Of a stretch of DNA of 64,000 nucleotides, positions 1-64,000 are shown piece after piece. Source of the DNA: an uncultured Chloroflexia bacterium (GTDB taxonomy: Bacteria; Chloroflexota; Anaerolineae; Caldilineales; Caldilineaceae). The DNA is taken from positions 26,956 through 90,955 of the forward strand of contig CAWGFG010000005.1 in the NCBI GenBank assembly GCA_963821815.1, in the 5' to 3' direction. The position numbers were made by a program, and so were the translations under genes. Positions within the stretch are counted from its first letter, which is position 1; every line of letters starts with the position of its first letter. The notes beneath the pieces are model-generated. The model searched no databases. It saw only the letters and a program-made list of their open reading frames with translations, and was not told the DNA's origin.

Positions 1-1
1 G

Positions 2-172
2 ATCGCATCGTTCAGTCGCGACCCAAAAGACGACTATCTAGTCGCCTACGGTATCGTCAATGAAGCTGAATATCTTATCACTGGCGATCAAGATCTTCTC
101 GTCTTGGACAGAGTAGGCGAGCTACAGGAACTCACACCTGCGGCGTTCCTAGAAGTTGCCCGCCGCCTGTAG
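2..172 (+). CDS. PIN-domain toxin, 3' end only (gene starts left of the window)
   Basis: Translates IASFSRDPKDDYLVAYGIVNEAEYLITGDQDLLVLDRVGELQELTPAAFLEVARRL*. Near-identical DNA and protein to the C-terminus of the PIN gene at 52393..52833. Stop TAG at 170-172. Confidence 0.8.
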   Translation: MASFSRDPKDDYLVAYGIVNEAEYLITGDQDLLVLDRVGELQELTPAAFLEVARRL

Positions 173-232
173 CTTCTGCCTTAGGTCCGCCGGATTGAGC
201 CTGTCGAAAAAATAAAAAGTGTGGTTTCCTTT

Positions 233-277
233 CCCCATCCCCTTTTAAAAGGCGAGTACCCTGGCACTTTTTTATGG
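233..277 (-). repeat. Inverted copy of the tnpA-upstream (left-end-like) motif of the IS200/IS605 element
   Basis: ccccatccccttttaaaaggcgagtaccctggcacttttttatgg is the reverse complement, with a few mismatches, of 38264..38308. Confidence 0.6.
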
Positions 278-547
278 AGGTGGAGCATCCCGCGCGGCTT
301 ACGCGTAAATTGGAAGCGTTTGCTTGTCTTACCGCAAGACTAGGACAGGTGGAAACGGCTGCGTATCTCTTTGCGCAACAGAGAGCTTCCAGGCTGCAAT
401 CCAGCTACTGTTTGCCCCCATCTGGCATCAGGAGCATGATCACCGGGTGGCCACCGCACGTACATAACTGGGGCAAGCGGCACTAGGAGATCTCGACACG
501 CTGGCCCGGCAGCAAGCGCAACAAGCTGTGGTCGATGTCTATCATAA

Positions 548-925
548 TCCCGCTATCTGTACAACGTTCGCCACGAGCCGGCGCAAACATGGGCTGCTGT
601 TACCATCCCGGTGATGACACTCTATGCCGAGCAGGACAATGTGGTGCTGCCAGAGGCCAACACAAAAGCGCTGGAAGCAGCCTTGGCACAAGCAGGTAAC
701 CCAGACGCAACCATCAACAAGATTTCAGGTGTGAAGCATTTGTTCTTGACGACAAGCAGCAGCGATCCAGTCGATTGGGCCGCACTACCCGGTGGTTTGC
801 CAACAACCCTACTCGAAACAATATCCACGTGGTTAGCGAGTCGTCGGGAGGATAGCCGGCACGACGGCTCTGGACCGCCGGCGGCGCTGATGCCGAGGAT
901 GCGCAAAACAGACGCTCCGTGCTAG
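548..925 (+). pseudogene. alpha/beta hydrolase (dienelactone-hydrolase-like), C-terminal fragment
   Basis: The frame is open only from 548. Sequence ...IPVMTLYAEQDNVVLPEANTKALEAALAQAGNPDATINKISGVKHLF matches the C-terminal D...H region of alpha/beta hydrolases. No N-terminal nucleophile region is present. Confidence 0.4.
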
Positions 926-963
926 AATCGGCGTATAAGGAGGGTTTACAAGGAGGACAATTA

Positions 964-1269
964 ATGACCGCTGCATCCGATCATCTGCACCTGCCGCACA
1001 AACAGATCGAACGGTTCTATGTGCGCCACAAAATACGCCGGTTGGCCCTATTCGGCTCGGTGCTTCGTGAAGACTTCGGGCCGGAGAGCGATGTCGATGT
1101 AGTGGTCGAGTTTGAGGCGGGGCATGTCCCCGGGATGGACTTCTTCGTCTTGCAGGAAGAACTGACATCCATTATTGGCCGCAACATCGATCTGCACACA
1201 CCGCCGTCCCTCAGCCGTTACTTCCGTGACCGTGTGCTGGCGGAGGCGGAAGTTCAGTATGAGCAATAG
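964..1269 (+). CDS. mntA: MNT-type nucleotidyltransferase antitoxin (HEPN/MNT module)
   Basis: Motif LFGSVLREDFGPESDVDVVVEF (GSxxR..SDxD). ATG at 964 lies 7 nt after AAGGAGG. Directly followed by the HEPN gene. Confidence 0.85.
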   Translation: MTAASDHLHLPHKQIERFYVRHKIRRLALFGSVLREDFGPESDVDVVVEFEAGHVPGMDFFVLQEELTSIIGRNIDLHTPPSLSRYFRDRVLAEAEVQYEQ

Positions 1270-1282
1270 CGATCTAATCTAG

Positions 1283-1618
1283 GTGCATCATCTGTTGGAC
1301 GCAGCCCCAAAATCAGTAGATTTCGTGTCCGGCGGCACGCGAGCCAATCTGGACGCAGACGAAATGCTGACACTCGCCCTTGTGCGCTTGCTTGAGATAA
1401 TTGGTGAAGCCTCCTGCAACATCAGCGCAGAAATCAGACTGGCGCATTCAGATATACCGTGGCGGCAGATGGCTGCTACTCGAAATCGACTGATTCACGG
1501 ATACTTCGACACGGATCTCGACATCGTGTGGTCGATTGTCGCTACCGATCTTCCTCTGCTGATTCCCAAGCTGCACGACATGACCGCCGAGTTGGAGAAA
1601 ACCGGGGGTAACGCTTAA
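1283..1618 (+). CDS. hepT: HEPN (DUF86) toxin
   Basis: LLEIIGEA and the Rx4H motif (RNRLIHGY). GTG start immediately follows an in-frame TAG, so the N-terminus is uncertain. Confidence 0.8.
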   Translation: MHHLLDAAPKSVDFVSGGTRANLDADEMLTLALVRLLEIIGEASCNISAEIRLAHSDIPWRQMAATRNRLIHGYFDTDLDIVWSIVATDLPLLIPKLHDMTAELEKTGGNA

Positions 1619-1792
1619 TCAGCCAGGGTTACATGCCTGCATCCATGTGGGAACTATCCGAATTTCGAATGAGGAATATTGGGTGAAAGTGCTCGTTCAT
1701 GGGGAATCTAGCCTTGGCGATGACATCACGCCCCGAATGTGAACGTGGCGAAGCGGCTTTCTGCTACAACCGCCACTACCACAGGACTGCTT

Positions 1793-2553
1793 GTAGGGTA
1801 GGCGGCCAACGCACAGCATGACCTGTGTCTTCAACCGCCCCCCTCCGAACGGAGCGTGCACCTTTCGATGCACTCCGCTCTCCAGGAACCTCAACGAAAC
1901 GCTGGTCCATCATACCGTCCATAGGTAGTGTCCAAGTGACACGGGCAGCAAACGAAGATGGACTTGCGAGTTAACTATACTCAGATACTTGTCAGCTTGG
2001 AGCATTTCGCTTGACATGACGTTCTCTTCGTATGGGTTCCCTGTGACCCTTCGCCATGCTGTCACATTACATGGCAACTTGGGCTACTACGGTCACTCCG
2101 ATACCGTGCCGCTTTCGCGGGGTAGGCATTCCCGTGTTCCGTGGCATATACATGTTATCAGGCTGACTTAGGTTCTCCGTTTGTCCCCTTATCATTACTC
2201 ATGGTAACGAGTTCCAGGGCGGTCAACTACCGGCAAGCGTTTGTTAATCTTGACGGTCAACCCCAGACACAAGCAGTAGGTAGGTTCCTTGTGAGAGTCG
2301 CGTTCCTCCACTGGGGACTAGAGTTCAGGCGGTATAGCTTTAACCATATCAGCCGGGTCTTGCGGAGTCCTGTTGGCATTGCCTACCATGCCTCAACCCG
2401 CTTTTCCTCGATGCTATGTTCCCCACGCCCCTTTCGGGGAGCCTTTCGGGCTTTGGTCGTGGTTGCTCGGATGACCCTCTTGTAAATGTTGACGTACCAG
2501 AACCTCCTTGGGAGGTGATATATATGCCCGTGACACGGCGCACACAAACGCAC
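1793..2553 (-). ncRNA. Group II intron RNA, apparently ORF-less (no reverse transcriptase/maturase ORF)
   Basis: Minus strand 1880..1847 is GAGCGGAGUGCAUC-GAAA-GGUGCACGCUCCGUUC, a canonical 34-nt domain V (AGC triad, 2-nt bulge, GAAA loop). Domain VI follows with a bulged A 7 nt from a ...CCCUAC 3' end at 1793. GUGCG occurs at 2553 and 2543. Many GNRA hairpins; no ORF over 120 aa. Confidence 0.75.
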
Positions 2554-3060
2554 GACGAGATACAATGAGACTCGTATCCCATCTTTTTGACGGGTAAATG
2601 GCACTGGTTCATGAGCCGAAAGAATGTAAAAAGACCATCCCCTTCTCAGTTGCTACCATAGGCGTTGGCCCGTACGGTGCGTTTGTTAAACAGGGATCAA
2701 ACCGTGTCAATAAACAGCAAGTTGCCCCGTCACCTTTCCATAGCCCTGCAAGAGCAGAACCGATATGCTGGCTTCGCCCGTCTATCCGGCGGTCGGCTAG
2801 TCCAAGGGCAGAAAGGCAAATGAGTCCATCACCGTACAGTACAGGACCTCCATCCGCGCACAGACCTCGCCGTGTTCCGGCTCTGAGGGCAGGAAGGTCA
2901 ACTGGTAATAACGGTCGCCGTAGACTATCACGCCCTGCCGGTTCAAATCCTGTGTAAAACGCGGAATGAAATGAGGTCTTTCGGCATTTTAGATGATCGT
3001 ATTGCTATCAGGAAGATAACGGGCATGTAGCGTTTCGAAGTTGAGTGTCTGGAGGAACTC

Positions 3061-3732
3061 ATGCTTTCCTGTCTACTACCCGACCCAACTGTCATCGTGT
3101 TTAGCAGAGTTACACTAGACAAGAACAGTAAACGAATCGAGTGCGTGGCCGCGGTCAAAAAGGCCATAACAGCCTGCCCTGTTTGTAGACAACCAAGCGC
3201 TCTAGAGCACAGCAGATACCAGAGAAAGTTGGCAGTTCTTCCTCGGGCTTGTGTTCCGGTACAGATCACACTGCAAGTGTGACGCTTCACCTGTAAGAAC
3301 AGTAGATGTCAGCGGAAGATATTCTGCGAACGCATTCCAACTGTGGCTGCGCCTAGGGCGAGGCGCACCCAAGGGCTGACCAAAGCACAGCTGGCCGTAG
3401 CCCTTTCGGTTGGTGGCTCCGGTGGCGCCAGGCACTGTGTTGCTCTAGCCATGCATGCCGGTGTAGACCTGTTACTTGCATTTATTCGTACTATGCAGAC
3501 GCCTGAGTGCTCCATACCTCGGGTGTTGGGTGTCGATGATTGGGCAAAACGCAAAGGTCAAACCTACGGCACAATTCTGATAGACCCGGAGCAAGGAAGA
3601 GTTGTCGACATCCTCGCCGATAGAACGACAGAGAGTCTGGAGTCATGGCTAAAAGCCCATCCAGGCGCCGAGATTGTGAGTCGAGACCGATTTGGCGCCG
3701 CACAACCAGACTTAGTGCAGAGAATGTGCTAG
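3061..3732 (+). pseudogene. ISL3-family transposase, frameshifted and 3'-truncated
   Basis: N-terminal zinc-finger region (CPVCRQPS..HSRYQRKL) in one frame and PRVLGVDDWAKRKGQTYGTILIDPEQGRVVDIL in another. Aligns to the ISL3 gene at 48855..50504. Ends about 70 bp before uxuA. Confidence 0.8.
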
Positions 3733-3803
3733 CCATAAGAGTAGCTACGACTGGCTTCTACACAGTAAGCTGTTGGAGGAACGAAAGTGACCCACATAAA
3801 GAA

Positions 3804-4787
3804 TCAAGTCGCATAAACCTCCTGCATCAGCCGTCGAATGTAGCCGATGGCGTACGCTCTGCCAATGCGGCCTGTCGGGTCGCCGGGTATCTGCGGCGTG
3901 TGGTCCAACATGAACGGACCATTGAATCCGTTATCGCGGTAGATCTCCATGGTGCGTCGCATGTCGATGTCGCCCTCATCGATGAAGACCTCTTCAAAGT
4001 GGGGCAATTGGCCGCGCACATTGCGAAAATGGACCCAGGCGATCTTCTTTGCCGCGGCCATCTCGTCAATGAAGTCGTATACACCCTCACCCAACGCCTC
4101 TGTCATACAGCCTTGGCAGAAAAGCAGAGTGTGATTTTCGCTGGGCGCAATTGCGAGTATGCGACGAAACTGTTCCGGTGTGGAACAGATCTGGGCAACG
4201 CCCGCCAACGATTCCGGCAGCGGCGGATCGTCGGGATGTAGGGCCATGCACACGCCTGCTTTCTCGGCCACCGGGATTACGGCCTGCACAAAGCGTTCCA
4301 TGTGCGCCCACATCTCTGCCTCGCCCACTGCAGGCTGATACGGTTCGGGCCGATCGCGCATAAACTCATTGTAGTCAAAGGTGCTATAGCGTGCTCCGCC
4401 TCGTCCCATAGCCGAAGTGGTGCGAAAATTGCCCATGGGCTTGAAGTTCCATCCAAGATGCGGGATGCCGGCATTGCCCAGCGAGTCCAGCATCTTGCAC
4501 CAGGCGTCGATCTTCTCGTCTTTATCCTCTGCTCCCAGCGAAATCTCTCGCCAAGCCGCCATAAAAACGACGTTGAGCGCCATGTCGTGCGCCTCAACGC
4601 GCTCTCGTGCCTCTTCAAAAAAGAAGGTGCAGTCCTTGCCCTGCCGCAGATCTTCGCCTATGGAGGAACTGACGCCACTCACGCCAGTGCGCAACTCCAG
4701 ATGAATCATGTCTACGCCCAAAGAACGATAGAGAGCAAGCGTCTCGTCGTTAAAATCAGCCAGGTTCACCGCCTCTTGAATGTACAT
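3804..4787 (-). CDS. uxuA: D-mannonate dehydratase family protein
   Basis: 327-aa ORF with UxuA signatures: IPVAEKAGVCMALHPDDPP, VHFRN and a MLDH..P region. Confidence 0.75.
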   Translation of the reverse strand: MYIQEAVNLADFNDETLALYRSLGVDMIHLELRTGVSGVSSSIGEDLRQGKDCTFFFEEARERVEAHDMALNVVFMAAWREISLGAEDKDEKIDAWCKMLDSLGNAGIPHLGWNFKPMGNFRTTSAMGRGGARYSTFDYNEFMRDRPEPYQPAVGEAEMWAHMERFVQAVIPVAEKAGVCMALHPDDPPLPESLAGVAQICSTPEQFRRILAIAPSENHTLLFCQGCMTEALGEGVYDFIDEMAAAKKIAWVHFRNVRGQLPHFEEVFIDEGDIDMRRTMEIYRDNGFNGPFMLDHTPQIPGDPTGRIGRAYAIGYIRRLMQEVYAT

Positions 4788-5508
4788 AGTACCCCTCTTC
4801 TACGCCTTGTGCGGCGGAATGATGGTGATTGAGATGTTTGGACTAAGCACTTGTTATATAGATTGTGTCACAAAGTCGAACAATCGTTTGCTACTGTACA
4901 CTATAGATAATCCGGTTCTGTTGTAAAAAGGTTCAGCGCCTGGATAACGTGTGTTGACCTAATCTCGATTACTAGTCCAACTTTTGTATTCGAACAGGCC
5001 ATGAGCGGGTAGGCGCAAAATAATGAATAAAGATATCTTTAGTGCGACCCATCCACAGGCTACACATGAGCGAAGAATTGCATACGCTAGGCCAGACCGT
5101 ACAAGAGTCCACCGAGTAGTTCTGAATATCTGAGCAAACATGGTATCGGTGGTCGAAAGATACGGTGGTATATTTCCGAATCAGTCCAGAAATCACAAGA
5201 TACTTGAGCGCAAGCACACCTGGCTGAAGAAACCTTCGGAAGACCCGTCGCTGGACAAGATCGTGATCGCCAGATGAGCAAGTGCCCGTCGTGCGAGCAA
5301 GGACGTCACTACTCAGTATTGTTAGTAAACATCAGGTTTCACAATTTGCGTCGACCACACTGATGGTAAACGGCGGCCCCCTCTGAATAGCTTACCTCAA
5401 ATGCATGAAGACTTGGCGCGGAGACCGCCGGTGTTGAGCGGATTCATCAACGACTATTGTCCCTCGGTCAAATAGGCTTTTCTCTCTTTTTGGCGAAGCT
5501 TGCTGATC

Positions 5509-5709
5509 CTACGCCTCTAGGACCGCCCGTATATCGTCTCGATCCACGAGCTGGGTATAGTCATCGAAGGCAGAGGCTACGTAGAACTGGCTGGCAAATT
5601 TCTCCGCTTTGCCTTGCGTTGCCGAAGCAACCGCGACGAATTCTGCTGCATCTACATGTTGTATATACTCGGCGAACTTGTGCGCGATACCGCCATAACC
5701 GATGATTCC
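5509..5709 (-). pseudogene. Gfo/Idh/MocA oxidoreductase, N-terminal Rossmann fragment
   Basis: *GIIGYGGIAHKFAEYIQHVDAAEFVAVASATQGKAEKFASQFYVASAFDDYTQLVDRDDIRAVLEA*. No start codon, and a stop after about 65 aa. Confidence 0.5.
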
Positions 5710-5859
5710 TTAACTGATCGTGCCTGTCCCTGTCCCTCATGGTTCTCGATATGCGCTTAAAGTCGAATTACTGAACTGCATATACAGACAAGTCTGTGGT
5801 TAGCGCCTAAGTCTTCGGTTCCTATTCTTGGATGCACCAGCTTTCCATTTCTCACACTC

Positions 5860-6780
5860 TCAACTTTCTTGCCCTAATCTGGTTGCATCACCGTCCTCAC
5901 CCTTTAGCCAGGCTGAGTTCAACCCGATCGCGTAGCCAGAACTGAAAATGGTCTGACTCTCAAGTGTCTGAATTCCAGGCTTGGCAACGAACTGTTGATC
6001 GTGGTCTTCCGGGTCATCGTAACCGTACCAAGGTTCGATGCACACGTATGCAGCGCCAGGCTTAGCCCATATTCCTAAATCAGGGGCACCACCGGTATCA
6101 AAGATGATCCGCTTGGAATCACGCCTATTCAGCAGCTGCAACTGCTGGCAGCGAATCCCTGTAAACACTAGTGCGCCTTCATCGAAGGTCGATTCTGACA
6201 GCGGCAGATCAGTTCCCTGCCAATTGAGATCAAACCGCTGTTTGCTGAGTGTCCCATCCACGATCTTGCGGCGCTGCCAGGGCTCGCCATGATTGTCCGT
6301 ACGAAGCACAAAGTCCGAGATGTGATTGGAACCAAAATCTAGATTGAAGGCTGGATGAGAACCCAGAGAGAAGTATAATGTGCGTGTATCTTGATTCGTC
6401 AAGCTGTAACGGACTGAAAGCTGGAGTTCAGTAAGTTCAAACCGAACAGCAAGTTTCCATCGAAAAGGGTAACACTGGCGTGATGCTTCGCTGTCACAGA
6501 TTTCCAATGTGACGTGGGTTTGACCATGGTCTACTACCGTCCAGGGTACAGATCTTACAATTCCGTGGTTTGGCATCGAATATGTTTGTCCATCGAGTAT
6601 ATACTGCCCATCAATCAGCCGACCCACGATTGGAAACAGGATCGGTGCACTGCCAGACCATACTGATGGATCGCGCTGCCAGATCAGTTCGTGCTGATTA
6701 TGATTTAGCTTGAGGGACTGAAGTTCAGCGCCAACGAGGCTAATATTTGCGCTAAGGTGATTGTTCTCTATTCTAGGCAT
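5860..6780 (-). CDS. aldose 1-epimerase (galactose mutarotase-like) family protein
   Basis: LFPIVGRL, HGIVR, GSHPAFN and CIEPWYG motifs. I prefer the internal ATG (MPRIENN) at 6780 over the ORF-track start at 6837. Confidence 0.75.
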   Translation of the reverse strand: MPRIENNHLSANISLVGAELQSLKLNHNQHELIWQRDPSVWSGSAPILFPIVGRLIDGQYILDGQTYSMPNHGIVRSVPWTVVDHGQTHVTLEICDSEASRQCYPFRWKLAVRFELTELQLSVRYSLTNQDTRTLYFSLGSHPAFNLDFGSNHISDFVLRTDNHGEPWQRRKIVDGTLSKQRFDLNWQGTDLPLSESTFDEGALVFTGIRCQQLQLLNRRDSKRIIFDTGGAPDLGIWAKPGAAYVCIEPWYGYDDPEDHDQQFVAKPGIQTLESQTIFSSGYAIGLNSAWLKGEDGDATRLGQES

Positions 6781-6871
6781 ATTTTTCCGTCCTGTGTCTT
6801 TACTATTTTGGTGTTGTTGCAGTCGTGGGGATGCCACACCGTGATGTCACGATTACTCTGCCATGTGTTCT

Positions 6872-7291
6872 CTATGATGCAAAGCCGCGTACCTGCATTT
6901 CCAACGTATAGACACTCTGGAAAGTGGTGATGATCAACTTCTTGACTTCCGACCCGGCAAAAGTTATGTCGGATCTGCTATCTGGTACCAGAAATTGACC
7001 AAAAAACACTCTATCTAGATTGTAGACGCAGATGCACGCGCCATCAATCACCTTGCTGATATAGAAGTTGCTCAGACCATCCAGGCCATACCGCCGCACA
7101 TTCGGTCGAAAAAGACTTTGCCTTCCCCCAACTCGCCAGGGGACAACAGGATATAGCAGACGACTTTGCGCCCACCAAACGTGGGCAACAACAAATCTCC
7201 ATTGCTCATATGAAAAGACGCGTACTATTGAGACCAGTATTGACGACTTCGACTTTCTTGAACCGATCCACAGATCGGTTTCAACAGACAT
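6872..7291 (-). pseudogene. amidohydrolase-2 (sugar lactonase-like) C-terminal remnant
   Basis: ...SNFYISKVIDG...LDRVFFGQ...EVKKLIITTFQSVYTLE resembles the PNvy.K.SG / dRvmFGSD / NA.rvY C-terminus of amidohydrolase_2. Only about 140 codons fit before the next gene. Confidence 0.3.
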
Positions 7292-7320
7292 TCCTCAAGG
7301 GACTTAACGGCGTCACTACT

Positions 7321-8121
7321 TCAGCTTTGGGCTTGCCTCCGTATCTCAGCCATCTCCACCCCGCTAAGCTGGTCAAAATCATACGCTACTCGTACATTTT
7401 CCACGAGATGAGCTATCTCGGAGACGCCGATTATTGCTGTCGACACCGGATAGCGTAGGACCTATCGAAACAATGAGTCGATATTGACTCCTCGTTCGAT
7501 GAGGCGACTGTGAGCAACTACTTTCATGGCTATTACGCCAACGTCATTCTCTTGGGCTAGGCGGAAGAACCGTTCCACATCCTCGGGATCTTCCATGTCG
7601 TCACGGGCAGCATTGAGTAGGATTAGCACACAATCATACGGATAGTCTTCAAGTGCATCAGCCAGTCCATTGGATGAATGTGACGAAATACCGAAGTTCC
7701 GGGTCATTCCTTCTTCACGGAACCGCTCGAAAGCTTGCCTAGCGCACTTCTTCTGCTGTAGTTGCTCAAGTGGTCATCGCCTGCTGACCCTGTGGTGTTG
7801 ATACAGATCACGGGAGTCAGTCTGCAACCTGCGAAGACTCTGTTCGGCGAACGCCATGGCGCCGTCATCGGTGGAATCGTGACTCTTTGTCGCTACGAAA
7901 ACCTCTTCTCTTCGCTCCTTCATCACTGTGCCGATACTCAACTCGCTAGCGCCGATGCCGTAGCGGGCAGATGTGTCGATATCATTCACTCCCAGATCGA
8001 TCGCACGGTCGATAATCTCCACGGCTTCATCGTGCCGATCATTCCTTGACACAGTCTATAGGCCTTCCAGACCGAGTATGGATACCTGATGCCCAGTCTT
8101 TCCAAGAGGTCGTTGTGGCAT
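7321..8121 (-). pseudogene. aldo/keto reductase, disrupted
   Basis: MPQRPLGKTGHQVSILGLEGL* is followed by AIDLGVNDIDTSARYGIGASELSIG..FVATK..RRLQTDSRDLYQHH, then VGVIAMKV, then a different frame (PVSTAIIGVSEIAHLVENV). One nonsense codon and at least two frame changes. Confidence 0.8.
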
Positions 8122-8666
8122 GTCGTTGCTTGGCGTGCGTAGCAGTCCGTTGTCGCTGCTCACTGGATTCCTCCTCATCCTAATTGACTACGTCGCCAAA
8201 CTGTCGTCGCAAGTGCATATTGTTCAAAGCTCAATGGGCTGATCCGAAGCCGCGAATTCGTTGAGAACGTCCGGATTCTTCATCTGGTTGATGGTGTCCA
8301 GCAACAGTATGCGATAGGATTTGCGTACGGTTAAGCATTCGTCAAATTGTTGAAGCTAATGTGTGAATTGCAGCATAGGACAAGAACGGATCATGGTAGA
8401 GATGCGCGGAAGTCCATGTTCCAGTATGGTGTAGTAGTCGTAGTTGTTGATGGACTTGTCAATGATCAGGAGGACGGTCAGAGCAAGATCGCGCCTCAGG
8501 TGCGCTCCATGACCTGCGTCCAGGCTACCAGACCGCACGCCGAAACGACAATCCCATATTTTTCGCTTCCCCAAGACCTCACAGCCCGGACGGAATTTCT
8601 CGGTTTGGCATATCGGTCGTCATCAAATAACATTCGATTCAAGTAGTAGCAAGTACTCAAAAGTGA

Positions 8667-9458
8667 ATGCTCGCTCTCCACGGTAACGCCATGACCGATC
8701 TACTACAAGACAAGGTGATCTTCCTCACCGGAGGAGGCCAGGGAATCGGCCATGAATGCGCACTCGCTTATGCGCAGGAAGGGGCACAGGTTGTCGTTGC
8801 AGACATCAACCGTACCTCAGCGGAGGAGACTGTCCGTCTACTCGATCACAATGGACTGGCTATTGAGTGTGACGTTGGCGATTCTGAATCGGTAAAACGG
8901 GGCATCCAGCAGGCACTGGATCACTTTGGACGTCTGGACGCGGTCCACAATAACGCCGGGATCACCAATCCTTCATTGCCATTGCATGAGACGTCAGAGG
9001 AGGAGTGGGACAATCTACATCGCATCAACTTGAAGAGCGTCTACTTCACCACGCGTTATGCCATAGAAGCCTTGACAGCCTCGAAGGGTTGTATCCTCAA
9101 CACGGCCAGTCTCGTCGGCACGATTGGACAAGCGAACCACGCAGCCTACGTCTCGACCAAAGGCGCTATGATCGCACTGACCAAGGCAATGGCACTCGAC
9201 TATGCCGAAGTCGGCATTCGCGTCAACGCTGTCTGTCCCGCCGGTGTATGGACGCCTATGCTGAGGCAATGGGTGCAGGAACAACCCGATACGGCTGGCA
9301 TTGAACAATACCTAGACCAGGTGCATCCGCTTGGCAATTGCCCTGAGGGGGATGTCATCGCCGACGTGGCTGTATTCTTGTTGTCTCACAAAGCTCGTTT
9401 CATCACAGGCTGCATCCTGCCCGTTAGCGGCGGCGCTGAATTGGGATACCGGCGCTAG
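8667..9458 (+). CDS. SDR-family oxidoreductase (candidate 2-keto-3-deoxy-sugar-acid dehydrogenase)
   Basis: TGGGQGIG, NNAG and YVSTK (YxxxK) motifs. Alternative ATG at 8691. Confidence 0.85.
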   Translation: MLALHGNAMTDLLQDKVIFLTGGGQGIGHECALAYAQEGAQVVVADINRTSAEETVRLLDHNGLAIECDVGDSESVKRGIQQALDHFGRLDAVHNNAGITNPSLPLHETSEEEWDNLHRINLKSVYFTTRYAIEALTASKGCILNTASLVGTIGQANHAAYVSTKGAMIALTKAMALDYAEVGIRVNAVCPAGVWTPMLRQWVQEQPDTAGIEQYLDQVHPLGNCPEGDVIADVAVFLLSHKARFITGCILPVSGGAELGYRR

Positions 9459-9508
9459 CGGCTGGCTTCCACTCCAAACATCGAACTATCCTCGAAAGTA
9501 ATTGCGCC

Positions 9509-10747
9509 ATGACGTCAACAACTGTTTCTGCAATAAGCACTGCGGATGTCCGGTACCGCCTCAAACCAGGCGAGGGAACGGATGCTATCCATTCCGATCC
9601 GGTCTATTCCTATTCTGTCGCTATCCTAGAGAGTGACTCTGGCCTACGCGGAATCGGTATTGCGTTTACGTTGGGTGCAGGAAACGACCTGGTCTGCAAG
9701 TTAATCGAAGAGCTTGCTGAACCCCTGATTGGCGTTGAAATTGAATCGTTAATGGCAGCGTTCGGCGCCGTCTTCCGTCGCATCGCTGACCACCCGCAAT
9801 ACCGTTGGCTGGGCCCTCACAAAGGTATGGTGCACCTGGCGCTGGCCTCTATTACCAATGCCTGCTTCGACTTATGGGCCAAGTCACGAGCCGTTCCACT
9901 ATGGCGATTGTTGCTGGACCTGTCGCCGCAACAGGTAGTCTCTCTACTCGATCTCAGCTATCTGGAGGACGTCCTGCTGCCGTCACAGGCGCTGATGATT
10001 CTTGAAAAACAAGCGGAGAAACGCGCCGACCGGATGGCCATCCTGGATCGTGGCTATCCTGGCTACGATACATCCATTGGATGGTTCGCCTATTCAGACG
10101 AGCAGATTCAGGACAATATCCGTCGCGCCGTGGATGCCGGCTTTACGGCAATGAAGCTGAAGGTAGGCGCGTCGGATGCGGAACGAGATATCCGCCGCGC
10201 CTATCTTGTGCGCGAAGCTGCTGGCGATGACGCCCGCATCATGCTTGATTGCAACCAGCAGTGGACCTTACCCCAGGCTATCCAAGCCAGTCTGCAACTA
10301 GCGGATATGTCGCCCTTCTGGATCGAGGAGCCGACCCATCCGGACGATGTTCTGGCGCATCAAACACTGGCGCGGGCCATAGCCCCTACCCGTATCGCAC
10401 TCGGTGAGCATGTACCAAACCGTGTTCTCTTTAAAAATTTCATCCAGGCGGGAGCGGTGCATTTCGTGCAAGCAGACTGTACGCGTGTGGGCGGCGTGAG
10501 CGAGTTTCTGACTGTCAGCCTGCTGGCACGGCAATTTGGTTTAGCCGTCGTCCCGCATGTGGGCGATATGGGGCAGATTCATCAACATCTGGTCCTCTTC
10601 AACCATATCGCATTAGGGCACGAGGACATCTTCCTTGAGTACATTCCACATCTGCGAGACCATTTTGTCCATCCGGCGGAAGTGGAGGATGGCGTCTATC
10701 GTACGCCTCAGGAGCCGGGCAGCAGTTGTGACCTACTAGACGTATAG
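9509..10747 (+). CDS. enolase-superfamily acid-sugar dehydratase, L-fuconate dehydratase-like
   Basis: 412 aa. N-terminus resembles FucD (DVRYRL..GTDAIHSDPVYSYSV). Mandelate racemase/muconate lactonizing enzyme barrel motifs: KLKVG, LDCNQQW, IEEP, ALGEH. Confidence 0.75.
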   Translation: MTSTTVSAISTADVRYRLKPGEGTDAIHSDPVYSYSVAILESDSGLRGIGIAFTLGAGNDLVCKLIEELAEPLIGVEIESLMAAFGAVFRRIADHPQYRWLGPHKGMVHLALASITNACFDLWAKSRAVPLWRLLLDLSPQQVVSLLDLSYLEDVLLPSQALMILEKQAEKRADRMAILDRGYPGYDTSIGWFAYSDEQIQDNIRRAVDAGFTAMKLKVGASDAERDIRRAYLVREAAGDDARIMLDCNQQWTLPQAIQASLQLADMSPFWIEEPTHPDDVLAHQTLARAIAPTRIALGEHVPNRVLFKNFIQAGAVHFVQADCTRVGGVSEFLTVSLLARQFGLAVVPHVGDMGQIHQHLVLFNHIALGHEDIFLEYIPHLRDHFVHPAEVEDGVYRTPQEPGSSCDLLDV

Positions 10748-10823
10748 TAAAAGGTACAGTAAATTTGCCGACACAGTAGGATCATGACTAGAGGCAACAT
10801 CGACATGCAACGATTCCGGTAAG

Positions 10824-11129
10824 GTGATCAGGATCAAGCCGGAAAGACTCGAAGCGTACAAGGCGCTGCCCGCCGATCCGTGGCCCGATGTGCTGACCAA
10901 GATCACTGACTGTAACATTCGCAACTATTTGATCTACATCCAGGACGTTTATCTGTTCAGCTACTTCGAGTATGTGGGCGACGGCTATAGCGCCGACATG
11001 ACAAAGATGGCGGCCGATCCGGTAACGCAGAAACGGTGGAAGCTGACCGATCCATGCCAGGAGCCTCTTAATACTCGAGCCCCTGGTGAACGGTGGGCGA
11101 ATATGGAGGAAGTCTTCCACCACGACTAA
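10824..11129 (+). CDS. L-rhamnose/L-fucose mutarotase family protein
   Basis: IKPERLEAYK...WPDVL..NY.IY...LFSYFEYVGD..ADM.KMAADP..QKWW...EEVFHHD. GTG start. An out-of-frame ATG (MQRFR*) 19 nt upstream looks like the original N-terminus. Confidence 0.75.
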   Translation: MIRIKPERLEAYKALPADPWPDVLTKITDCNIRNYLIYIQDVYLFSYFEYVGDGYSADMTKMAADPVTQKRWKLTDPCQEPLNTRAPGERWANMEEVFHHD

Positions 11130-11520
11130 TCACCACTCAGCGAAACAACTTTCTAGCGGCTCCGATCAGGGATGGTTCAGGCATTTTCCTGGGAAGCTAG
11201 ATGAAGTCACTAACAGTTGTGCGGCATGGTGAAACAAGGTCAACATACCCATGATCTCTCTCAGACACAGTCGACCGGAGCGGCGATGACTGCGACGAAC
11301 GGCGGTATGTTGATAGCGCTGCCGCTAGACTTTAGCGTGTTGGCTGCACTCATCGACATCGAAGAGTATTTAGACTCTACTCATCGCGGAACTTCTTGTT
11401 GGCTGGATGCTTAGGTCGGCGAAGCCAGACGTAGCCAACAGGGAGTCCCTCTTCTATTAACGACAGCATGTACAGTTTAAAGGTTTGAAAATAAACCGTC
11501 TCGAAAACCGCTGCGCTCTC

Positions 11521-11835
11521 GTACTCCGCCTTGTCAAAGGGGATGAGAAATGGCACGCTCTCCTGGCTCCCCGTTCGTTCCACTACTGTCAACTGGTCCA
11601 TTATCACACCAAAATGACGGTGAAACACATACGACATTCTGTCTACGAAATCAACGATCCCTTCGATTGGGTTCCGCTCTACCGGCGCCCTGCTCCGGTT
11701 GACGGTACAGCGTCTCAACGGGTTGAGTTGCTGCAAGAAAAGAGTTACGAACTTGATGGTGAGAGTTTGCTTGTGAGCGTACTGCCAGACCCCATTCACC
11801 TGTTCACTCAACGCGGTCAGAGCAGGTACGACTGA
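11521..11835 (+). mobile_element. IS200/IS605 stump: partial left-end-like motif plus truncated, degenerate tnpA
   Basis: 11521..11613 aligns to 38281..38373. The ORF from ATG 11614 (MTVKHIRHSVYEINDPFDWVPLYRRP...) parallels TnpA at 38374, but the HUH motif is PIHL and the frame ends after about 73 aa. Confidence 0.75.
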
Positions 11836-12439
11836 ATACCATCATGAAGTTTCGGCTGCAGCACACATGACATTGGTCGATTAAACGGATTCGGCCAGGA
11901 GGGACACTCGAAATCTACTTGACAATGCACAAACTGGCTGACCGGTTGCACGTCCCTTACCGAAGCGCCTATTGATTAATTTTCCCAGATATCATCCCGC
12001 CAGACGAACGCTCACACTTAGGTGATCCGGCCTACATGATGCGCGACGATGCAGAGTTGCTGCAGGTTCTGGAAGCGAATGTCAGAGAACGCAAGTGGAA
12101 CCGAGACACAGCAAAGCCAGCAGAAACGTGTTCGCTCAGGCAGGCAGAAACATGCGTAGGTCAACACTACCTAGCCGTAGCCATAGGTGTAGCGGCTATG
12201 AGAAGGGCTGCATCGAGGAAACGAATCCGCGCGCCAAGAAGTAGCCGGTTCCTGGTGAGTTTTGGCTCGTGCGAGTTCAGAACAGAGGCTGGAGCCGTCT
12301 GTGTACGGACTATGAAGCGGCCCACTTGCTGTGTTTCAAGATCGGTGGGAACGAACGCGGATGGAGAGAAGCGACTGCGTCAAGCGCGCAGTGTTCTCTC
12401 CTTCCGCTTCTAGTGTGAGGCGTCAGATACGGCGAGTGT

Positions 12440-15400
12440 TTATCGCCCGATAGAGGGCAGATACTGCTCGCTGTCCAAGCCGTTCATGGGCACGCTGCCC
12501 CTACTGACGCTCGTCTTTGCCGCCTGTATCGCAGGAGCAGATTGCACGGCAGGCAGGTAGACCGCAGGGTCCACGCTGGCGTCCATCTTTGCCACCGCAA
12601 TCGGCGTCACTGTCTCTGTGCTATCCTTCTGCACCGTTATCGTTACCGGGAGCGGGCTCGGGTAGCCGTTGGCTATCACAGTCAGGATGTACGTGCCTGC
12701 TGGAACGTCGCTAAAGGCATACCCGCCGTCAACGTCGGTAGTCGCTGGGTTTGTGAAGGCGGCGGCGCTCACTTGGTCTAGTGTGATACTCGCTCCTTGT
12801 ACGCCCTCACTGCCGTCGGATGTGCCGTTGTTGTTCAGATCCTCAAAGACGATTCCGGCAACGCTTCCGGTCTCTATCTCGATAACCTGCGCATCCACTT
12901 CCACCTGGAACGTGCTTGCGCCACTATCGTCACCGTCGTCCACCGTCACCTTAACCGTATAGCCACCCAGCGAAGCAAATATATGTGACTTGTCCGGCAA
13001 AGTACCGGTCGCATCCTGGCTAAAGGATGTGGTCGCGCCGCCATCGCCCCAGTCGACCGTCACTTGCCACGGCTCATCAGCGCCTGGGTCGCTGAAAGTG
13101 CCCAGGGTAAAGGACTTCTGCACACTCGCCGTGGCAGTCTGATTGGACGTGGCGGTGACCAAAGGCGCTTCATCGGCAACGGATGCCGTGAAGGCGGCGC
13201 TGCCCGCATCGCCGTCCTTATCGGTGACCGTCACGGTCACGTCATAGTCGCCGCTCTTGGCATAGCTATGCGTCTGGTCCGGCAGGCTGCCCTGGGCATT
13301 CAGGCTGAAGTTCGTTTCCGCACTGCCATCCCCCCAGTCGACCGCCACCTGCCACGGGTTATCGTTGACGCCAGCGTCCGTGAAGCTGCCCAGGCTGAAC
13401 TCTTTTGCAGTCCCTTCCGACGCACTCTGAACGGCAGCAGGCGTCACGATCGGCGCCAGGTTGCCAACCGTCACGGGCGATGTTCCCGTACCGGTTATTC
13501 CGCCAGAATCTGTCACCATCAGGTGCACAGTGAAGCTGCCGCTGTCTAGGTAAAGACATGAATCGCCGGTGGGTGCGGTTGAGGTTATCTCGAAGTTGGC
13601 GTCATCACGGCAGTCCCAGGCGTAACCCGTCAGACCGCCGAATCCACTGGAGCCGCTGCCATCCAGGGAAATCGAAGAGCCCTCATTCGTGGCATACGGT
13701 CCGCCGGCATCAGCCGAGGGTAGGACGGCTTGGCTGTTTACCTCGTAGGCACCCAGATCCACCACATTGACGCCGTTGTTGGCAAGAACCGTTACATCGA
13801 AGAGGCGATCCAGGCCATCCAGATCGCTGGTGGTGCCCGCGGGGACGAGGGTGTCATCGCCAGCGTCGATTGCAGACGAATATTGACGCAGATGCAGGTC
13901 ACCCAGATCGCCTGTGGTTCGGTCCGCATTGCGCACAAAGCTCGGGTCCGTTTGGATGCCGCCCAATGCACCGTCCTGAATGATGCTGCGTTCCACGCTG
14001 GTAGCGCCAGTGGCAACCACTTGGGTAGTGGTGTTGGCCCACAGGATGCTATTGGCCATGTCGAGCGAGCCGGTAGCGTAGGCAGCGCCACCTCCGCTGC
14101 TGCCCTGATTGGCGACTAGCGTGCTGTTGATCAACTGAAACGGACTGCCGCTGGAGAAAATGCCGCCGCCCCAGACAGCCGTGTTGCTGACGATCAGGCT
14201 GTTGATTACAGACAGTGAACCGGCTGCATTCAGGCCGCCGCCGGCGTTATTCGCGCTTTCATTGTTCTGGATACGGCTGTCGACAATTGTGGTTGCACCC
14301 ATGGCGCGCAGCCCACCACCTTCTTGACTCGCCGTATTGCCGAGCACGCGCGTGTCTGTCATGGCCAGCGTCGCATTGGCGTATAGACCGGCTCCACCAC
14401 CCGTAGCAGTGCTCTCGTTGTGCTCGATGCGGCTGCTTGCGACTGTCGCTGCGCCATGCGCGTATACGCCGCCGCCTTTGTACGGAGCCGAGTTACTGAG
14501 AACATCCGTCCCGGTCATATCCAGCGTTGAGTTCGTGTTCAGCGCGCCGCCATTGCTGCTTATGCTTTGATTATTCTCAAAGCGACTGCCGGCGACCGTC
14601 ACCGTATCCAACGCGAACAACCCACCCCCATCTCGATCCGCCGTATTGCTGAGGATTTGCGTGCCCAATATATCCATCGTCGAATTGCCGTACAGGCCGC
14701 CACCCTTGCTGCTTTCACTCGTATTGTTCACGAAGTAGCTTTCGACGAGTGTCACCGCATCGGTTGCGAATACTCCGCCGCCTGAATACTTGGCCGAGTT
14801 GCTGATGACGTGCGTATCTGTCATGGCCAGCGTCGCATTGGCGTTGAGCCCGCCGCCGTTACCGTTCGTGCTCGTATTGTTTTCAACGCGGCTGCCGGTG
14901 ACTGTCGCAGCAAGCGTCACAAGTGCGCCACCACCAGAGGCGGATGTTGTGTTGCTAAGAATGAGCGTGTCGGTCATGAACAGCGTCGAACCCAGGTACA
15001 AGCCACCGCCGCCATACGCACCTGTACTCGCGTTGTTCTCGATGCGGCTGCTGGCAATAGTCGCTGCGCCGTCCACTCGCATCCCACCGCCGTTATTGTC
15101 CGCTGTGTTCTGTGAAACGTCCGTGCCGATCATGGACAACGTCGAGTTGGTCCAAAGACCGCCGCCGTCGGCATAGCCAACGCCGTTGCTATCATTGCCC
15201 TCAATACGGCTGTTCACGACGGTCAAAGGACCGAATGCAAACAGACCGCCGCCGGAAGCTTGCGCTGTGTTGCCGAGGATGTCGCTTTCGGTTAGGTCCA
15301 GTGCGGACAAGGTGTATATGCCGCCTCCGCTGTTGGTTTTGCTCTCGTTGTTGTTGACATGGCTGTTGACGACAGTCAAAGCGCCGAATGTATACAAACC

Positions 15401-17435
15401 GCCGCCGGTATGCTGCGATGTGTTGCTGAGAAATGTCTGTACCCATCACCGTCAGCGTATTATTGACATACAGACCGCCACCGCTGATGGTTGTGCTCGT
15501 GTTGTTCTCAACGCGGCTGTTGACGACAGTTGAGGCGCCTGTCACAAACGCACCGCCGCCGTTGGTAGCGGTGTTGTTCAGCACGTTCGTATCTGTCATG
15601 GCCAGCGTATATGCGGCGTATAGACCACCGCCGCTGCTGTTTCTGCTCTCGTTGCGTTCGATGTCGCTGTTGACCACCGTCGCAATGCTTCCCACATAGA
15701 CGCCGCCGCCGGAATTATTCGAAGTATTGCTCAGAATACTTGTGCCTGTTAGCTCGAGCACCTGATTGGCGTATAGACCGCCTCCGCTTCTGGTTAGGCT
15801 CTCATTGCGCTCAATGCGGCCACCGTTGAACGTGGCTGGACCGAACACATTCACACCGCCGCCGTCGACCATCGACCTGTTGCCGAGATACTCCGTGTTC
15901 GTACTGACCAGCGATGCATTGGTGAATAGACCGCCGCCGGCGCTGGCTGTACTCTGATTGTTTTCGAAGCGGCTGTTGTCGACCGAAGCGTCATAGAACA
16001 CGAATACCCCGCCGCCGGCGCCTGACGCCGTGTTGCTTAGGATGTCGGTGTCCGTCATATTCAACGAAGCCTCGGCGAATAGAGCGCCGCCGCTACCGCT
16101 TGTTGCGCTATTGCGCTCGAAGTTGCTGATGGAGATCGACGACGCTCCTTTGGCATTTACCCCGCCGCCTTGAGCTGTAGCCGTATTGCTGATGACCTGT
16201 GTGTTGATCATGGCGAGCGTTGCGTTTGCGTACAAACCACCGCCCGTAACGGTCGTCCTGCCATTGTTTTCGAATCTGCTATTGATGACTGTGGTTGCAC
16301 CGGTAGCATAGACGCCGCCGCCGAAAACCAGCGCCGTGTTGCTGATCAACTCTGTGCCCGTCATATACAGTGTGGAATTAGCGTAGAAACCGCCGCCAAA
16401 TGCAGAGGTTGTCACCTCATTATTCTCGATACGGCTATTGCTTACCGTCGCCGCGTTGAACGCAAACACACCACCGCCATAAGAAGCCGATGTATTACTG
16501 ATGATGAACGTATCGGTCATGGCCAGCATACCTGCGAACAGACCGCCACCGCTTCCCGCACTTTGATTCTCTGCGAAACGGCTGTTGATAACGGTTGCAT
16601 CATCCGCATACATGCCGCCGCCACCGCCGCCGGTCGTGTTCTTGTTTCTGACAAAGTGACTGTCCACGACCCTGGTTGCGCCAAACGCAAACAACCCGCC
16701 GCCGAATTGGGTCGCCGTATTGCTGATCACGTGGGTTCCGGTCATCTCCAGCGTTGTAAAGGCATACAGACCGCCGCCGGCACTTGACGGACTGGTGCTC
16801 GCATTGTTTTCCAAGCGACTGTTAACGATAATGGCTGCCGCTTTCGCATAGATTCCAGCGCCATAGGGCGCCGTATTGCTGAGAATGTGCGTGCCCGTCA
16901 TCTCCAGCGTCGAATTAGCCCAGACTCCTCCGCCACACCCGTTGCCAGGACATATGGCGCCAACTACTCCTGTGGTTCCGTTCTGAACGATAAGGTTTTC
17001 CAGCGTGAGCGGGGATGTGGCAAAGACAACGCGTCCTGCCGAGGTTGCATCCAGCACAGTCGGATTCGCTGTTGGATGGGAGACGGACCAGTTTATGGTT
17101 GTGTAGCCGCCGCGCAGCGTCACAGGGGCGTTGACGTAGACGGTCTGGCTGCTGCCGAAAAGGGGTTGCACTCCCGCACACGTACCTGCGATCAGGACTG
17201 TGCCGCCGCCCACCCCTAGAGAATCTACCGCAGTCTGTACGGGAGTAAAGGTGCTGCTTGCGTAGACGGTTGTTCCGCTGTCTGGCGTAGCGAAGCAGAT
17301 GTCGGTCGGTGCAGCCATTGCACTGCGAGTGGTTCTACCGATACCGAAGAGAAGAAGGAAGATAGCTACACCGGCAAAGATCAATGGCATGACAAAACTG
17401 AGACGACGACCGATTTCAGGCATTTGCCCTCGCAA
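12440..17435 (-). pseudogene. Giant secreted parallel beta-helix (Pmp-type repeat) / PKD / Cna-B-like surface protein, about 1,665 aa, split by one frameshift
   Basis: ORFs 15201..17435 (signal/TM peptide plus about 39-aa GGG..SNT..NS repeats) and 12440..15397 (more repeats, DPxF..GD.HL...SPAIDAGD..DLDG..GAYE cap, 3 PKD-like domains, C-terminal Cna-B/CarboxypepD_reg-like domain). They join if one T is removed at 15431-15433. Confidence 0.85.
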
Positions 17436-17856
17436 GCTCGACTTGGCCGTCAGTCAGCGTGACAATCACGCGGAATATAGTATGCCAAATGGTCTGCAAG
17501 CATAAGCGATAAAGGGTTTGACCACAATCAGAGGATATGGGGGCTATTTCGCCATGAAGCCTACGCGTGGTGAAACGTTCGTACGCCAAGGGCTGACGGT
17601 GGTCAGGGAATCGGCGCAACCACAAGTGAAATGAGGAGGTTCGGCAGAGAAGCGGACGCTGCGTGTGCGGTGGGGAAACGAGCGCTCGGTCATCGGGATG
17701 CTCTTGCACGGGTTACCGTATGCCGTTGCACGCGCGTACCCATTTTGCTTCTGGTGTAAAGAGCTATTCCCTTGTTACCAATCTAATACTACAGTTGTAG
17801 ATATGATAAATGACCTTCACTCAGGCCAATGCAGTAGGCAGAGGAAGAACAAATTG

Positions 17857-19169
17857 ATGGATGTGACAGCATGGGCGCATGAACTGGCCTGCGTGATGGA
17901 ACGGATCGGGCGGCGCTTAGTGCGGTCTGAGGCCGCCAGCGAGCGCACCAGTATCTACAGGGATTGCTGAGTCCGGCGGAACGCAAGAACGGCTGGCAAC
18001 TGGCGGAAACGGTCGGCGAACGAGTCCGCACGGTATCCAGCAGTTTCTCTACGCCGGGCGTGGGACGCGGATCGCCGTGGGACGACCTGCGCCCCTACGT
18101 CGTGGAGCACCTGGGCGATGCCAAAGCCGTGCTCGTGGTCGACGAGACGGGCTTCCTCAAGAAGGGCGCCAGTCGGTCGGGGTGCAGCGCCAGTACAGCG
18201 GCACCGCGGGCCGGATCGAGAACTGCCAGATCGGGGTCTTCCTGGCCTACGCCAGTGCGCAGGGCGGGCCGTCCTGATGACCGTGCACTCTATTTGCCGA
18301 TAAGTTGGGTCGACGACCGCCCCCGCTGTCGCCAGACGCATATCCCTGATGAGGTAGCCTTAGCCACCAAGCCACAAATGGCGCTGCAGATGCTTGAGTA
18401 GGCGGTGGCGCATGAAGTCCCCTTCGGCTGGGTGACGGGTGACAGCGTGTACGGCGACTATCGGCGAATCCGGCTGTGGCTGGAAATGTTGCCCAAGCGC
18501 TATGTGCTGGCCGGGAGCCCGCTGGCGGGCGCGGCCAAGGAGTACGTCTGGATAGACTTTCAGCAAGAGCGTGTGGGCGACGTGCTGGCGCAGTTGCCCG
18601 CTGATCACTGGGTGCGGCTGAGTGCCGGGGATGTGGCTAAAGGGCCGCGCCTCTATGAGTGGCAACGCATCCCGATCATTGCCACGCTGACGGAGGGCTG
18701 GCAACGCTGGCTCCTGGTGCGGCCCAACCTGGATGACGCTACCGACCTGGCCGCCTTTGTCTGCTTCGCGCCGGCCGCAACGCCGCTGGAGAAACTGGTG
18801 CAGGCGGCGGGCAGTCGCCGGCATATCGAGACCGCCTTTGAAGAAGCCAAGGGTGAAGTGTGGTTGGACCCTTATGAGGTACGTTCCTTTGTCGGCTGGT
18901 ATCGCCACATTACACTCGCCTGTCTCGCCCATGCGTTGCTGGTGGTGGTACGGACCAAAGCGAGTGCCTCACGGCCATCCGTTGCCGCAACAGCGCCAAA
19001 AAAAGGGCCGGAACCACCTCCGCCAGCTGCCGGGCAGCCTAGCGGCGTTCAAGGCTCGCCGTGGTCTCTTCTCCGTCTGAGTGTGGCCTTTGTACCTAAG
19101 GAAAGTGCACGACTCCGGCAATATTCTCCTAGCAGTAAGTGGATTATATCCCCTGTCAACACAGTTTAG
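17857..19169 (+). pseudogene. IS701-family DDE transposase, multiple frameshifts
   Basis: Pieces lie in three frames: [15 protein letters not shown]; [27 protein letters not shown]; FGWVTGDSVYG...RRHIETAFEEAKGEVWLDPYEVRSFVGWYRHITLACLAHA. Confidence 0.8.
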
Positions 19170-19170
19170 G

Positions 19171-19614
19171 GTGACCTGGGATGGCATTGTATACGCCAAG
19201 GGCTACAGTCTTCAGTCTGCAGATTACGCTGAACACTTACCTGCTTCAGGCGATGCTGAACCCGGGGAAGTAGTTGCACTGAATGCAGAAGGCAACTTGC
19301 AACGTAGTAGCGAACCCTACCAGTCCACTGTAGCCGGTATCTATTCGGCTAATCCCGGGCTTCTTGGCGGCGCAGACATAGATGGTTCAACTGACGGTAA
19401 GATACCGCTCGCCATCGTGGGTGTGGTTCCTGTGAAGGTTAGTGCAGAGAACGGCGCCATTGCACCAGGTGATCTGCTTACCAGCGCATCACTGCCAGGT
19501 CACGCCATGCGTTGCGACGAGGATGACCCCTGCTTCGGTAGAACCATTGGCAAGGCGATGCAATCGCATGCTGAGGGGACAGGCATGATCCAGATACTCG
19601 TCTCGCTACAGTAG
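19171..19614 (+). pseudogene. C-terminal fragment of a fibre/adhesin-type protein, 5'-truncated at the IS701 end
   Basis: SADYAEHLP..EPGEVVAL....VAGIYSANPGLLGG...IPLAIVGVVPVKV...IAPGDLLTSASLPGHAM. The coding signal starts exactly where IS701 homology stops. Confidence 0.45.
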
Positions 19615-19662
19615 GCAGGCGACACAGACAAAACCGAAGAGACGGAAAGGACTCAAGGCTGG

Positions 19663-19980
19663 TTGAGGAGGGCTGAAGCTGTGGGAACAAGATATCGCGA
19701 TTCGTTGCCTTTGGCACTTGCAATCCTCTTAATCGCCGCGATCGCGGCGATTAAGAGTGTGATCGGGCAGAGTTCAGATAGCTACGACCTATGGTGGAAT
19801 TCCATTAACGCAGGAGGCAGCATCGCGGCGCATTCGACCTCGTATCGGCTGAACGCGAGCACAGGTCAAGCAATGAGCAGTGGCGCTGCGTCAACTAGTG
19901 ACAGCTATGAGTTAGTCAGCGGCTTCTTCTGGACTGTGAAGGACGATAACAGCGTCTTTGTGCCAAGGGTAACACGGTAG
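19663..19980 (+). CDS. small secreted hypothetical protein
   Basis: N-terminal hydrophobic signal/anchor (LPLALAILLIAAIAAI). Repeated S-x-SY-x-L motifs (SDSYDLW, STSYRLN, SDSYELV). Confidence 0.4.
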   Translation: MRRAEAVGTRYRDSLPLALAILLIAAIAAIKSVIGQSSDSYDLWWNSINAGGSIAAHSTSYRLNASTGQAMSSGAASTSDSYELVSGFFWTVKDDNSVFVPRVTR

Positions 19981-20099
19981 GGCGACTGTTGTGTTACCCG
20001 ATCTGAAGGTTGCCAGCTTCCAGCATATCGCAAAGTACAAACAGACTTATGAGGCAAAGTTGTGCACCAACCTACGGGGTTCTCTGGCGGAACCAGCGA

Positions 20100-21364
20100 C
20101 TATAATTGGCCCCGAAAACTGGACCACGTGCTAAGGTGTAAACCCACAGTTTTTCCTAGACGTGGAGGGTCACAGGAAATGTCCAAGAATCGCAGACGAT
20201 TCAGTCCCGACTACAAGTTTCGGGTGGCACTGGAAGCCGCCAAAGGTCAACAGACGTTCAGCGAGTTGGCAGCGAATACAGCCTACATCCCAACCAGATC
20301 AGCCAATGGAAACGGCAATTGCTGGAAAGTGGAGCCGATGTGTTCAGCTCGGAACGGTGACAAAGAAGCTCAGACCAGGAGGCAGAACAGTCCGAACTAT
20401 ACGAGCAGATAGGCCGCCTCAAGATGGAACTGGAGTGGCTGAAAAAAAAAGCTGCCCCTTTCGCCTGAAGCAAAACGGTCTATGGTTGAGCCAGACCATC
20501 CTGTCTGAGTCTGCGCCGCCAGTGTGAGTTGCTGGGGCTGAATCGTTCGAGGCTCTACTATGAACCAGTTGGTGAATCGGCCGAGAATCTGCATCTGATG
20601 CGGCTGCTTGACGAGCAATATCTGCGCGACTCCATTCTATGGCTGGCCGCGTATGACCGCTTATTTGCGGCGACAAGGGTATGCGGTGAACGCCAAACGG
20701 TTCAGGCGACTCATGCAGAAGATGGGCTTACAGGCCATCTATCCCAAGCCCAAGACGAGCAAGCCGGCAGGAAAGGAGAAATCTATCCCTATCTGCTGCG
20801 TGGTCTTGAGATTACTCAGCCCAACTTCGTCTGGAGTGCAGACATTACCTACATGCCGATGCGCCAGGGCTTCATGTATCTGGTTGCCATCATCGACTGG
20901 TTTAGTCGCTATGTCCTGACCTGGCAACTCTCAAACACGCTGGATGGCTACTTCTGTCTGGATGCACTCCAGCAGGCACTGCAACAAGGGCAACCGGCTA
21001 TCTTCAACACCGACCAGGGTTCGCAATTCACTGCGGATGAGTTCACGGCTTGTCTTGAACGAGCCGACATCCGCATCAGCATGGATGGACGTGGCCGAGC
21101 TTTGGACAAATCTTCATCGAACGTCTTTGGCGTAGCCTCAAATATGAGGACATCTACCTCAAAGACTATGCCTCTGTGCCCGAACTGGCTGCTGGCTTGG
21201 CTGATTACTTTCACTTCTACAATCATGAGAGGCCACATCAGAGCCTCAACTATTGCACGCCTGCCGAGCTACACTTTGCTTGAACAACCATGTTGTTGTT
21301 GCTTTTCGTTCCACCTTATTTTCGTCGCTTTTTGGTCTTGACATTGGGGCCAACCATAATATCC
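20100..21364 (+). mobile_element. IS3-family element (orfA/orfB), degraded
   Basis: orfA starts at 20179 (MSKNRRRFSPDYKFRVALEA). orfB carries DDE/rve motifs (FVWSADITYMPM, AIFNTDQGSQFT, HERPHQSLNYCTP) spread over several frames to the stop at 21283. Imperfect terminal repeats (about 16/25) near 20101 and 21340-21364. Confidence 0.8.
20442..20450 (+). other. A9 run at the orfA/orfB junction: candidate programmed -1 frameshift site
   Basis: ...LEWLKKK is encoded by ctg-aaa-aaa-aaa-gc. IS3-family elements use A6-7G slippery motifs at exactly this position. Confidence 0.55.
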
Positions 21365-22818
21365 CATATTGCTAAGGGTTCCCTGATGTTCCTTCAAGCA
21401 CAGCAAGATGGCGAGCAACCTCTCTACCCTCTAGATAGTCAACACAAAGCCTTTCTGCTTGGATATATGCTGTTAAGAGACTGAACAGTACGACAAACAC
21501 CTCGATAGCTATACTGTTTGCGATTCGTTCTCTTCGTATCCTCTAGTACCCTGCTATTGGAACCCGCCTTGGTACTGATGGAGCCAGCACCATATCTAGG
21601 GCAATTAGGGAGAACGCTATCATGACACCTAGGGAGTTTCCGTGGTGATCATGCAAAGATACGGCACCGTTTCCTGCTTGCCCAGTGGTGTCCAACTGGT
21701 CTTCTGGTTCTGTGCGGCCCTGTGGAAGCAGAGTGTGCTCAACATGGCTGTTAATCTGCCCTTCAGTGACTGAGCCCTGGTCTGGATGACGAACATTCGA
21801 CCAGCGTCCAGTGGGCCCTGCGCACCTACTGCAGCCACGGTGCAAAAGTTCAGGGGCGCTTCCTACGGCTTTCGGCATGAGCGCGATTAGCACCACAGAT
21901 CCTAACCAGCCAACCAGCCCTCGACTACAAATCGTGTAGATAGCCCGGAAGCAGGATAAATGGATGGACCACCTCATGTCGGGCTAGTCGATAGATGCTA
22001 ATGTCGGAGAGTACAGAGACGCACATAGTCAGATCGCTTGATGAGATTATTGATGATCAAACTGATGGTGGTGACGTCCGCTCCTATGCGTATTACACTT
22101 CCCAAAATCTGTGTCCCACTGTTCCACAGAAGCCAGGGGCGACTTGACAGTATCGCTCCATCCCGGTCCAAATCAGTCATCAGCCGGCAACGTGAATCAG
22201 CCGTCCTCCCCTATGCGGGTTCATTCGGTCTGCTCCCAGGCACTTATGCCGCATAGGTGATGGCTGACAGCTAAACCGTCTAGTCGCCCACAGTCGACTG
22301 AATGCAGCTGCGGCGGGGAACTGCGGCGCTCCCTGCAGTAGCATTCGGGCCACATCCTCGTCAACCGCTTCAGCCGGATTCGGTACTTTCCTCGCGCTCA
22401 GTGCACTGCTGTAACCGTACACTACTAAACTGTTGTCAACCCAGAGATCCTCAATGTATGAAGTGCTACACGGATTGAACTAGCGATTCGCCTCAAGCTG
22501 TTGCGCCTTATCGGTGGTGCCGTTGAGTGGCGGAACTCACAATTTGATTGGAGATGCGCAAGTAGGGCGCAATATTTGCCAATCATTATAATATACTGCA
22601 GAAAATGCGATGGTTTGGGCGATATGAAGCGCCTGAGCAGTAACGGTGGCGTCAGAGGTACAGAGGATATCGGCAGAGCGCGTCTTGCTACAATGGCAGG
22701 GATCGCATCATCTACCATGCACTGTCTGACTGCGACAATAAACGAAGAGCGGGTTGAACTGCTGTACAGGCAAAGATTAGGATACTATACCAGAGGTGAA
22801 GAAGGAGTATAAAGACTT

Positions 22819-23544
22819 ATGGCATCGGCAGAATCGGAGCGAATTGTAAAGAAGACGGACGTCGGCGACAGGAACCTTTGGGAAATGCAGCGGTGGGAAA
22901 CTGCGGTCGCGTACGATCGGTTTTCCCGCTATTTTTTGGTTCAGGATTCACCTCGATCGGTGGTGGAGGCTTACCGTCAATATCAGCGTGATAAGGGCGC
23001 AACAGAAGAGCAGGTAGGGCGCATAAAATCAACTCCTGGCTTCTGGGCACGCTGGGCCTATGCCCGTACAAGCCAGGATGAACCGATTAATGGCGCACTG
23101 ACCTGGGCTGAACGTGCAAGAGCTTTCGATACAGCCCAGCAAAGGAGCTTTATTGAGGAGCATAATACGAAGTGGAGAGAACGGCGACTCAAACTGAGTG
23201 AAAAAGAATGGGAAGCCGGTGAGGAGCTTATGGCGCGGGGTAGGCGTATGTTACAAGGTCTGCTCTTCCAAAAACGGGTCGTCGAAACTGTCGACAAGGA
23301 GACCGGCGTTCCCACTACTGAGACCATCTATGAACCCACCGATTGGGGGGAGCGGGAGCTGATTGGCATGTTCAAGATGGGCTCTGAACTCATGCGTCGC
23401 GGGGCTGGCCTCACGCCAAATAACCGAATGCCAAGTAATGACTCAGCCTTGATGATACAGGCCAAAGAAGCAGGGATTGACATTGATAAGGTAGTGCAGA
23501 CTGTACTTGAGACTGTGCTGAGCAAATTGGAACACCAGTCATAG
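22819..23544 (+). CDS. terminase small-subunit-like protein, copy A (assigned by position only)
   Basis: 241 aa, GAAGGAG upstream. Clear paralog of 44035..44829 (AYRxY...RIK..PG.W..WAY....PI.GALTWAERARA.D), which overlaps the large-terminase start. Confidence 0.5.
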   Translation: MASAESERIVKKTDVGDRNLWEMQRWETAVAYDRFSRYFLVQDSPRSVVEAYRQYQRDKGATEEQVGRIKSTPGFWARWAYARTSQDEPINGALTWAERARAFDTAQQRSFIEEHNTKWRERRLKLSEKEWEAGEELMARGRRMLQGLLFQKRVVETVDKETGVPTTETIYEPTDWGERELIGMFKMGSELMRRGAGLTPNNRMPSNDSALMIQAKEAGIDIDKVVQTVLETVLSKLEHQS

Positions 23545-24639
23545 CTGCAAGAAGAAGCCTTCTGTGGGATAGAGAATGGCTTGTGGAGACTGAGCTCAAC
23601 GCAGAATGAAGTAGACGCAGGTCTGCGAGTATTATATCCGTTTCTCACCGGAATTCATTCCCCCCAAACAGGGCTTCCATTTCAGTCAATAAAATCCAAC
23701 ATCCACCAATCCCCACCCATGGGGGTGGGAAGCTTACGCTCATCTGATCGGTCGACCATAGCGACAAAAAGCTCAGGTCATGGACTATTCTGGTTACCTC
23801 GTAAATCGCCGACGACAGACCGATGTGGCGCATATCTCCCCCTTGCACGCACCACCGAAGTTCGTTCGGACACCAGCAGGCAGAAAAGCGGCTTGTCGAT
23901 AAGCAATACGGCAGTGATGTGACTTGTTGCAGCGAGCGTATGGCGCCGGCTGACCATCGCCTAATTCTTTGTAGCAGCGGTACGTTTTGGTTGATCCCTA
24001 TCGATCGTCGTGCCAGGGTTCAGGGAACGAAATGGCGAGAGGTTCTGCCAGGGCTTTCCATACGACATCATTAGCCAAGAGGGCCTAGCGTCCAATTTTA
24101 CCCTGCCACTGCAAGCTAGTCTTGGGTACCAAGATTTGCGCGATAACGCTGGCCAGTACTGATATTCACAAAACCATCAAGCGGTGGACTGCGATTCGCC
24201 GCTAGCCGACACCAGAGACGCAAACCAGCTGTTTTGCAACTAGGTCCACTCGATCCCAAAGGAACTTTTTTGTGTCCAATATGTGTTCTGGGAAGTCTAC
24301 TAGAACGAGCAGCGCAGTGCAGTCTCTGTGCGCCTAGAGGACAGGTGAAGCAGCATGCTAGGCGTTCTGCCGCACCTGCAGTCACCGCTTCGCGCGTATG
24401 CAGCGTATACAGCGTATACAGTGTCAGAGACGCGGGTATATGCCCCTTGCTGCCCCTCATGCTGCGCTACCCACACTATTATCGGGCAGCAACGATCATT
24501 GTTTTAGGCCTTACGCATGCTATTCTCCCGTCACTTCACTTCCCGTTAGAAATGGCGTACTGGAAGGGAGCCCCTTGAGCGCGAAATTCATATTCATATC
24601 ATCATTCTTTTTAGTGATAAAAAATTTTATCCATGCGCC

Positions 24640-24850
24640 TTGCGGCGCACCCACAGATGTATGAAAATAGCGTGTGCGGCATCCGCGACGCAGGTCGGAT
24701 GTTTACTGGATACTACGAGTCCGTTCGTTAGTTTGACCAGCGTGTTGCGAGGCACCCCAGACTGTTACCCCCGAAAGGGTGAGTACGTAAGGGAGAATCT
24801 TACTAGGGGCGACACGCCGTGGATGCCGGTGACGTTGGAGTTGCATCTGC
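24640..24850 (+). ncRNA. candidate IS110 bridge (guide) RNA in the non-coding left end
   Basis: An AT-rich promoter-like stretch (24587..24635) is followed by about 200 nt rich in GC hairpins (gcgccttgcggcgc, cccccgaaaggg, etc.) upstream of the recombinase ATG. Placement matches the IS110-group architecture. No covariance evidence. Confidence 0.35.
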
Positions 24851-24861
24851 GGGAGGCAAAC

Positions 24862-26103
24862 ATGCAAGTCGAATACCAATACTGTTGCGGACTGGATGTG
24901 CACAAGGATACGGTGGTAGCGTGTGCGATCGTGCCAGGCGCCAAGGGCAAAGCAACAAAGGAGACCTGCACCTATAGAACGATGACCGAGAGTCTGCGCA
25001 GTCTGGCTACATGGCTGCAGACAAAAGAGGTCACGCACGTGGCCATGGAAAGCACTGGGGTCTACTGGAAACCGATCTTCAACATTCTCGAAGGCGAGTT
25101 CGAGTTATGGGTCGTCAACCCAGAGCAGATCAAGAAGACACCAGGACGCAAGACCGATGTGTCGGATGCCGAGTGGATCGCAGACCTGTTACGCCACGGG
25201 TTGTTGCGCGGTAGTTTTATACCGTCGGCGCAGCAGCGTGCGTGGCGTGACTTGACCCGCTATCGCACACGTTTGGTGGATGAACGCACCAGTGAAGTAA
25301 ATCGTCTACATAAAGTGCTCCAGGATGCCAACCTCAAGCTGGCCAGTGTGGCGACCGACGTGATGGGTGTGAGCGGACGGCTGATCTTGCAGCATTTGCT
25401 GGCAGGAGAAACCGACCCAGCCACATTGGCCCAACTAGCGAAAGGTCGGCTGCGAGAAAAGCAGCAATTGCTAGAGCAAGCATTGCAAGGTAAATTGTTG
25501 CCCCATCATCGCTTCATGCTGACCGAGCATCTCAGCCACATTGACTACCTTGATGAAACGATTGGCCGCCTGGATGCGGAGATTGAAGAACAGATGCGCT
25601 CGTTTGAAGAAGAACTGGCGCGCTGGGCTCAGCTACCAGGCGTGAGTACGCGTATCGCCCAAATCGTTTTGGCGGAAGTGGGTACTGACCTCACTCAGTT
25701 TGAGGATGCCGCTCACTTAGCTTCCTGGGCGGGTCTCTGCCCGGGCAATCACGAGAGTGCCGGCAAACGCAAGAGTGGCAGGACCCGCAAAGGCAGTGTC
25801 TGGCTGCGCAGAGCGCTGACCGAAGCAGCCCACGGCGCTGCAAACACGAAGAATAAATACTACCGGGCTATGTATCACCGCCTCGTCGGCCGTCGGGGTA
25901 AGAAACGCGCCCTGATAGCTGTGGCCCACAGTCTCCTCGTGACCGGTTATTACCTCATTACACGCAAGCGTGATTACGAGGACCTCGGCCCCAACTACTT
26001 TGATGAGCGCGCACGTGAATCCGTTAAGCGCCGCACCGTTCGTCGGTTAGAGCGTCTTGGCTATCAGGTAACCTTAACTCCTGTCCCGGAGATGGCCATG
26101 TAA
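24862..26103 (+). CDS. IS110-family DEDD transposase/recombinase
   Basis: [21 protein letters not shown]...[12 protein letters not shown]...[11 protein letters not shown]...PGVS..IAQ..LAEVG..F.....LASWAGLCP....SAGK. ATG at 24862 follows GGGAGG. The ORF-track start at 24640 is upstream read-through. Confidence 0.9.
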
Positions 26104-26114
26104 CCCATTCATTT

Positions 26115-26996
26115 TCAAGGGAGTAAAATGGCGTACTGGAAGGGGAGCCCCTTGGGCGCAAAAGTCAGGGCCAGGGCATCGGCCTTGTTGGTGCTGCGTC
26201 CCAGCTGGCTGCGCAGGGTTTCCTTGTCCGATACCTTGATGCGCCCTTTGCCGTCAAAGGCGTAGAGCGGGGCCAGCAGTTCATCGCGCAGTTCCTCGTC
26301 CGGCGGCAACATGGCGCCTGAGTCATCCTTTAGCCACTCGCGCACCGCCCACCACAACTGGTCGCGCAACTGGGCAAAATCGCCCGATTCCGAACTCTCA
26401 GTAGGTCTTTCCGCCACCTTCACACCCACGATGTCGCCCCGTTTGTACGAGACCCTTTTGGCCCGCAGGCTGCGCATGATCTGGGGGGCCACGCCCGAAC
26501 CCACGCCGGTGGCGTCTACGCAGACTCGCCACCCGTTGTAGGTGATAAAGGCGTCGGCCACATAGTCGCCAGTGGTGAGTACGTCCGTATGCGACCACTG
26601 CTGGAAAGGATGCACCCAGCCGCCGTAGCGCATGCACAGCACCGACGGGTCGGAGCCGTACTCGCCCACGTCTACGCCCAGGATGCCCTGGGTGCCGTCG
26701 GGCGGCAGTTCGCCGTTTATCTGGGTGTAGAGCTTCCAGCGAGAGAAGGCCCGGTCGATCCAGTCCTGGGAGATGAGCTGGGTGGGAGAGGCGGCCGGAT
26801 AGCGAGCCAGCACCATATGCGAAAAGCGGTTATCGGTCACGCGCCGCCAACCGGCCGGCAGGGGCTGAAAGTCCTGGCCCAGACGGTTTTTGCCCACCAC
26901 GCCCACCAGATATTCCGGCATCTCAAAGCTCTGTCCGTCCTTGACCTCGCCCTCAACCAGGGGGCGCGTCCACTCGTTGATGCGGCGCACGGTCGT
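26115..26996 (-). pseudogene. terminase large subunit copy A, C-terminal (nuclease) part
   Basis: [13 protein letters not shown]...[20 protein letters not shown]...[10 protein letters not shown]...NKADALAL is collinear with copy B (46116..47004). The first 23 codons of the ORF are antisense IS21 sequence. Confidence 0.85.
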
Positions 26997-28390
26997 CTCC
27001 AGGATGTGCTGGAGCCCCTTCACTACCTGTCGCTGTTGGAGCAACGACCTGGCGCCTTTGAGCATGCGCAGCCCATGCGTCAGTGGCGTACTGCGTGGCC
27101 ACCCGCCTTTGAGAAGATGTTGGCGGCGTTACGCAGACAGCAGACAAGCGAAAGCCAAGCTGTCCGCATCTTTATCCAGATACTGCAGTTGCATCAGAGC
27201 TATTCTGCAGAAGAGGTAACGGCGGCAGTCGAACAGGCGCTGGATGAGAGACTCATCAGCCTGTCCGGCGTGCGCTTCTGTCTCAATCGGATGTTGGACC
27301 CAACTCCCGTGGTCGCTCCGCTTGACCTGTCGACGCGACCCCATCTGGCCGCCGTCGGTCACGAGGTTGCTTCCCTTGATAGGTATGATAAATTTCTGAA
27401 GGGAGCAGCAATATGAGCGCTCCTTCCACACAGCATCTAGAGCAACAACTGAGACAACTCTACCTAATGGCAATTCTGCGTCAATACCAGACGGATGCCA
27501 AGACTGCCGCTCAGGATGGCTGGACCTATGAAGCCTATTTGGCCGGACTGCTTCGACAAGAAGTGGACCGGCGTTTTCGCAACCGCCGCGAGCGCCGAAT
27601 CAAGGAGGCCCACTTCCCGCTCCGGAAGGAACTGGTCGATTTTGACTTCACTGCCATTCCCCAGCTCAACCAGCACAAGGTGATGGAACTGGCCCAGGGA
27701 GACTATCTGGACCAGGCGGAATCCGTGCTGATGGTGGGCGGCCCTGGGCTGGGCAAGACCCATCTTGCCATCGCGTTAGGGTTGGCCGCATGCAGACAGG
27801 ATCGCCGCGTGCGTTTCTACACCGTCACCCATCTGGTCAATGAGCTACAGGAGGCGCAGTCTCAGCATCAACTGCCCCGCTATCTGGACAAGAGCATACG
27901 CCATCAACTTGTCATCCTGGACGAATTCGGCAACGTACCCTTTTCACCAACCGGCGCTCAACTGCTTTTCCAGTTCTGTGCCGCCTTGCACGAGCAGACT
28001 CGCTCATCGTCACCACTAATCTTTCCTTCAGCAATGGGTTCAGGTATTCGGCGACAACGCTTGAAGAGCGGTTTACTCGACCGGCTTACTATCGCAGCAC
28101 ATTCGGAGTTCCTTGGCGATTCCTATCGTTTTCGTCACGGACTGGAAAGACACCATCATCCTGCACTGCCTACATCCCCCGTCAACAACCCGGAAAAACC
28201 GGCCTGGAAGGAGGAAGAATGGACGGACCCACACACATCGATCCAATCACCCGAATGAACTGATAGAAGGGGAGAGTGACGCGCATAATGAGATCACTTA
28301 CGCGGTTTTTGATGATCACCATTTTTGTCTATTCACGCCATTGACCGTGATGTATCCTGATGCTGAAATGACTCTGATTGGTGTTTGTCA
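26997..28390 (+). mobile_element. IS21-family remnant (istA 3' end plus frameshifted istB) replacing the middle of terminase copy A
   Basis: IstA C-terminus ([18 protein letters not shown]...), ATGA overlap with istB at 27413. The boundaries are where terminase homology stops on each side, about +/-10 bp. Confidence 0.75.
27413..28258 (+). pseudogene. istB: IS21 IstB ATPase helper, frameshifted
   Basis: Walker [12 protein letters not shown] and Walker B LVILDEFG. The segment [21 protein letters not shown] is readable only in other frames, then LLDRLT..GDSYRFR returns. Confidence 0.8.
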
Positions 28391-28764
28391 AAAACAGAGA
28401 GAACTTCAAACGCGCGTCCAACCAGGGTACAGGCTTTGACCAGTGGGCCATGCGCTAAACGGATCGCCTCGTCCCATTCCACGCACTTGCCGGTCCCGTT
28501 CCCGCTGCGGGCAATGGTCACCTGGTTGTCGCGCACCGACTCCATGACTCTGATGATGTCGGGGGTGAATCTTTCACCCAGCACCTCGACGCCAAAGCGG
28601 ACAGGGTCTTCCCGGTATTCCTTAAATCTGTCCGGCGCATAGAATGCGGTCTTTTTGTTCTTCTCAATAAGCTTCGCTAAAACCTTAAGGGTTAGGCGGT
28701 CGATCAGTTCGGGCGTAACCATCGCCACCCGATAGTCTGTAGGGCGAGAGCGATCTGTCCCCAT
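28391..28764 (-). pseudogene. terminase large subunit copy A, N-terminal part with the first ~33 aa of an intein
   Basis: ...YREDPVRFGVEVLGERFTPDIIRVMESVRDNQVTIARSGNGTGK|CVEWDEAIRLAHGPLVKACTLVGRAFEVLSV. Homology to copy B then ends at the IS21 remnant. Confidence 0.8.
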
Positions 28765-28962
28765 AGCGCTACACCAGCCAATAGATATCCAACCTCTCAA
28801 CCGGCTAAACTGATCAACGTAAGCCGTCTGCCCACAAAGACCCGCTCACAATGCTGCCGGTTCCGTTTGCTGCCAATCTAATCCTAGACTACGCCAAGTT
28901 TGGCTGTCGCCCTCGGACAGAAAAGACCATTATTGTCCGGTCGCACGGGTATCCATACCTGT

Positions 28963-29262
28963 TTACATCTTCGCTTCTGCCATTCGGTCAGCCCCGTCGC
29001 CGATAGAGGCATGGTGGTCCGAATCACCAACTCGGGGTACTTGCATACGGTTTAGGTCAGGCGGTCCTTTCGCCGTTGGACAAATGGCACGCAATATTGC
29101 CCGGTCGTACCGTTGGGTTTGAGCTTCCCCTGAGGCTTTGGTGCGCAATACTATGGCTTTGTAGTCATCAGGAGGAGTTGCATGAAGCAACTGAAGGTTT
29201 CCAGAAAATTCATTCTGTAAGCGCTGTCGATTGAGAAGCAGGTGCGTGCCAAGGTCGCCCAA
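28963..29262 (-). CDS. hypothetical protein (frame open up to 29460 without an ATG)
   Basis: 99-aa ORF with a TTG start. The same frame is stop-free for 165 codons. No recognisable domain. Confidence 0.25.
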   Translation of the reverse strand: MGDLGTHLLLNRQRLQNEFSGNLQLLHATPPDDYKAIVLRTKASGEAQTQRYDRAILRAICPTAKGPPDLNRMQVPRVGDSDHHASIGDGADRMAEAKM

Positions 29263-29684
29263 GCAGTCAGATAGCTGGGCACCATTCGGAAGAGAGGTAC
29301 AGGCTGACGGATTGAGTAACGGGAGGCGGGTGACAAGGTCTGCACCGGCACGGAAATGCTCAAGGCCAGCAGCAAAAGGTTTGTTTGAGTGCGACGAGAA
29401 GTCTAGCGGGTTAGTAGAGGGCTCAGCAGCATTTCCAACATGCGAACGAAGACGACTATATCACAATCTCATCTGCAAGGCGCATGAGAAATGACCTTAC
29501 TGATGACGCAATGTTCGCTGACGAGGTCACGAGCGCGTGGCGTCAGCGGACCAGGAATTAAAATTTGATTGCAGCGAACACAGGCACCGTAGACCGGCGC
29601 TGTCCTCAGATGACGGGCGCGCAGAAGATGTTCTTGACAGCACCTGCCAAGCAGGCAGGTCAGGAGGTAGATAATACCAGGCCA

Positions 29685-30275
29685 TTACCGCCAGGCGTAC
29701 TGGGGAGGTCTACCCAGATTTCTGCCCAGATTTTCCGCAATAACCAGCCGACGATCCTTACTCTCAGCAATGACCTTTTCCGGGGTCCAGGACCAGTTCG
29801 GGCGAGGTTTCATGAACGCATCCATATCTGCTAACCCTAGCAACATGGTCAGATCCAGCTCTGAGACGCGTCGGGGGTTGTCGTCATGTATATTCCAGTA
29901 CTCTTCGATCTCGGGCCAACTCAACCCAGCCCAAGCCAGCATGCCAGATTCCAGAATCTGCGCCTTCCATTCGAGGTCATTGTTGAATTTGACTTCATCG
30001 TCATCTGCGTCCTTGGTGTAAGAGACAGCATAGGCCTCTAGAAAGGCAAGAACATCTGCCTTGACCATTGCTGGTCCGCCACTGACGGGAAGGCCCTTAT
30101 CGTCAGGCGATAGCCCTTGAAAGGCCAGCGTCTGGGCGATCAAGCGTTTTGCGTCGTCGTTCAGGCCACGGTCGAAAGCATGAAGCCACAGATCAACGCG
30201 TTTCAAGATCGCCTGCATATTCTCCCAGACCTCGTGAAATTCTTCCACCAATGCCTCCCGATCCCGAACTGTCAT
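29685..30275 (-). CDS. hypothetical acidic protein, 196 aa
   Basis: Uninterrupted ORF with an ATG start and protein-like composition (rich in D/E/W). I recognise no motif. Confidence 0.5.
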   Translation of the reverse strand: MTVRDREALVEEFHEVWENMQAILKRVDLWLHAFDRGLNDDAKRLIAQTLAFQGLSPDDKGLPVSGGPAMVKADVLAFLEAYAVSYTKDADDDEVKFNNDLEWKAQILESGMLAWAGLSWPEIEEYWNIHDDNPRRVSELDLTMLLGLADMDAFMKPRPNWSWTPEKVIAESKDRRLVIAENLGRNLGRPPQYAWR

Positions 30276-30344
30276 GATTTCCCCCTTCTATCTAGGCAGT
30301 CACACATAACAGAAAAACGACATAGGCCTAAGTTGCCGGCAGAA

Positions 30345-30377
30345 GCCCAATAAACGGTCGTGCTCGATAGCACGACG
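30345..30377 (-). terminator. candidate intrinsic terminator for the upstream minus-strand reading frame
   Basis: Perfect 8-bp stem gtcgtgct/agcacgac (30357..30376) followed on the minus strand by GUUUAUU. Confidence 0.4.
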
Positions 30378-30415
30378 CAGGCTGGTTTGTATCGCACCCT
30401 TTAGCTAACGCCGTA

Positions 30416-31680
30416 TTAGAACGCTGCATCGGTCACCCTCTTGACCAGACCGCTACTAACCAGTGGCGTCTGTCTGCTAGAAAGCCGACTATGGCAAACT
30501 AACCCAAGTTTAGCCCGTATGTTCTGAATTGCCAAACTGGCTGTCCGATAGATTATTCCTCTGCCGATGCTTGGTTGATTTGGAACCTCCCGCATCCCGG
30601 CTGCGCCACAGCCAGCTGCTGCAGTCGCCAGCCAGGTGTTGCTGACAGGCGACACAATCAGGTCGGTGACGGTGGAGGAGAGTTGGAACACTGGTTGTCA
30701 GGTAGAGTCGATTAAACCGATGCGCGCCGTCAGTCTGGCTGTGTGCAGGCCGTTCTTGGCCGCGGGGTAAACTGTGTCGCCGACAACAGTGCCATCGGTC
30801 AACGACAGGCCGCCCACCGTTTCGTCGTCGTAGGGGATACGCCGCCTGGGCGGCGTATCCCGCCACAGGCCGTGCTGGTCCGTGGCGCATTCTGTCTCAC
30901 CTACAGCGCAGCAGTTGATCACGGAGAAAGCCTCTACCTGTGCGACACTGGGTCCATAGGAGACCCAGTCGGCGCCGGCTTAATAATGTCAGAGGCTGTC
31001 AGTTTACCGCGCCACGATCTGGTCGGCTCCGGCGAAGAGACGAATCACAAACGTACAGCCACTCCGTTCTTTCGCTTCACCCGCAACCATAAGCAAATAT
31101 GGCAAGAAGCACCAGCCACCAGCCGACCATTGAAAGAGACCGCATTCAGTGGCCGCGTTAAGTTGGCCGGAACCTGTGACAGCCAGGTCAAGCACCGAGT
31201 GACCGTCCAGGCTATCTCGTGTCGATACCTCGTTGTGTTTGGCATCCACACCGCTTCACTTCACATAGGTCGTTTCCAGGCCAGGTAGGTGTGACTGTTG
31301 TCCGGCGCCAGCACTTCCTCCCGGCCTCCAATAGTGCGGCCATTCTGTTCGGGTAGGATAGGAAGCGTTATTGGCAGATCGAGTTACTCCCGTATGGGTT
31401 CGCCGGCAGCCAGGTCAACTTGCAGGAAGCGCGCCCGTGCGCCGTAGCCGCTGTACGGCAGAAGTCCGTCCTGGAACAGCGGAGGGCTCCACTACGGTCG
31501 TCAGCCGCGATCCTTCTGGGCTACTCATGAGGCTCTCAACGTCTTGGTTGTGGCAGACACCGGATGATCCGTCGTCGGTCAGCCGATAGGCTTGGGCCAG
31601 GGGCAAAACATGAGCAAAACCGCCCGTTTCCATTATCTGGGCGACCAGGGATGGAGACAGTCGTTCGCCGCGCTTCAACC
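30416..31680 (-). pseudogene. degraded coding region of unknown function
   Basis: Protein-like segments lie in different frames (31415..31678, 31004..31249, 30698..30922, 30416..30691). The last two are the same frame, separated by TGA at 30698..30700. Confidence 0.25.
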
Positions 31681-32044
31681 ATAAAGGCGGTGTCAGGACT
31701 GATGGCCAACCTTTCCGAATCCATCATATGGTCAGCATCGGCAGCTCGGAGTTAAATCTGATTTGAACAGAGCAGAACAATGTACAGCAACTGGACCCAC
31801 TGTGGGCCACTCCCTGCAGTACGCCGATCGCACGGCAACTGTACCCCTTTTGTACCCCTTGGTCGGCCATGAATGGGTACCAAGTGATCTCGGAATTCCT
31901 GTTGAATAGGCGTAGGGACGTTTCACATTTCGGGTCGTTTATTATCAATGACTCCACTGCAAAAAGGGTCGCGAGAAAATAGAAAAACTGGTAAGCTGAC
32001 GTAAGCCAAGCAAGCAACAGTCGGAAAGCCAGAGAAACTGAAAC

Positions 32045-33794
32045 ATGTATCGAGAGAATCGCAAGCACCTGCAACCGAGTCTGATGAGTGACGTCACGAT
32101 GATGTCCAAGGCGCAACGAGAGCGTCTGGAACAGTCATGGGCCGGACCCTTTCGGGAGTACTGTTTCAAGCAGATCGACGAGAGCATCTTTGCCGTACTC
32201 TATTCGGATGTGCCGTCCAGACCCAACGTGCCGATCAATGTGCTAGTCGGACTGGAGATCCTCAAGAGCGGACTGGGCTGGAGCGACGAAGAGTTGTACG
32301 ACTCCTTTCTCTTCGACATGCAGGTGCGCTATGCGGTGGGCTACGAAAGCCTGAATGATGGGACATTTACCATTCGCTCGCTCTATCATTTTCGCCGCCG
32401 GTTGAGCCAGTATCACCAGGAGCAAGGAGTCAACCTGCTGGAAGTAGCCTTTGAAGCGATCACAGACGAGCAAGTGAAGCGGCTGAACGTGCGCACCAAG
32501 ACGCTGCGCATGGACAGTACCCAGATCGCCAGCGACATCAGAGAGAGCAGTCGTCTCCACCTGCTGGTCGAGGGAGTGAATCGACTCTATCGCATCCTGG
32601 ACGACGGGGAGAAAGCAGCCTACGCATCGCTGTGTGAAGCCTACATTCAGACAGAGACCAAGCGCTATGTCTATGGCATCAAAGGGCCGGGTGCGGTGGA
32701 TGAAGCCATCAAAGACATCGGCATAACGCTGGCTCAAATGCTGTCTGACCTGAAAGAGCGCCATGGCTCGCACCCAGTCTATCAGACGGTGCAGCGGCTC
32801 TTCGACGACAACTATCGCATTGAGGCTGATGGGGTAGAGCCGAAAGCGCAACAACGAGATCGGGTCAGGCGCTCTGCAGTCCTTGGATGACCTGGAAGCC
32901 AGCTATCGGCACAAAGCGGGCAATTCCTATCAAGGCTATGTGGCCAACATCAGCGAGAGTTGTGACGAAGAGAACGATTTGCAGTTGATCTCCAAGGTGC
33001 AGGTGGCGCCCAACAATGCCGAGGATGCGGCGCTGTTGGCAGAAGCCCTGCCGAACTTGGTGGAGCGCACAGAGCTGGACACGCTGTATACGGACGGCGG
33101 CTATGGCAGCGAGGCAGTCGACCGCTTGACAAATGAGCATCAGGTTGAGCAAATTCAGACTGGGATTCGGGGTCGCGTCCCTGATCCCAACAAGCTCACA
33201 CTGGCCGACTTCGACATCGAACAGGATGCAGATGGCAGGCCGACCGGTATCACCTGTCCGCAAGGTCAACGAGTTGAGGTGGAATCAGCGCGCAAGTCCG
33301 GCTTTGTGGCTCGCTTCGACCCTGACATCTGCACCACCTGTCCTTTACACCTGGCAGACCGTTGTCGGGCCAAGCCGCACAAACGCAATCATCGCTTCGC
33401 CCTGAGATTCACTCAGAAGCAGGTCTTTGTGGCGCAGCGCAGACGTAGGCATGCAGAGTTTCGTAGCGCGCCGGGCAATCCAAGAGCGTCAATTGAAGCC
33501 ACCATACGCTCCGTCAAGCACCCGTTTCGCCAGGGCAAGCTGCCCGTGCGAGGTCTTTTCCGCGTCACATGCATGATGATCGCATCCGCTGCCATGTGCA
33601 ACGTACGTCGTATTCAGCGCTATCTGGCCGATAATGGCCCTTGGCGACATGTTTCTTGGCCAGTTTCCGTCCATCGCACCCCATCGGGACGCCTTGACAA
33701 GCCAGTTCCGGCAGTCAACAGCCTAATCGCCTCAGGTCGACGCTTATTCTGGCGACCTCTTTGTCGCCGTCACAATACATGTTTCAGTTGTTAA
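32045..33794 (+). pseudogene. IS1182-family (DUF772 + DDE) transposase with one frame change near 32870
   Basis: FREYCF...PSRPNVPINVLVGLEILK (DUF772). After the shift: LQSLDDLEASYRHKAGNSYQGYV, YTDGGYGS, cysteine cluster, ASIEATIRSVKHPF..GKLPVRGLFRV. Confidence 0.8.
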
Positions 33795-34003
33795 GGTGCG
33801 CTTCTTTCAGTAGAGTCATATAGGGTAAAGCGGACGCACGCCCCCTCCTTCCGCCATCCGTCACGGTCCGATACCGAGCTGGCGACGATTTTCCATGTGA
33901 CCAATTATTATGTCGAGTACCAATACCGGGCTGCGACGGGGCAAGCATTTGCACAGCATCATCCTGGAGATCGAGAGCGGCTCGCAGATCCCCTGGCACT
34001 TTT

Positions 34004-34560
34004 TTATTGGTGGGGTATAGTGGGCCCGGCCCGTTCGAGCCAGGCCTTGGCATCCAGTGTCAGTACCTCGGACGCCTTGTTCTCGTACTCGTCGAGTTCG
34101 TCCTCTGTCAGCACATCTCGCCAGCGGCCATTTGTTCCCTTATAGAAAAATGAACGCGCTCCTCCTACCCACTTGCTAGAATTGTTGAAGCCCTCTCGTT
34201 CAGCACGGGTACGCATCGCGGTGAGGCTGGTTTGCTGTGCAATCTGTGATGGTGAGGAGGGAGACGCGTCAAACCACAGACCGAGTCGATGGAGGCTTTG
34301 CCTTTCCGGGCGCCGTAGCGCTGGATGAGGATGACCTGTGCCACATCGCTCCATTGGTCAGCGTGTGTGCCGTGCGGGAACTGGCGGCCGACAGCATTAC
34401 CCCCGCATCTGTTGCGCCACACCATTCGGCTCGCCACTGCATGCGTCTTCCTGGAGGCTTTGTGAGCTTGGCGTGGGTGTTGGGTAATCGTACAGTTCGG
34501 TTCCCGCAGGTCTACGGACAGCCGGCAGAGGAAGAGAGGGTCGAGCGCAGTAAGCCAGAT
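34004..34560 (-). pseudogene. sulfotransferase-like remnant
   Basis: C-terminal FFYKGTNGRWRDVLTEDELDEY resembles the sulfotransferase F.RKG..G.W...t motif. Upstream parts lie in other frames. Confidence 0.3.
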
Positions 34561-34861
34561 CGACCTCAACGCCTGCGCAGAATGTTGCGTTCTGTGCGAT
34601 TGTGGCGGCTGCTGACGGCAATGGTTGTACAGCGTTTCAAATGATAGAAGTCTGCCAGGGTTTCCCGTGCGAACCGACGGGTCGCCCGAGGACGAAGATC
34701 GTTGAGGACCGGGATGAAGCGATCCACCAACCGGTCTGTGCTCTCCCGTTGACGCACCCAGCAGAAGGCGGCAAACAGGGCGCAGGCTTGAGAGCTATCC
34801 TGACGACGTCGTCGGAGAGCGAAAGAACCCGCTCACCCTCATCGCCGATGCCAGAACCCAG

Positions 34862-36286
34862 CTATCGGGAAGCCGCAACTTCCCGATAGCTGGTCGTGGT
34901 GTAGATCGTAAATGATTCCGCCTGCGGTTTGATGTTCTGGTTGATGTGGAAAACGTTGTCCGGGTCGTACTGGGCCTTTATCTTCGCCAGCCGGTCATCG
35001 TTGTGCCGGTACGAAGCCTTCACCCGTTCCTGTCCCTCATCGTCCATCATGAAGTTGACGTAGGCGCCGCCCGCCGAATAGGGGTGGATGGCGTCCCAGT
35101 AGTCGCGCGTCCACGAGATGATCTTGTCGTTACTGGCCGGGTCGGGGTCCACGCCCACGATCACCATGCCCCACTTCGCATCGCGGTAGGCCCACGCCGT
35201 CTCATCGGCGCCAACTCGTGCCGCCGCGCCGTCGATGGGATACATGTGCATGGTAGACTGCGGTGTCGGCAATGCGTGCGCATACTCAATATGCTTATCG
35301 ATGGCGGCATCCGGAATCTCTTTGATGAAATCCGCCTTCCAGTACCACTGATGACCGGCCGGATAGAGCGGGTCAAACATGCTCTGCCACGCTGGATGCG
35401 GCATACGACCCACGTGTTCGGTCGCGACCGGCGCAGCAGCGCGGGCGGAATCTAGCGCTGCTTCGGCCTGGCCGTCCGTACCCGTACAGCACCAGAACAC
35501 ACCGCACATCTTCTTGCCGACTAGAGCGTCGGGAAAGGGTGGTCCTGGAACCGTGACAAAGGCAAAGAAGCCGTTAATCTCATCCGCCTGCGCGGGCATG
35601 AATTCCCGGTACCACTGTAAGACATCCTTGGTGTGCTCCAGCTCCCAGAGCATGGGTCCGGCGTAGTCCATGCTTACGTCGTTACCGCGGAAGAGGAAGG
35701 ACGTCACTACCCCAAAATTGCCGCCGCCGCCACGAACGGCCCAAAAGAGATCCGGGTGGTTGTCGGCGTCCACGGTGACGAAGCTGCCGTCGGCCAACAC
35801 CATGTCCGCTTCGAGCAGATTGTCGATGGTCAGCCCGTACTTGCGGGTGAGATGGCCCATGCCGCCGCCCAGAGTCAAGCCACCAACGCCGGTGGTGGAA
35901 ATGATACCGGTCGGGACGGCCATGCCAAAGGCGTGGGTGGCCGAGTCCACATCAGCCCAGGTTGCGCCGCCGCCCACACGAACGGTGCGGGCGTCTGGGT
36001 CAACGCGCACATTGTTGATGGGCGAAAGGTCGATCACCAACCCGCCGTCCACCGTTCCCAAGCCACCGCCGTTGTGCCCACCGCCGCGGACGGCGATGTC
36101 CAGGCCCCGCTCGCGTCCATAGGTGACTGCGGCCATGACATCGGCTGCGTTGGCGCACTGGGCAATTAAGGCCGGCTTTTTGTCGATCATGCCGTTGTAG
36201 ACGGCGCGCGCGTCGTCGTAGCCGTCATCTCCGGGATGGACGACTTTTCCTCTCAGTTCCAAGGTCGGTTCCACTGCAACTGCCAT
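34862..36286 (-). CDS. FAD-linked oxidase (FAD_binding_4 + BBE-like C-terminus)
   Basis: PALIAQCANAADVMAAVTYGRERGLDIAVRGGGHN, GGATWADV, TGGVGGLTLGGGMG, and C-terminal YVNFM...KAQYDPDNVFHINQNI. I prefer the internal ATG (MAVAVEP). Confidence 0.85.
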   Translation of the reverse strand: MAVAVEPTLELRGKVVHPGDDGYDDARAVYNGMIDKKPALIAQCANAADVMAAVTYGRERGLDIAVRGGGHNGGGLGTVDGGLVIDLSPINNVRVDPDARTVRVGGGATWADVDSATHAFGMAVPTGIISTTGVGGLTLGGGMGHLTRKYGLTIDNLLEADMVLADGSFVTVDADNHPDLFWAVRGGGGNFGVVTSFLFRGNDVSMDYAGPMLWELEHTKDVLQWYREFMPAQADEINGFFAFVTVPGPPFPDALVGKKMCGVFWCCTGTDGQAEAALDSARAAAPVATEHVGRMPHPAWQSMFDPLYPAGHQWYWKADFIKEIPDAAIDKHIEYAHALPTPQSTMHMYPIDGAAARVGADETAWAYRDAKWGMVIVGVDPDPASNDKIISWTRDYWDAIHPYSAGGAYVNFMMDDEGQERVKASYRHNDDRLAKIKAQYDPDNVFHINQNIKPQAESFTIYTTTSYREVAASR

Positions 36287-36837
36287 TCTGCTCCTCCTTT
36301 GTGTGTGTACTGCACGTAAGCGAACAAAAACTCTCATGCAAGCCGAACAGACTCTCATGAGAAGAGGCAGGATCAAATCATCACAGCACGATTTCCAGTT
36401 GATCGTTCCCCGCCTGTGCTAGCAGAGTAGCAAAGGCTGATGAGGCACTGCCGCACGCCGGAAAAGAAAGCAGGGAGCGGTGCAGCGTGCGCTAAGGTTT
36501 CGACCCGAGATCAAGGGTGTGCTGTTGGTTTTGTTTCAGTGGCGCTGCGATGTGATAACTTGCAGAGGATAGAATGCGCAATTAAGACTGTCAATATTGT
36601 ACATATTATCACAAATGATCGGCCCCTCTCTCCATGCGTGCTGCCGGCGGATGTTGGGGCTGATCGGCTACATCTCCACGCTGCTCTACGGGGTGGACGA
36701 TGGCATGTCCGATACGTTCCGTGAGTTGCCGGCCTATTTCTCGGCAGCGCTCATAGCAGGGTTACCTGTCTAGACGCAAAGCGCAAGAGGAAGCAAATCG
36801 TCACGACAAAACGGACAGCCAGGCCAGGGATTCGCTG

Positions 36838-37095
36838 GTGCGCAAGATCTATCTCTACATTTTTCTCTTTGTTTCAATCATGTCGGTGCTGGGCAGCGCA
36901 ATTTTCGTCATCTACTGGCTGCTGCAGTGGCTGCTATTCAGCGAATCCCTCACGCTAATCGACATCGCGATTCCCCTGACGATAGCCGCAGTGCAACTCA
37001 TCGTCTGGTTCTATCATCTCGCCACACTGCGAACGGACCGCACGCTGACCGCCCCGCGTGAGGTGCGCCAACTGGCGACATGCAACTGGCGCTGA
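36838..37095 (+). CDS. membrane protein fragment (hypothetical)
   Basis: Two strongly hydrophobic helices (IYLYIFLFVSIMSVLGSAIFVIYWLL; IDIAIPLTIAAVQLIVWFY). The context looks decayed. Confidence 0.2.
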   Translation: MRKIYLYIFLFVSIMSVLGSAIFVIYWLLQWLLFSESLTLIDIAIPLTIAAVQLIVWFYHLATLRTDRTLTAPREVRQLATCNWR

Positions 37096-37300
37096 TCGAC
37101 GACGGGGATTCGGCCGCAATGGCCTGCATTGCGGCGCGCCTACGCAAGGCGGCTCCTGGGCTAGATGTTGTGCCAATACAAGCAGGCGCGACGGATTTAC
37201 CGGCGGCGGAGCAGCAGAGGGCGGCGGCGCAACTGGAGCAAGCGGAGGTCATAGTCGCTCCCTGGTCGCTCTACCTCAAGCAGGAAGGGACATCACCCTC

Positions 37301-37340
37301 GTGACCTGCTCCATCGCTTTAGCGGGGGAGAGCAGGTCAC
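37301..37340. repeat. Right-end-type hairpin at the left edge of unit A
   Basis: gtgacctgctcc-atcgctttagcgg-gggagagcaggtcac. The 3' 27 nt match the IS605 right end (39893..39919) almost exactly. Confidence 0.8.
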
Positions 37341-37346
37341 ATAGAG

Positions 37347-37550
37347 GTGCAGACTATGATGAGCAAGAAGGACTTCGCAGCGATAAAAACACTGAATAAG
37401 CGTGGTGTCTATCAGAAGGACATCGCAGAACAGGTGGGCGTACATCCCAGGACCGTGAGCAACTCCTACCGAAACGGCGACAAACCGCTTGCGCTTACAA
37501 AGGGGGCTCTGTTACAGGAGAAATTATTTAGACTTCTTAATACTTCTTGA
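37347..37550 (+). pseudogene. IS21 IstA N-terminal HTH stub (67 aa)
   Basis: MSKKDFAAIKTLNKRGVYQKDIAEQVGVHPRTVS is typical of IstA N-termini. The ORF stops before any DDE domain. Confidence 0.6.
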
Positions 37551-37611
37551 TAGGCAGTCAGTTCTTCATCGGACTCCCACTGCCACGTTCGCGTCAAGCC
37601 TCACTTGTGTG

Positions 37612-37842
37612 TCACCAGAGGTTTGTATATGTATCTGCTGTTCGAGGCTTTACGGCTACAATGATCACCCTGTCGCCCTTCACCTGATAGATGATACGCC
37701 AGCCATCGATCTGGATACGGCGCAAACCCGCCAATTCCCGGCCTAATGCCTTACTATCAGGTGGCCTTGGCTCCTCTTGCAGATCGAGAATGATCTCCAG
37801 CATGTCTTTGCTCAGGCGAGGGGGCACCGTACGCAAGGCCAC
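37612..37842 (-). CDS. RelE/ParE-family toxin
   Basis: ...ILDLQEEPRPPDSKALGRELAGLRRIQIDGWRIIYQVKGDRVIIVAVKPR. The conserved N-terminal residues (YQLELTDKAQ) lie upstream of the first canonical start, up to about 37872. Confidence 0.75.
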   Translation of the reverse strand: MALRTVPPRLSKDMLEIILDLQEEPRPPDSKALGRELAGLRRIQIDGWRIIYQVKGDRVIIVAVKPRTADTYTNLW

Positions 37843-37861
37843 CTGTGCCTTGTCTGTTAGC

Positions 37862-38149
37862 TCAAGTTGGTACTGAATTGCCGATCAAGGCCCGGAGGCC
37901 TGCCTCGTCGATTGGGGTGGTTGAGTTCTCGCCTCGCTCCAGTTCCAGTAGCCCCTCCAACCCGGTCACAAGATCGTCCAGGTCTTCCAGCCGTTCGGCG
38001 ATTTTGTTCCACTGCTCGGGCGAAACGATGACAGCCACAGGTTTGCCCTTGCTGGACAGCATGACCGGACTCTCTTTTGCCTTGCTGATTACGTCCAGAT
38101 GCCGATGGCGAATATCGCTAACCGTTGCCGTCTGCGGTAGTTTATTCAT
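37862..38149 (-). CDS. Phd/YefM-family antitoxin
   Basis: TVSDIRHRHLDVISKAKESPVMLSSKGKPVAVIVSPEQW. GAGGTG RBS. Its stop overlaps the start region of the toxin. Confidence 0.85.
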   Translation of the reverse strand: MNKLPQTATVSDIRHRHLDVISKAKESPVMLSSKGKPVAVIVSPEQWNKIAERLEDLDDLVTGLEGLLELERGENSTTPIDEAGLRALIGNSVPT

Positions 38150-38263
38150 GGTTGCACCTCGTATGTCATTAAAATGTCATCTAGTGATATCGTAGCAGGT
38201 AAAAGATTAGAAGTCAATCGTGTCACCGCCAATATTAAACTCCCCAGAAACGCCATCGGAGGT

Positions 38264-38340
38264 CCATAGAAAAGTGCCAGGGTACTCCCCTTTTCAAAGG
38301 GGATGGGGAATGGCACGCTCTCCTGGTTCCCCGTTAGTTC
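38264..38340 (+). repeat. tnpA-upstream (left-end-like) motif, reference copy
   Basis: ccatagaaaagtgccagggtactccccttttcaaaggggatggggaatggcacgctctcctggttcccc. Partial copies at 233, 11521, 43181, 52890 and 54564. Confidence 0.7.
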
Positions 38341-38373
38341 GATTAATTTCATCTAGTCCAGTATCTTACCAAA

Positions 38374-38766
38374 ATGACGGTGAAACGCACACGACATTCT
38401 GCCTACGAAATCAACTATCACTTCGTGTGGGTTCCGCTATACCGGCGACCGCTTCTGGTTGACGGTATTGCGTCTCAACTGGTTGAGTTGCCGCAAGAGA
38501 AGACTTGCGAACTTGAGGGCGAAATCTGGCATGTGAGCGTACAGCCTGACCACGTTCACCTGTTCTACAGCGTCCTGCCTACGTTTGCGCCCCACCAGAT
38601 CATGCACCGGCTCAAGGGGTACAGCGCCCGCATGCTGCGCAAAGAGTTTCCTCATCTGCAAAGCGAGATGCCGATCATGTGGACGCGCGCCTACTGTGTA
38701 GGGACGGCTGGCACTGTATCGGCTAAGACGATTCAGCGATACATTGAGGAGCAGGGGGGCAGGTAG
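38374..38766 (+). CDS. tnpA: IS200/IS605 Y1 (HUH) transposase
   Basis: 130 aa. YHFVWVPLYRRP, HUH as HVHL, C-terminal WTRAYCVGTAG...IQRYIEEQ with the catalytic Tyr region. Confidence 0.9.
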   Translation: MTVKRTRHSAYEINYHFVWVPLYRRPLLVDGIASQLVELPQEKTCELEGEIWHVSVQPDHVHLFYSVLPTFAPHQIMHRLKGYSARMLRKEFPHLQSEMPIMWTRAYCVGTAGTVSAKTIQRYIEEQGGR

Positions 38767-39902
38767 GTGATCCGCACGGTCAAGTACCGCTTGTCGCCGA
38801 CGAAAAAGCAGCGCTTTGTGCTGGACGCTCTCTTTTTTCAGATGCAGACCGTCTACAACGATGCGTTGAACGAACGGCGCTGGTACTGGCGCAGGAGTCG
38901 GCGCAGCATCAGCTACTGCGACCAATGGAAACGGATGCGCAATAACGGCACAAGTACCCCGACGAAAGAGGGTTGTTGGACGCCACGTCGATCCAGCAAA
39001 TGCTTCGCCGTGTGGATAAGGTGAGCCGGGCGTTTTACCAGGGGCAACGGGGAGCGCCGCGATTCAAGGGGCGCACCCGCTTCAAGAGCGTGGAGTACCG
39101 CTGCAGGGACGGTTGCAAACTGTGCGGCAACAGGCTGTACGTGCAACACGTGGGGGAGATTCCAGTCAGGCTGCATCGTCCGCTTCCGGAGGACGCCGTG
39201 AGTAAGCAGGTCATCCTCAAGCGCAGCCTGGATAAGTGGTATGTCTGCTTTCAGATCGAGCTGCCCGACCCCGAACCTATCGTCCACAGCGGTCCAGCCG
39301 TGGGTGTGGACGTCGGTTTGCACAGCCTGTTGGCGTTTTCCGACGGCACGTTGGTCGACAATCCACGCTGGCTGCGAAGCGGATTGCGCAAGCTGCGAGT
39401 CGCACAACGTCGCCTGTCCAGGCGCAAGAAGTACAGTTCGGGGTGGCGCAAGGCCGCTCGACAGGTCGCCAAGCAGCACGAGCATGTGGCCAATCAGAGG
39501 CGTGACTTCTGGCACAAGACCACAACCGAGCTCGCCCAAACGTACGGCCTGATTGCCATCGAGGAGTTGAATCTGGCGTTTATGACCCGCAACGGCCATT
39601 TGTCCCTGTCCGCACACGACGCGGCGTTGGGCATGTTCCGGCAAATGTTGAGCTACAAAGTCGAAAATACTGGTAGCCGGCTCGTTGCTGTGGACCCGCG
39701 CAACACGAGCCAAGCGTGTAGCGGTTGTGGGGTGATTGTCGCCAAAGGTCTGAACGTTCGTACCCATCATTGTCCTGACTGTGGCGTTGAGCTCGATCGG
39801 GATGTCAACGCTGCTCGGAATATTCTTGCCCGTGGACTGCGGGTTGAGGCGCTAACGTATCCGGTTGCGGACTGCGTAGCCTCAGATGCTCCCTCGCTTT
39901 AG
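38767..39902 (+). pseudogene. tnpB: TnpB (RuvC-like RNA-guided nuclease), frame change near 38940-38950
   Basis: ORFs 38767..39024 and 38973..39902. RuvC-I GVDVGL, RuvC-II IAIEELN, zinc finger CSGCG..CPDCG and RuvC-III DRDVNAARNI are all present in the second frame. Confidence 0.85.
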
Positions 39903-39919
39903 CGGGGAGAGCAGGTCAC
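39740..39919 (+). ncRNA. candidate omega (right-end) RNA scaffold of TnpB
   Basis: By analogy with characterised IS200/IS605 TnpB systems, the guide RNA spans the tnpB 3' end through the right-end hairpin (ctccc-tcgctttagcg-gggag...caggtcac). The 5' limit is a guess. Confidence 0.35.
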
Positions 39920-40384
39920 GCCTTCCCCGCTCGTTCAGGTCCGCTCGTCGCTCTCTTCGACACCTTTCTCAACGATTTTGTCTTCTGGTCGATGGTGAAG
40001 GCAGCCCCCAAGGTACTGCTGGTGGCGCTCGGCGTGCCAATGGCGGTGCAGGAGCAGCTATCGGAGGCGGAAACGGCGGAACTCCACGCGTTCCTTGAGT
40101 CCATCGTGCCGATGGGTGCACGACGTGTGGGCCAACTGCTGGAACAGCACATGTCCGAATATGACACGACGCCGATTCACACAATCGAAGCAGCGACGCT
40201 GGTACTCCACGCGCCCGATGACACACTGGTCCCGATGGAGCACACGGAGTTCACCGATCAGTATGTGCCTGACGTTACGCTAGTGCCCATGCAGGAAGGC
40301 GGTCATCTGGCCTTGCTATTCAACAGGAATGCAGCGGCGCAGGAAGAGCTTCGCGGATTCCTGGCACAGCACAATTCGCAGTAA
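39920..40384 (+). pseudogene. alpha/beta hydrolase, C-terminal fragment starting at the unit A boundary
   Basis: The frame is open from the right end. ...ATLVLHAPDDTLVPMEHTEF...VPMQEGGHLALL is the Asp/His end of the fold. No N-terminal half exists on the other side of the unit. Confidence 0.55.
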
Positions 40385-40394
40385 AGGCACAGTG

Positions 40395-40616
40395 CTAGTT
40401 GGCTCCCTACGCCGAGAATGTCTCGATTACATGCTTGTGCTCAACCAGGAGCGTCTCAATATCATCACTCGAGACCACGCCAAGTACTACAACAGGTGTG
40501 CGCCGCGTCAAGGATTGGCGCAGAGCATCCCAGTTCTGTTGGATGATCCGCCGGCTACGGGTGGGGGCGTCGCTCTTCCGGTGCTCGGTGGTTTACACCA
40601 TTCACAAGTCATTTGA
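40395..40616 (+). pseudogene. rve (integrase-core) transposase, C-terminal fragment
   Basis: VGSLRRECLDYMLVLNQERLNIITRDHAKYYNRCAPRQGLAQSIP matches the conserved tail of IS481/IS3-type DDE transposases. Confidence 0.55.
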
Positions 40617-40678
40617 CGCCCACACATCACGCTGTCCTTTGGTAGAATAGAGTACTGCATACTGGCTGAGCGTCGAGC

Positions 40679-41204
40679 CTACTTGCCGCCATCCCGATCT
40701 GCCGGAATGTAGGGGATGAGTCCTTTGGCGAACGCAATCTCCTGCACTTCACGTGGCGCATGCCGCACATCTACGATTAGGCCATTCACTTCAAGCATCC
40801 AAACCAGCGGATTCTCATCGATAAGGCTGGGCAGACTCCAGTCTGGATCCAGCTGATACATATCGAACATATCACGGATAAGTCGGGCCTTGTTTGAACC
40901 ACTGCTCTTGCTGACGCCAAACGCGGCGCATAGCTCATCTGCCGCGCATATGTGGGTCTTGGCTCTTGTCAAAGAGGAAGTTGACGGTACCCAGCGCGTA
41001 GACAATACCACATGCCCAGATTTCAGGCTTCCCGCGCACGATGGGAGAAGGGCGCTTTCGTGCCAATTTCGCCGCCAGCTTGCGTGACAGCGTAGCATAC
41101 TCGGCACTCAAATGTTCGTCGCAAACGGCATCTATCGATTTAACGATTGCCAGGTAGTGGGGCTCAACCGATTTTGGAACGGAGTCCGTTGATTGTGCTG
41201 TCAT
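40679..41204 (-). pseudogene. hypothetical protein (DUF6398-like), one frame change near 40945
   Basis: MTAQSTD...LAAKLARKRPSPIVRGKPEIWACGIVYALGTVNFLFDKSQDPH continues in another frame as ...AADELCAAFGVSKSSGSNKARLIRDMF...GLIPYIP. Confidence 0.45.
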
Positions 41205-41266
41205 GTAGAAACAACCTCTCTTCGCGTACGTCAAGGCGATCGGATGCAGTCGACACCGCCTCAATC

Positions 41267-41950
41267 TTACCAGACATCTGCAACAAGCAGGTAGCGGGTT
41301 CGGCGGGCATGCTCGACATAGCCGGGGAGTTCAGCCTGCAAGGTGCGATCTTCCAGGATCGTGCGCAGAATCAACAATGACGCAGCAGGCACACTCAGCG
41401 CAAGTGCCCACCACGAGGTCAGAAGGATCGGGGTTGCGACAGCAGTCAGGATCGTACCCGTGTAGCCCGGGTGACGCACAAAGCGGTACGGCCCACCGGT
41501 CGCTACCTCATGGCATCGCTCTGTCTGAATGCGGACAATCTGCGAAAAGTAGACATTCGCTGCGGTCGCCCACACGACAAGCGCATAACCGCAGCAGCAG
41601 ACGACGAACGCACCGATTTGAGCCACAATGCCGATTCCGGTGCTCCAGCCAAAGCGATGATCCAGTCCGGCGATCACGAGGCACGGCACGCTGCATCACT
41701 CCGTAGATGCCCATGATGATGGTATCCCAACGCCTCGCACCCTTGGACGGCCGAGCCGTTCGTCCAGCCGTTCAGGGCTGTGTCGGAACGTCACAACGGC
41801 AGTGGCGACAATCCATGCACTGATGACGCTGAGCAGCGCCCATGCCGGCAGCCAGTCGATCTCACCCGCCGACCAGAAGAGCGCCACACCCGTGAGGGTG
41901 ACACCTAGGGTCTCGCGCAAGGCAAAACGGGCAATGGTCTTCGTGTTCAT
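41267..41950 (-). pseudogene. isoprenylcysteine carboxyl / phospholipid methyltransferase-family membrane protein, interrupted
   Basis: C-terminal VRHPGYTG...EDRTLQAELPGY..Y...TRYLL. The ORFs 41696..41950 and 41267..41689 share one frame, separated by TGA at 41696..41698. A short stretch reads better in another frame. Confidence 0.65.
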
Positions 41951-42168
41951 GAGGTTTCGCGCTCAATTGACTGTGCTGGCGAGTCGATCAGTTCAAAGGG
42001 GACCAATGACATGTCAATCCAAACAGGCTTCATTCCCGGCAGGAACAACCCACGACTGATTCACTTCTACGACCCCACCAAGAGGTGGTTGGTGAGGTAT
42101 TGGGGCTTGCGGTTGGGTCCATGTTTGGGCTGTCGTACCTGGAGCTCTCACCTTCGATTCCTGAACGC

Positions 42169-42708
42169 CTAGCGCAACGGGGAGCGAAAACTGTCGTTTA
42201 GATCTTTGAACGTGTGTCTGTGCTCCTGCTCAAGGGTTTCCCTGGACGGCGCGAGCAAGGGCAGCGACATCATCTTCTCCTGCGCGCGCGCCATGACCAC
42301 GCCATCTTCGCCCCTGAATACGGTGAACCGGAACCGGGCGTTGACGATGCCGCCCAGGGCCACCCCCATGGCATCGAAGACCATTTCGCCGTCTTCGCCG
42401 GTAGCGGTGTCCGGGGACGACGACTCGAGAACATGACAGCGGATTTTCATGAACCGTCCAACCTTCACGACATACTCATCGCCCGTCTTGAGTGGTTCTG
42501 TGGCTGGGGGAACCACGATGGTAGCGACGTTCTTGCCCCGTATCTTGCTCTCTGACCTCCACTTGCCCCAGTCCGTCTGAGTCGCAATCCTTTCCCATCC
42601 CGCCTCGACGTTCGGGCAGTTGGGAAGGGGTTCGGTAACCGTGACCGTCCAGTCTACATCGGCCGGCGCTACTGTCGAAACATCCGGCCGCCAAGGCAAT
42701 CGTTTCAC
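42169..42708 (-). CDS. hypothetical protein (possibly SRPBCC-like)
   Basis: Intact 179-aa ORF with protein-like composition. The fold assignment is a weak impression only. Confidence 0.35.
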   Translation of the reverse strand: MKRLPWRPDVSTVAPADVDWTVTVTEPLPNCPNVEAGWERIATQTDWGKWRSESKIRGKNVATIVVPPATEPLKTGDEYVVKVGRFMKIRCHVLESSSPDTATGEDGEMVFDAMGVALGGIVNARFRFTVFRGEDGVVMARAQEKMMSLPLLAPSRETLEQEHRHTFKDLNDSFRSPLR

Positions 42709-42747
42709 TAGAACCTCCTAGACCTGCTCGCTTCTGCGTTCTCGCCA

Positions 42748-43161
42748 TCAGACCCTAGGTGTCGATCCGGCCGCAAAGCATCGTACAATCGTCGAGGATC
42801 GGAAATGCAAGGTCATTGGCTCCAAGCTTCGGTCTACAGTCGGGGCCGAAGCATCCACCGACACCATAAAGACTTGCGCTCCCTGTTCAGTCAGCAACTG
42901 CGCCAGCTGGTTGATCTCGGGGTTGTACGGCAGGTTATCCACTCAGGTGACCAGCAGACAGCCCTGCGGCGGCAGCGCCTGCACCACCGTCCGCCAGTGG
43001 GGGATGTTCTGAAGCAATCTGGTGAGCACTTGCTGTGGATTGTACAAGTTGAGCAATGAGATTTCTTGTATGGACCGATTATAGCCCACTCCGCGGCGAA
43101 TTGCCACCGTTGAAACCGGAATCTTGGTCTGGCCTATTTGCGCAATGAGATGACGCAACAA
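42748..43161 (-). pseudogene. methyltransferase-like fragment with in-frame TGA
   Basis: ...VVQALPPQGCLLVT-TGA-VDNLPYNPE... The two ORFs (42943..43161 and 42748..42942) are contiguous in one frame. The N-terminus is missing at the left-end-like repeat. Confidence 0.3.
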
Positions 43162-43180
43162 GCGAACGATATTTCCGTCA

Positions 43181-43226
43181 TCCCATCGAAAAGTACCCTG
43201 GCACTTTTCTATGGATCGCGAATGGC
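43181..43226 (-). repeat. inverted partial copy of the tnpA-upstream motif
   Basis: cccatcgaaaagtaccctggcacttttctatggatcgcgaatggcg matches the reverse complement of 38249..38300, with an internal gap. Confidence 0.6.
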
Positions 43227-44034
43227 GAGTCTGATGCTCTGCCGCCTGTCTTCAGTTCTACGTTTCATCTGACATCTCGAGTACTTCCCCTGAAACGGGC
43301 GGCATGGACTGGCGAGTTTCCTCTGGAACGCTCGTCAAGTCATTCGATTCGCTTTCGTACTTAAAAACTGACGAGCGCGTTTCTGGCGCCGTCAGTCTGC
43401 TTATCGCCATTTCCCTCCAGGATACGGTGCCCACCCATCCGCCAATCAATCCCCAGGCAAACAGGCCCAAGCCCTCACTCTTGACTGGCGATGTCAAAAG
43501 GTTGACTCCTTCCATACGCAGCTTCTACTTCCGGCGCTGACAGTCGGCGAGAGACGACCCGCAGCCAGACTGCTTCCTGCTTGTCCCCAAGAAATAATGA
43601 GGCCTACGGAGCGTGGTCTGTAGTCCGCTTTTTCGTGTTTTTCCAAGGCGTTATGTCAATGTGTAACGGGCAAATCGCGCTGAAGATGAGATCTGCTATA
43701 CTTGACGGTGAAGACCAGCTCAAATGTTCTGAGGGCTCATGAGCACAGGTTCGAGCCTGACGAATCTGGGTGAGAAGTGAACGTTACTGGGCGACCGGCT
43801 ACAGACGTGTCTGGAACGACTGAGCAAGGAAGCGAAAGTTTCATCACTCCAATGGTATGAGGTGCAGTCTAGCGTTTGTCACAACGAAGTGGGTGTTCTT
43901 GTACGGTTGGATTTGGCACGTTGTTCGGAATTGGATATTCCTGTGGCTTGTCGCGACCTGCAGATTCTATCGAAGGGTCGCTCTCTGGCCATGGAAACCG
44001 GGACCCTCGCGCAGGTCGCGCAAGGAAGAAAGTC

Positions 44035-44829
44035 ATGAAGGTTAGCAAAGGTAGGAACTTATCGACAAACGGCACGAACCGATCGAGCGCTAAGCCGGTC
44101 GGGAAATCAAACGCATTAGCTGTACAGTCATCGAACGATCCGTCGAGTCCACAGCCATGGGACATGCAGCCCTGGGACACTTCGACTTCGTTCCATCGCT
44201 TCAGCCAGTTCTACCTGGCGCAACAACCCGCGCGCTCGCTAGTCGAGGCGTATAGACGGTACAGGATCGGATCAGGATCGGATCAGGATCGAGTCCAGCG
44301 CATTAAAACGGCCCCAGGCGTTTGGAACAATTGGGCGTACGGTCGTGATAGCCATGGCCAACCCATCTCCGGCGCCCTGACTTGGGCCGAGCGCGCCCGC
44401 GCCTATGATGTCGAGCAGGCGCGCCAGGCGCAAATCGAATACGAAGCGAAATGGAGGAGGCGGCAGCAGGAGCTGAGGGAGTCAGAGTGGCAAACAGGGA
44501 CTCAGCTATTGGAGCGTGGCGAACGCATGCTCAAATCCATACTCTTCGAAGAGCAGGTCGATGAAACGGTCAGCGCTGACGGCACGACCCACATCACCAA
44601 CATTACCTACGGGCCCACCAAATGGAGCGAAAGGGACATTTTGGCGACACTGCGGCTTGCGTCCGATCTGCGGAGGCGCGGGGCCGGCGAAGCGCCCACC
44701 AACCCGCGACCCGAAGTTGACTGGCGTGAGCAAGCGCGCAAGGCCGGCTTTGACCCTGACCAGCTGATGGACGATCTTTTTCAGGTACTGGCGGAGCAAT
44801 ATATGACTGGCGGTGACCAAAATGGCTGA
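44035..44829 (+). CDS. terminase small-subunit-like protein, copy B
   Basis: ATG at 44035 follows AAGGAAG. Paralog of 22819..23544. Its stop overlaps the large-terminase start (ATGGCTGA). Confidence 0.55.
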   Translation: MKVSKGRNLSTNGTNRSSAKPVGKSNALAVQSSNDPSSPQPWDMQPWDTSTSFHRFSQFYLAQQPARSLVEAYRRYRIGSGSDQDRVQRIKTAPGVWNNWAYGRDSHGQPISGALTWAERARAYDVEQARQAQIEYEAKWRRRQQELRESEWQTGTQLLERGERMLKSILFEEQVDETVSADGTTHITNITYGPTKWSERDILATLRLASDLRRRGAGEAPTNPRPEVDWREQARKAGFDPDQLMDDLFQVLAEQYMTGGDQNG

Positions 44830-47004
44830 GAATGATTTGGGCGCCATCAACCCCAACACAATCGACGCAATCTTCCGCCGGCTCTTCCAGCACATTCAGG
44901 CGCAGCAGAACGAGCGCAAGCTCTATACGCCGGACAAGTACGTTCGCTATCGTGAGGATACGGTGCGTTTCGGCGTGGAGATACTGGGCGAGACCTTCAC
45001 GCCCGATATCGTCCGCGTCATGGAGTCGGTGCGCGACAACCAGGTGACTATCGCCCGCAGCGGGAATGGAACGGGCAAGTGCCTGGAACGGGACGAGTTG
45101 ATCCATCTGGCCGATGGGTCGAGGATCGCGGCCGGCGAGCTGGTGGGGCGCAGCTTCCAGGTTCACTCGGTCGATGAGCGGCTCAACGTGCGGGTGAGCA
45201 CGGCCTACGCGACGGACAACGGCGTGGAGCCGGTCGTGCGCGTCACCACGACCACGGGACGCAGTATCGTCCGCACCCTCAACCATCCGCTGTTGTCGGC
45301 GGACTCGCACTTCGACCCTGGGCGGACGCCTCGGATTGGAAGGCCCCATTGGACTGAGGCAGGGAGCCTGCAAGTCGGCGATGTGGTCATGACCGTATCC
45401 GTTGCGCCGGCAGACGGCCATCGTTCGGTGGATGCGCACGAGATTCGCATCCTAGACCATCCGATCGGCGACGGAGCGCCAAGCGGCCATCTGCCCGTTC
45501 CCTTTGTCTGGGAACAGGTTGTGAGTGTCGAGCTGTTGCCGCCGGCGCCGACGGTGGCGATTACCGTGCCGGGAGACGAGACCTTTCTGACTGACTTCGT
45601 GGAGCACAACACACACGCCGCGGCCCGCATCGCAGTCTGGTGGTATCTCTGCTTCCACCGCGTGCAAGTCTACACCACCGCAGCGCCGCCGGCGAGCAAC
45701 CTGCGCAACCTGCTGTGGGGTGAGATCGGCACCCTGGTAGCCGCCCACCCAGAGCTTTTTCAGAGCAGCATCGTCACGGACATGATGATCAAGCGGGCGG
45801 AACAGGAGTTTATAACCGGCGTCCTGGTGCCCAGCAGCGGTCTGGCCTCCGAACGCCAGGCTCGCTTCTCCGGCAAACATGCACCCAACCTGCTCTTTAT
45901 CGTGGATGAGGGCGATGCGGTGCCTGATCCGGTCTACGACGGCATCGAGTCCTGTATGTCGGGTGGCCACACGCGGCTTCTCGTCACCTTCAACCCGCGC
46001 GATCGCACGGGTCCCATCTACCGCAAGGAGCGGGAGAACCAGGCCAATGTGGTGGAGTTGTCGGCCCTGAATCATCCCAACGTGGTGAAGGGCGAGAACT
46101 ATCTTTCCCGGCGCCGTGGACCGGGAGACGACCGTGCGCCGCATCAACGAGTGGACGCGCCCGCTACAGGAGACCGAGGTGGTGGACGGCCAGAGCTTCG
46201 AACTCCCCGACTATCTGGTCGGCGTGGTAGGCTCTGACCGCCGCGGAAACAAGTACCCGTCGCTGCCGCCGGGCTGGCGCAGGGTGACCCAGAACCAGTT
46301 TTCGCACATGGTGCTGGCCCGCTACCCGGCGGCTTCTTCCACCCAGTTGATCAGCGAGGAGTGGGTCAACAACGCCGTCTCTCGCTGGTGCACCCATGTG
46401 GCCAAGCACGGCGAGATACCGCTGCGTGGAATCAATGGCATCTTCGGCGTGGATGTGGGCGAGTACGGCTCAGACCCCTCGGTGCTCTGCATGCGCTACG
46501 GTGGCTGGGTGGCCCCCATGCAGCAGTGGTATCACACGGACGTCCTGACGACCGGCGATATGGTGGCCGACGCGTACGTGACCTACAACGGGTTCCGAGT
46601 GAACGTAGACGCCACCGGCGTGGGCGCGGGCGTTTCGCCTCAGATAAGGCGTTGTTTCCGGGCCAAGAAGATCGCCTTACCGCACGGGCGACGTGGTGGC
46701 GGTCAAGGTGGCGGAGAAAGCCACGAAGAAGCTGGAGATGGGCGAGTTCGCCCAGATGCGCGACCAGCTGTGGTGGTCGGTGCGGGAGTGGCTGCGGGAC
46801 GATCCGGGGGCCATGCTGCCGCCGGACGAGGAGTTGCGCGAGGAACTGCTGGCGCCGCTCTACTACTTTGACGACCACCGTCGCATTAAGGTCGCCAGCA
46901 AGGACACCCTGCGCGGCCAGTTGGGGCGCAGTCCCAACAAGGCCGACGCCTTGGCGTTGACCTTTGCGCCGGAAGGCAAACGCGTGTTGGTGGCCATTAT
47001 CTAG
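44822..47004 (+). pseudogene. terminase large subunit copy B, with intein and two +1 frame changes
   Basis: Walker A SGNGTGK[intein]T, Walker B LLFIVDEGD, nuclease [10 protein letters not shown] / VDATGVGAG / NKADALAL. Three frames (44813.., 46116.., 46693..) join by removing one base at about 46104 and one T at 46677-78. Confidence 0.85.
45080..45610 (+). other. 177-aa mini-intein inside the terminase P-loop
   Basis: Begins CLERDELIHLADG (block A, Cys1). Block B VRTLNHPLL (TxxH). Ends TVAITVPGDETFLTDFVEHN with a +1 Thr. Removing it restores GNGTGKT. No endonuclease-sized insert. Confidence 0.8.
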
Positions 47005-47457
47005 CGGGTTCGAGTCCGTTTCTGCAGACGTATGCGGAACGGATGCGAACATAGTGAGAGCGGTCGGGCTGGCAACGAACGGGCTGGCATCGTTCGGACG
47101 GTCATCCGATCTGATCTTCAGCCAGTGCGCAGCGAGGGTTGCGAGTCGATCGGCCGCTAGGCCGATTGGAGCAGCACTTGTCACGGGCAGGCCACTGGCT
47201 ACGCTCCCAGTCACTGGCAGCGCATTCCTACAGTTTTCTGTATCAACCTGGTACTGTTCGTAGGTTAACGGAATGTTCGTGTCGGCGTACCATTTTTCCC
47301 TTACCCAGCACTCTTATCTGTCACAGCGACGAATAGCCTAGTCGGATCAGCCAGAAGTCCCTCACGCCCTGGATCACAGTTCAGTACAATCGATATTTGT
47401 GAACGGATCCATTTGATGCTGCTCCGAGTTTGATTCAATCGTCTGTGAGGGCTCCTG

Positions 47458-48663
47458 ATGTCGTTCTTGTGCATACCGCTTTTGCGCATGCGGTTCTTCT
47501 TCATCGTTGTACTGATTCCTGTGCTGTCTGTCTGTTGGACTACTCCTGTAAGCGCCCAAGTAGAAACCCCGAAGACGCAGTACCTGCCTTCGATCTCTCT
47601 CAATGACAACGGCAGCTGGGCGTGGACAACGAGCGAATCGCTGTCGCTGGAGCCTAGCCCAAGGAATACACCCGTATTGGCCGTCGACAGTCTGGGACGA
47701 GTCCATGCATTGTGGGATACGAGGGAGACGCCCCACTATATATACCACACATACCAAACACATGCGGGTTGGACGGAACCGAAACCAGTATTTGAATCAT
47801 TGGGCGCGTCATCCATACTCCACAAGCCTCTAGTCCTTGACGACGGAACGCTGCACCTGATCTGGCGCACAAACCTCGGTCGTGATGTTGATGACCACAA
47901 TCGACTACTGTATTCTGTCTTTGATGGCTACGAATGGCGCGCCATAGACGAAATCTATGGGTCTGATACTTCATGGGTTCAAGGAATGGTCCACACGACG
48001 GCGGATGGTGAAATACGTCTAACAGTGATTGATGGGTCCTTGTCTGCACATGCCATACAAATGACCCCGAATGGTTCTGGCTGGAGCAGGACTGAGCCGA
48101 TCTCACCAGGATTTATCTCTTCTTGGGTCTGGCCAGACATGGAAGGCGGAATTCGCTTTTATGGAAAGACCGGATCGCAAGGATTGCTTTTTACCCACTG
48201 GAAGGAAGGGGTGCTGGTGCAGGACAAAATGCGAATGACCGCACCAGGTTCTTTGCAGGGAACGAGCCTGGACTCCAATAATAACCTACATTTCTATTGG
48301 AAAGGTCAAGCGCCGGTACCAGGTGGTACTGAGGATGGGTTATTCTATCAGTGCTTGCGAAGCGATCTCACCTTAGAGCCAGAGCGTATTCTGAGCGGAT
48401 ACAACAAGATAATCTATTCGATGATTGGTGCGACTGATCGTACCGGTCAGTTCGCCTTGCTGTGGAATGAAGAAAATCGCGGGTACAGACTTGGTCTATG
48501 GCAGGGGTGCCTACAGGTTGGAGTCAGACAAGTGCCCATTCACCCTGGGTACACCGTAGTAACCACCGCTCTGTATGGCTCCCCCGACAAATTCTGTGTT
48601 CTCCTGCAAAACAGCGATAGTCACTACAAAACTGTCTGTGCAACGTATGTGCGAGCGAACTAA
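47458..48663 (+). CDS. secreted hypothetical protein, 401 aa
   Basis: Signal peptide (FFFIVVLIPVLSVCWTTPVSAQ). Repetitive W/Y/G-rich strands suggest a beta-propeller-like fold. No named motif recognised. Confidence 0.5.
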   Translation: MSFLCIPLLRMRFFFIVVLIPVLSVCWTTPVSAQVETPKTQYLPSISLNDNGSWAWTTSESLSLEPSPRNTPVLAVDSLGRVHALWDTRETPHYIYHTYQTHAGWTEPKPVFESLGASSILHKPLVLDDGTLHLIWRTNLGRDVDDHNRLLYSVFDGYEWRAIDEIYGSDTSWVQGMVHTTADGEIRLTVIDGSLSAHAIQMTPNGSGWSRTEPISPGFISSWVWPDMEGGIRFYGKTGSQGLLFTHWKEGVLVQDKMRMTAPGSLQGTSLDSNNNLHFYWKGQAPVPGGTEDGLFYQCLRSDLTLEPERILSGYNKIIYSMIGATDRTGQFALLWNEENRGYRLGLWQGCLQVGVRQVPIHPGYTVVTTALYGSPDKFCVLLQNSDSHYKTVCATYVRAN

Positions 48664-48732
48664 TGGGCTACGCCGTACACCCATTCGTTGCCCTCTACGG
48701 AACGGGACAACACGTTCAGCAATCTTTGTTGC

Positions 48733-50539
48733 TGCCCCGGTATAGTGGCTCTCAGGCACTTTTCGTGCAAGGTTACGTTATTTAGAGAATGCTAAACTGC
48801 AGCCATTAACGTTTTTGGTGATATTCAAGGCATCAAAGAGAGGTGGCTGCAGACATGATTCCCATTTGTCTTCCTGGTTGTCAGATTGAGGCTGTTGAGA
48901 AAAATGAGACCGACCTGGTGATAAAGGCACGTACGACGAAGAAAAGTTGCCCGCTGCCCAAAACGTGAGCATGCATGCTAGCCGAATCCATAGTCGATAT
49001 AGTCGTTCGCCTCATGACCTACCGGTCAGTGAGCATACTGTACGCTTAGTGTTACATGCACGGCGTTTTCGCTGCCCTAACACTGAGTGTTCCAAGAGCA
49101 CATTTGTCGAACGCCTTGCTGGTTTGCTGCCGTACTATGGACGAAGGACGCACCGGTTGACGCGAGCGCTGCGCAGTGTCGGACGCGCACTGGGTGGTGA
49201 AGCCGGCGTGCGTCTATTGCAGCATTTGAGGATGCATTCAAGTCCGAGAACGTTGCTACGCATCGTCCGCCAACAAGTGGTGAGAGCGATAGAAACGCCT
49301 CGGGTTCTCGGCGTCGATGACTGGGCAATCAGAAAGGGCCGCACGTATGGAACGATTCTGGTCGATCTTGAGCGTCGTCAGACTGTTGATCTCCTCCCGG
49401 GCCGAGATGCTGAGACACTGACAAAATGGCTTCAAGAGCATCAAGGTATCGAAATCATAGCCCGCGATCGCTCGACAGAGTATATTCGTGCCATCAACAA
49501 CGGCGCACCATCGGCCCAACAGGTCGCGGGTGCCCTTTGGGCGCGATGGCACTTGCTTCAGAATCTGCGCCAGATGCTAGAGCGCTGCCTAAATCGTCTG
49601 CTCACTGATCGTAAGACATTGCCGTTGTTACGTATAGCGCCAAGCCTAGCCATACCAAGCAGAGCCGGTCCGTTTTTGCGCTCTCGCGCCGAGCGTAAGT
49701 CGGGTGCGGCCACCCACAGGAAATGGATGCAAATCCATCAAGAGGTGCATCGTCTGCATCGTGACGGGCACAACATTTCACAGATCTCACGCACTCTGCA
49801 GATAGATCGCAAAATCGTCCGTAAATACCTGTCAATGGCACAGCTCCCAGTACGGGCGCGACATCCTGTACGGATGAGCACATTGGACCCCTATCTAGCC
49901 CATCTGGTTACACGGTTCCACGAGGGATGTACGAATGGCATGCAACTGTGGCGAGAAATTCGTGAACAAGGATATGCTGGCGGTTATGGTCAGGTGATTC
50001 GGTGGCTCAAGAAGCATCGTCAGCAGTTAGAGACGCCAACTGCACATCCGCATGATCCATCAACTGACCGGACGGGAAACAGTGCACCTGAGGCGTCAGC
50101 ATCGCTCAAGCTTCCCTCAAACAGGCAGCTGAGTTGGCTACTCTTGCTGGATGCGGGTTCTTACCTTGGTCACGATGCAGATTTGGTGTACTCACTTCAG
50201 CAATATCCTGTGTTGAACGACTTACAGCAACTCGTACAACGCTTCAAAACAATCGTTCGAGAGCGCAAATCAACTGCACTGGACACCTGGCTCAGTGATT
50301 GCGCGACAAGTGAATTTCCTGAACTTCAGACATTCGCCACAGGTCTCATGCACGACTACTCAGCAGTTCGTGCCGCTGTGGAAACTGACTGGAGTAACTG
50401 GGCAGACTGAAGGTCACGTCAACCGACTCAAAACCTTGAAGCGGCAAATGTACGGTCGGGCAAATCTTGATCTGTTACGGATTCGCCTTCTGAACCCGAT
50501 CTAGCACGAAATATGCCGGAGAGCCACCGAACCGGGGCA
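48733..50539 (+). mobile_element. ISL3-family element with ~36-bp imperfect terminal inverted repeats; transposase frameshifted
   Basis: Left IR tgccccggtatagtggctctcaggcacttttcgtgc, versus the reverse complement of the right IR tgccccggttcggtggctctccggcatatttcgtgc. The transposase (48855..50504) is in three frames; the C-terminal SNG-QTEGHVNRLKTLKRQMYG is restored by removing one T near 50395. Confidence 0.85.
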
Positions 50540-50577
50540 GTAACAGTAGGACATCACGTACTAAGAGATCGTACGTC

Positions 50578-50934
50578 TTAGGCTTGTATTCGTAAATCAC
50601 GAGTCACAAGTAAGAGATTCTCTTCCTGAGCTTGTGCTATTAGTATTCTGTCAAACGGATCCTTGTGATAGGGTGGCAATCTCTCAACTGCCAATGCATG
50701 TCCCGTTGTGATGCTAAGCGGAGTGAAACGGTGCAACCGAAGCTCCTCCAGATAGTCGCCCTCTAGAACTTCTAACTTGCCTAACGTCCGCTTAAGCGAG
50801 ATTTACCAGGCGGTGGCTGCACTGACGAAAACAATATTGTGTCCGTCTACAATTGCTTCTCTCGCAGCCAATGAAAGTTTTGGATTATTATCGACCGCCC
50901 ACAGGAATACGTGTGTATCAAGTAATAGATTCAT
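50578..50934 (-). pseudogene. vapC: VapC (PIN) toxin with premature TAA
   Basis: MNLLLDTHVFLWAV...SAATAW-TAA-ISLKRTLGKLEV...HKDPFDRILIAQAQEENLLLVTRD. The stop at 50803..50805 sits where Glu is expected. Confidence 0.8.
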
Positions 50935-51181
50935 CTTCCTCTTTCTCGCCGGTAAACAGTTGAACATATTCTTCAGGCAAATCATCAAAGTCATCAGCCA
51001 TCCAGATGTTGCCCTGCCAATTGCCTGCACCTAGTTTACGGGGTGCAGTATCTAGATCGTAAGGAACAAGCTTCGCTACAGGCTTACCCGCCTTGCCGAT
51101 GATGACCTCTTCACCTTTTAGTGTCTTTTCAATCAATTTAGACAGACTGGCTTTTGCCTCAGTTATGTTAGTTATTTGCAT
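50918..51181 (-). CDS. Phd/YefM-type antitoxin of the VapC locus
   Basis: MQITNITEAKASLSKLIEKTLKGEEVIIGKAGKPVAKLVP. AAGGAG RBS. Overlaps the vapC start. Confidence 0.8.
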   Translation of the reverse strand: MQITNITEAKASLSKLIEKTLKGEEVIIGKAGKPVAKLVPYDLDTAPRKLGAGNWQGNIWMADDFDDLPEEYVQLFTGEKEEDESIT

Positions 51182-51492
51182 AGTACACACTCCTTTCACA
51201 TAATTATACAACATTATAGCCTGGTCTGGTCTGGTTTACATGTGCAGAGATATGGACTTGTCGTTATCGTAATCTATATCTATGAAAGGGCGCAGTATTT
51301 GGAATGCCACCGTTCAGATGAGCATAGAGATCGTGCAGGTCTTCCGGTTCGCTTGAGTCGATATAGCGTGGGATGTTTTGGTCTAGTCTAGTGTCCGGGT
51401 CAATGTCAACCACACGCGTCATGGCATTGCAGTAGACCAGAACGAATCAGGGATCATACTTATATTGAGTAGACTGTCTCATTGTCTGTATC

Positions 51493-51900
51493 TCAGGAAG
51501 AAGACGCTCTTGGGTCCAAATACCGATATACTGTTGTCTTAGAGATCCCGTACCAAAAGTGCGGATGAACCCCCAAATCGGGGCACCAGTGAAGATCAGT
51601 ACTGTCGAAGAAAGCCAAGAAGACCCGTTTGGGCGGTTCATCTGAGCGTGGATGGGACCCGACCAGCCACGCCAAGTGCCCCTCCAGTGCCAGTTGCTGG
51701 AGCTGTGCAATTCGCTGGCGTTTGACCTGATAGAGCGGGTCAGGAGGATAGACACGCAACTTGGCGCGTCGCCGGCGGATATCGACACAGCGCAGGATCC
51801 TTGCAATGGCCGACTGCGTGGACTCGATCTGATGGTAGCCTTGAGATGCTGCCTGGGTCTTGCTTGCTTCCAGTTGTGGGCTTTGGTCTCCAACAATGGC
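51493..51900 (-). pseudogene. IS630-like transposase fragment
   Basis: ...AIARILRCVDIRRRRAKLRVYPPDPLYQVKRQRIAQL....VFLAFFDSTDLHWCPDLG resembles the HTH-to-DDE linker of IS630/Tc1-type transposases. Confidence 0.35.
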
Positions 51901-52063
51901 AGGTCGGCAGGAGACTGGGCCAGCGCCAGGCGTAGAGCCGCCAGGAAAATATCGGTTGCATTTCATTGTGGCATCCAGTATACTTGTAGTTAACATGTTG
52001 TCCATCATCTTGGACAACACTTTGATGCAAATTGCCGTCTGACCGATGCAAGGAAATCGTCCT

Positions 52064-52396
52064 ATGCCCAAGACCGTGACGTCCAGTGAAGCCAAGACTC
52101 GCTTTGGCCAACTTGTGAAATGGACAGCAGAACATCGAGATCAGGTCATCGTCAAGCTGTATGGCGAGCCTATGGCGGTGCTCATGTCCTTTTCCGAATA
52201 CGAAGAAGTGGAGAAACTGCGTAAACGCGAGCGGAAGCGCAAAGCGCTCGATGCGCTTGATGCGCTGCGCCAAGAGGCGCGAAATCAGAATCCGGACCTA
52301 TCTGCCGAAGAAGCCTACCGGTTTGCAGGTTTCTCTGAAGAGGTCGTTCAGGAGACAGTCCAGGCTGATGAAGAGTTGGCTTCATCGCAGCGGTGA
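52064..52396 (+). CDS. Phd/YefM-family antitoxin
   Basis: MPKTVTSSEAKTRFGQLVKWTAEHRDQVIVKLYGEPMAVLMSFSEYE. AAGGAA RBS. Its stop overlaps the PIN start. Confidence 0.85.
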   Translation: MPKTVTSSEAKTRFGQLVKWTAEHRDQVIVKLYGEPMAVLMSFSEYEEVEKLRKRERKRKALDALDALRQEARNQNPDLSAEEAYRFAGFSEEVVQETVQADEELASSQR

Positions 52397-52833
52397 GAGT
52401 CCTCATCGATACCAACGTCTTCCTGAGCTACATTCTTGCGCCTGCGGAGCCGCGGGTAGTCACGACCGTGATCACGATGTGCCTCACAGATGACGATATC
52501 GACCTATTGATCCCGCCTGAGCAGATCAGCGAGATAACCGCAACCGTCACCGGGAAACGGTACTTCCGTGAGCACATACCTCTCACTCTTATCGACGATC
52601 TCGTGGCCCAGCTCATGGCGTTAGGCGACATGCTGCCGCGCCTGGACGAGATCGCATCGTTCAGTCGCGACCCAAAAGACGACTATCTAGTCGCCTATGG
52701 TATCGTCAATGAAGCTGAATATCTTATCACTGGCGATCAAGATCTTCTCGTCTTGGACAGAGTCGGAGAGCTACAGGTACTCTCACCTGCGGCGTTCCTA
52801 GAAGCTACCCGCCGCCTGAAGCTTCTGCCTTAG
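52393..52833 (+). CDS. PIN-domain toxin (TIGR00305-like)
   Basis: VLIDTNVFLSYIL...SRDPKDDYLVAYGIVNEAEYLITGDQDLL. GTG start overlaps the antitoxin stop. Confidence 0.85.
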   Translation: MRVLIDTNVFLSYILAPAEPRVVTTVITMCLTDDDIDLLIPPEQISEITATVTGKRYFREHIPLTLIDDLVAQLMALGDMLPRLDEIASFSRDPKDDYLVAYGIVNEAEYLITGDQDLLVLDRVGELQVLSPAAFLEATRRLKLLP

Positions 52834-53653
52834 ATTCGCAGAATTGAGCCTGTAGAAAAAGTAAAAAGTGTGGTTTCCTGTCCACCGTTCCATAGAAGAG
52901 TGGCAGGGTATAAAGGCTACCCGAAACCGCACCATTCCCAATGGGAATCATCCGGCTTGTGTTGAACGGAACAACACTCTTCGAACCGCCATTCGACAAG
53001 ACTTTCAGCCACTGCGGAGACAGAACAAAGGGGCGGCCGGTTGTTTGGTGACTTGCACAGCCCTTGACTCTGGCGAGCAATTGCTAAGCTTCAAGTCGAT
53101 GGCCGTTCGAAATGCTAGCGTGATTGTTCCTTTCGCAAGCGGCAGACCGCAGGAGTTGTGCGGGCGTTCGATCCTGGTCCGCCCATAGAGAAAACGCTGT
53201 TGGAGAAAGGGAGTAGGAATGTCGCATATTCCCAAAACTGATGCCGGTCTTCTATGAAGGGTGAAGTGAGCTGTTGCCATCCATCACTTCAACGCAATCG
53301 CGTACCGTCTCTGGCATCGTACGGCGCGCCTTATCTTTTGACGTTGTGAATGATGACAAATAGACGCCGCAATTGCCCCGCAGGAGGAGTATCCTAGCGT
53401 TCAGGAAGTTCAAACATCCAGCCTGGCTGACAGATGATAGAACCCTCGAGTTATCGAGCGCTACAGCAAACCATTACCGAGTGTGTGACGACTGATCGGG
53501 GTCTGTTGGATGGGCTACGCTCGGAAGTCAGAACCCTGCGATCCAAGACGCGGCGCATCCGATCCCGCGTCGGGTCCACGGTTTCTTTGGTGGGTGCGGG
53601 TGACCTGCTCCATCGCTTTAGCGGGATCAGCAGGTCACATGGAGGTGCAGACT

Positions 53654-53848
53654 ATGATGAGCAAGAAGGGCTTCGCAGCGATTAAAACACTGAATAAGCG
53701 TGGTGTCTATCAGAAGGACATCGCAGAACAGGTGGGCGTACATCCCAGGACCGTGAGCAACTCCTACCGAAACGGCGACAAACCGCTTGCGCTGACAAAG
53801 GGGGCTCTGTTGCAGGAGAAACTATTTAGACATCTTAATACTTCATGA
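53654..53848 (+). pseudogene. IS21 IstA N-terminal HTH stub, copy B
   Basis: MMSKKGFAAIKTLNKRGVYQKDIAEQVGVHPRTVS. The frame is still open, as in unit A. Confidence 0.55.
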
Positions 53849-53855
53849 TAGGCAG

Positions 53856-54146
53856 TCAGTTCTTCGTCTGATACTCCCACTGCCACGTTCGCGTCAAGCT
53901 CCTGACTCTGTGTGTCACCAGAGGTTTGTATATGTATCTGCTGTTCGAGGCTTTACGGCTACAATGATCACCCTGTCGCCCTTCACCTGATAGATGATAC
54001 GCCAGCCATCGATCTGGATACGGCGCAAAACCTGCCAATTCCCGGCCTAATGCCTTACTATCAGGTGGCCTTGGCTCCACTTGCAGATCGAGAATCATCT
54101 CCAGCATGTCTTTGCTCAGGCGAGGGGGCACCGTACGCAAGGCCAC
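53856..54146 (-). pseudogene. RelE/ParE toxin, frameshifted copy
   Basis: Matches unit A through ...PPDSKALGRELAG (1-2 substitutions), then goes out of frame. The adjacent Phd copy (about 54160..54450) has no intact ORF. Confidence 0.7.
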
Positions 54147-54678
54147 CTGTGCCTTGTTTGTTAGCTCAAGTTGGTACTGAATTGCCGATCAAGGCCCGGA
54201 GGCCTGCCTCGTCGAATGGGGTGGTTGAGTTCTCGCCTCGCTCCAGTTCCAGTAGCCCTCCAACCCGGTCACAAGATCGACCAGGTCTTCTAGCCGTTCG
54301 GCGATTTTGTTCCACTGTCGGGCGAAACGATGACAGCCACAGGTTTGCCCTTGCTGGACAGCATGACCGGACTCTCTTTTGCCTTGTTGATTACATCCAG
54401 ATGCCGATGGCGAAGATCGCTAACCGTTGCCGTCTGCGGTAGTTTATCCAGGATTGCACCTCGTATGTCATTAAAATGTCATCTAGTGATATTGTAGCAG
54501 GTAAAAGATTCGAAGTCGATCGTTCACCGCCAATATTGAACTCCCAGAAACGCCATCGGAGGTCCATAGAAAAGTGCCAGGGGATTCTCCTTTTCAAAGG
54601 GGATGGGAATGGCGCGCTCTCCTGGTTTTCCGTTAGTTTTACACATTTCATCTAGTCCAGTACCATACCAGAACGACG

Positions 54679-55150
54679 GTGAAACGCACTCGACATTCTG
54701 CCTACGAAATCAACTATCACTTCGTCTGGGTTCCGCTATACCGGCGACCGGTTCTGGTTGACGCTGTAGCGTCTCGACTGGTTGAGTTGCTCCAAGAAAA
54801 GAGTCACGAACTTGAGGGTGAGATTTTGCATGTGAGCGTACAGCCTGATAGCCATCGAGGAGTTGAATCTGGCGTTTATGACCCGCAACGGCCATTTGTC
54901 CCTGTCCGCACACGATGCGGCGTTGGGCATGTCCCGGCAATTGTTGAGCTACAAAGTCGAAAATACTGGTAGCCGGCTCGTTGTTGTGGACCCGCACAAC
55001 ACGAGCCAAGCGTGTAGCGGTTGTGGGGTGATGGTCGCCAAAGGTCTGAACGTTCGTACCCATCATTGTCCGGACTGTGGCGTTGAGATCGATCGGGATG
55101 TCAACGCTGCTCGGAATTTCTCGCCCGCGGACTGCGGGTTGAGGCGCTAA
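54679..55150 (+). pseudogene. tnpA-tnpB deletion fusion
   Basis: TnpA residues 1-57 (the ATG is mutated) are joined at CCTGA (about 54844) to the TnpB C-terminus (IAIEELNLAF...CSGCG..CPDCG..DRDVNAARN). Confidence 0.8.
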
Positions 55151-55374
55151 CGTATCCGGTTACGGACTGCGTAGCCTCAGAAGCTCCTCGCTTTAGCGGG
55201 GAGAGCAGGTCACGCGTACGCAATACAGGTTCGTCTACTGCAGGACTCTGCTGATCTTCCAGATATGAAATGGTTTTGTGCTCAAGAAGCCGCAAGCAGC
55301 AAGGTTAAATCTCATGGTTCAGATTGAGCGGCAAAGCAGAGATGATTCAGAAAGGCTAGGTCGAGTCTCCCTAT

Positions 55375-57567
55375 TTGATAGCGTGTTGGCCCGGGTTCGT
55401 CACGGGGAGTTCACGTCAGAAGAAGGCTGCTAAAGAGCTGCTTGCGCGACTGAATCAAAAGGAGCGGCTCGGGATGCTTGACGGGGATCAGCGTCTATGG
55501 CCTGGCCTCGGTGCTTTCTTCCTCAGGGGATACAATCATAAACCCCTTATCGCCGGCGCAGTGGAACGGCTGGGCATCCCCGGTATCCGCTTTACCGACG
55601 GACCGCGGGGCGTGGTCATCGGTCGCTGCCACATGCTTCCCGGTCACCTCTGCCCGTGGCGCCAGCTGGGACAGTGCGCTCGAAGAAGAGATCGGGCGGG
55701 CCATCGGCATCGAGGCTCGTGCACAGGGAGCCAACCTCTTCGGTGGTATCTCTGCTGACGTGCTCCGCCACCCAAAATGGGGACGTGCACAGGAGAGCTA
55801 CGGCGAGGATCCGGTTCATGTCGGCTTGATGGGTGCAGCACTTACCACAGGAGTGCGCAAGCACGTCATGGCCTGCGTGAAACACTTTGCCCTTTACGCT
55901 ATCGAGCAGTCCCGGTTTTCTGTTGACGTCGCGGTCGACGAAGTGGCGATGCACGAAGGATTATCTGCCTCCATTTCGCACCGTAATCGAGGCTGGTGCT
56001 GACGCTGTGATGAGCGCATACAACTCCGTAAACGGCGAGTGGGCTGGACAGAACCGTAGCTTGCTCACGGATATTCTCCGCGACGAATGGGGATTCAGAG
56101 GCTTCGTCATTTCCGATTTCATCTGGGGATTCCGGGACGCCGTGAAGTCACTGCTGGCAGGACTCGATGTAGAAATGCCATTTTCGCAAATGCGCGCCCG
56201 AAAACTGCCTGCTGCGCTACGGGAGGGTAGACTATCGCCGGAGGTTGTCGACCGGGCCGCGCTTCGCGTCTTAGCCGCACAGTTGCGCCACTACGCGACT
56301 ATTGATGAACTCGTTCCATCCACAGAGGTGCTCGTATGCGAGCAGCACCGTGCGCTCGCTCGGAAGGCCGCTGCTTCGGGCATGGTGCTCCTGCGCAACG
56401 AGCCCGATGGAGATGGACAGGCGCCACTTCTTCCGCTAGGCACGGACATTGAGTCCATAGCCGTGCTCGGTACCCTCGCCGATCAAGCAAACCTCGGCGA
56501 TAGCGGCTCTTCCGCTGTCGATCCGCCGTACGGGGTCAGTCCGCTGTCCGGCGTTCGCGCAATGATGCCAAATGCTCGCGTCGAATATTACCCAGGTAGC
56601 GATGTGGCTGCCGCTGCGGAACTGGCACGCCGTGCCCATATCGCGCTTGTCGTAGTGGGCTGGGATGGCAACGGGGAGGGCGAGGCGCTCGTCGTCAACG
56701 ACCCAGACGCAGCGTCGATGATGGGGCCTACCTTTGCAAACAAGCTAGTATCCAACATCTTCATCGGGTCGCTTAGGTTGATCACCAAGGCAAAGCTGTT
56801 TCCCATGGGAGGCGACCGGGAACGTCTGACGTTGTCGAAGCATGAGGAGCATCTCATACGGTCGGTGGTTGCCGCCAATAAGCGAACGATTGTCGTCATT
56901 GTCAGCGGCAGCGTAGCCGTGATTGAATCATGGCGCGATCAGGTTCCGGCGATTGTGATGGCCTGGTATCCTGGCATGGAAGGCGGCAATGCGCTCGGCG
57001 ACATCCTTACCGGCATCGTGGAGCCGGGTGGTCGTTTGCCCGCCGCTATACCCGCTGATCCCGCACATTTACCGGATTTCGACAACACGTCGCGCCACGT
57101 GCGCTACGATCGTTGGTGGGGTCAGAGGAAGCTCGACCGGGATGGTCACTTGGCAGCGTTTCCGTTTGGCTTTGGACTGGGATATACGACGTTCGAACTG
57201 AGTGATCTCACTGTGAAGGTCCATCTGGGAACCGCAATGGGCGCCGATGTAGGCTCCCTTGCGGCGAGTGTAACTGTCCGCAATACCGGCGAACGCAGAG
57301 GTTCTACGGTCGTACAGTTGTACGCTGTGGCTGACACTGCCTCTTCAGCAGACCGTCCGCGTCGCCAATTACTCGGTTTTTCGAAGGTAGAAGTTGACGT
57401 TGGTGAAGGTTGCGTTGTTTCACTCCGAGGCACATTACTGCCACTGGCACGGCGTGATGTCACTACGCGTATGCTGGTCCCTTGTAGCAGGAAACTACCG
57501 TCTGGAGGCAGCACAGTACAGTGGCGACCCCAACGCCGCAACGACTACAATTATTCTCCACGCGTAG
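55375..57567 (+). pseudogene. glycoside hydrolase family 3 (beta-glucosidase-like), at least four frame changes
   Basis: GIPGIRFTDGPRGV, KHFALY, VMSAYNSVNGEW, FRGFVISDF, GYTTFE and the C-terminal VAGNYRLEAAQYSGDP lie in different frames. Confidence 0.85.
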
Positions 57568-58089
57568 GCGTTCGCCTGACTTGGGCGAGCGTGGCACAGC
57601 CGACTCGAGCACGTGGGCTTCGGTCTTCACGCTGTCTAGGGAATCTTCAGAACTACTGACATCAGTATTTCTAACAACGTCTCGTATTTTAAACTGCGTC
57701 TGCAGACAGACGAATATCCGTATTCTGACGCGCATTCGCTAAGCAGGATACCAAATGTGGTATGGAGAATCATTCCGCTCGGGTATCTACCGGCGACTGC
57801 AGTGTCGTCCAGACAATGCCCGTGACCGACAACAGCGCCGACAGGATGGTCGCCGGCCGCCAACGACGCAGTTCTGTCACACGGCGGCTCACACGTCGAA
57901 GCTTCCAGAAGAGTAAGACCACGATGGACAGCCTGATCCATCCATGGATCACAAAGAGCAGGCGGCCTTGCGGCCTGCCCACGGTAAAAGAGATCAAACC
58001 GGTCACAACTTCGAACAGACCAGTACCAAGAGCGCCCAGTCAACGGCGCGTGCGCTCATCCCCATGTCGTATTGTGATCTCGCTTCGCT

Positions 58090-58656
58090 TTACAGCGCAT
58101 CATCTACAGCGCGGCGAAGCGCTTGGCCCTTTTCCTCATCGAAAGCCCCAACTGTCCTCCAGAGAATATTCCCAGTGCGATCGACGAGTAGGATGTGGAC
58201 ATCGTTCTTGTTAGCAATGCCGGTTGCCTGCATAAATTGATCCAGGTCGACGTAGAGCGTGACCGTTCTTTCGCGCGCCTTGGGATCGGGAATGCCGGCG
58301 CGCATGCCCTCATTGACGAACGTGCGTGAGACCGTGGGCATACGGTAGATGGTAGGAAGCTCGTAGTAAACGAGCCCCGACATGGACGATTCCAGCATCT
58401 CGGCATAGGGGATCCAGGTATTAACCACGGTCTGCTGCTCCCGCAGGAAGGGCACAAAGAGCAGGTTGAGTTCTCCGGCGAAATCGCGGGGGAACTCCAG
58501 TTCTTGCCGGGCTAGGTTTGATCCTGAAACAGTGGGAAAACTTATGCCATCCTGGCTGACGGTCATCCGACTTGGGCGCACCGAAAATCGCCAGAGCAGG
58601 AGCAACAGGACAGCAGCGACCACAACCAGCAGTAGAAGGATTCTTATAATTGTCAT
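58090..58656 (-). CDS. membrane-anchored hypothetical protein, 188 aa
   Basis: An N-terminal TM helix (ILLLLVVVAAVLLLLLW) is followed by a soluble domain. The ORF is intact. Confidence 0.5.
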   Translation of the reverse strand: MTIIRILLLLVVVAAVLLLLLWRFSVRPSRMTVSQDGISFPTVSGSNLARQELEFPRDFAGELNLLFVPFLREQQTVVNTWIPYAEMLESSMSGLVYYELPTIYRMPTVSRTFVNEGMRAGIPDPKARERTVTLYVDLDQFMQATGIANKNDVHILLVDRTGNILWRTVGAFDEEKGQALRRAVDDAL

Positions 58657-58855
58657 GAATCGTATGGTCCCATCTCACCCCCTTTAAGATCTATGATCCC
58701 ACTATCGCACGTCGTCGTCAACCTCGTCAGCTTGCTGTATTTGACGTTGAGTACCTGCACCTACAGATTCTACAGGACGTTGAGTCTGGGTTCGTTTAGC
58801 GCACTGCCGTGGATAATCTGGCGAAGTTCGAATCGGCCGCACCAAACCCGGATGG

Positions 58856-58948
58856 TCACTCTTACTGCTGCGGACTGGATGCGCACAAGGAGACGGTGGT
58901 TGCCTGTGTCATCGTGCCTGGTCCCAAAGGTAAGCCATCGTTCTGAAT
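58856..58948 (+). mobile_element. IS110-family transposase N-terminal stump (second lineage)
   Basis: YCCGLDAHKETVVACVIVPGPKGKPSF* parallels residues 7-30 of the transposase at 24862. Confidence 0.6.
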
Positions 58949-61305
58949 GTGCGGAAGCAAAGCAGCAGCAACACCGTCACCGTAGCCGACGATGTGAACG
59001 AAGAACTGAACGCCATTCGAAGCGAGCATCCGAACCTGGATATTGCAGTGACCAGCGATCAGTCCATCCGAGTCAAGGAAGCCACTGGCGGCGCGCTAGA
59101 CGATCTGTTATATGCCGTGATCCTGGCGTCCATCGTCATGTTCATCTTTTTCAAAGATATCCGTAACACGTTGGTCACGATTGCGGGTTTGCCCGTGATC
59201 CTGATCAGCACGCTCTTCTTTATGTCTCTCTTCGACATCTCGTTGAACCAAATTTCTCTGCTGGCGTTGGCGTTGGTGGTGGGTTTGGTCATTGACGACG
59301 GCATTGTTGTGCGCGAAAACATTCTTCGCTGGGTGGAAAAAGGATATTCACCACGAGTGGCGGCTGACTCGGGACGGCGGAAGTCGCGATGCCCGTGATT
59401 GCCATCAGCGTAACCATCCTCGCTGTTTTCCTGCCCGTAGCCTTTGCCCAAGGCATTATCGGCAAATTCTTCTTGGATTTCGGGTTGACCGTTTCGATTG
59501 CCGTGACCCTCTCCATTTTTGAAGCGATGACCATGGCGCCTATGCTCAGCGCCTATTTCTTCAAGAAAGACAAGAAGGACGTTATCGACGTGGAGGACTT
59601 GAGTGAACTGGACAATCTGGATGAGAAGAATTACGCAATCGAGGATGAAATTGAAGAAGCCAGCGGCCAAACAAGGGCGTCTCAGCCGCGGCTACGGCGC
59701 ATTTCTAGACTGGACGCTGCGCCATAAGCTAGTGGCTGGCGTGAGCGCAATCCTCATCATCGCGGTCAGTTTCTATAGTGTCACGCTGATCCAGTTCAGC
59801 TTCCTGCCGGAAATGGAGGCGTCTGAGTTCACCATCACTATGTCCATGCCAGGCGGCACGCCCCAGGACTTGACGGCGGTTGAAGCCGTAGCGGTGGAGA
59901 ACATCTTACGTGAGCATCCCGCGACCTCCGATGTTGTCACCGTGATTGGTGAACAGGGAGCGCCGGAAGAGGCTACATTCACGGTCGCCCTGAAGGACGA
60001 CCTGAGCAAGGAGGTTACGGCTGACACGGTGATGGAAGATCTGCGTCAGCCGCTGGCCGATGTGCCGGGCGTCATCATGAATACGGCAGGGAATGAACTG
60101 ATCGGCGCCGACACCGACATTACGATCGAGGTCATTGTCGTGCAGGGGGTGGATACAGCGAACTGGGCAGCCAGGCTGAATATGTCGCCGAACAGATTGC
60201 CGCCTTGCCAGACTTGACCGACATTGATGTGAGTTATAAGTCCGGGCGCCCTGAAATGCAGTTGAACATTGACCGCCAGCCACGCGTCTGACCTTGGTCT
60301 GAGCCCGGCGCAAATCGCTTCTACCGTGCGATTGCTGCTCAACGGCGACGTAGCGACCACCTTCCGCGGCGAAGGCGCGGACGCCGATATCCGGGTCCAA
60401 CTGGCAGAAGAAGATCGGGCCAGCGCCCAAGATATTCTGAATATCAATCTCATGGCAATGAGCGGGCAACTGGTACCGCTGCGCAATGTGGCCGAGATGG
60501 ATGTGGCGACCAGCCCGAACGCCATTTCCCGCTCCGATCGCATGCCAACCATCATCGTCAGCGCCAACGTAGCGAACGGCCGTTCAGTGCCCCTGGTTTC
60601 GCAACAAGTCGAGGAACTGCTCGAAGGCTTGGAACTATCTAGGGTACAGAACTGAGACTTGGCGGCACCGCCGATGATCTGAAAGATGCCCGCAGCAGCT
60701 TGCTGCTGGCCTTCGGCTTGGCCGTTATCTTTATCTATATGGTGTTAGCCAGTCAGTTCGGCAGCTTCATTCAACCCTTCATCATCATGTTGGCCATGCC
60801 GCTGGCGATTGTCGGCGCCATCCTAGCCCTACTGCTTACCGGCAAACCGCTGGATATGACGGCCATGATCGGTTTTATCATGCTGATGGGCTTGGTCGTC
60901 AAGAACTCTGTGCTGCTGGTGGACTTCGCCAATCGCGCCCGCAGAAAGGGTGCCAGTGCGGATGATGCCATGCGCATCGCCGGTCCCATCCGCCTGCGTC
61001 CGATTCTGATGACTGCCCTCTCCATGATTCTGGCAATGATCCCCATTGCGTGGGGCATGAATGAGGGAGGCGAGTTCCGCCAACCGATGGCCGTCGCCAT
61101 TCTGGGCGGCATGATTACAAGCACACTCTTGACCTTGCTGATCGTACCGCTTAGCTACGGAGCCGTGATTGGATTCCAGGATCGTCTCTTCGCACGACGC
61201 AGGGCGCGTCGTGCAGAGAAGGAGCAACGTGTGGCGGATCAGCAGGAGCGACATTCGCCAAGCCCACTTACGAATCGGGATGCCACGCTGTCGGTCAGCG
61301 ACTAG
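58949..61305 (+). pseudogene. RND (AcrB/HAE1-type) efflux permease, 5'-truncated and frameshifted
   Basis: Five consecutive ORFs in changing frames carry RND TM and porter segments (LVVGLVIDDGIVVRENI; FLPEMEASEF; MLAMPLAIVGAILALLLTG...VKNSVLLVDFA). About the first 300 aa are absent. Confidence 0.85.
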
Positions 61306-61338
61306 AGGTCCCGATTCAGCCTATGGCGCACGGACAGA

Positions 61339-61365
61339 GAGGCGCGACGTTAGCACTCGCGCCTC
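61339..61365 (+). terminator. GC-rich hairpin downstream of the RND remnant
   Basis: gaggcgcga-cgttagcac-tcgcgcctc (9-bp stem), nested inside cctatgg...ccatagg. No U-tract. Confidence 0.3.
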
Positions 61366-61631
61366 CCCTGGTCCCATAGGGTAGCTCGTGTAGGCGGGTA
61401 CGTGTAGGTGGGTTCGGGTCCAGAGGTTCGTGTTTGCATGGGAAGGAACCCATGCTCACAGAAGAATCGCTGCACCGATTTCAGAACGTTCTTGTGGCTA
61501 GGCTTGAACTTGGCTCAGAACAGTAAGAGAACGTGCTGACACAGGGCTGACGTCTGTTATTGAACACAAATGAGGGTATGAAAAATGACTGAACAAGCAG
61601 AATCTACACATTCCCAATTGGCAAACTCCAG

Positions 61632-63560
61632 ATGAACACAAGGAAACCGAAAAGAGCAAGCATACTTTCTTCGACAGCCGGTTTGTGCGCTATGGAATCA
61701 TATCCCTTATTGCACTTGTCGTCGTCATTGTGGTTGGCCGGGCGCTGCAAGTACAGTCCGCTGCCAAGAGCGAAGTCGACGAGACTGTGCAGCTGACAAA
61801 GTACGTGCCTGCTTCTCAAGCAGATCAGGCCGTCCCGTCGCCCGCATACCTCACGAAGACTGAAAGCGAGAGTTCGACCGCCGATTCAGACACGGCAATC
61901 GCATCGGAACCCGTGACAGCCTCTGCCACAGAGGTTCGCCCTACTCCACAAGTAGGTCGGACCCAGAATCAACGTTGCTGTCGCAAGCGCAATCAGCTGG
62001 CGCCGCCGAATCAGATGCAGCAATTGCATACCAAGACCTCGTCTCCATCGTAGTGGCTAGAGAAGCGACTCTGCACGACACGCCTGAAGGAAACGTTTCT
62101 CAACCCATTGAACTGGGCGCTGAGTTTATGGCAACGGGCAGGACGGCAGATGGGCAATGGATCTATGGTCGAATGAGCTCGGGCGCCGTAGGGTGGATGC
62201 ATGTCAACCACATCACGATATTCAATGAAGAGTATTTACGTGTCATGGAGGAGAGTCTCAACCCTGCGCTGGAACCTGACGAGGCTGTGCCGTCCTCGGT
62301 GGAACTCTGGCTGCAGACCCTCCGCTTGCTGAGCCTGGCGGTCAAACCGCAACGGCGACGGTGTCGCTGACTGATTCACGCCTCAATATTCGGACGGGGC
62401 CGAGTACGCTGTACCCAGTCGTGTCCAAAGCGTATCCCGGCGATCGTTTCCCAGCGCTGGGCCGCAATGATGCCAGGATCCTGGGTACTGGTCGCACTGC
62501 CGGACCGATCGCGGCGCCTCGGCATGGGTTGCTGCTGAATACGTGGATCTGTCGATACCCCTTCGCGACCTGCCGGCGTCGCAGCCGGACGGAGAGTCCG
62601 CCGGAAGCAAGTGCCGCGGTTCAGTATCCCGTTGCGACTGCCGCCAGAGCGGAACCAACGGCTCTGCGAGGAACACTCTTTTTCAGGACGGCGTCTCCGA
62701 TACACTGTATGTGGTTGAGCTCGAAAATGGATCCTTGCGCAGACTCACCGACGGTCTCGATCCATCGCTGAGCCCCGATGGGCGTACGGTGGCGTTTGTC
62801 GCGAGGGCGGCGAGCACGGCATCTATACGATTGGAATCGACGGCAGCAATGAGCGCAAGATATTCAGCGGACGGGAGCAATTGCGTGCGCCAGCCTGGAG
62901 TCCCGATGGAGACCACATTGCATTCAGTTTCTTGAAAGGAAGCTATGATTGCCGTGAGGTAGGGATGGGCATTTGCTATCCGGACAACAATCCATTCCTC
63001 AAAAGCTTTCCCGCCGGCAGCCAGCCTCTCTATGGCCTGAGCATAATTGATATCAACGGCGAAAACTATCGCGACCTGCCGACTTTGGAATCGGCCCAGG
63101 CACCCCACTGGGGTTCGGGAGGTATCGTTTACGGTGCAGATAAGGGAATCGAGATTGTCGGCAGTGAACCGCCGGACGATGAGACTCGCCAAGTCGTCAG
63201 CAGATACGCTTATCAAGATCCTGCCTGGCAACCCGGTGGCGATCGGATCGTGTTCCAAAGCCGCGAGGGGACTCACTGGGAATCTTCGCCGTCAACGCCG
63301 ATGGCAGCCAGTTGACGCCACTGACCCGGCCCGCAACAACGCTAGTGGATGAATTGCCGCACAATGTCGCGCCGAACTGGAGCCCAGATGGGAAACTCGT
63401 TCTGTTTCTAAGCAGTCGCGACAGTGACAATGAACACGGTGCATGGCGGCTGTGGGTCATGGATGCGGACGGCAGCAACCAGCGCCCGCTGTCCATTGAA
63501 ATCCCGCTAGACTACCAGTACGCACAGGACAGATGGCGAGTTGGGGGATTAGCTCCAGTT
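61632..63560 (+). pseudogene. membrane-anchored SH3b-SH3b-PD40 (TolB-like beta-propeller) protein, shattered over about six frames
   Basis: TM anchor (IISLIALVVVIVVG). SH3b-like ATLHDTPEGN...GQWIYGRMSSGAVGWMHV and RLNIRTGPST.YPV. PD40 repeats (SPDGRTVAF, WSPDGDHIAF, WQPGGDRIVF, WSPDGKLVLF..WVMDADGSN). The 3' end is uncertain. Confidence 0.7.
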
Positions 63561-63670
63561 CCCTTTAACCCACTTTACTGCCCGGTACCTGTATCTGTTG
63601 CGCCAAAGCCGACATATCGTGCAACCGCTGGAGTAAGACCAGGATCGGAGAATATCACAATCGCACAAGG

Positions 63671-64000
63671 CTACCGTTTCAGACTGCTGCGGAAGAAACT
63701 TAACGAGCGCATTACGGCAGCGGGGCCAACGCCGTTCGCCTGCTTCATTTGGTTGACGAATGCCGCGCGGGCTTCTGTAAAATCGGCCAGCCGACCCGAC
63801 TTTACCTGGTTGATCGCCACTTCGTAGATGGGGCCGTCGCTCATTTCGCCTGAAACGGGAGCGCCTGCGCGTCCAGGTGGATATAGCTGGTCAAAGGCGG
63901 ATAGTCGTTGATGAACGGCATCAGTCCGGCCCACGAACTCCTGATCCTGGGCAATGGCGGCGAAGGCGTCGACGCTCTCATAGACGGTCATGCCTACCAC
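63671..64000 (-). CDS. hypothetical protein, C-terminal part (gene continues right of the window)
   Basis: The frame is open to the window edge. Protein-like sequence ...YESVDAFAAIAQDQEFVGRTDAVHQRL...IYEVAINQVKSGRLADFTEARAAFVNQMKQ may be an ABM/dimeric alpha-beta-barrel-like fold. Confidence 0.4.
   Translation of the reverse strand: MVGMTVYESVDAFAAIAQDQEFVGRTDAVHQRLSAFDQLYPPGRAGAPVSGEMSDGPIYEVAINQVKSGRLADFTEARAAFVNQMKQANGVGPAAVMRSLSFFRSSLKR

Follow-up and report, generated by a model that had tools for sequence, protein, structure and literature searches.

Genes and features at the locus

The window, meaning the whole 64-kb stretch of DNA that was analysed, carries an MNT-type nucleotidyltransferase gene (919–1269, plus strand) and a HepT RNase gene (1283–1618, plus strand), which together form a toxin-antitoxin pair. 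Further right lies what remains of an ISL3 transposase, a frameshifted N-terminal part (3061–3732, plus strand), and beyond it are uxuA (3804–4787, minus strand) and an aldose epimerase gene. Apart from one 100% match, the nearest named relatives of the UxuA protein are from Caldilineaceae and Litorilinea, with 68–71% identity, which makes a Chloroflexota MAG the probable source. A complete group II intron of 751 nt, without a reverse-transcriptase gene of its own, is confirmed between HepT and the ISL3 remnant on the minus strand, from 2543 to 1793. All intron features described below are on this strand. The intron lies in non-coding DNA amid mobile-element debris, which agrees with the intergenic gap in which an earlier note on this DNA had placed it.

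We rejected the idea that the intron interrupts a host gene. No frame of the joined exons contains an ORF, and the flanks of the intron have no Pfam matches, their homology to other loci being limited to the ISL3 remnant. The spliced exons being non-coding, it is not obvious that the host would select for splicing. Promoter and terminator scans around the intron gave nothing above chance, and scans of the window for tRNAs and tandem repeats gave nothing relevant. Neither an empty target site nor further intron copies were found in the 64-kb window.

Domains V and VI and the 3′ end

The Rfam model RF00029 (Intron_gpII, domains V-VI) matches nt 1882–1793 over its full length (model positions 1–77) with 63.9 bits and E = 3e-10. 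The gathering score of this model is 40 bits, and the match is the only one in the 64-kb window that reaches the Rfam gathering threshold. The occurrence of domains V and VI is far above chance.

The catalytic domain V comprises 34 nt (1847–1880) and reads GAGCGGAGUGCAUCGAAAGGUGCACGCUCCGUUC. Reading 1880 to 1847 directly shows the AGC triad, the 2-nt CG bulge and the GAAA loop, so that the sequence and RF00029 agree on the canonical domain V that the earlier note had recognised here. Domain VI occupies 1795–1844 in the RF00029 alignment, with the branch-point A at 1799. Its 3′ strand, CCGCCU-A-CCCUAC, ends at 1793, and the bulged A1799 sits 7 nt from that end, at the distance previously noted for the unpaired A. 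The intron terminates with AC (1794–1793).

The 5′ end and domains I to IV

The generic Rfam models for domains I to IV (D1-D4) gave one sub-threshold match, RF01998, with 19.4 bits against a required 35, at 2127–2046 (D2 and D3). Because these models left D1-D4 undecided, relatives were sought for a family-specific test. For the genome scan, contigs from one genome per species were searched with a degenerate domain V pattern, and at least 117 loci were obtained; a search of metagenomes with two D1 motifs specific to the family added 40. A profile HMM was built from 31 related 5′ halves, with the window and its ORF-containing relative L142 (see below) left out. It matches the window once, at 2543–1993 with E = 5.3e-45, starting from model position 1.

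Two copies of GUGCG, at 2553 and 2543, had been pointed out as candidate 5′ ends, and both exist in the sequence. As model position 1 corresponds to nt 2543, the 5′ splice site is the second GUGCG (2539–2543), and the intron extends from 2543 to 1793. This consensus is invariant in 35 of 35 aligned family members, and the D1 basal helix follows it directly. Homologues, HMM and EBS/IBS pairing all place the 5′ end at 2543. The copy at 2553 arises by coincidence, where IBS2 adjoins IBS1 in the 5′ exon, and spans their boundary.

A consensus fold of D1-D3 was obtained with RNAalifold from the alignment of 35 sequences and comprises 106 pairs, 78 of which show compensatory changes. This fold is strongly supported by covariation. 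Paired cells make up 96.2%, compared with 38–41% when the 3′ partners are slid, the covariation score reaches 0.556 where the control has about 0.09, and 0 of 500 shuffles reach the observed values. Thus the search for D1-D4 that the earlier note had proposed fell below threshold with the generic Rfam models, but the family HMM and the covarying fold give strong matches, and with the RF00029 match they bear out its identification of a group II intron.

Constrained folding of the consensus onto the window places domain I (intron positions 6–412) at 2132–2538, with covariation in 15 D1 helices. Domain II is a short GAAA-capped hairpin at 2101–2129 (helices 16–17), compensatory in 7 of 9 pairs and lying partly within the weak RF01998 match. 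Domain III (GUAGUAGCC...GGCGAAGGGU) occupies 2043–2096 and contains helices 18–21. Domain IV (1884–2041, 158 nt) is closed by the basal helix AGGGAACC/GGUUCCU and has no functional ORF.

In the window, 91 of the 106 consensus pairs are formed. The 15 missing pairs include 13 that are also unformed in L142, and these therefore reflect subgroup structure, with its own helices, or misalignment. One of the other two, in D3, was resolved by local helix inspection, and the other, G46·A63 in D1, is a mismatch private to the window. The GNRA-capped hairpins of which the interval had been said to be full could be located: GAAA loops cap hairpins in D1, D2 and D5, and a GCAA loop lies in D1. Candidate nucleotides for the tertiary contacts ε-ε′, γ-γ′, ζ-ζ′, κ and λ are invariant across the family. 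All six RNA domains are present, together with the catalytic domain V, the branch-point A and both EBS with their cognate exon sequences, so the locus is not just the DV-DVI tail of a deleted intron, a possibility that the earlier note had raised against its own reading.

Exon recognition and target

EBS1 (ACAAACG, 2244–2238) and the adjoining δ nucleotide (A, 2245) are part of the Id3 hairpin, whose 11-nt terminal loop holds them at 2238–2245, and EBS2 (CGCGAC, 2297–2302) lies in a D1 hairpin loop. IBS1 (CGUUUGU, 2544–2550, 5′ exon positions −7 to −1) is the Watson-Crick complement of EBS1, ACAAACG(C), and the pairing reaches the G at 2551. IBS2 (GUCGUG, 2551–2556, positions −13 to −8) pairs with EBS2 over 6 bp, including one G·U. 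Thus the 13 nt upstream of 2543 pair perfectly with the intron, by 7–8 bp for EBS1-IBS1 and 6 bp for EBS2-IBS2; an EBS/IBS match at a candidate 5′ end was one of the checks that the earlier note had suggested.

Comparison with relatives is consistent with these assignments. IBS1 is identical in L142. EBS2 and IBS2 covary between the window and L142, where the exon reads GUUGCA and the loop CGCAAC; the C to U change in the exon is matched by a G to A change in the intron. In the relatives that target IS110, the homologous EBS2 loop UGCCCAC complements the exon sequence UGGGC. Pairing of δ, located 5′ of EBS1, with the first nucleotide of the 3′ exon is the rule for IIA-type introns. δ pairs with exon position +1 in L084, L157, L118, L136 and L142, is unpaired in L135, and faces A as an A·A combination in the window. 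The putative target sequence for the intron is CTCGTCGTGCGTTTGT|(A/T)AGCAG, and the short target in which the element sits matches that of L142.

Two other candidate elements were rejected. The sequence CACGAC (intron positions 83–88) pairs perfectly with the exon as an EBS2, but its place within D1 is wrong and L142 does not conserve it; positions 242–247 are preferred. A second ACAAACG (positions 360–366) is not taken as EBS1, being located inside the family-conserved D1-helix motif GGGGAYRARYGGA.

Domain IV and the ORF-containing relative

The relative L142 (Ga0224508_10057998) is a metagenomic contig carrying a 2.45-kb ORF-containing intron. The blastn alignment of the window with L142 consists of two blocks. 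The first (91%, 535/590) begins 16 nt before the 5′ splice site and ends at intron position 574, and the second (83%, 142/171) extends nearly to the 3′ end. At the junction 1969–1970 the window sequence runs on ungapped, while L142 is left at nt 738 and taken up again at 2432, so that L142 nt 739–2431 (1693 nt) are absent. The junction 1970|1969 is a single clean breakpoint, and no microhomology was seen at it. The ORF appears, from this alignment, to have been lost by a single 1693-nt deletion inside domain IV.

The intron-encoded protein (IEP) of L142 has about 600 residues with RVT_1, Intron_maturas2 and AI2M-like HNH domains (Pfam). Its reading frame carries a frameshift. The best PDB match of the protein is L. 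lactis LtrA, with E = 1e-105 over the full length. An LtrA-type IEP marks the ML/IIA lineage, and the assignment of the window intron to this lineage is suggested by the IEP of the 91%-identical L142, not by the window itself.

A tblastn search of the 64-kb window with the L142 IEP returned its first ~25 residues (2017–1940) and its last 25 residues (1968–1894), and no reverse transcriptase or maturase elsewhere in the window. Domain IV houses both of these IEP remnants. The N-terminal one (1970–2017) consists of the first 16 codons (MSSEMLQADKYLSIVN) and corresponds to the start of the L142 IEP, MTSEMLQADKYLSIIN; the DIVa or start-codon region is presumed to lie within it. The C-terminal one (1891–1968) consists of the last 25 codons and the stop codon (the HNH end, RKSIFVCCPCHLDTTYGRYDGPAFR) and matches L142 residues 591–615 with 72% identity over 25 residues in tblastn. 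The deletion length of 1693 nt equals 3n+1, and the two remnants are therefore out of frame with each other. The statement of the earlier note that no frame holds a reverse transcriptase or maturase is thus upheld, the tblastn search returning the IEP termini alone. Its dismissal of the arginine/proline-rich ORFs as junk is right in that none is functional, but those in D4 are recognisable N- and C-terminal IEP remnants; the ORFs overlap the remnants and the ribozyme.

The surviving IEP consists of its termini only, and these are out of frame, so the element is not an autonomous retroelement. Every ribozyme feature that was looked for is present, and among the features of a retroelement only an intact IEP is lacking. 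The lack of an intact IEP is what defines the ORF-less category, and the element thus belongs to a known class. As judged from the alignments, it is an ORF-less (ΔORF) bacterial intron, having a full ribozyme and a D4 without IEP, and being collinear with the ORF-containing L142 apart from the 1693-nt gap. We consider the best explanation of the locus, with a probability of about 0.6, to be that the element is a non-autonomous ΔORF derivative of an LtrA-like (mitochondrial-like, IIA-type) mobile intron.

Condition of the ribozyme

The identity between the window and L142 varies along the intron. It is 371/412 in D1, 31/35 in D2 plus linker, 52/54 in D3, 24/25 in the 5′ part of D4, 44/48 in the N-terminal and 60/78 in the C-terminal IEP remnant, 11/11 in the 3′ strand of D4, 34/34 in D5, and 40/54 in D6. 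The differences in D6 are compensatory, GGG/CCC replacing GAA/UUC and CACAG/CUGUG replacing CCCAG/CUGGG, and those in D2 are compensatory as well. The ribozyme looks intact in these comparisons, with two small defects private to the window, namely the one mismatch in D1 and the A·A at δ-δ′.

These observations bear on the main rival history, that of a dead fossil. An intron would have arrived at this site in full length and lost its ORF in place, leaving an unspliced, immobile remnant that decays neutrally in junk DNA. This history is possible but doubtful in our estimate. It would account for a single copy with no reverse transcriptase within 64 kb, situated at a non-coding site that is flanked by the toxin-antitoxin pair and the broken ISL3 transposase, where the joined exons give no ORF and no host gene depends on splicing. 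The out-of-frame IEP remnants, the A·A mismatch of δ-δ′ and the private G46·A63 mismatch also fit with it. Against it, changes relative to L142 number 0/45 in D5 and the 3′ strand of D4, against 18/78 in the adjoining remnant of the dead ORF (Fisher p = 1e-4). At the 196 columns conserved to at least 90% in the family, the window matches 155 and L142 153, and nearly all deviations are common to both; decay has thus gone no further in the ORF-less copy than in the ORF-containing L142. The compensatory nature of the D6 and D2 differences and the perfect EBS/IBS pairings also argue against a decaying element. Since comparisons of conservation do not date the deletion relative to the divergence of the window and L142, a recent death is compatible with all of this.

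The flanking sequences shared by the window and L142 are short: 16 nt upstream of the splice site, with 13 of 16 identical, and perhaps a few bases of the 3′ exon. Such a short shared flank is as predicted by retrohoming into a short cognate target.

Relatives of the intron

Among the loci listed by the genome scan, which do not include the source genome, only L037, L064, L077 and L084 show similarity to the window beyond DV-DVI, as judged by nhmmer. The full-length relatives among them are L084, from a Myxococcaceae MAG, and L037 and L064, both from Ktedonobacter racemifer, and all three have the size of an ORF-less intron. These three and the ORF-less L118, L121, L123, L136, L139, L146 and L157 resemble the window in having the 5′ end GUGCGCYGURUCACG, the CGCAAGACCCG motif, the covarying D1-D3 fold and no ORF in D4. 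They differ from it in the end-points of the deletion, in D4 length, and in total length (590–694 nt compared with 751). Their EBS and targets also differ from those of the window, the targets being IS110-like and ISL3-like transposase genes. The similarity of the ORF-less relatives to the window is seen by nhmmer only; blastn gives none outside DV. Neither the 64-kb window nor the genome and metagenome matches listed contain another copy with the deletion junction of the window intron.

The occurrence of ORF-less members in several subclades, with different D4 lengths, makes ORF loss look recurrent in this clade, which for the present is suggestive only. The distinct complete family members number 23, of which 11 lack the ORF (590–751 nt) and 12 contain it; these counts come from an RNA-motif search without bias toward reverse-transcriptase genes and from a small sample with metagenome redundancy.

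The relatives also bear on whether the ORF-less intron is an assembly artefact, or a partial intron in which a DV-DVI tail lies beside unrelated sequence. The source looks metagenome-assembled, and multi-copy introns can collapse in assembly. Yet D1-D3 are contiguous with D5-D6, the junction is one clean breakpoint, and independent ORF-less relatives of 590–694 nt exist in the finished-quality genome of the K. racemifer isolate (L037 and L064) as well as in many metagenomes. We give this explanation hardly any weight, the least of those considered.

Proposed splicing and comparison with known systems

The earlier note had left the choice between dependence on a trans-acting maturase and a fossil, which is the correct framing. 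For the ΔORF derivative that we favour, we infer splicing with a maturase acting in trans. Upon transcription, A1799 would attack the 2544|2543 junction by the normal branching pathway, and the freed 5′ exon would then attack the 3′ junction, ligating the exons at 1793|1792. LtrA-type proteins bind their own intron at the DIV start-codon region, and in vivo folding of such introns requires the maturase. The maturase may come from a related intron that carries its ORF at another place in the genome, and the retained start-codon region of domain IV would be its likely binding site. With the protein provided in trans, reverse splicing could mobilise the element as a non-autonomous intron.

The strongest form of this view is that the element is a live non-autonomous 'mini-intron', spliced and mobilised by a driver IEP elsewhere in the genome, and that it belongs to an LtrA-like clade of Chloroflexota and soil bacteria in which ORF loss recurs and ORF-less members are about as common as ORF-containing ones. 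Taken in full, this is rather unlikely in our judgement.

A further question is whether the ribozyme might splice in vivo without any maturase. LtrA-like lineage members, as exemplified by Ll.LtrB, need the maturase at physiological Mg2+. The descent of the window intron from this lineage argues against maturase-free splicing, and so does the finding that it shows no compaction or extra stabilising elements compared with the ORF-containing L142. The intact catalytic core speaks in favour of it, and there is a precedent in C.te.I1 of Clostridium tetani, for which such splicing has been proposed and which shows robust self-splicing in vitro as described in PMC4424553. On balance we regard autonomous splicing of the window intron as very improbable. 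Like the window intron, C.te.I1 is a bacterial group II intron without IEP. It differs in that, according to the account in PMC4424553, its genome has no related IEP gene and self-splicing is robust, whereas the clear IEP remnants of the window intron point to a recent retroelement origin. The same source knows of no other ORF-less bacterial intron that is independent and self-splices robustly in vitro.

The best-studied parallel is TeI3 of Thermosynechococcus elongatus, with 17 ORF-less introns sharing one breakpoint, a DIVb deletion of ~1.5 kb, and N- and C-terminal ORF remnants (Mohr et al. 2010, PMC2882425). Both TeI3 and the window intron are natural ΔORF forms with a domain IV deletion of ~1.5–1.7 kb and ORF remnants in broken frame. 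Both also have an intact-looking ribozyme, a good EBS/IBS site and nearest relatives that contain the ORF, and the IEP of the TeI3 relatives can act in trans. The two differ in lineage, TeI3 being of the IIB/CL type with an EcI5-like IEP and the window intron apparently LtrA-like (ML/IIA-type). Moreover, TeI3 occurs in 17 copies and its mobility was shown experimentally, whereas a single copy of the window intron was seen.

The window intron can also be compared with Ll.LtrB of Lactococcus lactis. LtrA is the closest solved homologue of the IEP of the parent lineage, sharing the RT, X and HNH domains, and both introns have EBS1 and EBS2 for exon recognition, with a δ position adjoining EBS1 that in the window intron faces A. 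The window intron resembles the engineered ΔORF Ll.LtrB used with LtrA in trans (targetron; PMC3898094) in keeping the DIV start-codon region. In contrast to that construct, its deletion is natural, its nucleotide sequence is unrelated, and its host is Chloroflexota-like rather than a Firmicute.

Bacterial ORF-less introns are rare and nearly always occur alongside related IEP-encoding introns in the genome, as stated in PMC4424553 citing Simon et al. 2008. The bacterial group II intron database treats them as a category (PMC3245105), and recent surveys have extracted them systematically (PMC8919778). Thus the earlier remark that a ribozyme-only copy is unusual holds in the sense of uncommon, but such introns are a recognised and catalogued category (PMC4424553, PMC2882425, PMC3245105). 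The finding is real but ordinary, a ΔORF intron being of an uncommon yet already well described type, and the element alone raises no new question. Any natural ΔORF intron whose parent is known adds to the record of the frequency and manner of ORF loss. The present one adds a putatively LtrA-like (IIA-type) example in a Chloroflexota-like genome, with an exact breakpoint and an identified ORF-containing relative; what differs from TeI3 is the lineage, LtrA-like/IIA-type instead of CL/IIB, and the host phylum. In genome annotation, group II intron is the proper label for the 751-nt element with the short 'ORFs' that it contains, in place of intergenic DNA or hypothetical genes.

Loss of the ORF within the intron family

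Among the matches listed, the RNA-motif search, which was not RT-based, yielded 11 distinct ORF-less copies of 590–751 nt versus 12 distinct ORF-containing copies of about 2.4 kb. The ORF-less relatives are at loci L037, L064, L084, L118, L121, L123, L136, L139, L146 and L157, and the ORF-containing ones at L119, L122, L124, L126, L135, L137, L140, L141, L142, L143, L149 and L151. Since ORF-less copies are found in several subclades, and their D4 domains differ in length, ORF loss in the family is suggested to be recurrent, not a rare accident. The closest ORF-containing relative, L142, encodes its IEP at nt 691–2507. The reading frame is shifted near nt 835, between the N-terminal region and RT motif 0; this is a sequencing error, or else the gene is a pseudogene.

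Association with other mobile elements

Family relatives interrupt transposase genes on the sense strand in Ktedonobacter racemifer (L037:7380–8000 and L064:4041–4720), in a Myxococcaceae MAG (L084:1882–2575) and at L132:1632, where the host gene belongs to ISL3. The insertion point is ...ASWAGM| in IS110-like transposase genes and ...SNGQTEG| in ISL3-like ones. Conserved motifs within other mobile elements appear to be the homing targets of the intron family.

HEARO RNA (RF02033), the IscB-associated ωRNA, is located 160–425 nt upstream of two ORF-containing family introns, with scores of 117 and 96 bits (sites L119:4130–4362, plus strand, and L122:3493–3725, minus strand). These two introns apparently reside inside IscB/IS200-605-type elements. 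At L125, a group II DV-DVI (nt 505–609; RF00029, 42 bits) lies on the same strand as a family intron, whose 5′ splice site (nt 651) follows 42 nt after the DV-DVI end; the arrangement is tandem or nested.

In the window, an ISL3-family transposase survives as an N-terminal remnant with a frameshift (3061–3732, plus strand), which retains the zinc ribbon and the start of the DDE domain and is cut off where uxuA (3804–4787, minus strand) begins. The remnant is homologous to the ISL3 gene interrupted by a family intron at L132. Directly adjoining the 3′ exon of the window intron is a type VII toxin-antitoxin module, a gene pair (919–1618, plus strand) that encodes an MNT-type nucleotidyltransferase (NTP_transf_2) together with a HepT RNase.

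Exon sequences flanking the window intron

The δ-δ′ contact in the window intron is A·A (δ at 2245, first 3′-exon base at 1792); it is paired in five relatives. The 3′ exon, AAGCAG..., resembles UAAACAAG... of L142 with a one-base shift, as if the +1 T were missing.

The 11-mer of the EBS1 loop, UUAACAAACGC (2237–2247), occurs again on the minus strand of the 5′ exon (2672–2682), about 130 nt 5′ of the splice site, against a chance expectation of about 0.1. This second copy, which overlaps a terminator-like hairpin on the plus strand (2662–2680), could be a competitor for IBS1 or a coincidence.

What the first reader, a model, noticed from the sequence alone, without database searches (positions are those of the whole stretch)
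37301..39919. A 2.6-kb unit carrying RelE/Phd, an IS21 stub and IS605 tnpA-tnpB is bounded on both sides by the same hairpin and occurs twice with identical ends
Homology between 37301..39919 and 53600..55213 begins at gtgacctgctccatcgctttagcggg... and ends at ...gagagcaggtcacgc in both copies. Sequences outside are unrelated on both sides.

The left hairpin shares 27 nt with the IS605 right end. The unit therefore looks like [right-end-type hairpin]-cargo-[tnpA-upstream motif]-tnpA-tnpB-[right end].

In IS200/IS605 elements the two ends carry similar hairpins recognised by TnpA. One reading is that this whole segment is the transposable unit, and that an addiction module has been captured as cargo. 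The alternative is a solo right end from an older copy that happened to be co-duplicated.

A toxin-antitoxin pair riding inside a TnpA/TnpB element would be an unusual way of stabilising it.
Basis: partly seen in the sequence, partly recalled or inferred. Interest (0 to 1): 0.65.

Follow-up and report, generated by a model that had tools for sequence, protein, structure and literature searches.

The report
Duplicated IS605 element plus captured neighbours
A small jumping gene landed twice around an ordinary toxin-antitoxin locus, and the resulting block was later copied once. It is a decaying relic, not a demonstrated new kind of toxin-carrying transposon.

Summary
Blocks 37301-39919 and 53600-55213 are 94-96% identical, start and end at the same bases, and have unrelated flanks. 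Copy B also carries a 991-bp internal deletion.

The main interpretation is not supported. Relatives and two empty sites place the real IS200/IS605 element at 38268-39919. It has a left-end (LE) hairpin, tnpA, a frameshifted tnpB and a right-end (RE) stem-loop, and it sits 3' of TCCAT.

The 927 bp to its left (HTH stub, ParE/RelE, Phd) is chromosomal DNA. Related metagenome contigs L021 and L023 carry it without the IS and without the hairpin.

In those contigs a CCCAT motif lies exactly where the left hairpin sits here. The hairpin aligns with the last 44 nt of the RE, minus CAGAT and with AG changed to GA. It is therefore a solo RE from an older insertion, remodelled into a perfect palindrome.

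The block has no LE-type left end and no shared target motif on its left. It exists only twice in the data, and the toxin-antitoxin genes of copy B are dead.

How the block was copied with such exact ends is unresolved. That keeps a minority transposition reading alive.

The parts
37301..37340 (+). Left hairpin of copy A. A 40-nt palindrome, read as a solo right-end (RE) remnant of an older insertion of the same IS.
   Evidence: It aligns with RE 39876-39919, minus CAGAT and with GTAGCC changed to GTGACC. It is stable as ssDNA, -17.2 kcal/mol, z -5.1. It sits exactly where the empty sites L021/L023 have CCCAT|.
37341..38267 (.). Captured chromosomal segment of copy A, 927 bp: HTH stub, spacer, ParE/RelE, Phd and its upstream region. 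It ends in the TCCAT target.
   Evidence: 92-93% identical to L021 and L023, which carry neither hairpin nor IS.
37356..37550 (+). The family cannot be assigned.
   Evidence: Pfam HTH_23, E 7e-4. NCBIfam IS630 E 0.025 and IS21 E 0.04, both far below cut-off. The same stub is present in L021 and L023.
37612..37878 (-). ParE/RelE-family toxin gene. The full-length frame starts at ATT where relatives have ATG. The listed ORF starts at GTG 37842 and gives 76 aa.
   Evidence: Pfam ParE_toxin 1e-7; TIGR02385 RelE_StbE 1.2e-5; start-codon comparison.
37862..38149 (-). Phd/YefM antitoxin gene, 95 aa.
   Evidence: Pfam PhdYeFM 3.8e-9; TIGR01552. Its 90% cluster has 7 other members on other contigs.
38263..38267 (+). 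TCCAT target motif. The IS lies directly 3' of it.
   Evidence: Empty sites L021/L023 read GGTCCAT|TTCTCC. YCCAT precedes every LE of this family that was examined.
38268..39919 (+). The actual IS200/IS605-family insertion sequence of copy A, 1652 bp.
   Evidence: Relatives L013 and L014 align from 38262/38264 to 39919/39920. Empty site. The RE ends at TCAC| in all relatives.
38268..38325 (+). Left end (LE): a 17-nt linker AGAAAAGTGCCAGGGTA followed by a nested hairpin.
   Evidence: 3 of 12 base pairs show compensatory changes among relatives; fold.
38374..38766 (+). tnpA, a Y1 HUH transposase of 130 aa, apparently intact.
   Evidence: Pfam Y1_Tnp 2.4e-34; NF033573 130 bits; PDB 2f4f 1.9e-31 and IS608 TnpA 2a6m 7.9e-25.
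38767..39902 (+). tnpB, an RNA-guided nuclease gene split by a 1-nt frameshift near 38944 into ORFs 38767-39024 and 38973-39902.
   Evidence: Pfam HTH_OrfB_IS605, OrfB_IS605 and Cas12f1-like_TNB; NF040570 2.7e-71; ISDra2 TnpB 8bf8 4.8e-35; ORF list.
39876..39919 (+). Right-end (RE) stem-loop, GTAGCCT-CAGAT-hairpin-AGGTCAC. The element ends after TCAC.
   Evidence: Alignment and pairing. Flanks diverge right after TCAC in 7 relatives. Sub-threshold Rfam HgcC hit over this region.
39920..40384 (+). Right flank of copy A: the C-terminal 154 codons of an alpha/beta hydrolase gene, cut at the RE.
   Evidence: Pfam Abhydrolase_4/1. Matches residues 164-315 of the 316-aa homologue P0139. The N-terminal half is nowhere in the window.
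53600..53638 (+). Left hairpin of copy B, 39 nt, with the same 5' GTGACCT arm.
53639..54567 (.). Captured segment of copy B. Phd has no start codon and is frameshifted; ParE is frameshifted.
   Evidence: 90-91% identical to L021/L023; about 97% to copy A; frames.
54568..55213 (+). IS remnant of copy B: LE, the 5' part of tnpA, a 991-bp deletion, the 3' part of tnpB and the RE.
   Evidence: The deletion junction lies at a GCCTGA microhomology.
11521..11831 (+). Third, internally deleted remnant of the same IS (copy C): partial LE, about 200 bp of tnpA, then the RE 3' arm and tail. No TA upstream.
   Evidence: 84% identical to 38282-38565; ends in GCGGTCAGAGCAGGTAC.

Best explanation
**What it is.** The repeat is not one transposon. 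It is a 927-bp piece of ordinary chromosome (an HTH-stub ORF plus a ParE/RelE-Phd toxin-antitoxin pair) that the same IS200/IS605-family insertion sequence hit twice. Both insertions lie in the same orientation, and each lies 3' of a YCCAT target.

**The two insertions.**
- The downstream insertion is the present 1652-bp element at 38268-39919: LE hairpin, intact tnpA, frameshifted tnpB and RE stem-loop ending in TCAC.
- Only the terminal RE stem-loop of the upstream insertion survives. Its imperfect outer stem, GTAGCCT-CAGAT, was converted into a perfect palindrome, GTGACCT. Template switching in quasipalindromes causes this kind of change.

**The copying.** The block hairpin-segment-IS was then copied once, to a site 16.3 kb away. 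Both copies have since decayed. Copy A has a tnpB frameshift. Copy B has a 991-bp deletion and dead TA genes. The IS parts have also exchanged sequence with other IS copies.

**What is shown.** The true IS ends and target, the two empty sites, the RE origin of the hairpin, and the decay.

**What is inferred.** The order of events, and the idea that copying and flank replacement came from recombination at IS copies and at the fragile palindrome rather than from TnpA peel-and-paste of the whole block.
For: **True IS ends.** Relatives with 73-80% TnpB identity (L012-L017, L026) share the ends CCAT|AGAAAAG-hairpin and hairpin-...TCAC|, and diverge immediately outside them. The LE stems covary.

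**Empty sites.** L021 and L023 align with window 37344-38267 at 92-93%. They read GGTCCAT|TTCTCC where the window has the LE, and TTCCCAT|AAGGAGGTGCAG where the window has GGTCAC|AT(A/G)GAGGTGCAG.

**Origin of the hairpin.** It aligns with the last 44 nt of the RE.

**End geometry.** The LE linker is 17 nt and the RE linker 7-10 nt. This matches the IS608 asymmetry of 19 and 10 nt (PMC3597680). The left hairpin has neither an LE-type linker nor a preceding YCCAT.

**The TA is not IS-specific.** The same TA pair, at 87-94% nucleotide identity, sits in 5-6 other distinct contexts without this IS. No hairpin or LE motif occurs in those 59 kb.

**Copy number.** The TnpA and TnpB clusters are singletons among about 15 billion proteins. 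The stub cluster holds only copies A and B. The metagenome scan for the hairpin found only two ordinary REs.

**Mosaic identity.** A and B are 97% identical in the captured segment but 90.5% in LE plus the tnpA 5' part (Fisher p = 2e-5). The sites where B matches C but not A cluster at 38492-38528.

**Locus A was rearranged.** The hydrolase at A's right flank lacks its N-terminal half everywhere in the window. Locus A is therefore not a simple insertion.
Against: - Both copies share base-exact ends, although neither keeps the ancestral flanks seen in L021/L023. The right end is exactly the TnpA cleavage site. The left end is exactly the foot of the palindrome. Generic recombination does not predict this.
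- The outer 11 bp of the palindrome are perfect, so the bottom strand also reads ...GAGCAGGTCAC|. An RE-type cut on that strand would fall precisely on the left boundary.
- tnpA of copy A looks intact, so a TnpA-dependent event cannot be excluded.
- With only two copies, and without the rest of the genome, the copying mechanism is untested.
Confidence: 0.65

Rival explanations
1. **The reader's main reading.** The 2.6-kb block is itself mobilised by TnpA. The RE-type hairpin would act as a surrogate end, by RE-to-RE excision or as a composite formed with the older IS copy. The TA pair would then be true cargo.
For: The ends are identical in two unrelated contexts, and neither context is the ancestral one. 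The right boundary is exactly TCAC|. The segment was once flanked by two directly oriented insertions of this IS, so a composite was possible. TnpA of copy A aligns end to end with solved Y1 transposases. In the relative L017 the LE and RE hairpins are almost the same sequence, so TnpA of this family probably binds both types.
Against: - An RE-type cut at the left hairpin falls 3' of it, at 37340|37341, so the hairpin itself would not travel.
- No YCCAT lies to the left of the block, and no LE-type 17-19-nt linker is present. PMC3597680 shows that linker length is critical. PMC5027513 shows that the left end always lies 3' of the specific target.
- The CAGAT that lies 5' of the inner hairpin in the real RE, where the guide sits in IS608, is deleted in the left hairpin.
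- Only two copies exist. Relatives carry no cargo.
- Locus A is not a clean insertion.
Confidence: 0.15
2. **Read-through transposon.** There was never an older IS copy. TnpA of the present IS once cut at the upstream CCCAT, 927 bp to the left, instead of at its own TCCAT. The hairpin-to-segment joint would then be the RE-to-5'-end junction of that extended transposon, kept in a tandem or rolling-circle-like product.
For: The joint GGTCAC|A(T)(A/G)GAGG is exactly what RE joined to the base after CCCAT| would give. CCCAT is an acceptable target for this family, since L017 sits after GCCCAT.
Against: A single circle cannot yield a linear copy with the RE stem-loop at both ends. A further deletion down to the stem-loop foot is still needed. 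An independent second insertion explains the same joint using only known steps.
Confidence: 0.08
3. **Pre-existing palindromes.** The left hairpins would be members of a dispersed REP-like palindrome family already present at both sites. The segment-plus-IS would then have been joined to each of them by TnpA-mediated exchange at TCAC|.
For: The two left hairpins differ more from each other (4 of 40 positions, counting gaps) than the adjacent stub does (3 of 120). Exchange at TCAC| would give exactly the observed joints.
Against: No solo copy of this palindrome occurs in the 64-kb window, in 59 kb of related loci or in the JGI metagenome scan. Both hairpins share the same complex derived state, which points to common descent. 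TnpA scores as IS200-type, not REP-associated (130 versus 18.8 bits).
Confidence: 0.05

Closest known systems
IS608 and ISDra2 (IS200/IS605 family, tnpA plus tnpB)
   Same: Y1 HUH TnpA and TnpB. Subterminal hairpins on one strand. A long LE linker and a short RE linker. Insertion 3' of a fixed 4-5-nt target with no target duplication and no terminal inverted repeats. The guide-like GGTA 5' of the LE hairpin is complementary position by position to CCAT, like AAAG and TTAC in IS608 (PMC5027513); this pairing is my inference.
   Different: The target is YCCAT and the right end is TCAC. The LE has an extra covarying outer stem. This lineage has no relative above 80% TnpB identity in the databases searched. 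This copy is a pseudogenised element.
Composite transposon or translocatable unit (IS-cargo-IS)
   Same: The TA segment was at one time bracketed by two directly oriented insertions of the same IS. The bracketed block now exists twice.
   Different: The upstream IS is reduced to a 40-nt end, so no left end is available. I found no description of composite transposition for IS200/IS605 in the two literature searches I ran. That is not an exhaustive check.
Solo IS ends and PATE-type deletion derivatives of IS200/IS605
   Same: The window holds isolated LE-type motifs (4) and an internally deleted LE-...-RE remnant (copy C). The left hairpin is a solo RE.
   Different: The solo RE has been perfected into a palindrome, and it marks the edge of a duplicated block.
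One-ended or read-through mobilisation by HUH elements (IS91, ISCR)
   Same: An HUH transposase with one well-defined end could in principle carry adjacent DNA along.
   Different: Those are rolling-circle elements with ori and ter ends. Nothing here shows read-through, and the extra DNA lies on the left-end side, bounded by an RE-type structure.
REP / REPIN with RAYT (TnpA-REP)
   Same: A palindromic hairpin related to a Y1-transposase binding site, next to a Y1 gene.
   Different: There are two copies rather than hundreds. TnpA is IS200-type. The hairpin is derived from the IS right end.

Membership tests
IS200/IS605 insertion sequence (applied to 38268-39919) | Y1 (HUH) transposase TnpA | tested here: met
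   Pfam Y1_Tnp 2.4e-34. NF033573 at 130 bits against a cut-off of 55. Full-length match to solved TnpAs, including the HxH motif and the C-terminal Tyr region.
IS200/IS605 insertion sequence (applied to 38268-39919) | TnpB accessory nuclease downstream of tnpA | tested here: met
   OrfB_IS605 and Cas12f1-like_TNB; NF040570 2.7e-71; ISDra2 TnpB 4.8e-35. The gene is present but frameshifted near 38944.
IS200/IS605 insertion sequence (applied to 38268-39919) | Subterminal hairpins at both ends on the same strand, with the left cleavage site far 5' of the hairpin and the right one close 3' of it | tested here: met
   The LE hairpin has compensatory pairs. The RE hairpin is conserved. Linkers are 17 nt (LE) and 7-10 nt (RE), against 19 and 10 nt in IS608 (PMC3597680).
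IS200/IS605 insertion sequence (applied to 38268-39919) | Insertion 3' of a fixed tetra- or pentanucleotide, with no target duplication and no terminal inverted repeats | tested here: met
   The empty sites L021/L023 end at TCCAT|. YCCAT precedes the LE in A, B, L013, L014, L017 and the solo LEs.
IS200/IS605 insertion sequence (applied to 38268-39919) | Excision and integration through a single-stranded circle | not testable with these tools
   Needs a TnpA excision assay.
IS200/IS605-type transposon comprising the whole 2.6-kb block | A left end of LE architecture: target, linker with guide, then hairpin | tested here: not met
   Homology between A and B starts at the first base of the palindrome. 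There is no linker, and the RE-type CAGAT is deleted.
IS200/IS605-type transposon comprising the whole 2.6-kb block | The same target motif immediately left of every copy | tested here: not met
   A has ...CACCCTC| and B has ...GGTGCGG|. Neither is YCCAT.
IS200/IS605-type transposon comprising the whole 2.6-kb block | The cargo travels with the element in related copies | tested here: not met
   L012-L017 and L026 have no TA and no upstream RE-type hairpin. The TA occurs without the IS in L018-L025.
IS200/IS605-type transposon comprising the whole 2.6-kb block | Several copies with identical ends in independent contexts, or a matching empty site | tested here: inconclusive
   Two copies have identical ends and unrelated flanks. 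There is no third copy. Locus A lacks the other half of the interrupted hydrolase. The left flank of B has no homologue.
Type II toxin-antitoxin, ParE/RelE with Phd/YefM | A Phd/YefM antitoxin gene directly upstream of, and overlapping, a ParE/RelE toxin gene | tested here: met
   In relatives the 88-aa toxin starts at an ATG that overlaps the end of phd. In A, B, L021 and L023 this ATG is ATT. Copy B is a pair of pseudogenes.
Type II toxin-antitoxin, ParE/RelE with Phd/YefM | Toxicity that the antitoxin neutralises | not testable with these tools
   Needs expression tests.
IS21 | IstA (HTH plus DDE) and the IstB helper between terminal inverted repeats | tested here: not met
   There is only a 64-aa HTH ORF. 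IS21 scores 13 bits against a cut-off of 160, and IS630 scores equally weakly. No other IstA or IstB match to it is found in the window.
REP / REPIN-RAYT | A high-copy palindrome family together with a REP-associated tyrosine transposase | tested here: not met
   Four hairpins in 64 kb, all at IS ends. REP_Tyr_transpos scores 18.8 bits against a cut-off of 80, versus 130 bits for IS200.

The most novel reading that the evidence does not exclude
The block could be a working double-RE element. The palindromic left end offers an RE-type TCAC| cleavage site on the bottom strand, exactly at the left boundary. The normal RE offers one on the top strand, exactly at the right boundary. TnpA, or a TnpA-induced break followed by repair, could then copy a 2.6-kb segment that carries a toxin-antitoxin pair. 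This would be a route for IS200/IS605 elements to move neighbouring genes that I did not find described.
Probability: 0.12. Interest if true: 0.65.

Novelty: new member of a known kind. Interest (0 to 1): 0.3.

Why it matters
As it stands, this is a well-resolved natural history of an uncatalogued IS200/IS605 lineage from a Chloroflexota-like genome.
- Its ends, its YCCAT target and presumably the matching TnpB target-adjacent motif are pinned down by real empty sites.
- It gives a clear example of a solo right end being perfected into a palindrome.
- It warns against reading genes that lie between IS-end hairpins as cargo.

Only if the exact shared ends prove to be TnpA-dependent would it bear on a wider question: whether single-strand peel-and-paste elements can mobilise adjacent genes.

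Tried and rejected
**Searches that added nothing**
- Exact look-ups of the window's own TnpA and TnpB found no contig on record, so I could not read the rest of the 100.7-kb source contig.
- The scan of reference genomes with TnpB gave only relatives at 56% identity or less, in Chloroflexota MAGs.
- The metagenome scan with the hairpin pattern gave two hits. Both are ordinary REs of complete or partial IS copies, with no solo hairpin and no block.
- P0038 loci were the same place in several samples and added only one more RE end.
- The left-flank ORF of copy B has no homologue, so I could not test whether B is a clean insertion.
- Rfam gave only a sub-threshold HgcC match over the tnpB 3' end and RE.

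**Ideas I dropped**
- I looked for the missing N-terminal half of the hydrolase next to the solo LE motifs and across the whole window. It is absent.
- I looked for residual tnpB or RE homology to the left of the hairpins. There is none above shuffled controls.
- I first thought GTGACC was made de novo by snap-back synthesis at a TnpA nick. The alignment shows it is the RE's own GTAGCC with two transitions and loss of the CAGAT loop.
- I considered independent IS insertions into two pre-duplicated segments. The right flanks are unrelated directly after the RE, so I rejected this.
- I considered the similarity of ATAGAGGTGCAG to the start of the LE as a possible RE-LE junction. GGAGGTG is the ribosome-binding site of the stub and is present in the empty sites, so I rejected this too.
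Full report
**1. Observation.**
The two blocks are real. blastn aligns 37301-38549 with 53600-54848 at 94.0% and 39541-39921 with 54837-55215 at 95.8%. Copy B lacks the equivalent of 38550-39540. This 991-bp deletion lies between two GCCTGA repeats.

Both copies begin at GTGACCTGCTCC and end at GAGAGCAGGTCAC(GC). Outside these points the flanks are unrelated. Local alignments of the left flanks with each other, and with the tnpB 3' end, score no better than shuffles.

The RE-type hairpin motif occurs only at the four block ends, against 0 expected by chance.

Pfam, NCBIfam and PDB comparisons confirm a ParE/RelE toxin, a Phd/YefM antitoxin, a Y1 TnpA and a TnpB. tnpB is split by a frameshift near 38944. 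The 'IS21 stub' is only a 64-aa HTH ORF. Its similarity to IS630 and IS21 N-termini is sub-threshold.

**2. Where the insertion sequence really begins and ends.**
The closest TnpB relatives are 73-80% identical and come from metagenomes; named ones are Caldilineaceae and other Chloroflexota. I fetched six of their loci.

All share the same left end, CCAT|AGAA(A/T)AG, followed by a nested hairpin. All share the same right end, GTAGCC..AGAAGCTCCCCCGCTTTAGCGGGGAGAG....TCAC|. They diverge from one another directly outside these points. At the DNA level L013 and L014 align with the window from 38262/38264 to 39919/39920 and no further.

The LE stems covary: 3 of 12 pairs show compensatory changes among five sequences.

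The geometry fits the IS608 paradigm. There are 17 nt between the left cleavage point and the LE hairpin, and 7-10 nt between the RE hairpin and the end. IS608 has 19 and 10 nt, and there the linker length is critical (PMC3597680).

None of these relatives has a TA module or an RE-type hairpin upstream.

**3. The decisive result: empty sites.**
The Phd protein belongs to a 90%-identity cluster with seven other members. I fetched their loci.
- In L018-L020 only the TA pair (window 37608-38219) is shared, at about 90%.
- In L022, L024 and L025 the shared part runs from 37549 to 38186 or 38239.
- In L021 and L023 it covers 37344-38267 at 92-93%. That is the whole stretch between the left hairpin and the LE: stub, spacer, ParE, Phd and upstream region.

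These two contigs carry neither the IS nor the hairpin. Read in window orientation, they show two things:
- ...CATCGAAGGTCCAT|TTCTCCATTGCG, where the window has ...GGAGGTCCAT|AGAAAAGTGCCAGGG.
- ...CAAATTCCCAT|AAGGAGGTGCAGACTATG, where the window has ...GAGCAGGTCAC|ATAGAGGTGCAGACTATG in A and ...CAC|ATGGAGG in B.

The present IS therefore inserted 3' of TCCAT. The left hairpin sits exactly 3' of a CCCAT, which is a legitimate target for this family (L017 sits after GCCCAT). IS200/IS605 elements always insert with their left end 3' of an element-specific tetra- or pentanucleotide (PMC5027513).

No hairpin or LE motif occurs anywhere in the 59 kb of these related loci.

**4. What the left hairpin is.**
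Aligned with seven RE sequences, the left hairpin matches the terminal 44 nt of the RE over its whole length. GTGACCT corresponds to GTAGCCT. The 5-nt internal loop CAGAT is missing. The rest is near-identical.

In the RE, GTAGCCT already pairs imperfectly with AGGTCAC. The two transitions and the loss of the loop make that stem perfect, which raises stability from -11.4 to -17.2 kcal/mol. A multi-site change of this kind, templated by the opposite arm, is what quasipalindrome template-switch mutation produces (PMC7202029). That attribution is my inference.

The deleted CAGAT lies where IS608 carries its right guide sequence. The remnant may therefore no longer be a TnpA substrate; this is also inference.

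**5. Is the 2.6-kb block a transposon?**
Evidence against:
- It has no LE-type left end, because homology starts at the first base of the palindrome.
- The bases to its left are CACCCTC and GGTGCGG, not YCCAT.
- An RE-type cut at the hairpin would fall 3' of it and leave the hairpin behind.
- The block exists only twice. The TnpA and TnpB clusters are singletons among about 15 billion proteins, the stub cluster holds only A and B, and the metagenome scan found only ordinary REs.
- Locus A is not a clean insertion. Its right flank is the C-terminal 154 codons of an alpha/beta hydrolase that matches residues 164-315 of the 316-aa homologue P0139. The missing 163 codons are nowhere in the window. 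The homologue has Ser-His just before the break, and such codons can spell the CCAT target. This suggests that an IS copy once inserted there and that the left part was later lost, for example by recombination between IS copies (inference).
- The IS parts are mosaic. A and B are 97% identical in the captured segment but 90.5% in LE plus the tnpA 5' part (p = 2e-5). Sites shared between B and the third remnant C cluster at 38492-38528. This indicates exchange among IS copies.

Evidence for:
- Neither copy keeps the ancestral flanks seen in L021 and L023.
- The ends are identical to the base.
- The right end is the TnpA cleavage site.
- Because the palindrome is perfect, the bottom strand also reads ...GAGCAGGTCAC| exactly at the left boundary.
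- tnpA of copy A looks intact.

I cannot explain the exact left boundary with a known mechanism. Fragility of the palindrome or a TnpA-dependent event are the candidates.

**6. The toxin-antitoxin pair.**
It is a multi-copy chromosomal family in this lineage. It is found in 5-6 other distinct contexts without the IS.
- In A, B, L021 and L023 the toxin start codon ATG is ATT.
- In copy B, Phd has lost its start codon and is frameshifted, and ParE is frameshifted.

The pair cannot be stabilising copy B, and nothing links it functionally to the IS.

**7. Verdict.**
The main interpretation is not supported, and the alternative interpretation is supported.

The region holds a new member of the IS200/IS605 family with YCCAT and TCAC ends, a solo RE turned into a palindrome, and a TA locus caught between them. 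The block was duplicated once and is decaying.

About 0.65 of my belief goes to this history, with the copying done by recombination or palindrome fragility. About 0.15 goes to TnpA-dependent mobilisation of the block, and the rest to variants. Interest is modest unless the exact ends prove to be TnpA-made.

Noticed in passing
window 257-277(-), 33989-34009(-), 43194-43214(-), 52890-52910(+): Four isolated LE-type motifs, CCAT|AGAAAAGTGCCAGGGTA with up to 3 mismatches, occur with no tnpA next to them. They are truncated at different points, and 0 are expected by chance. Similar dispersed CCATAGAAAA...GGGGAC motifs occur in the Phototrophicaceae loci L007-L010.
   Followed up: partly
window 11521-11831: A third remnant of the same IS (copy C): a 5'-truncated LE plus about 200 bp of tnpA (84% to copy A), joined directly to GCGGTCAGAGCAGGTAC, the RE 3' arm and tail. 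It resembles a PATE-type internal deletion derivative.
   Followed up: partly
window 1-290 and 52650-52930: Two PIN-toxin paralogues are 94% identical over 234 bp. Right after the shared GTGTGGTTTCC, one is followed by an inverted LE fragment and the other by a forward one. The adjacent TCCACC..TCCAT is also inverted. This is an inversion with a breakpoint inside the LE hairpin.
   Followed up: partly
window 37876-37878; L018-L023 around 6272: The ParE start codon is ATG in L018-L020 but ATT in window copies A and B and in L021 and L023. This sub-lineage of the toxin may be poorly translated or inactive.
   Followed up: partly
window 39828-39932: A sub-threshold Rfam match to HgcC (RF00062, 17.8 bits, E 0.61) lies over the tnpB 3' end and RE. 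The hairpin and the GAGGAGGUCAG-like tail align. This is probably the 3' part of the TnpB guide-RNA scaffold.
   Followed up: no
window 38290-38549 versus 54590-54848 versus 11529-11805: The tnpA 5' region is a mosaic. B-specific changes cluster at 38315-38391 and A-specific changes at 38492-38528, where B agrees with copy C. This points to gene conversion among IS copies.
   Followed up: partly
window 37294-37350: In copy A only, the palindrome continues imperfectly into the flank. CACCCTC on the left pairs with GAGGTG on the right of the hairpin. This could be chance or a trace of a longer inverted duplication.
   Followed up: no
window 12440-17435 (-): Two very large ORFs (985 and 744 aa) are built from roughly 153-nt periodic repeats. 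They look like a repeat-rich surface or adhesin-like protein gene, possibly one gene split in two.
   Followed up: no
window 52046-52833; L021 4406-5172: A second TA pair, Phd with a PIN toxin, lies 770 bp upstream of copy B. An unrelated Phd-PIN pair lies at a similar distance from the TA locus in L021. The region is dense in TA modules, transposase fragments (an rve-like ORF at 40329-40616 by eye, no Pfam hit, and IS110-like by eye at 24640-26103 and 58693-59166, not scanned) and frameshifted genes (GH3 at 55375-57659).
   Followed up: no
L014 1661-1700 versus L015 1593-1660: Two contigs encode the identical TnpB (P0003). They differ just after the RE by an inverted 17-nt stretch (ACAGGACGATATGTGTG versus its reverse complement) before rejoining the same flank. 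This could be an assembly artefact or a small inversion at the guide position.
   Followed up: no

Follow-up and report, generated by a model that had tools for sequence, protein, structure and literature searches.

A probable class-1 mini-intein in the P-loop of a large terminase gene that is best read as a prophage-derived fossil

Terminase loci in the window and the frame of copy B

The window, that is, the whole stretch of 64,000 nucleotides that was analysed, contains two copies of a gene for a large terminase subunit (terL), here called copy A and copy B, both in IS-rich surroundings (Table 1). In copy B, the open reading frame 44813..46237 includes an insert that separates the lysine of the Walker A motif from its threonine, with the flanks ARSGNGTGK and THAAARIAV.

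Table 1. Positions of the features of both terL copies and their neighbours in the window.
Feature	Position	Strand	Basis or remark
Upstream partner gene of copy B	43876..44829	+	Overlaps the terL start; identity of 37-39% to the gene that immediately precedes intein-bearing terL in L001, L002 and L007
N-extein of copy B, 89 codons, ends ...ARSGNGTGK (Walker A)	44813..45079	+	As far as GTGK, aligns with the N-terminal part of intein-free homologs
Putative class-1 mini-intein, 177 aa	45080..45610	+	Translation, TIGR01445, DnaB mini-intein alignment, AF2/Foldseek, missing from homologs
Block B, T66-L-N-H69	45275..45286	+	R65, H69 and P70 invariant in one alignment of relatives; Arg and His invariant in a second
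Vestige of LAGLIDADG motif 1, ILDHPIGDG	45449..45475	+	Directly upstream of the junction of the ~205-aa endonuclease deletion
Blocks F and G, TVAITVPGDETFLTDFVEHN, His-Asn at end	45551..45610	+	Invariant among relatives: T, V, V, T, T, E, H, N
Thr at +1, C-extein nucleophile and Walker A Thr	45611..45613	+	Translation, homolog alignment
C-extein of copy B, remaining ATPase and RNase H-like nuclease domain	45611..47004	+	Two +1 frameshifts
First frameshift, a surplus T in CTTTCCC	46104..46106	+	Dropping one T gives GENYLPGAVDRETTV, matching GENLIPGAVDRETTV in homologs
Second frameshift, a surplus G in CACGGGCGAC	46687..46689	+	Dropping one G gives ...LPHGDVVAVKVAE
Second paralog of the partner gene	22819..23544	+	42% identical to 43876..44829; adjoins no terL
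N-extein of copy A, ends GNGTGK	28486..28728	-	tblastn against copy B: 46/81 identical residues
Intein start of copy A, first 34 codons, CVEWDEAIRLAHG...SVFDK, then truncated	28384..28485	-	17/34 identical to copy B
IS21-family istB	27413..28258	+	Pfam PF01695, 4.4e-47; NCBIfam IS21_help_AAA, 9e-59; replaces the rest of the copy A intein and the ATPase domain
Nuclease domain of copy A terL, single frame, abrupt start	26115..27003	-	71% identical to copy B

The structural evidence on the host gene comes from a model of a 66%-identical homolog (P0001, pLDDT 89), a member of the family and not the broken gene of the window itself. This model matched Sf6 gp2 with an E-value of 1.5e-17, and it also matched T4 gp17, the D6E TerL, and the nuclease domains of E217 and G20c. 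At the sequence level, the host matched the PHROG_2 profile "terminase large subunit" (6e-6), and tblastn searches against annotated terminases of cultured phages gave E-values of 3e-22 and 1e-19, while the Pfam model Terminase_6C gave 0.03-0.04, below its cutoff. The nearest cultured relatives of the extein are Salinibacter phages, at 43% identity. Homologs are found in viral contigs with the gene orders TerS, TerL, portal, major head (L031) and TerS, TerL, adaptor (L034). From fold, synteny in viral contigs and annotated phage homologs, the host gene appears to be a bona fide TerL, as a preliminary description of the locus had proposed.

The partner gene upstream of copy B matched no entry in Pfam, NCBIfam or PHROG and may be small-terminase-like, judging by its position. 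No terL homology was found after its second paralog, and an inversion that would once have joined this paralog to copy A was rejected, there being no junction homology in support. Portal and capsid genes were absent beside both terL copies in the window, where of a head module only the upstream partner gene is present, and neither copy has an integrase next to it in the window. Scans for tRNA genes and Rfam families returned nothing bearing on the intein or terL. Partner gene and terL would thus form a packaging cassette of two genes, stranded in a part of the chromosome rich in IS elements and apparently a fragment of a head module. For both terL copies, the best reading is that of fossils derived from a prophage, the homologs being what points to a prophage.

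Downstream of the insert, the host gene of copy B switches frame twice and continues in the open reading frames 46116..46871 and 46693..47004. Deletion of the two extra bases yields an open reading frame of 729 codons with no internal stop. At the site of the second frame change, copy A reads CGG GGC GAC in a single frame, and programmed frameshifting was rejected on this ground. The preliminary description had set an intact intein against a frameshifted host gene. The two frame changes are real in the sequence, but the contrast is uninformative, because two random lesions in 2192 nt would both fall outside the 531-nt intein by chance with a probability of about 0.57.

The fossil status of copy B rests on these two 1-nt insertions, which could be sequencing errors. 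That both arose in sequencing or assembly, and that copy B is an intact, expressible terL with its intein in active use, is a serious possibility, although we put it at somewhat less than even. Both lesions are +1 changes in short runs (TT to TTT and GG to GGG), and their removal leaves the long stop-free frame described above. Elsewhere, the frame also changes twice inside about 400 nt of an unrelated GH3 gene, near 55615 and 55955, with at least one of the two changes a similar insertion of 1 nt; a gene with PKD repeats is split as well, and two copies of a repeat in the window differ by 11 indels per 1250 nt, mostly of 1 nt. Against such an explanation, several open reading frames of 1.2-1.5 kb are intact (IS110, ISL3, an FAD oxidase and an enolase-family gene), and copy A has unquestionably been destroyed by structural rearrangement. 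Moreover, the terL of copy B would be stranded anyway, since what lies downstream is not portal and capsid genes but the gene of an unrelated secreted protein, together with an ISL3 element. We keep the fossil reading. The fitting annotation is a terL pseudogene or remnant that contains an intein, in place of two or three hypothetical ORFs.

The insert, its family and its predicted splicing

The insert translates into 177 residues (CLERDELI...DFVEHN), running from Cys1 to His176-Asn177. The block A codon for Cys1 occupies 45080-45082, and its column is invariant among relatives, while block B aligns with TGNH of the Npu DnaB intein. Invariant columns of 11 related mini-inteins include C1, R65, H69, W91, E175, H176 and N177. 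In homologs that lack the intein, which are 520-550 aa long and 53-66% identical, the sequence runs straight on at this point as GTGK-T[HYF]xxA, without a gap, and the Walker A motif is contiguous in more than 100 homologs; in the alignment to the intein-free homologs, excision of the insert restores GNGTGKTHAAARIA. Homologous inteins occupy the same codon in two metagenomic homologs (P0004 and P0016) and in two loci of Chloroflexota MAGs (L007 and L008). The nearest intein-bearing loci point to Chloroflexota as the probable source of the window.

The insert scored 30.8 bits with the profile TIGR01445 (intein_Nterm), whose curated cutoff is 24.5, while Pfam PF14890 (intein) gave 17.5 bits, below its gathering threshold of 35.8. 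The Npu and Ssp DnaB mini-inteins could be aligned to both the N-terminal and the C-terminal blocks. An AF2 model of the insert (pLDDT 82, pTM 0.78) has a predicted HINT fold, and the top 50 Foldseek matches of this model in the PDB were all inteins or HINT domains; the Ssp DnaB mini-intein ranked first (E 8e-10), and the best intein matches had TM scores of 0.78-0.87, normalised to the target. The preliminary description had proposed a complete 177-aa mini-intein with a Cys start, a TxxH block and a terminal His-Asn followed by Thr, splitting Walker A, and suggested comparison with intein profiles and intein-free terminases. Exact coordinates, blocks, insertion and predicted fold agree with that proposal: a profile match and both terminal blocks were recovered, the insertion lies exactly between GTGK and T, and its excision gives GNGTGKT. 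In base composition, the intein (GC3 of 0.785) and its exteins (0.80-0.84) showed no difference pointing to a separate origin.

Relatives of the intein were sought exhaustively among 1.84 billion representative proteins. This search yielded 391 relatives, 136 of them at E-values of 1e-10 or less. Together with the profile score, this puts the signal well outside what chance would give. A word-index homology search with the intein alone as query gave no match, a null result that reflects limited sensitivity, since the exhaustive search did find relatives. Among the best 150 of the 391 relatives, 108 have the layout GK/C...HN/T or S (slashes marking the splice junctions), with Thr at +1 in 71 and Ser in 37. 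The family has a median length of 372 aa and includes 14 mini-inteins. We read it as a large, mostly metagenomic family specialised for the GK/T or S site in TerL-type ATPases.

Most relatives, at about 372 aa, carry a LAGLIDADG homing endonuclease, and in the L007 allele this domain matches Pfam LAGLIDADG_3 (6e-14). In a MAFFT alignment with relatives of 372-400 aa, IRILDHPIGDGA of the window's intein is aligned to VRILAYLLGDGG, followed by a gap up to ...LPVPFVWEQV; residues 109-135, around the motif-1 vestige, are disordered in the AF2 model. The retained relic of LAGLIDADG motif 1 shows that the endonuclease was deleted: the window's copy derives from a LAGLIDADG intein and lost this domain when about 205 aa were removed from its interior. 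The earlier statement that the insert has no homing endonuclease is thus borne out by its length relative to the family median, the motif-1 relic and the gap. With the endonuclease lost and only the motif-1 vestige kept, the intein is at a late, immobile stage of the homing cycle.

In class-1 inteins, block F usually has an Asp at a position that is Ala in this mini-intein (TVAITV). The Ala is found throughout the family, endonuclease-bearing alleles included, and for this reason it is a family trait and not a sign of decay.

Class-1 inteins splice by a four-step mechanism. If copy B were translated, an N-S acyl shift at Cys1 would be followed by transesterification to Thr+1. Cyclisation of Asn177, helped by His176 and by Thr66 and His69 of block B, would then free the intein, and an O-N shift would restore GNGTGKT and hence ATP binding by the packaging motor. 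Sequence and fold together mark the insert as a protein element of the self-splicing type, and splicing is predicted.

It is unlikely, though worth weighing, that the insert descends from an intein but can no longer splice, and that this degenerate relic would keep the terminase in the form of an inactive precursor. Selection on splicing may be relaxed, given that the host gene appears non-functional, and the usual block F Asp is replaced by Ala; however, the same Ala occurs in endonuclease-bearing alleles within intact genes. The columns invariant among the 11 related mini-inteins are all kept in copy B too, as the definition of an invariant column implies. The disordered linker at residues 109-135, left by the endonuclease deletion, could also be held against activity, but natural and engineered mini-inteins are known to tolerate linkers of this sort. 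Our preferred reading remains an intein for which splicing is predicted.

Copy A and the origin of the cassette

The preliminary description had also placed an intein at the same codon of copy A, and this holds: GNGTGK is followed by the Cys1 codon at 28485-28483 of the minus strand, and 34 residues of the intein are kept. The nuclease domain of copy A has copy B as its best match among 121 family members, at 71% identity, compared with at most 65.5% for the other 120. The segment 27004..27412 had no match in Pfam or NCBIfam as an istA 3' end, and its ATGA overlap with istB is the one hint of this identity. Copy A thus carried the intein at the same codon and was destroyed later by an IS21-derived insertion and an associated deletion. 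Although the description spoke of two modules, tblastx comparison of the flanks found nothing shared by A and B outside the terL gene.

Insertion of the intein before the divergence of A and B, as claimed earlier, is the parsimonious reading, since the two copies are each other's closest relatives and both bear the intein; what does not stand is its necessity, independent homing being an alternative. We regard as improbable, at about one chance in a handful, that A and B gained their inteins separately from endonuclease-bearing relatives. LAGLIDADG-bearing alleles dominate the family and are directed at precisely this position across many lineages of TerL, and presence among close relatives is patchy, with P0001, P0002 and P0003 lacking the intein and P0004 having it. 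Besides the mutual closeness of the two copies, what speaks against separate gains is that their inteins have diverged (17/34 identical) about as much as the neighbouring N-exteins (46/81), as co-divergence predicts, although the 34 codons left in copy A give poor resolution for an intein tree.

With lower probability still, the cassette could derive not from a complete prophage but from small integrative elements of about 10-12 kb without capsid genes, satellite-like hitchhikers with their own complete terminase, in which case P-loop inteins would home between these elements and helper phages. In three homologous loci (L003, L004 and L006), TerL is accompanied by an HTH/TerS-like gene, a primase-polymerase or helicase, a tyrosine integrase and a conserved gene of about 228 aa.

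Relation to known P-loop inteins

We conclude that 45080..45610 is very probably a class-1 mini-intein (HINT) in the P-loop of a TerL, with its endonuclease lost and its host cassette best read as a prophage-derived fossil. It is highly improbable that the ATPase instead contains an accessory domain peculiar to its lineage, or a bacterial intein-like (BIL) domain, since, even with the Pfam intein and terminase models under threshold, the insert breaks a catalytic motif that is invariant and runs uninterrupted in the many homologs compared, has Cys1, TxxH, and HN with the Thr nucleophile, passes TIGR01445, and has inteins as its structural matches (target-normalised TM as given above).

The Lys/Thr site of the P-loop is a "classic" intein site in TerL, described for the TerL1-a inteins of mycobacteriophages and actinobacterial prophages (Kelley et al. 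2016, mBio, PMC5050341), and the preliminary remark that terminase P-loop inteins are known from phages agrees with this literature. Like the window's intein, the TerL1-a inteins interrupt the large terminase in its ATPase domain, between the Walker A Lys and the nucleophilic Thr; both have Thr at +1, and in both splicing is required to recreate the ATP-binding loop. The window's intein differs in belonging to another TerL family, with no Pfam terminase match above threshold and the Salinibacter phages as nearest cultured relatives (43%), in having no detectable close sequence relationship to TerL1-a, and in being without an endonuclease in a decayed gene. Searched against 50,697 phage records, it had a sole match, in Bacillus phage SP-15, at 28%.

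Among solved structures, the cyanobacterial DnaB mini-inteins (Ssp DnaB, 1mi8/6frg; Npu DnaB, 4o1r) match best in both sequence and fold, and they share with the window's copy the class-1 HINT architecture of a mini-intein in a P-loop NTPase. Identity is only about 20%, however, their host is a replicative helicase with another insertion site, their block F has the usual Asp where the window's copy has Ala, and their +1 residue is Ser instead of Thr.

A further comparison is with the full-size LAGLIDADG inteins found within this TerL family (among them those of P0124, P0126 and the Caldilineaceae MAG locus L007), which sit at the same codon, are 47-52% identical over the splicing domain and are collinear with the window's intein through LAGLIDADG motif 1, but keep the endonuclease domain (LAGLIDADG_3) of about 205 aa that the window's copy has deleted.

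A Lys/Thr P-loop intein in a phage TerL is therefore an arrangement already well known, and what is new here is another, exactly delimited example. Its practical value is modest; at 177 aa and with Thr at +1, it is a candidate scaffold for protein engineering. For the family, it extends the site to a TerL lineage that has only unannotated cultured-phage relatives and no Pfam terminase match above threshold, and it cleanly captures the homing cycle at its end, where the endonuclease is deleted and one LAGLIDADG helix stub is left, with full-size relatives at hand for comparison.

Identity of the insert and its intein family

The open reading frame 44813..46237 of copy B, the intein-bearing and frameshifted terL gene, contains an insert flanked by ARSGNGTGK and THAAARIAV, with T-L-N-H at residues 66-69, and translation of the window reproduced exactly the coordinates, length and motifs of the preliminary description. 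A 553-aa reconstruction, in which the exteins were joined and the two frame changes repaired, was used as query and yielded more than 1600 homologs. Among the best 120 of these, almost all were 490-567 aa long and 51-66% identical, and none was named or had a Pfam domain. Aligned with the reconstruction, homologs lacking the intein show GTGK-T[HYF] without a gap at the insertion point, whereas an insert of clear homology occupies this codon in two longer homologs, P0004 (702 aa) and P0016 (727 aa). The refutation proposed in the preliminary description, absence of an insertion relative to intein-free homologs, therefore did not succeed.

The insert scored 30.8 bits with TIGR01445 (NCBIfam, intein N-terminal splicing region; curated cutoff 24.5) and below threshold with Pfam PF14890. 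A phmmer search against PDB sequences matched the Npu and Ssp DnaB mini-inteins, the alignment running in order through the blocks at both termini, TxxH among the N-terminal ones. An AlphaFold2 model made from 11 input sequences (pLDDT 82, pTM 0.78) was disordered at residues 109-135 only; in a Foldseek comparison of this model with the PDB, inteins or HINT domains took all of the first 50 places, headed by the Ssp DnaB mini-intein (E 8e-10), with target-normalised TM values of 0.78-0.87 for the best matches. When 1.84 billion representative proteins were searched exhaustively with phmmer, 391 relatives came out at E<=1e-3, of which 136 also passed E<=1e-10. Among the 150 best relatives, 108 have the layout G[KR]/C ... 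HN/[TS], the +1 residue being T in 71 and S in 37; the median intein length was 372 aa, with 14 minis of 135-182 aa. Profile, PDB matches, model fold and the layout of the relatives therefore place the insert in a large family of inteins that specialise in the Walker A Lys-Thr/Ser site of terminase-type ATPases.

Outside the window, two full-size inteins belonging to this family, with 41% identity to the window intein, occur in a 1360-aa primase/helicase-like protein (P0122), so terminases are not strictly the family's only hosts. A second intein site, ...F/SGKHAP, shortly before the Walker B stretch LLFIVDEGD, was seen in three TerL-family relatives outside the window (P0123, P0125 and P0223), the first two of which have inteins at both sites; the window terL is uninterrupted at this second site.

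Coordinates of the features in the window
Feature	Position	Strand	Remarks
Intein	45080..45610	+	177 residues, Cys (CLERDELIHLADG...) to ...FVEHN; Thr codon next
Frameshift 1, copy B	46104-46106	+	extra T in CTTTCCC; turns GENYLPGAVDRETTV into GENYLSRRRG...
Frameshift 2, copy B	46687-46689	+	extra G in CACGGGCGAC
Copy A N-extein	28728..28486	-	ends in GNGTGK
Copy A Cys1 codon	28485-28483	-	directly after GNGTGK
Copy A intein stub	down to 28384	-	34 residues, CVEWDEAIRLAHG...SVFDK
IS21 istB inside copy A	27413..28258	+	opposite strand to copy A; PF01695 at 4e-47
Copy A terL nuclease domain	27003 down to 26115	-	single frame
Second partner-gene paralog	22819..23544	+	42% identical to the gene upstream of copy B terL
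Transposase genes	20529-21341, 24640-26103, 27413-28258, 32045-33794, 48947-50410		rve integrase, IS110, IS21 istB, split IS5/IS1182-like, ISL3
Group II intron catalytic domain	1793-1882	-	Rfam RF00029, 63.9 bits
Dispersed repeats	37301-38549 vs 53600-54848; 39541-39921 vs 54837-55215; 1-234 vs 52650-52883		94-96% identity
Third, more diverged repeat copy	11529-11805
GH3 glycosidase gene	55478-57659	+	three frames; changes near 55615 and 55955
Very large surface-protein gene	12440-17435	-	PKD, SdrD-B and CarboxypepD_reg domains

Endonuclease loss and predicted splicing

The full-size relatives contain a LAGLIDADG endonuclease, as in the 949-aa TerL allele of a Caldilineaceae MAG (L007; Pfam LAGLIDADG_3 at 6e-14). 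In a MAFFT alignment with seven relatives of 372-400 aa, the window intein is collinear with them through the first LAGLIDADG motif, where IRILDHPIGDGA lies opposite VRILAYLLGDGG, and a gap of ~205 aa follows before the alignment resumes at LPVPFVWEQV versus LPEGYTWEKV; the earlier remark that the insert has no room for a homing endonuclease was correct. The alignment shows loss of the endonuclease by an internal deletion that left a one-helix stub, and the motif-1 relic coincides with the disordered stretch of the intein model. The deletions in the P0004 and P0016 inteins differ from that of the window and are cleaner. Endonuclease loss in the window intein fits the textbook homing cycle.

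All columns invariant among eleven related mini-inteins are kept in the copy B intein, including C1, R65, H69, W91, E175, H176 and N177, which leads us to expect canonical class-1 splicing. An acyl shift at Cys1 would be followed by transesterification to Thr+1 and cyclisation of Asn177, and an O-N shift would then restore GNGTGKT. Block F has Ala (TVAITV) in place of the usual Asp, a trait of the whole intein family.

The host terminase and its second copy

Sequence profiles alone point weakly to a terminase, with Pfam Terminase_6C at E 0.03-0.04, PHROG_2 at 6e-6 and Sf6 gp2 at E 0.3. The model of P0001, an intein-free homolog 66% identical (pLDDT 89), matches Sf6 gp2 at E 1.5e-17, and also T4 gp17, D6E TerL and nuclease and ATPase domains of TerL in isolation. 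Members of the family were found at 233 loci of IMG/VR. A 64-kb viral contig (L031) has the order TerS (phrog_4102), TerL, portal (phrog_2662) and major head protein (phrog_10), and another viral contig (L034) has TerS, TerL and a head-tail adaptor. Cultured Salinibacter ruber phages encode a full-length homolog, 43% identical, and more distant full-length matches, including those of Streptomyces phage Marky (E 3e-22) and Clostridium phage CDKM15, are annotated as terminase or terminase large subunit. The fold predicted for P0001 and the genomic context are decisive in assigning the host gene as a large terminase.

In copy A, a diverged terL remnant, istB and ~410 nt of unassigned sequence lie between the preserved parts; an IS21-derived insertion and a deletion that went with it have therefore taken the place of the remaining intein and the ATPase domain. 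The preliminary description had placed the intein insertion before the divergence of A and B. The two copies may instead have taken up the intein by independent homing, as many endonuclease-bearing alleles of the family home to exactly this site and the close relatives P0001-P0003 are without intein. However, A and B are mutual best hits, their nuclease domains sharing 71% identity where none of the other 120 family members in the comparison exceeded 65.5%, and the intein stub (17/34 identical) has diverged about as much as the adjacent N-extein (46/81), which makes inheritance from a common ancestor the parsimonious reading. Comparison of the flanks revealed no A/B homology beyond terL. The partner-gene paralog stands alone, ~5 kb from copy A on the opposite strand and not joined to it, and is a third packaging-module fragment.

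Frame changes, mobile elements and relation to known inteins

Comparison with homologs and copy A shows that each of the two frame changes in copy B is a single-base insertion in a short run, and removal of the two bases gives a single 729-codon frame without internal stop. Like lesions affect unrelated genes of the window: the GH3 glycosidase gene changes frame twice within ~400 nt, at least once through a 1-nt insertion, and the giant PKD-repeat surface-protein gene, in which a diverged 153-nt (51-codon) repeat recurs ~23 times, is split near 15450 into two overlapping frames of 985 and 744 aa. Since the GH3 lesions resemble those of terL, the window must be widely affected either by pseudogenisation or by indel errors of the assembly. 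The dispersed-repeat copies differ by many 1-nt indels, two copies having eleven mostly 1-nt indels per 1250 nt. The frame changes of copy B may be real decay or assembly error; in either case, two random hits in 2192 nt would spare the 531-nt intein with a probability of 0.57, so the contrast drawn earlier between intact intein and broken host carries no weight. Independently of the frameshifts, copy B terL is stranded: it is accompanied by nothing but its conserved upstream partner (43876..44829), which shares 37-39% identity with the gene preceding terL in L001, L002 and L007, and on the downstream side it is followed by an unrelated secreted protein and an ISL3 element.

Mobile elements abound across the whole window, including a split IS5/IS1182-like gene composed of DUF772 and DDE_Tnp_1_6, and the region is an IS graveyard in an otherwise chromosomal setting of sugar-acid metabolism genes (UxuA, aldose epimerase, SDR, enolase-family). 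Elsewhere, in three bacterial genomes or long contigs, intein-free TerL genes lie in short integrase-bounded islands (L003:2281-14795, L004:3531-10311 and L006:6395-16083) whose content is a primase-polymerase or helicase, an HTH/TerS-like gene, TerL, a tyrosine integrase and a conserved gene of ~228 aa, the L003 and L004 versions of which share 40% identity. Gene calling gave neither capsid nor portal in these islands, which may be satellite-like elements carrying their own terminase or may be decayed prophages.

Kelley et al. (2016, PMC5050341) describe TerL as hosting inteins more often than any other mycobacteriophage protein; for the window intein the logic of the site is the same, but the TerL belongs to another lineage. 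A search of 50,697 deposited phage genomes found no close relative of the window intein, the sole match being Bacillus phage SP-15 (28%), and its nearest relatives are in Chloroflexota-labelled metagenomic loci. Our results confirm the observation and support its interpretation as a mini-intein in a terminase P-loop, a case of an ordinary kind whose details are neatly preserved.
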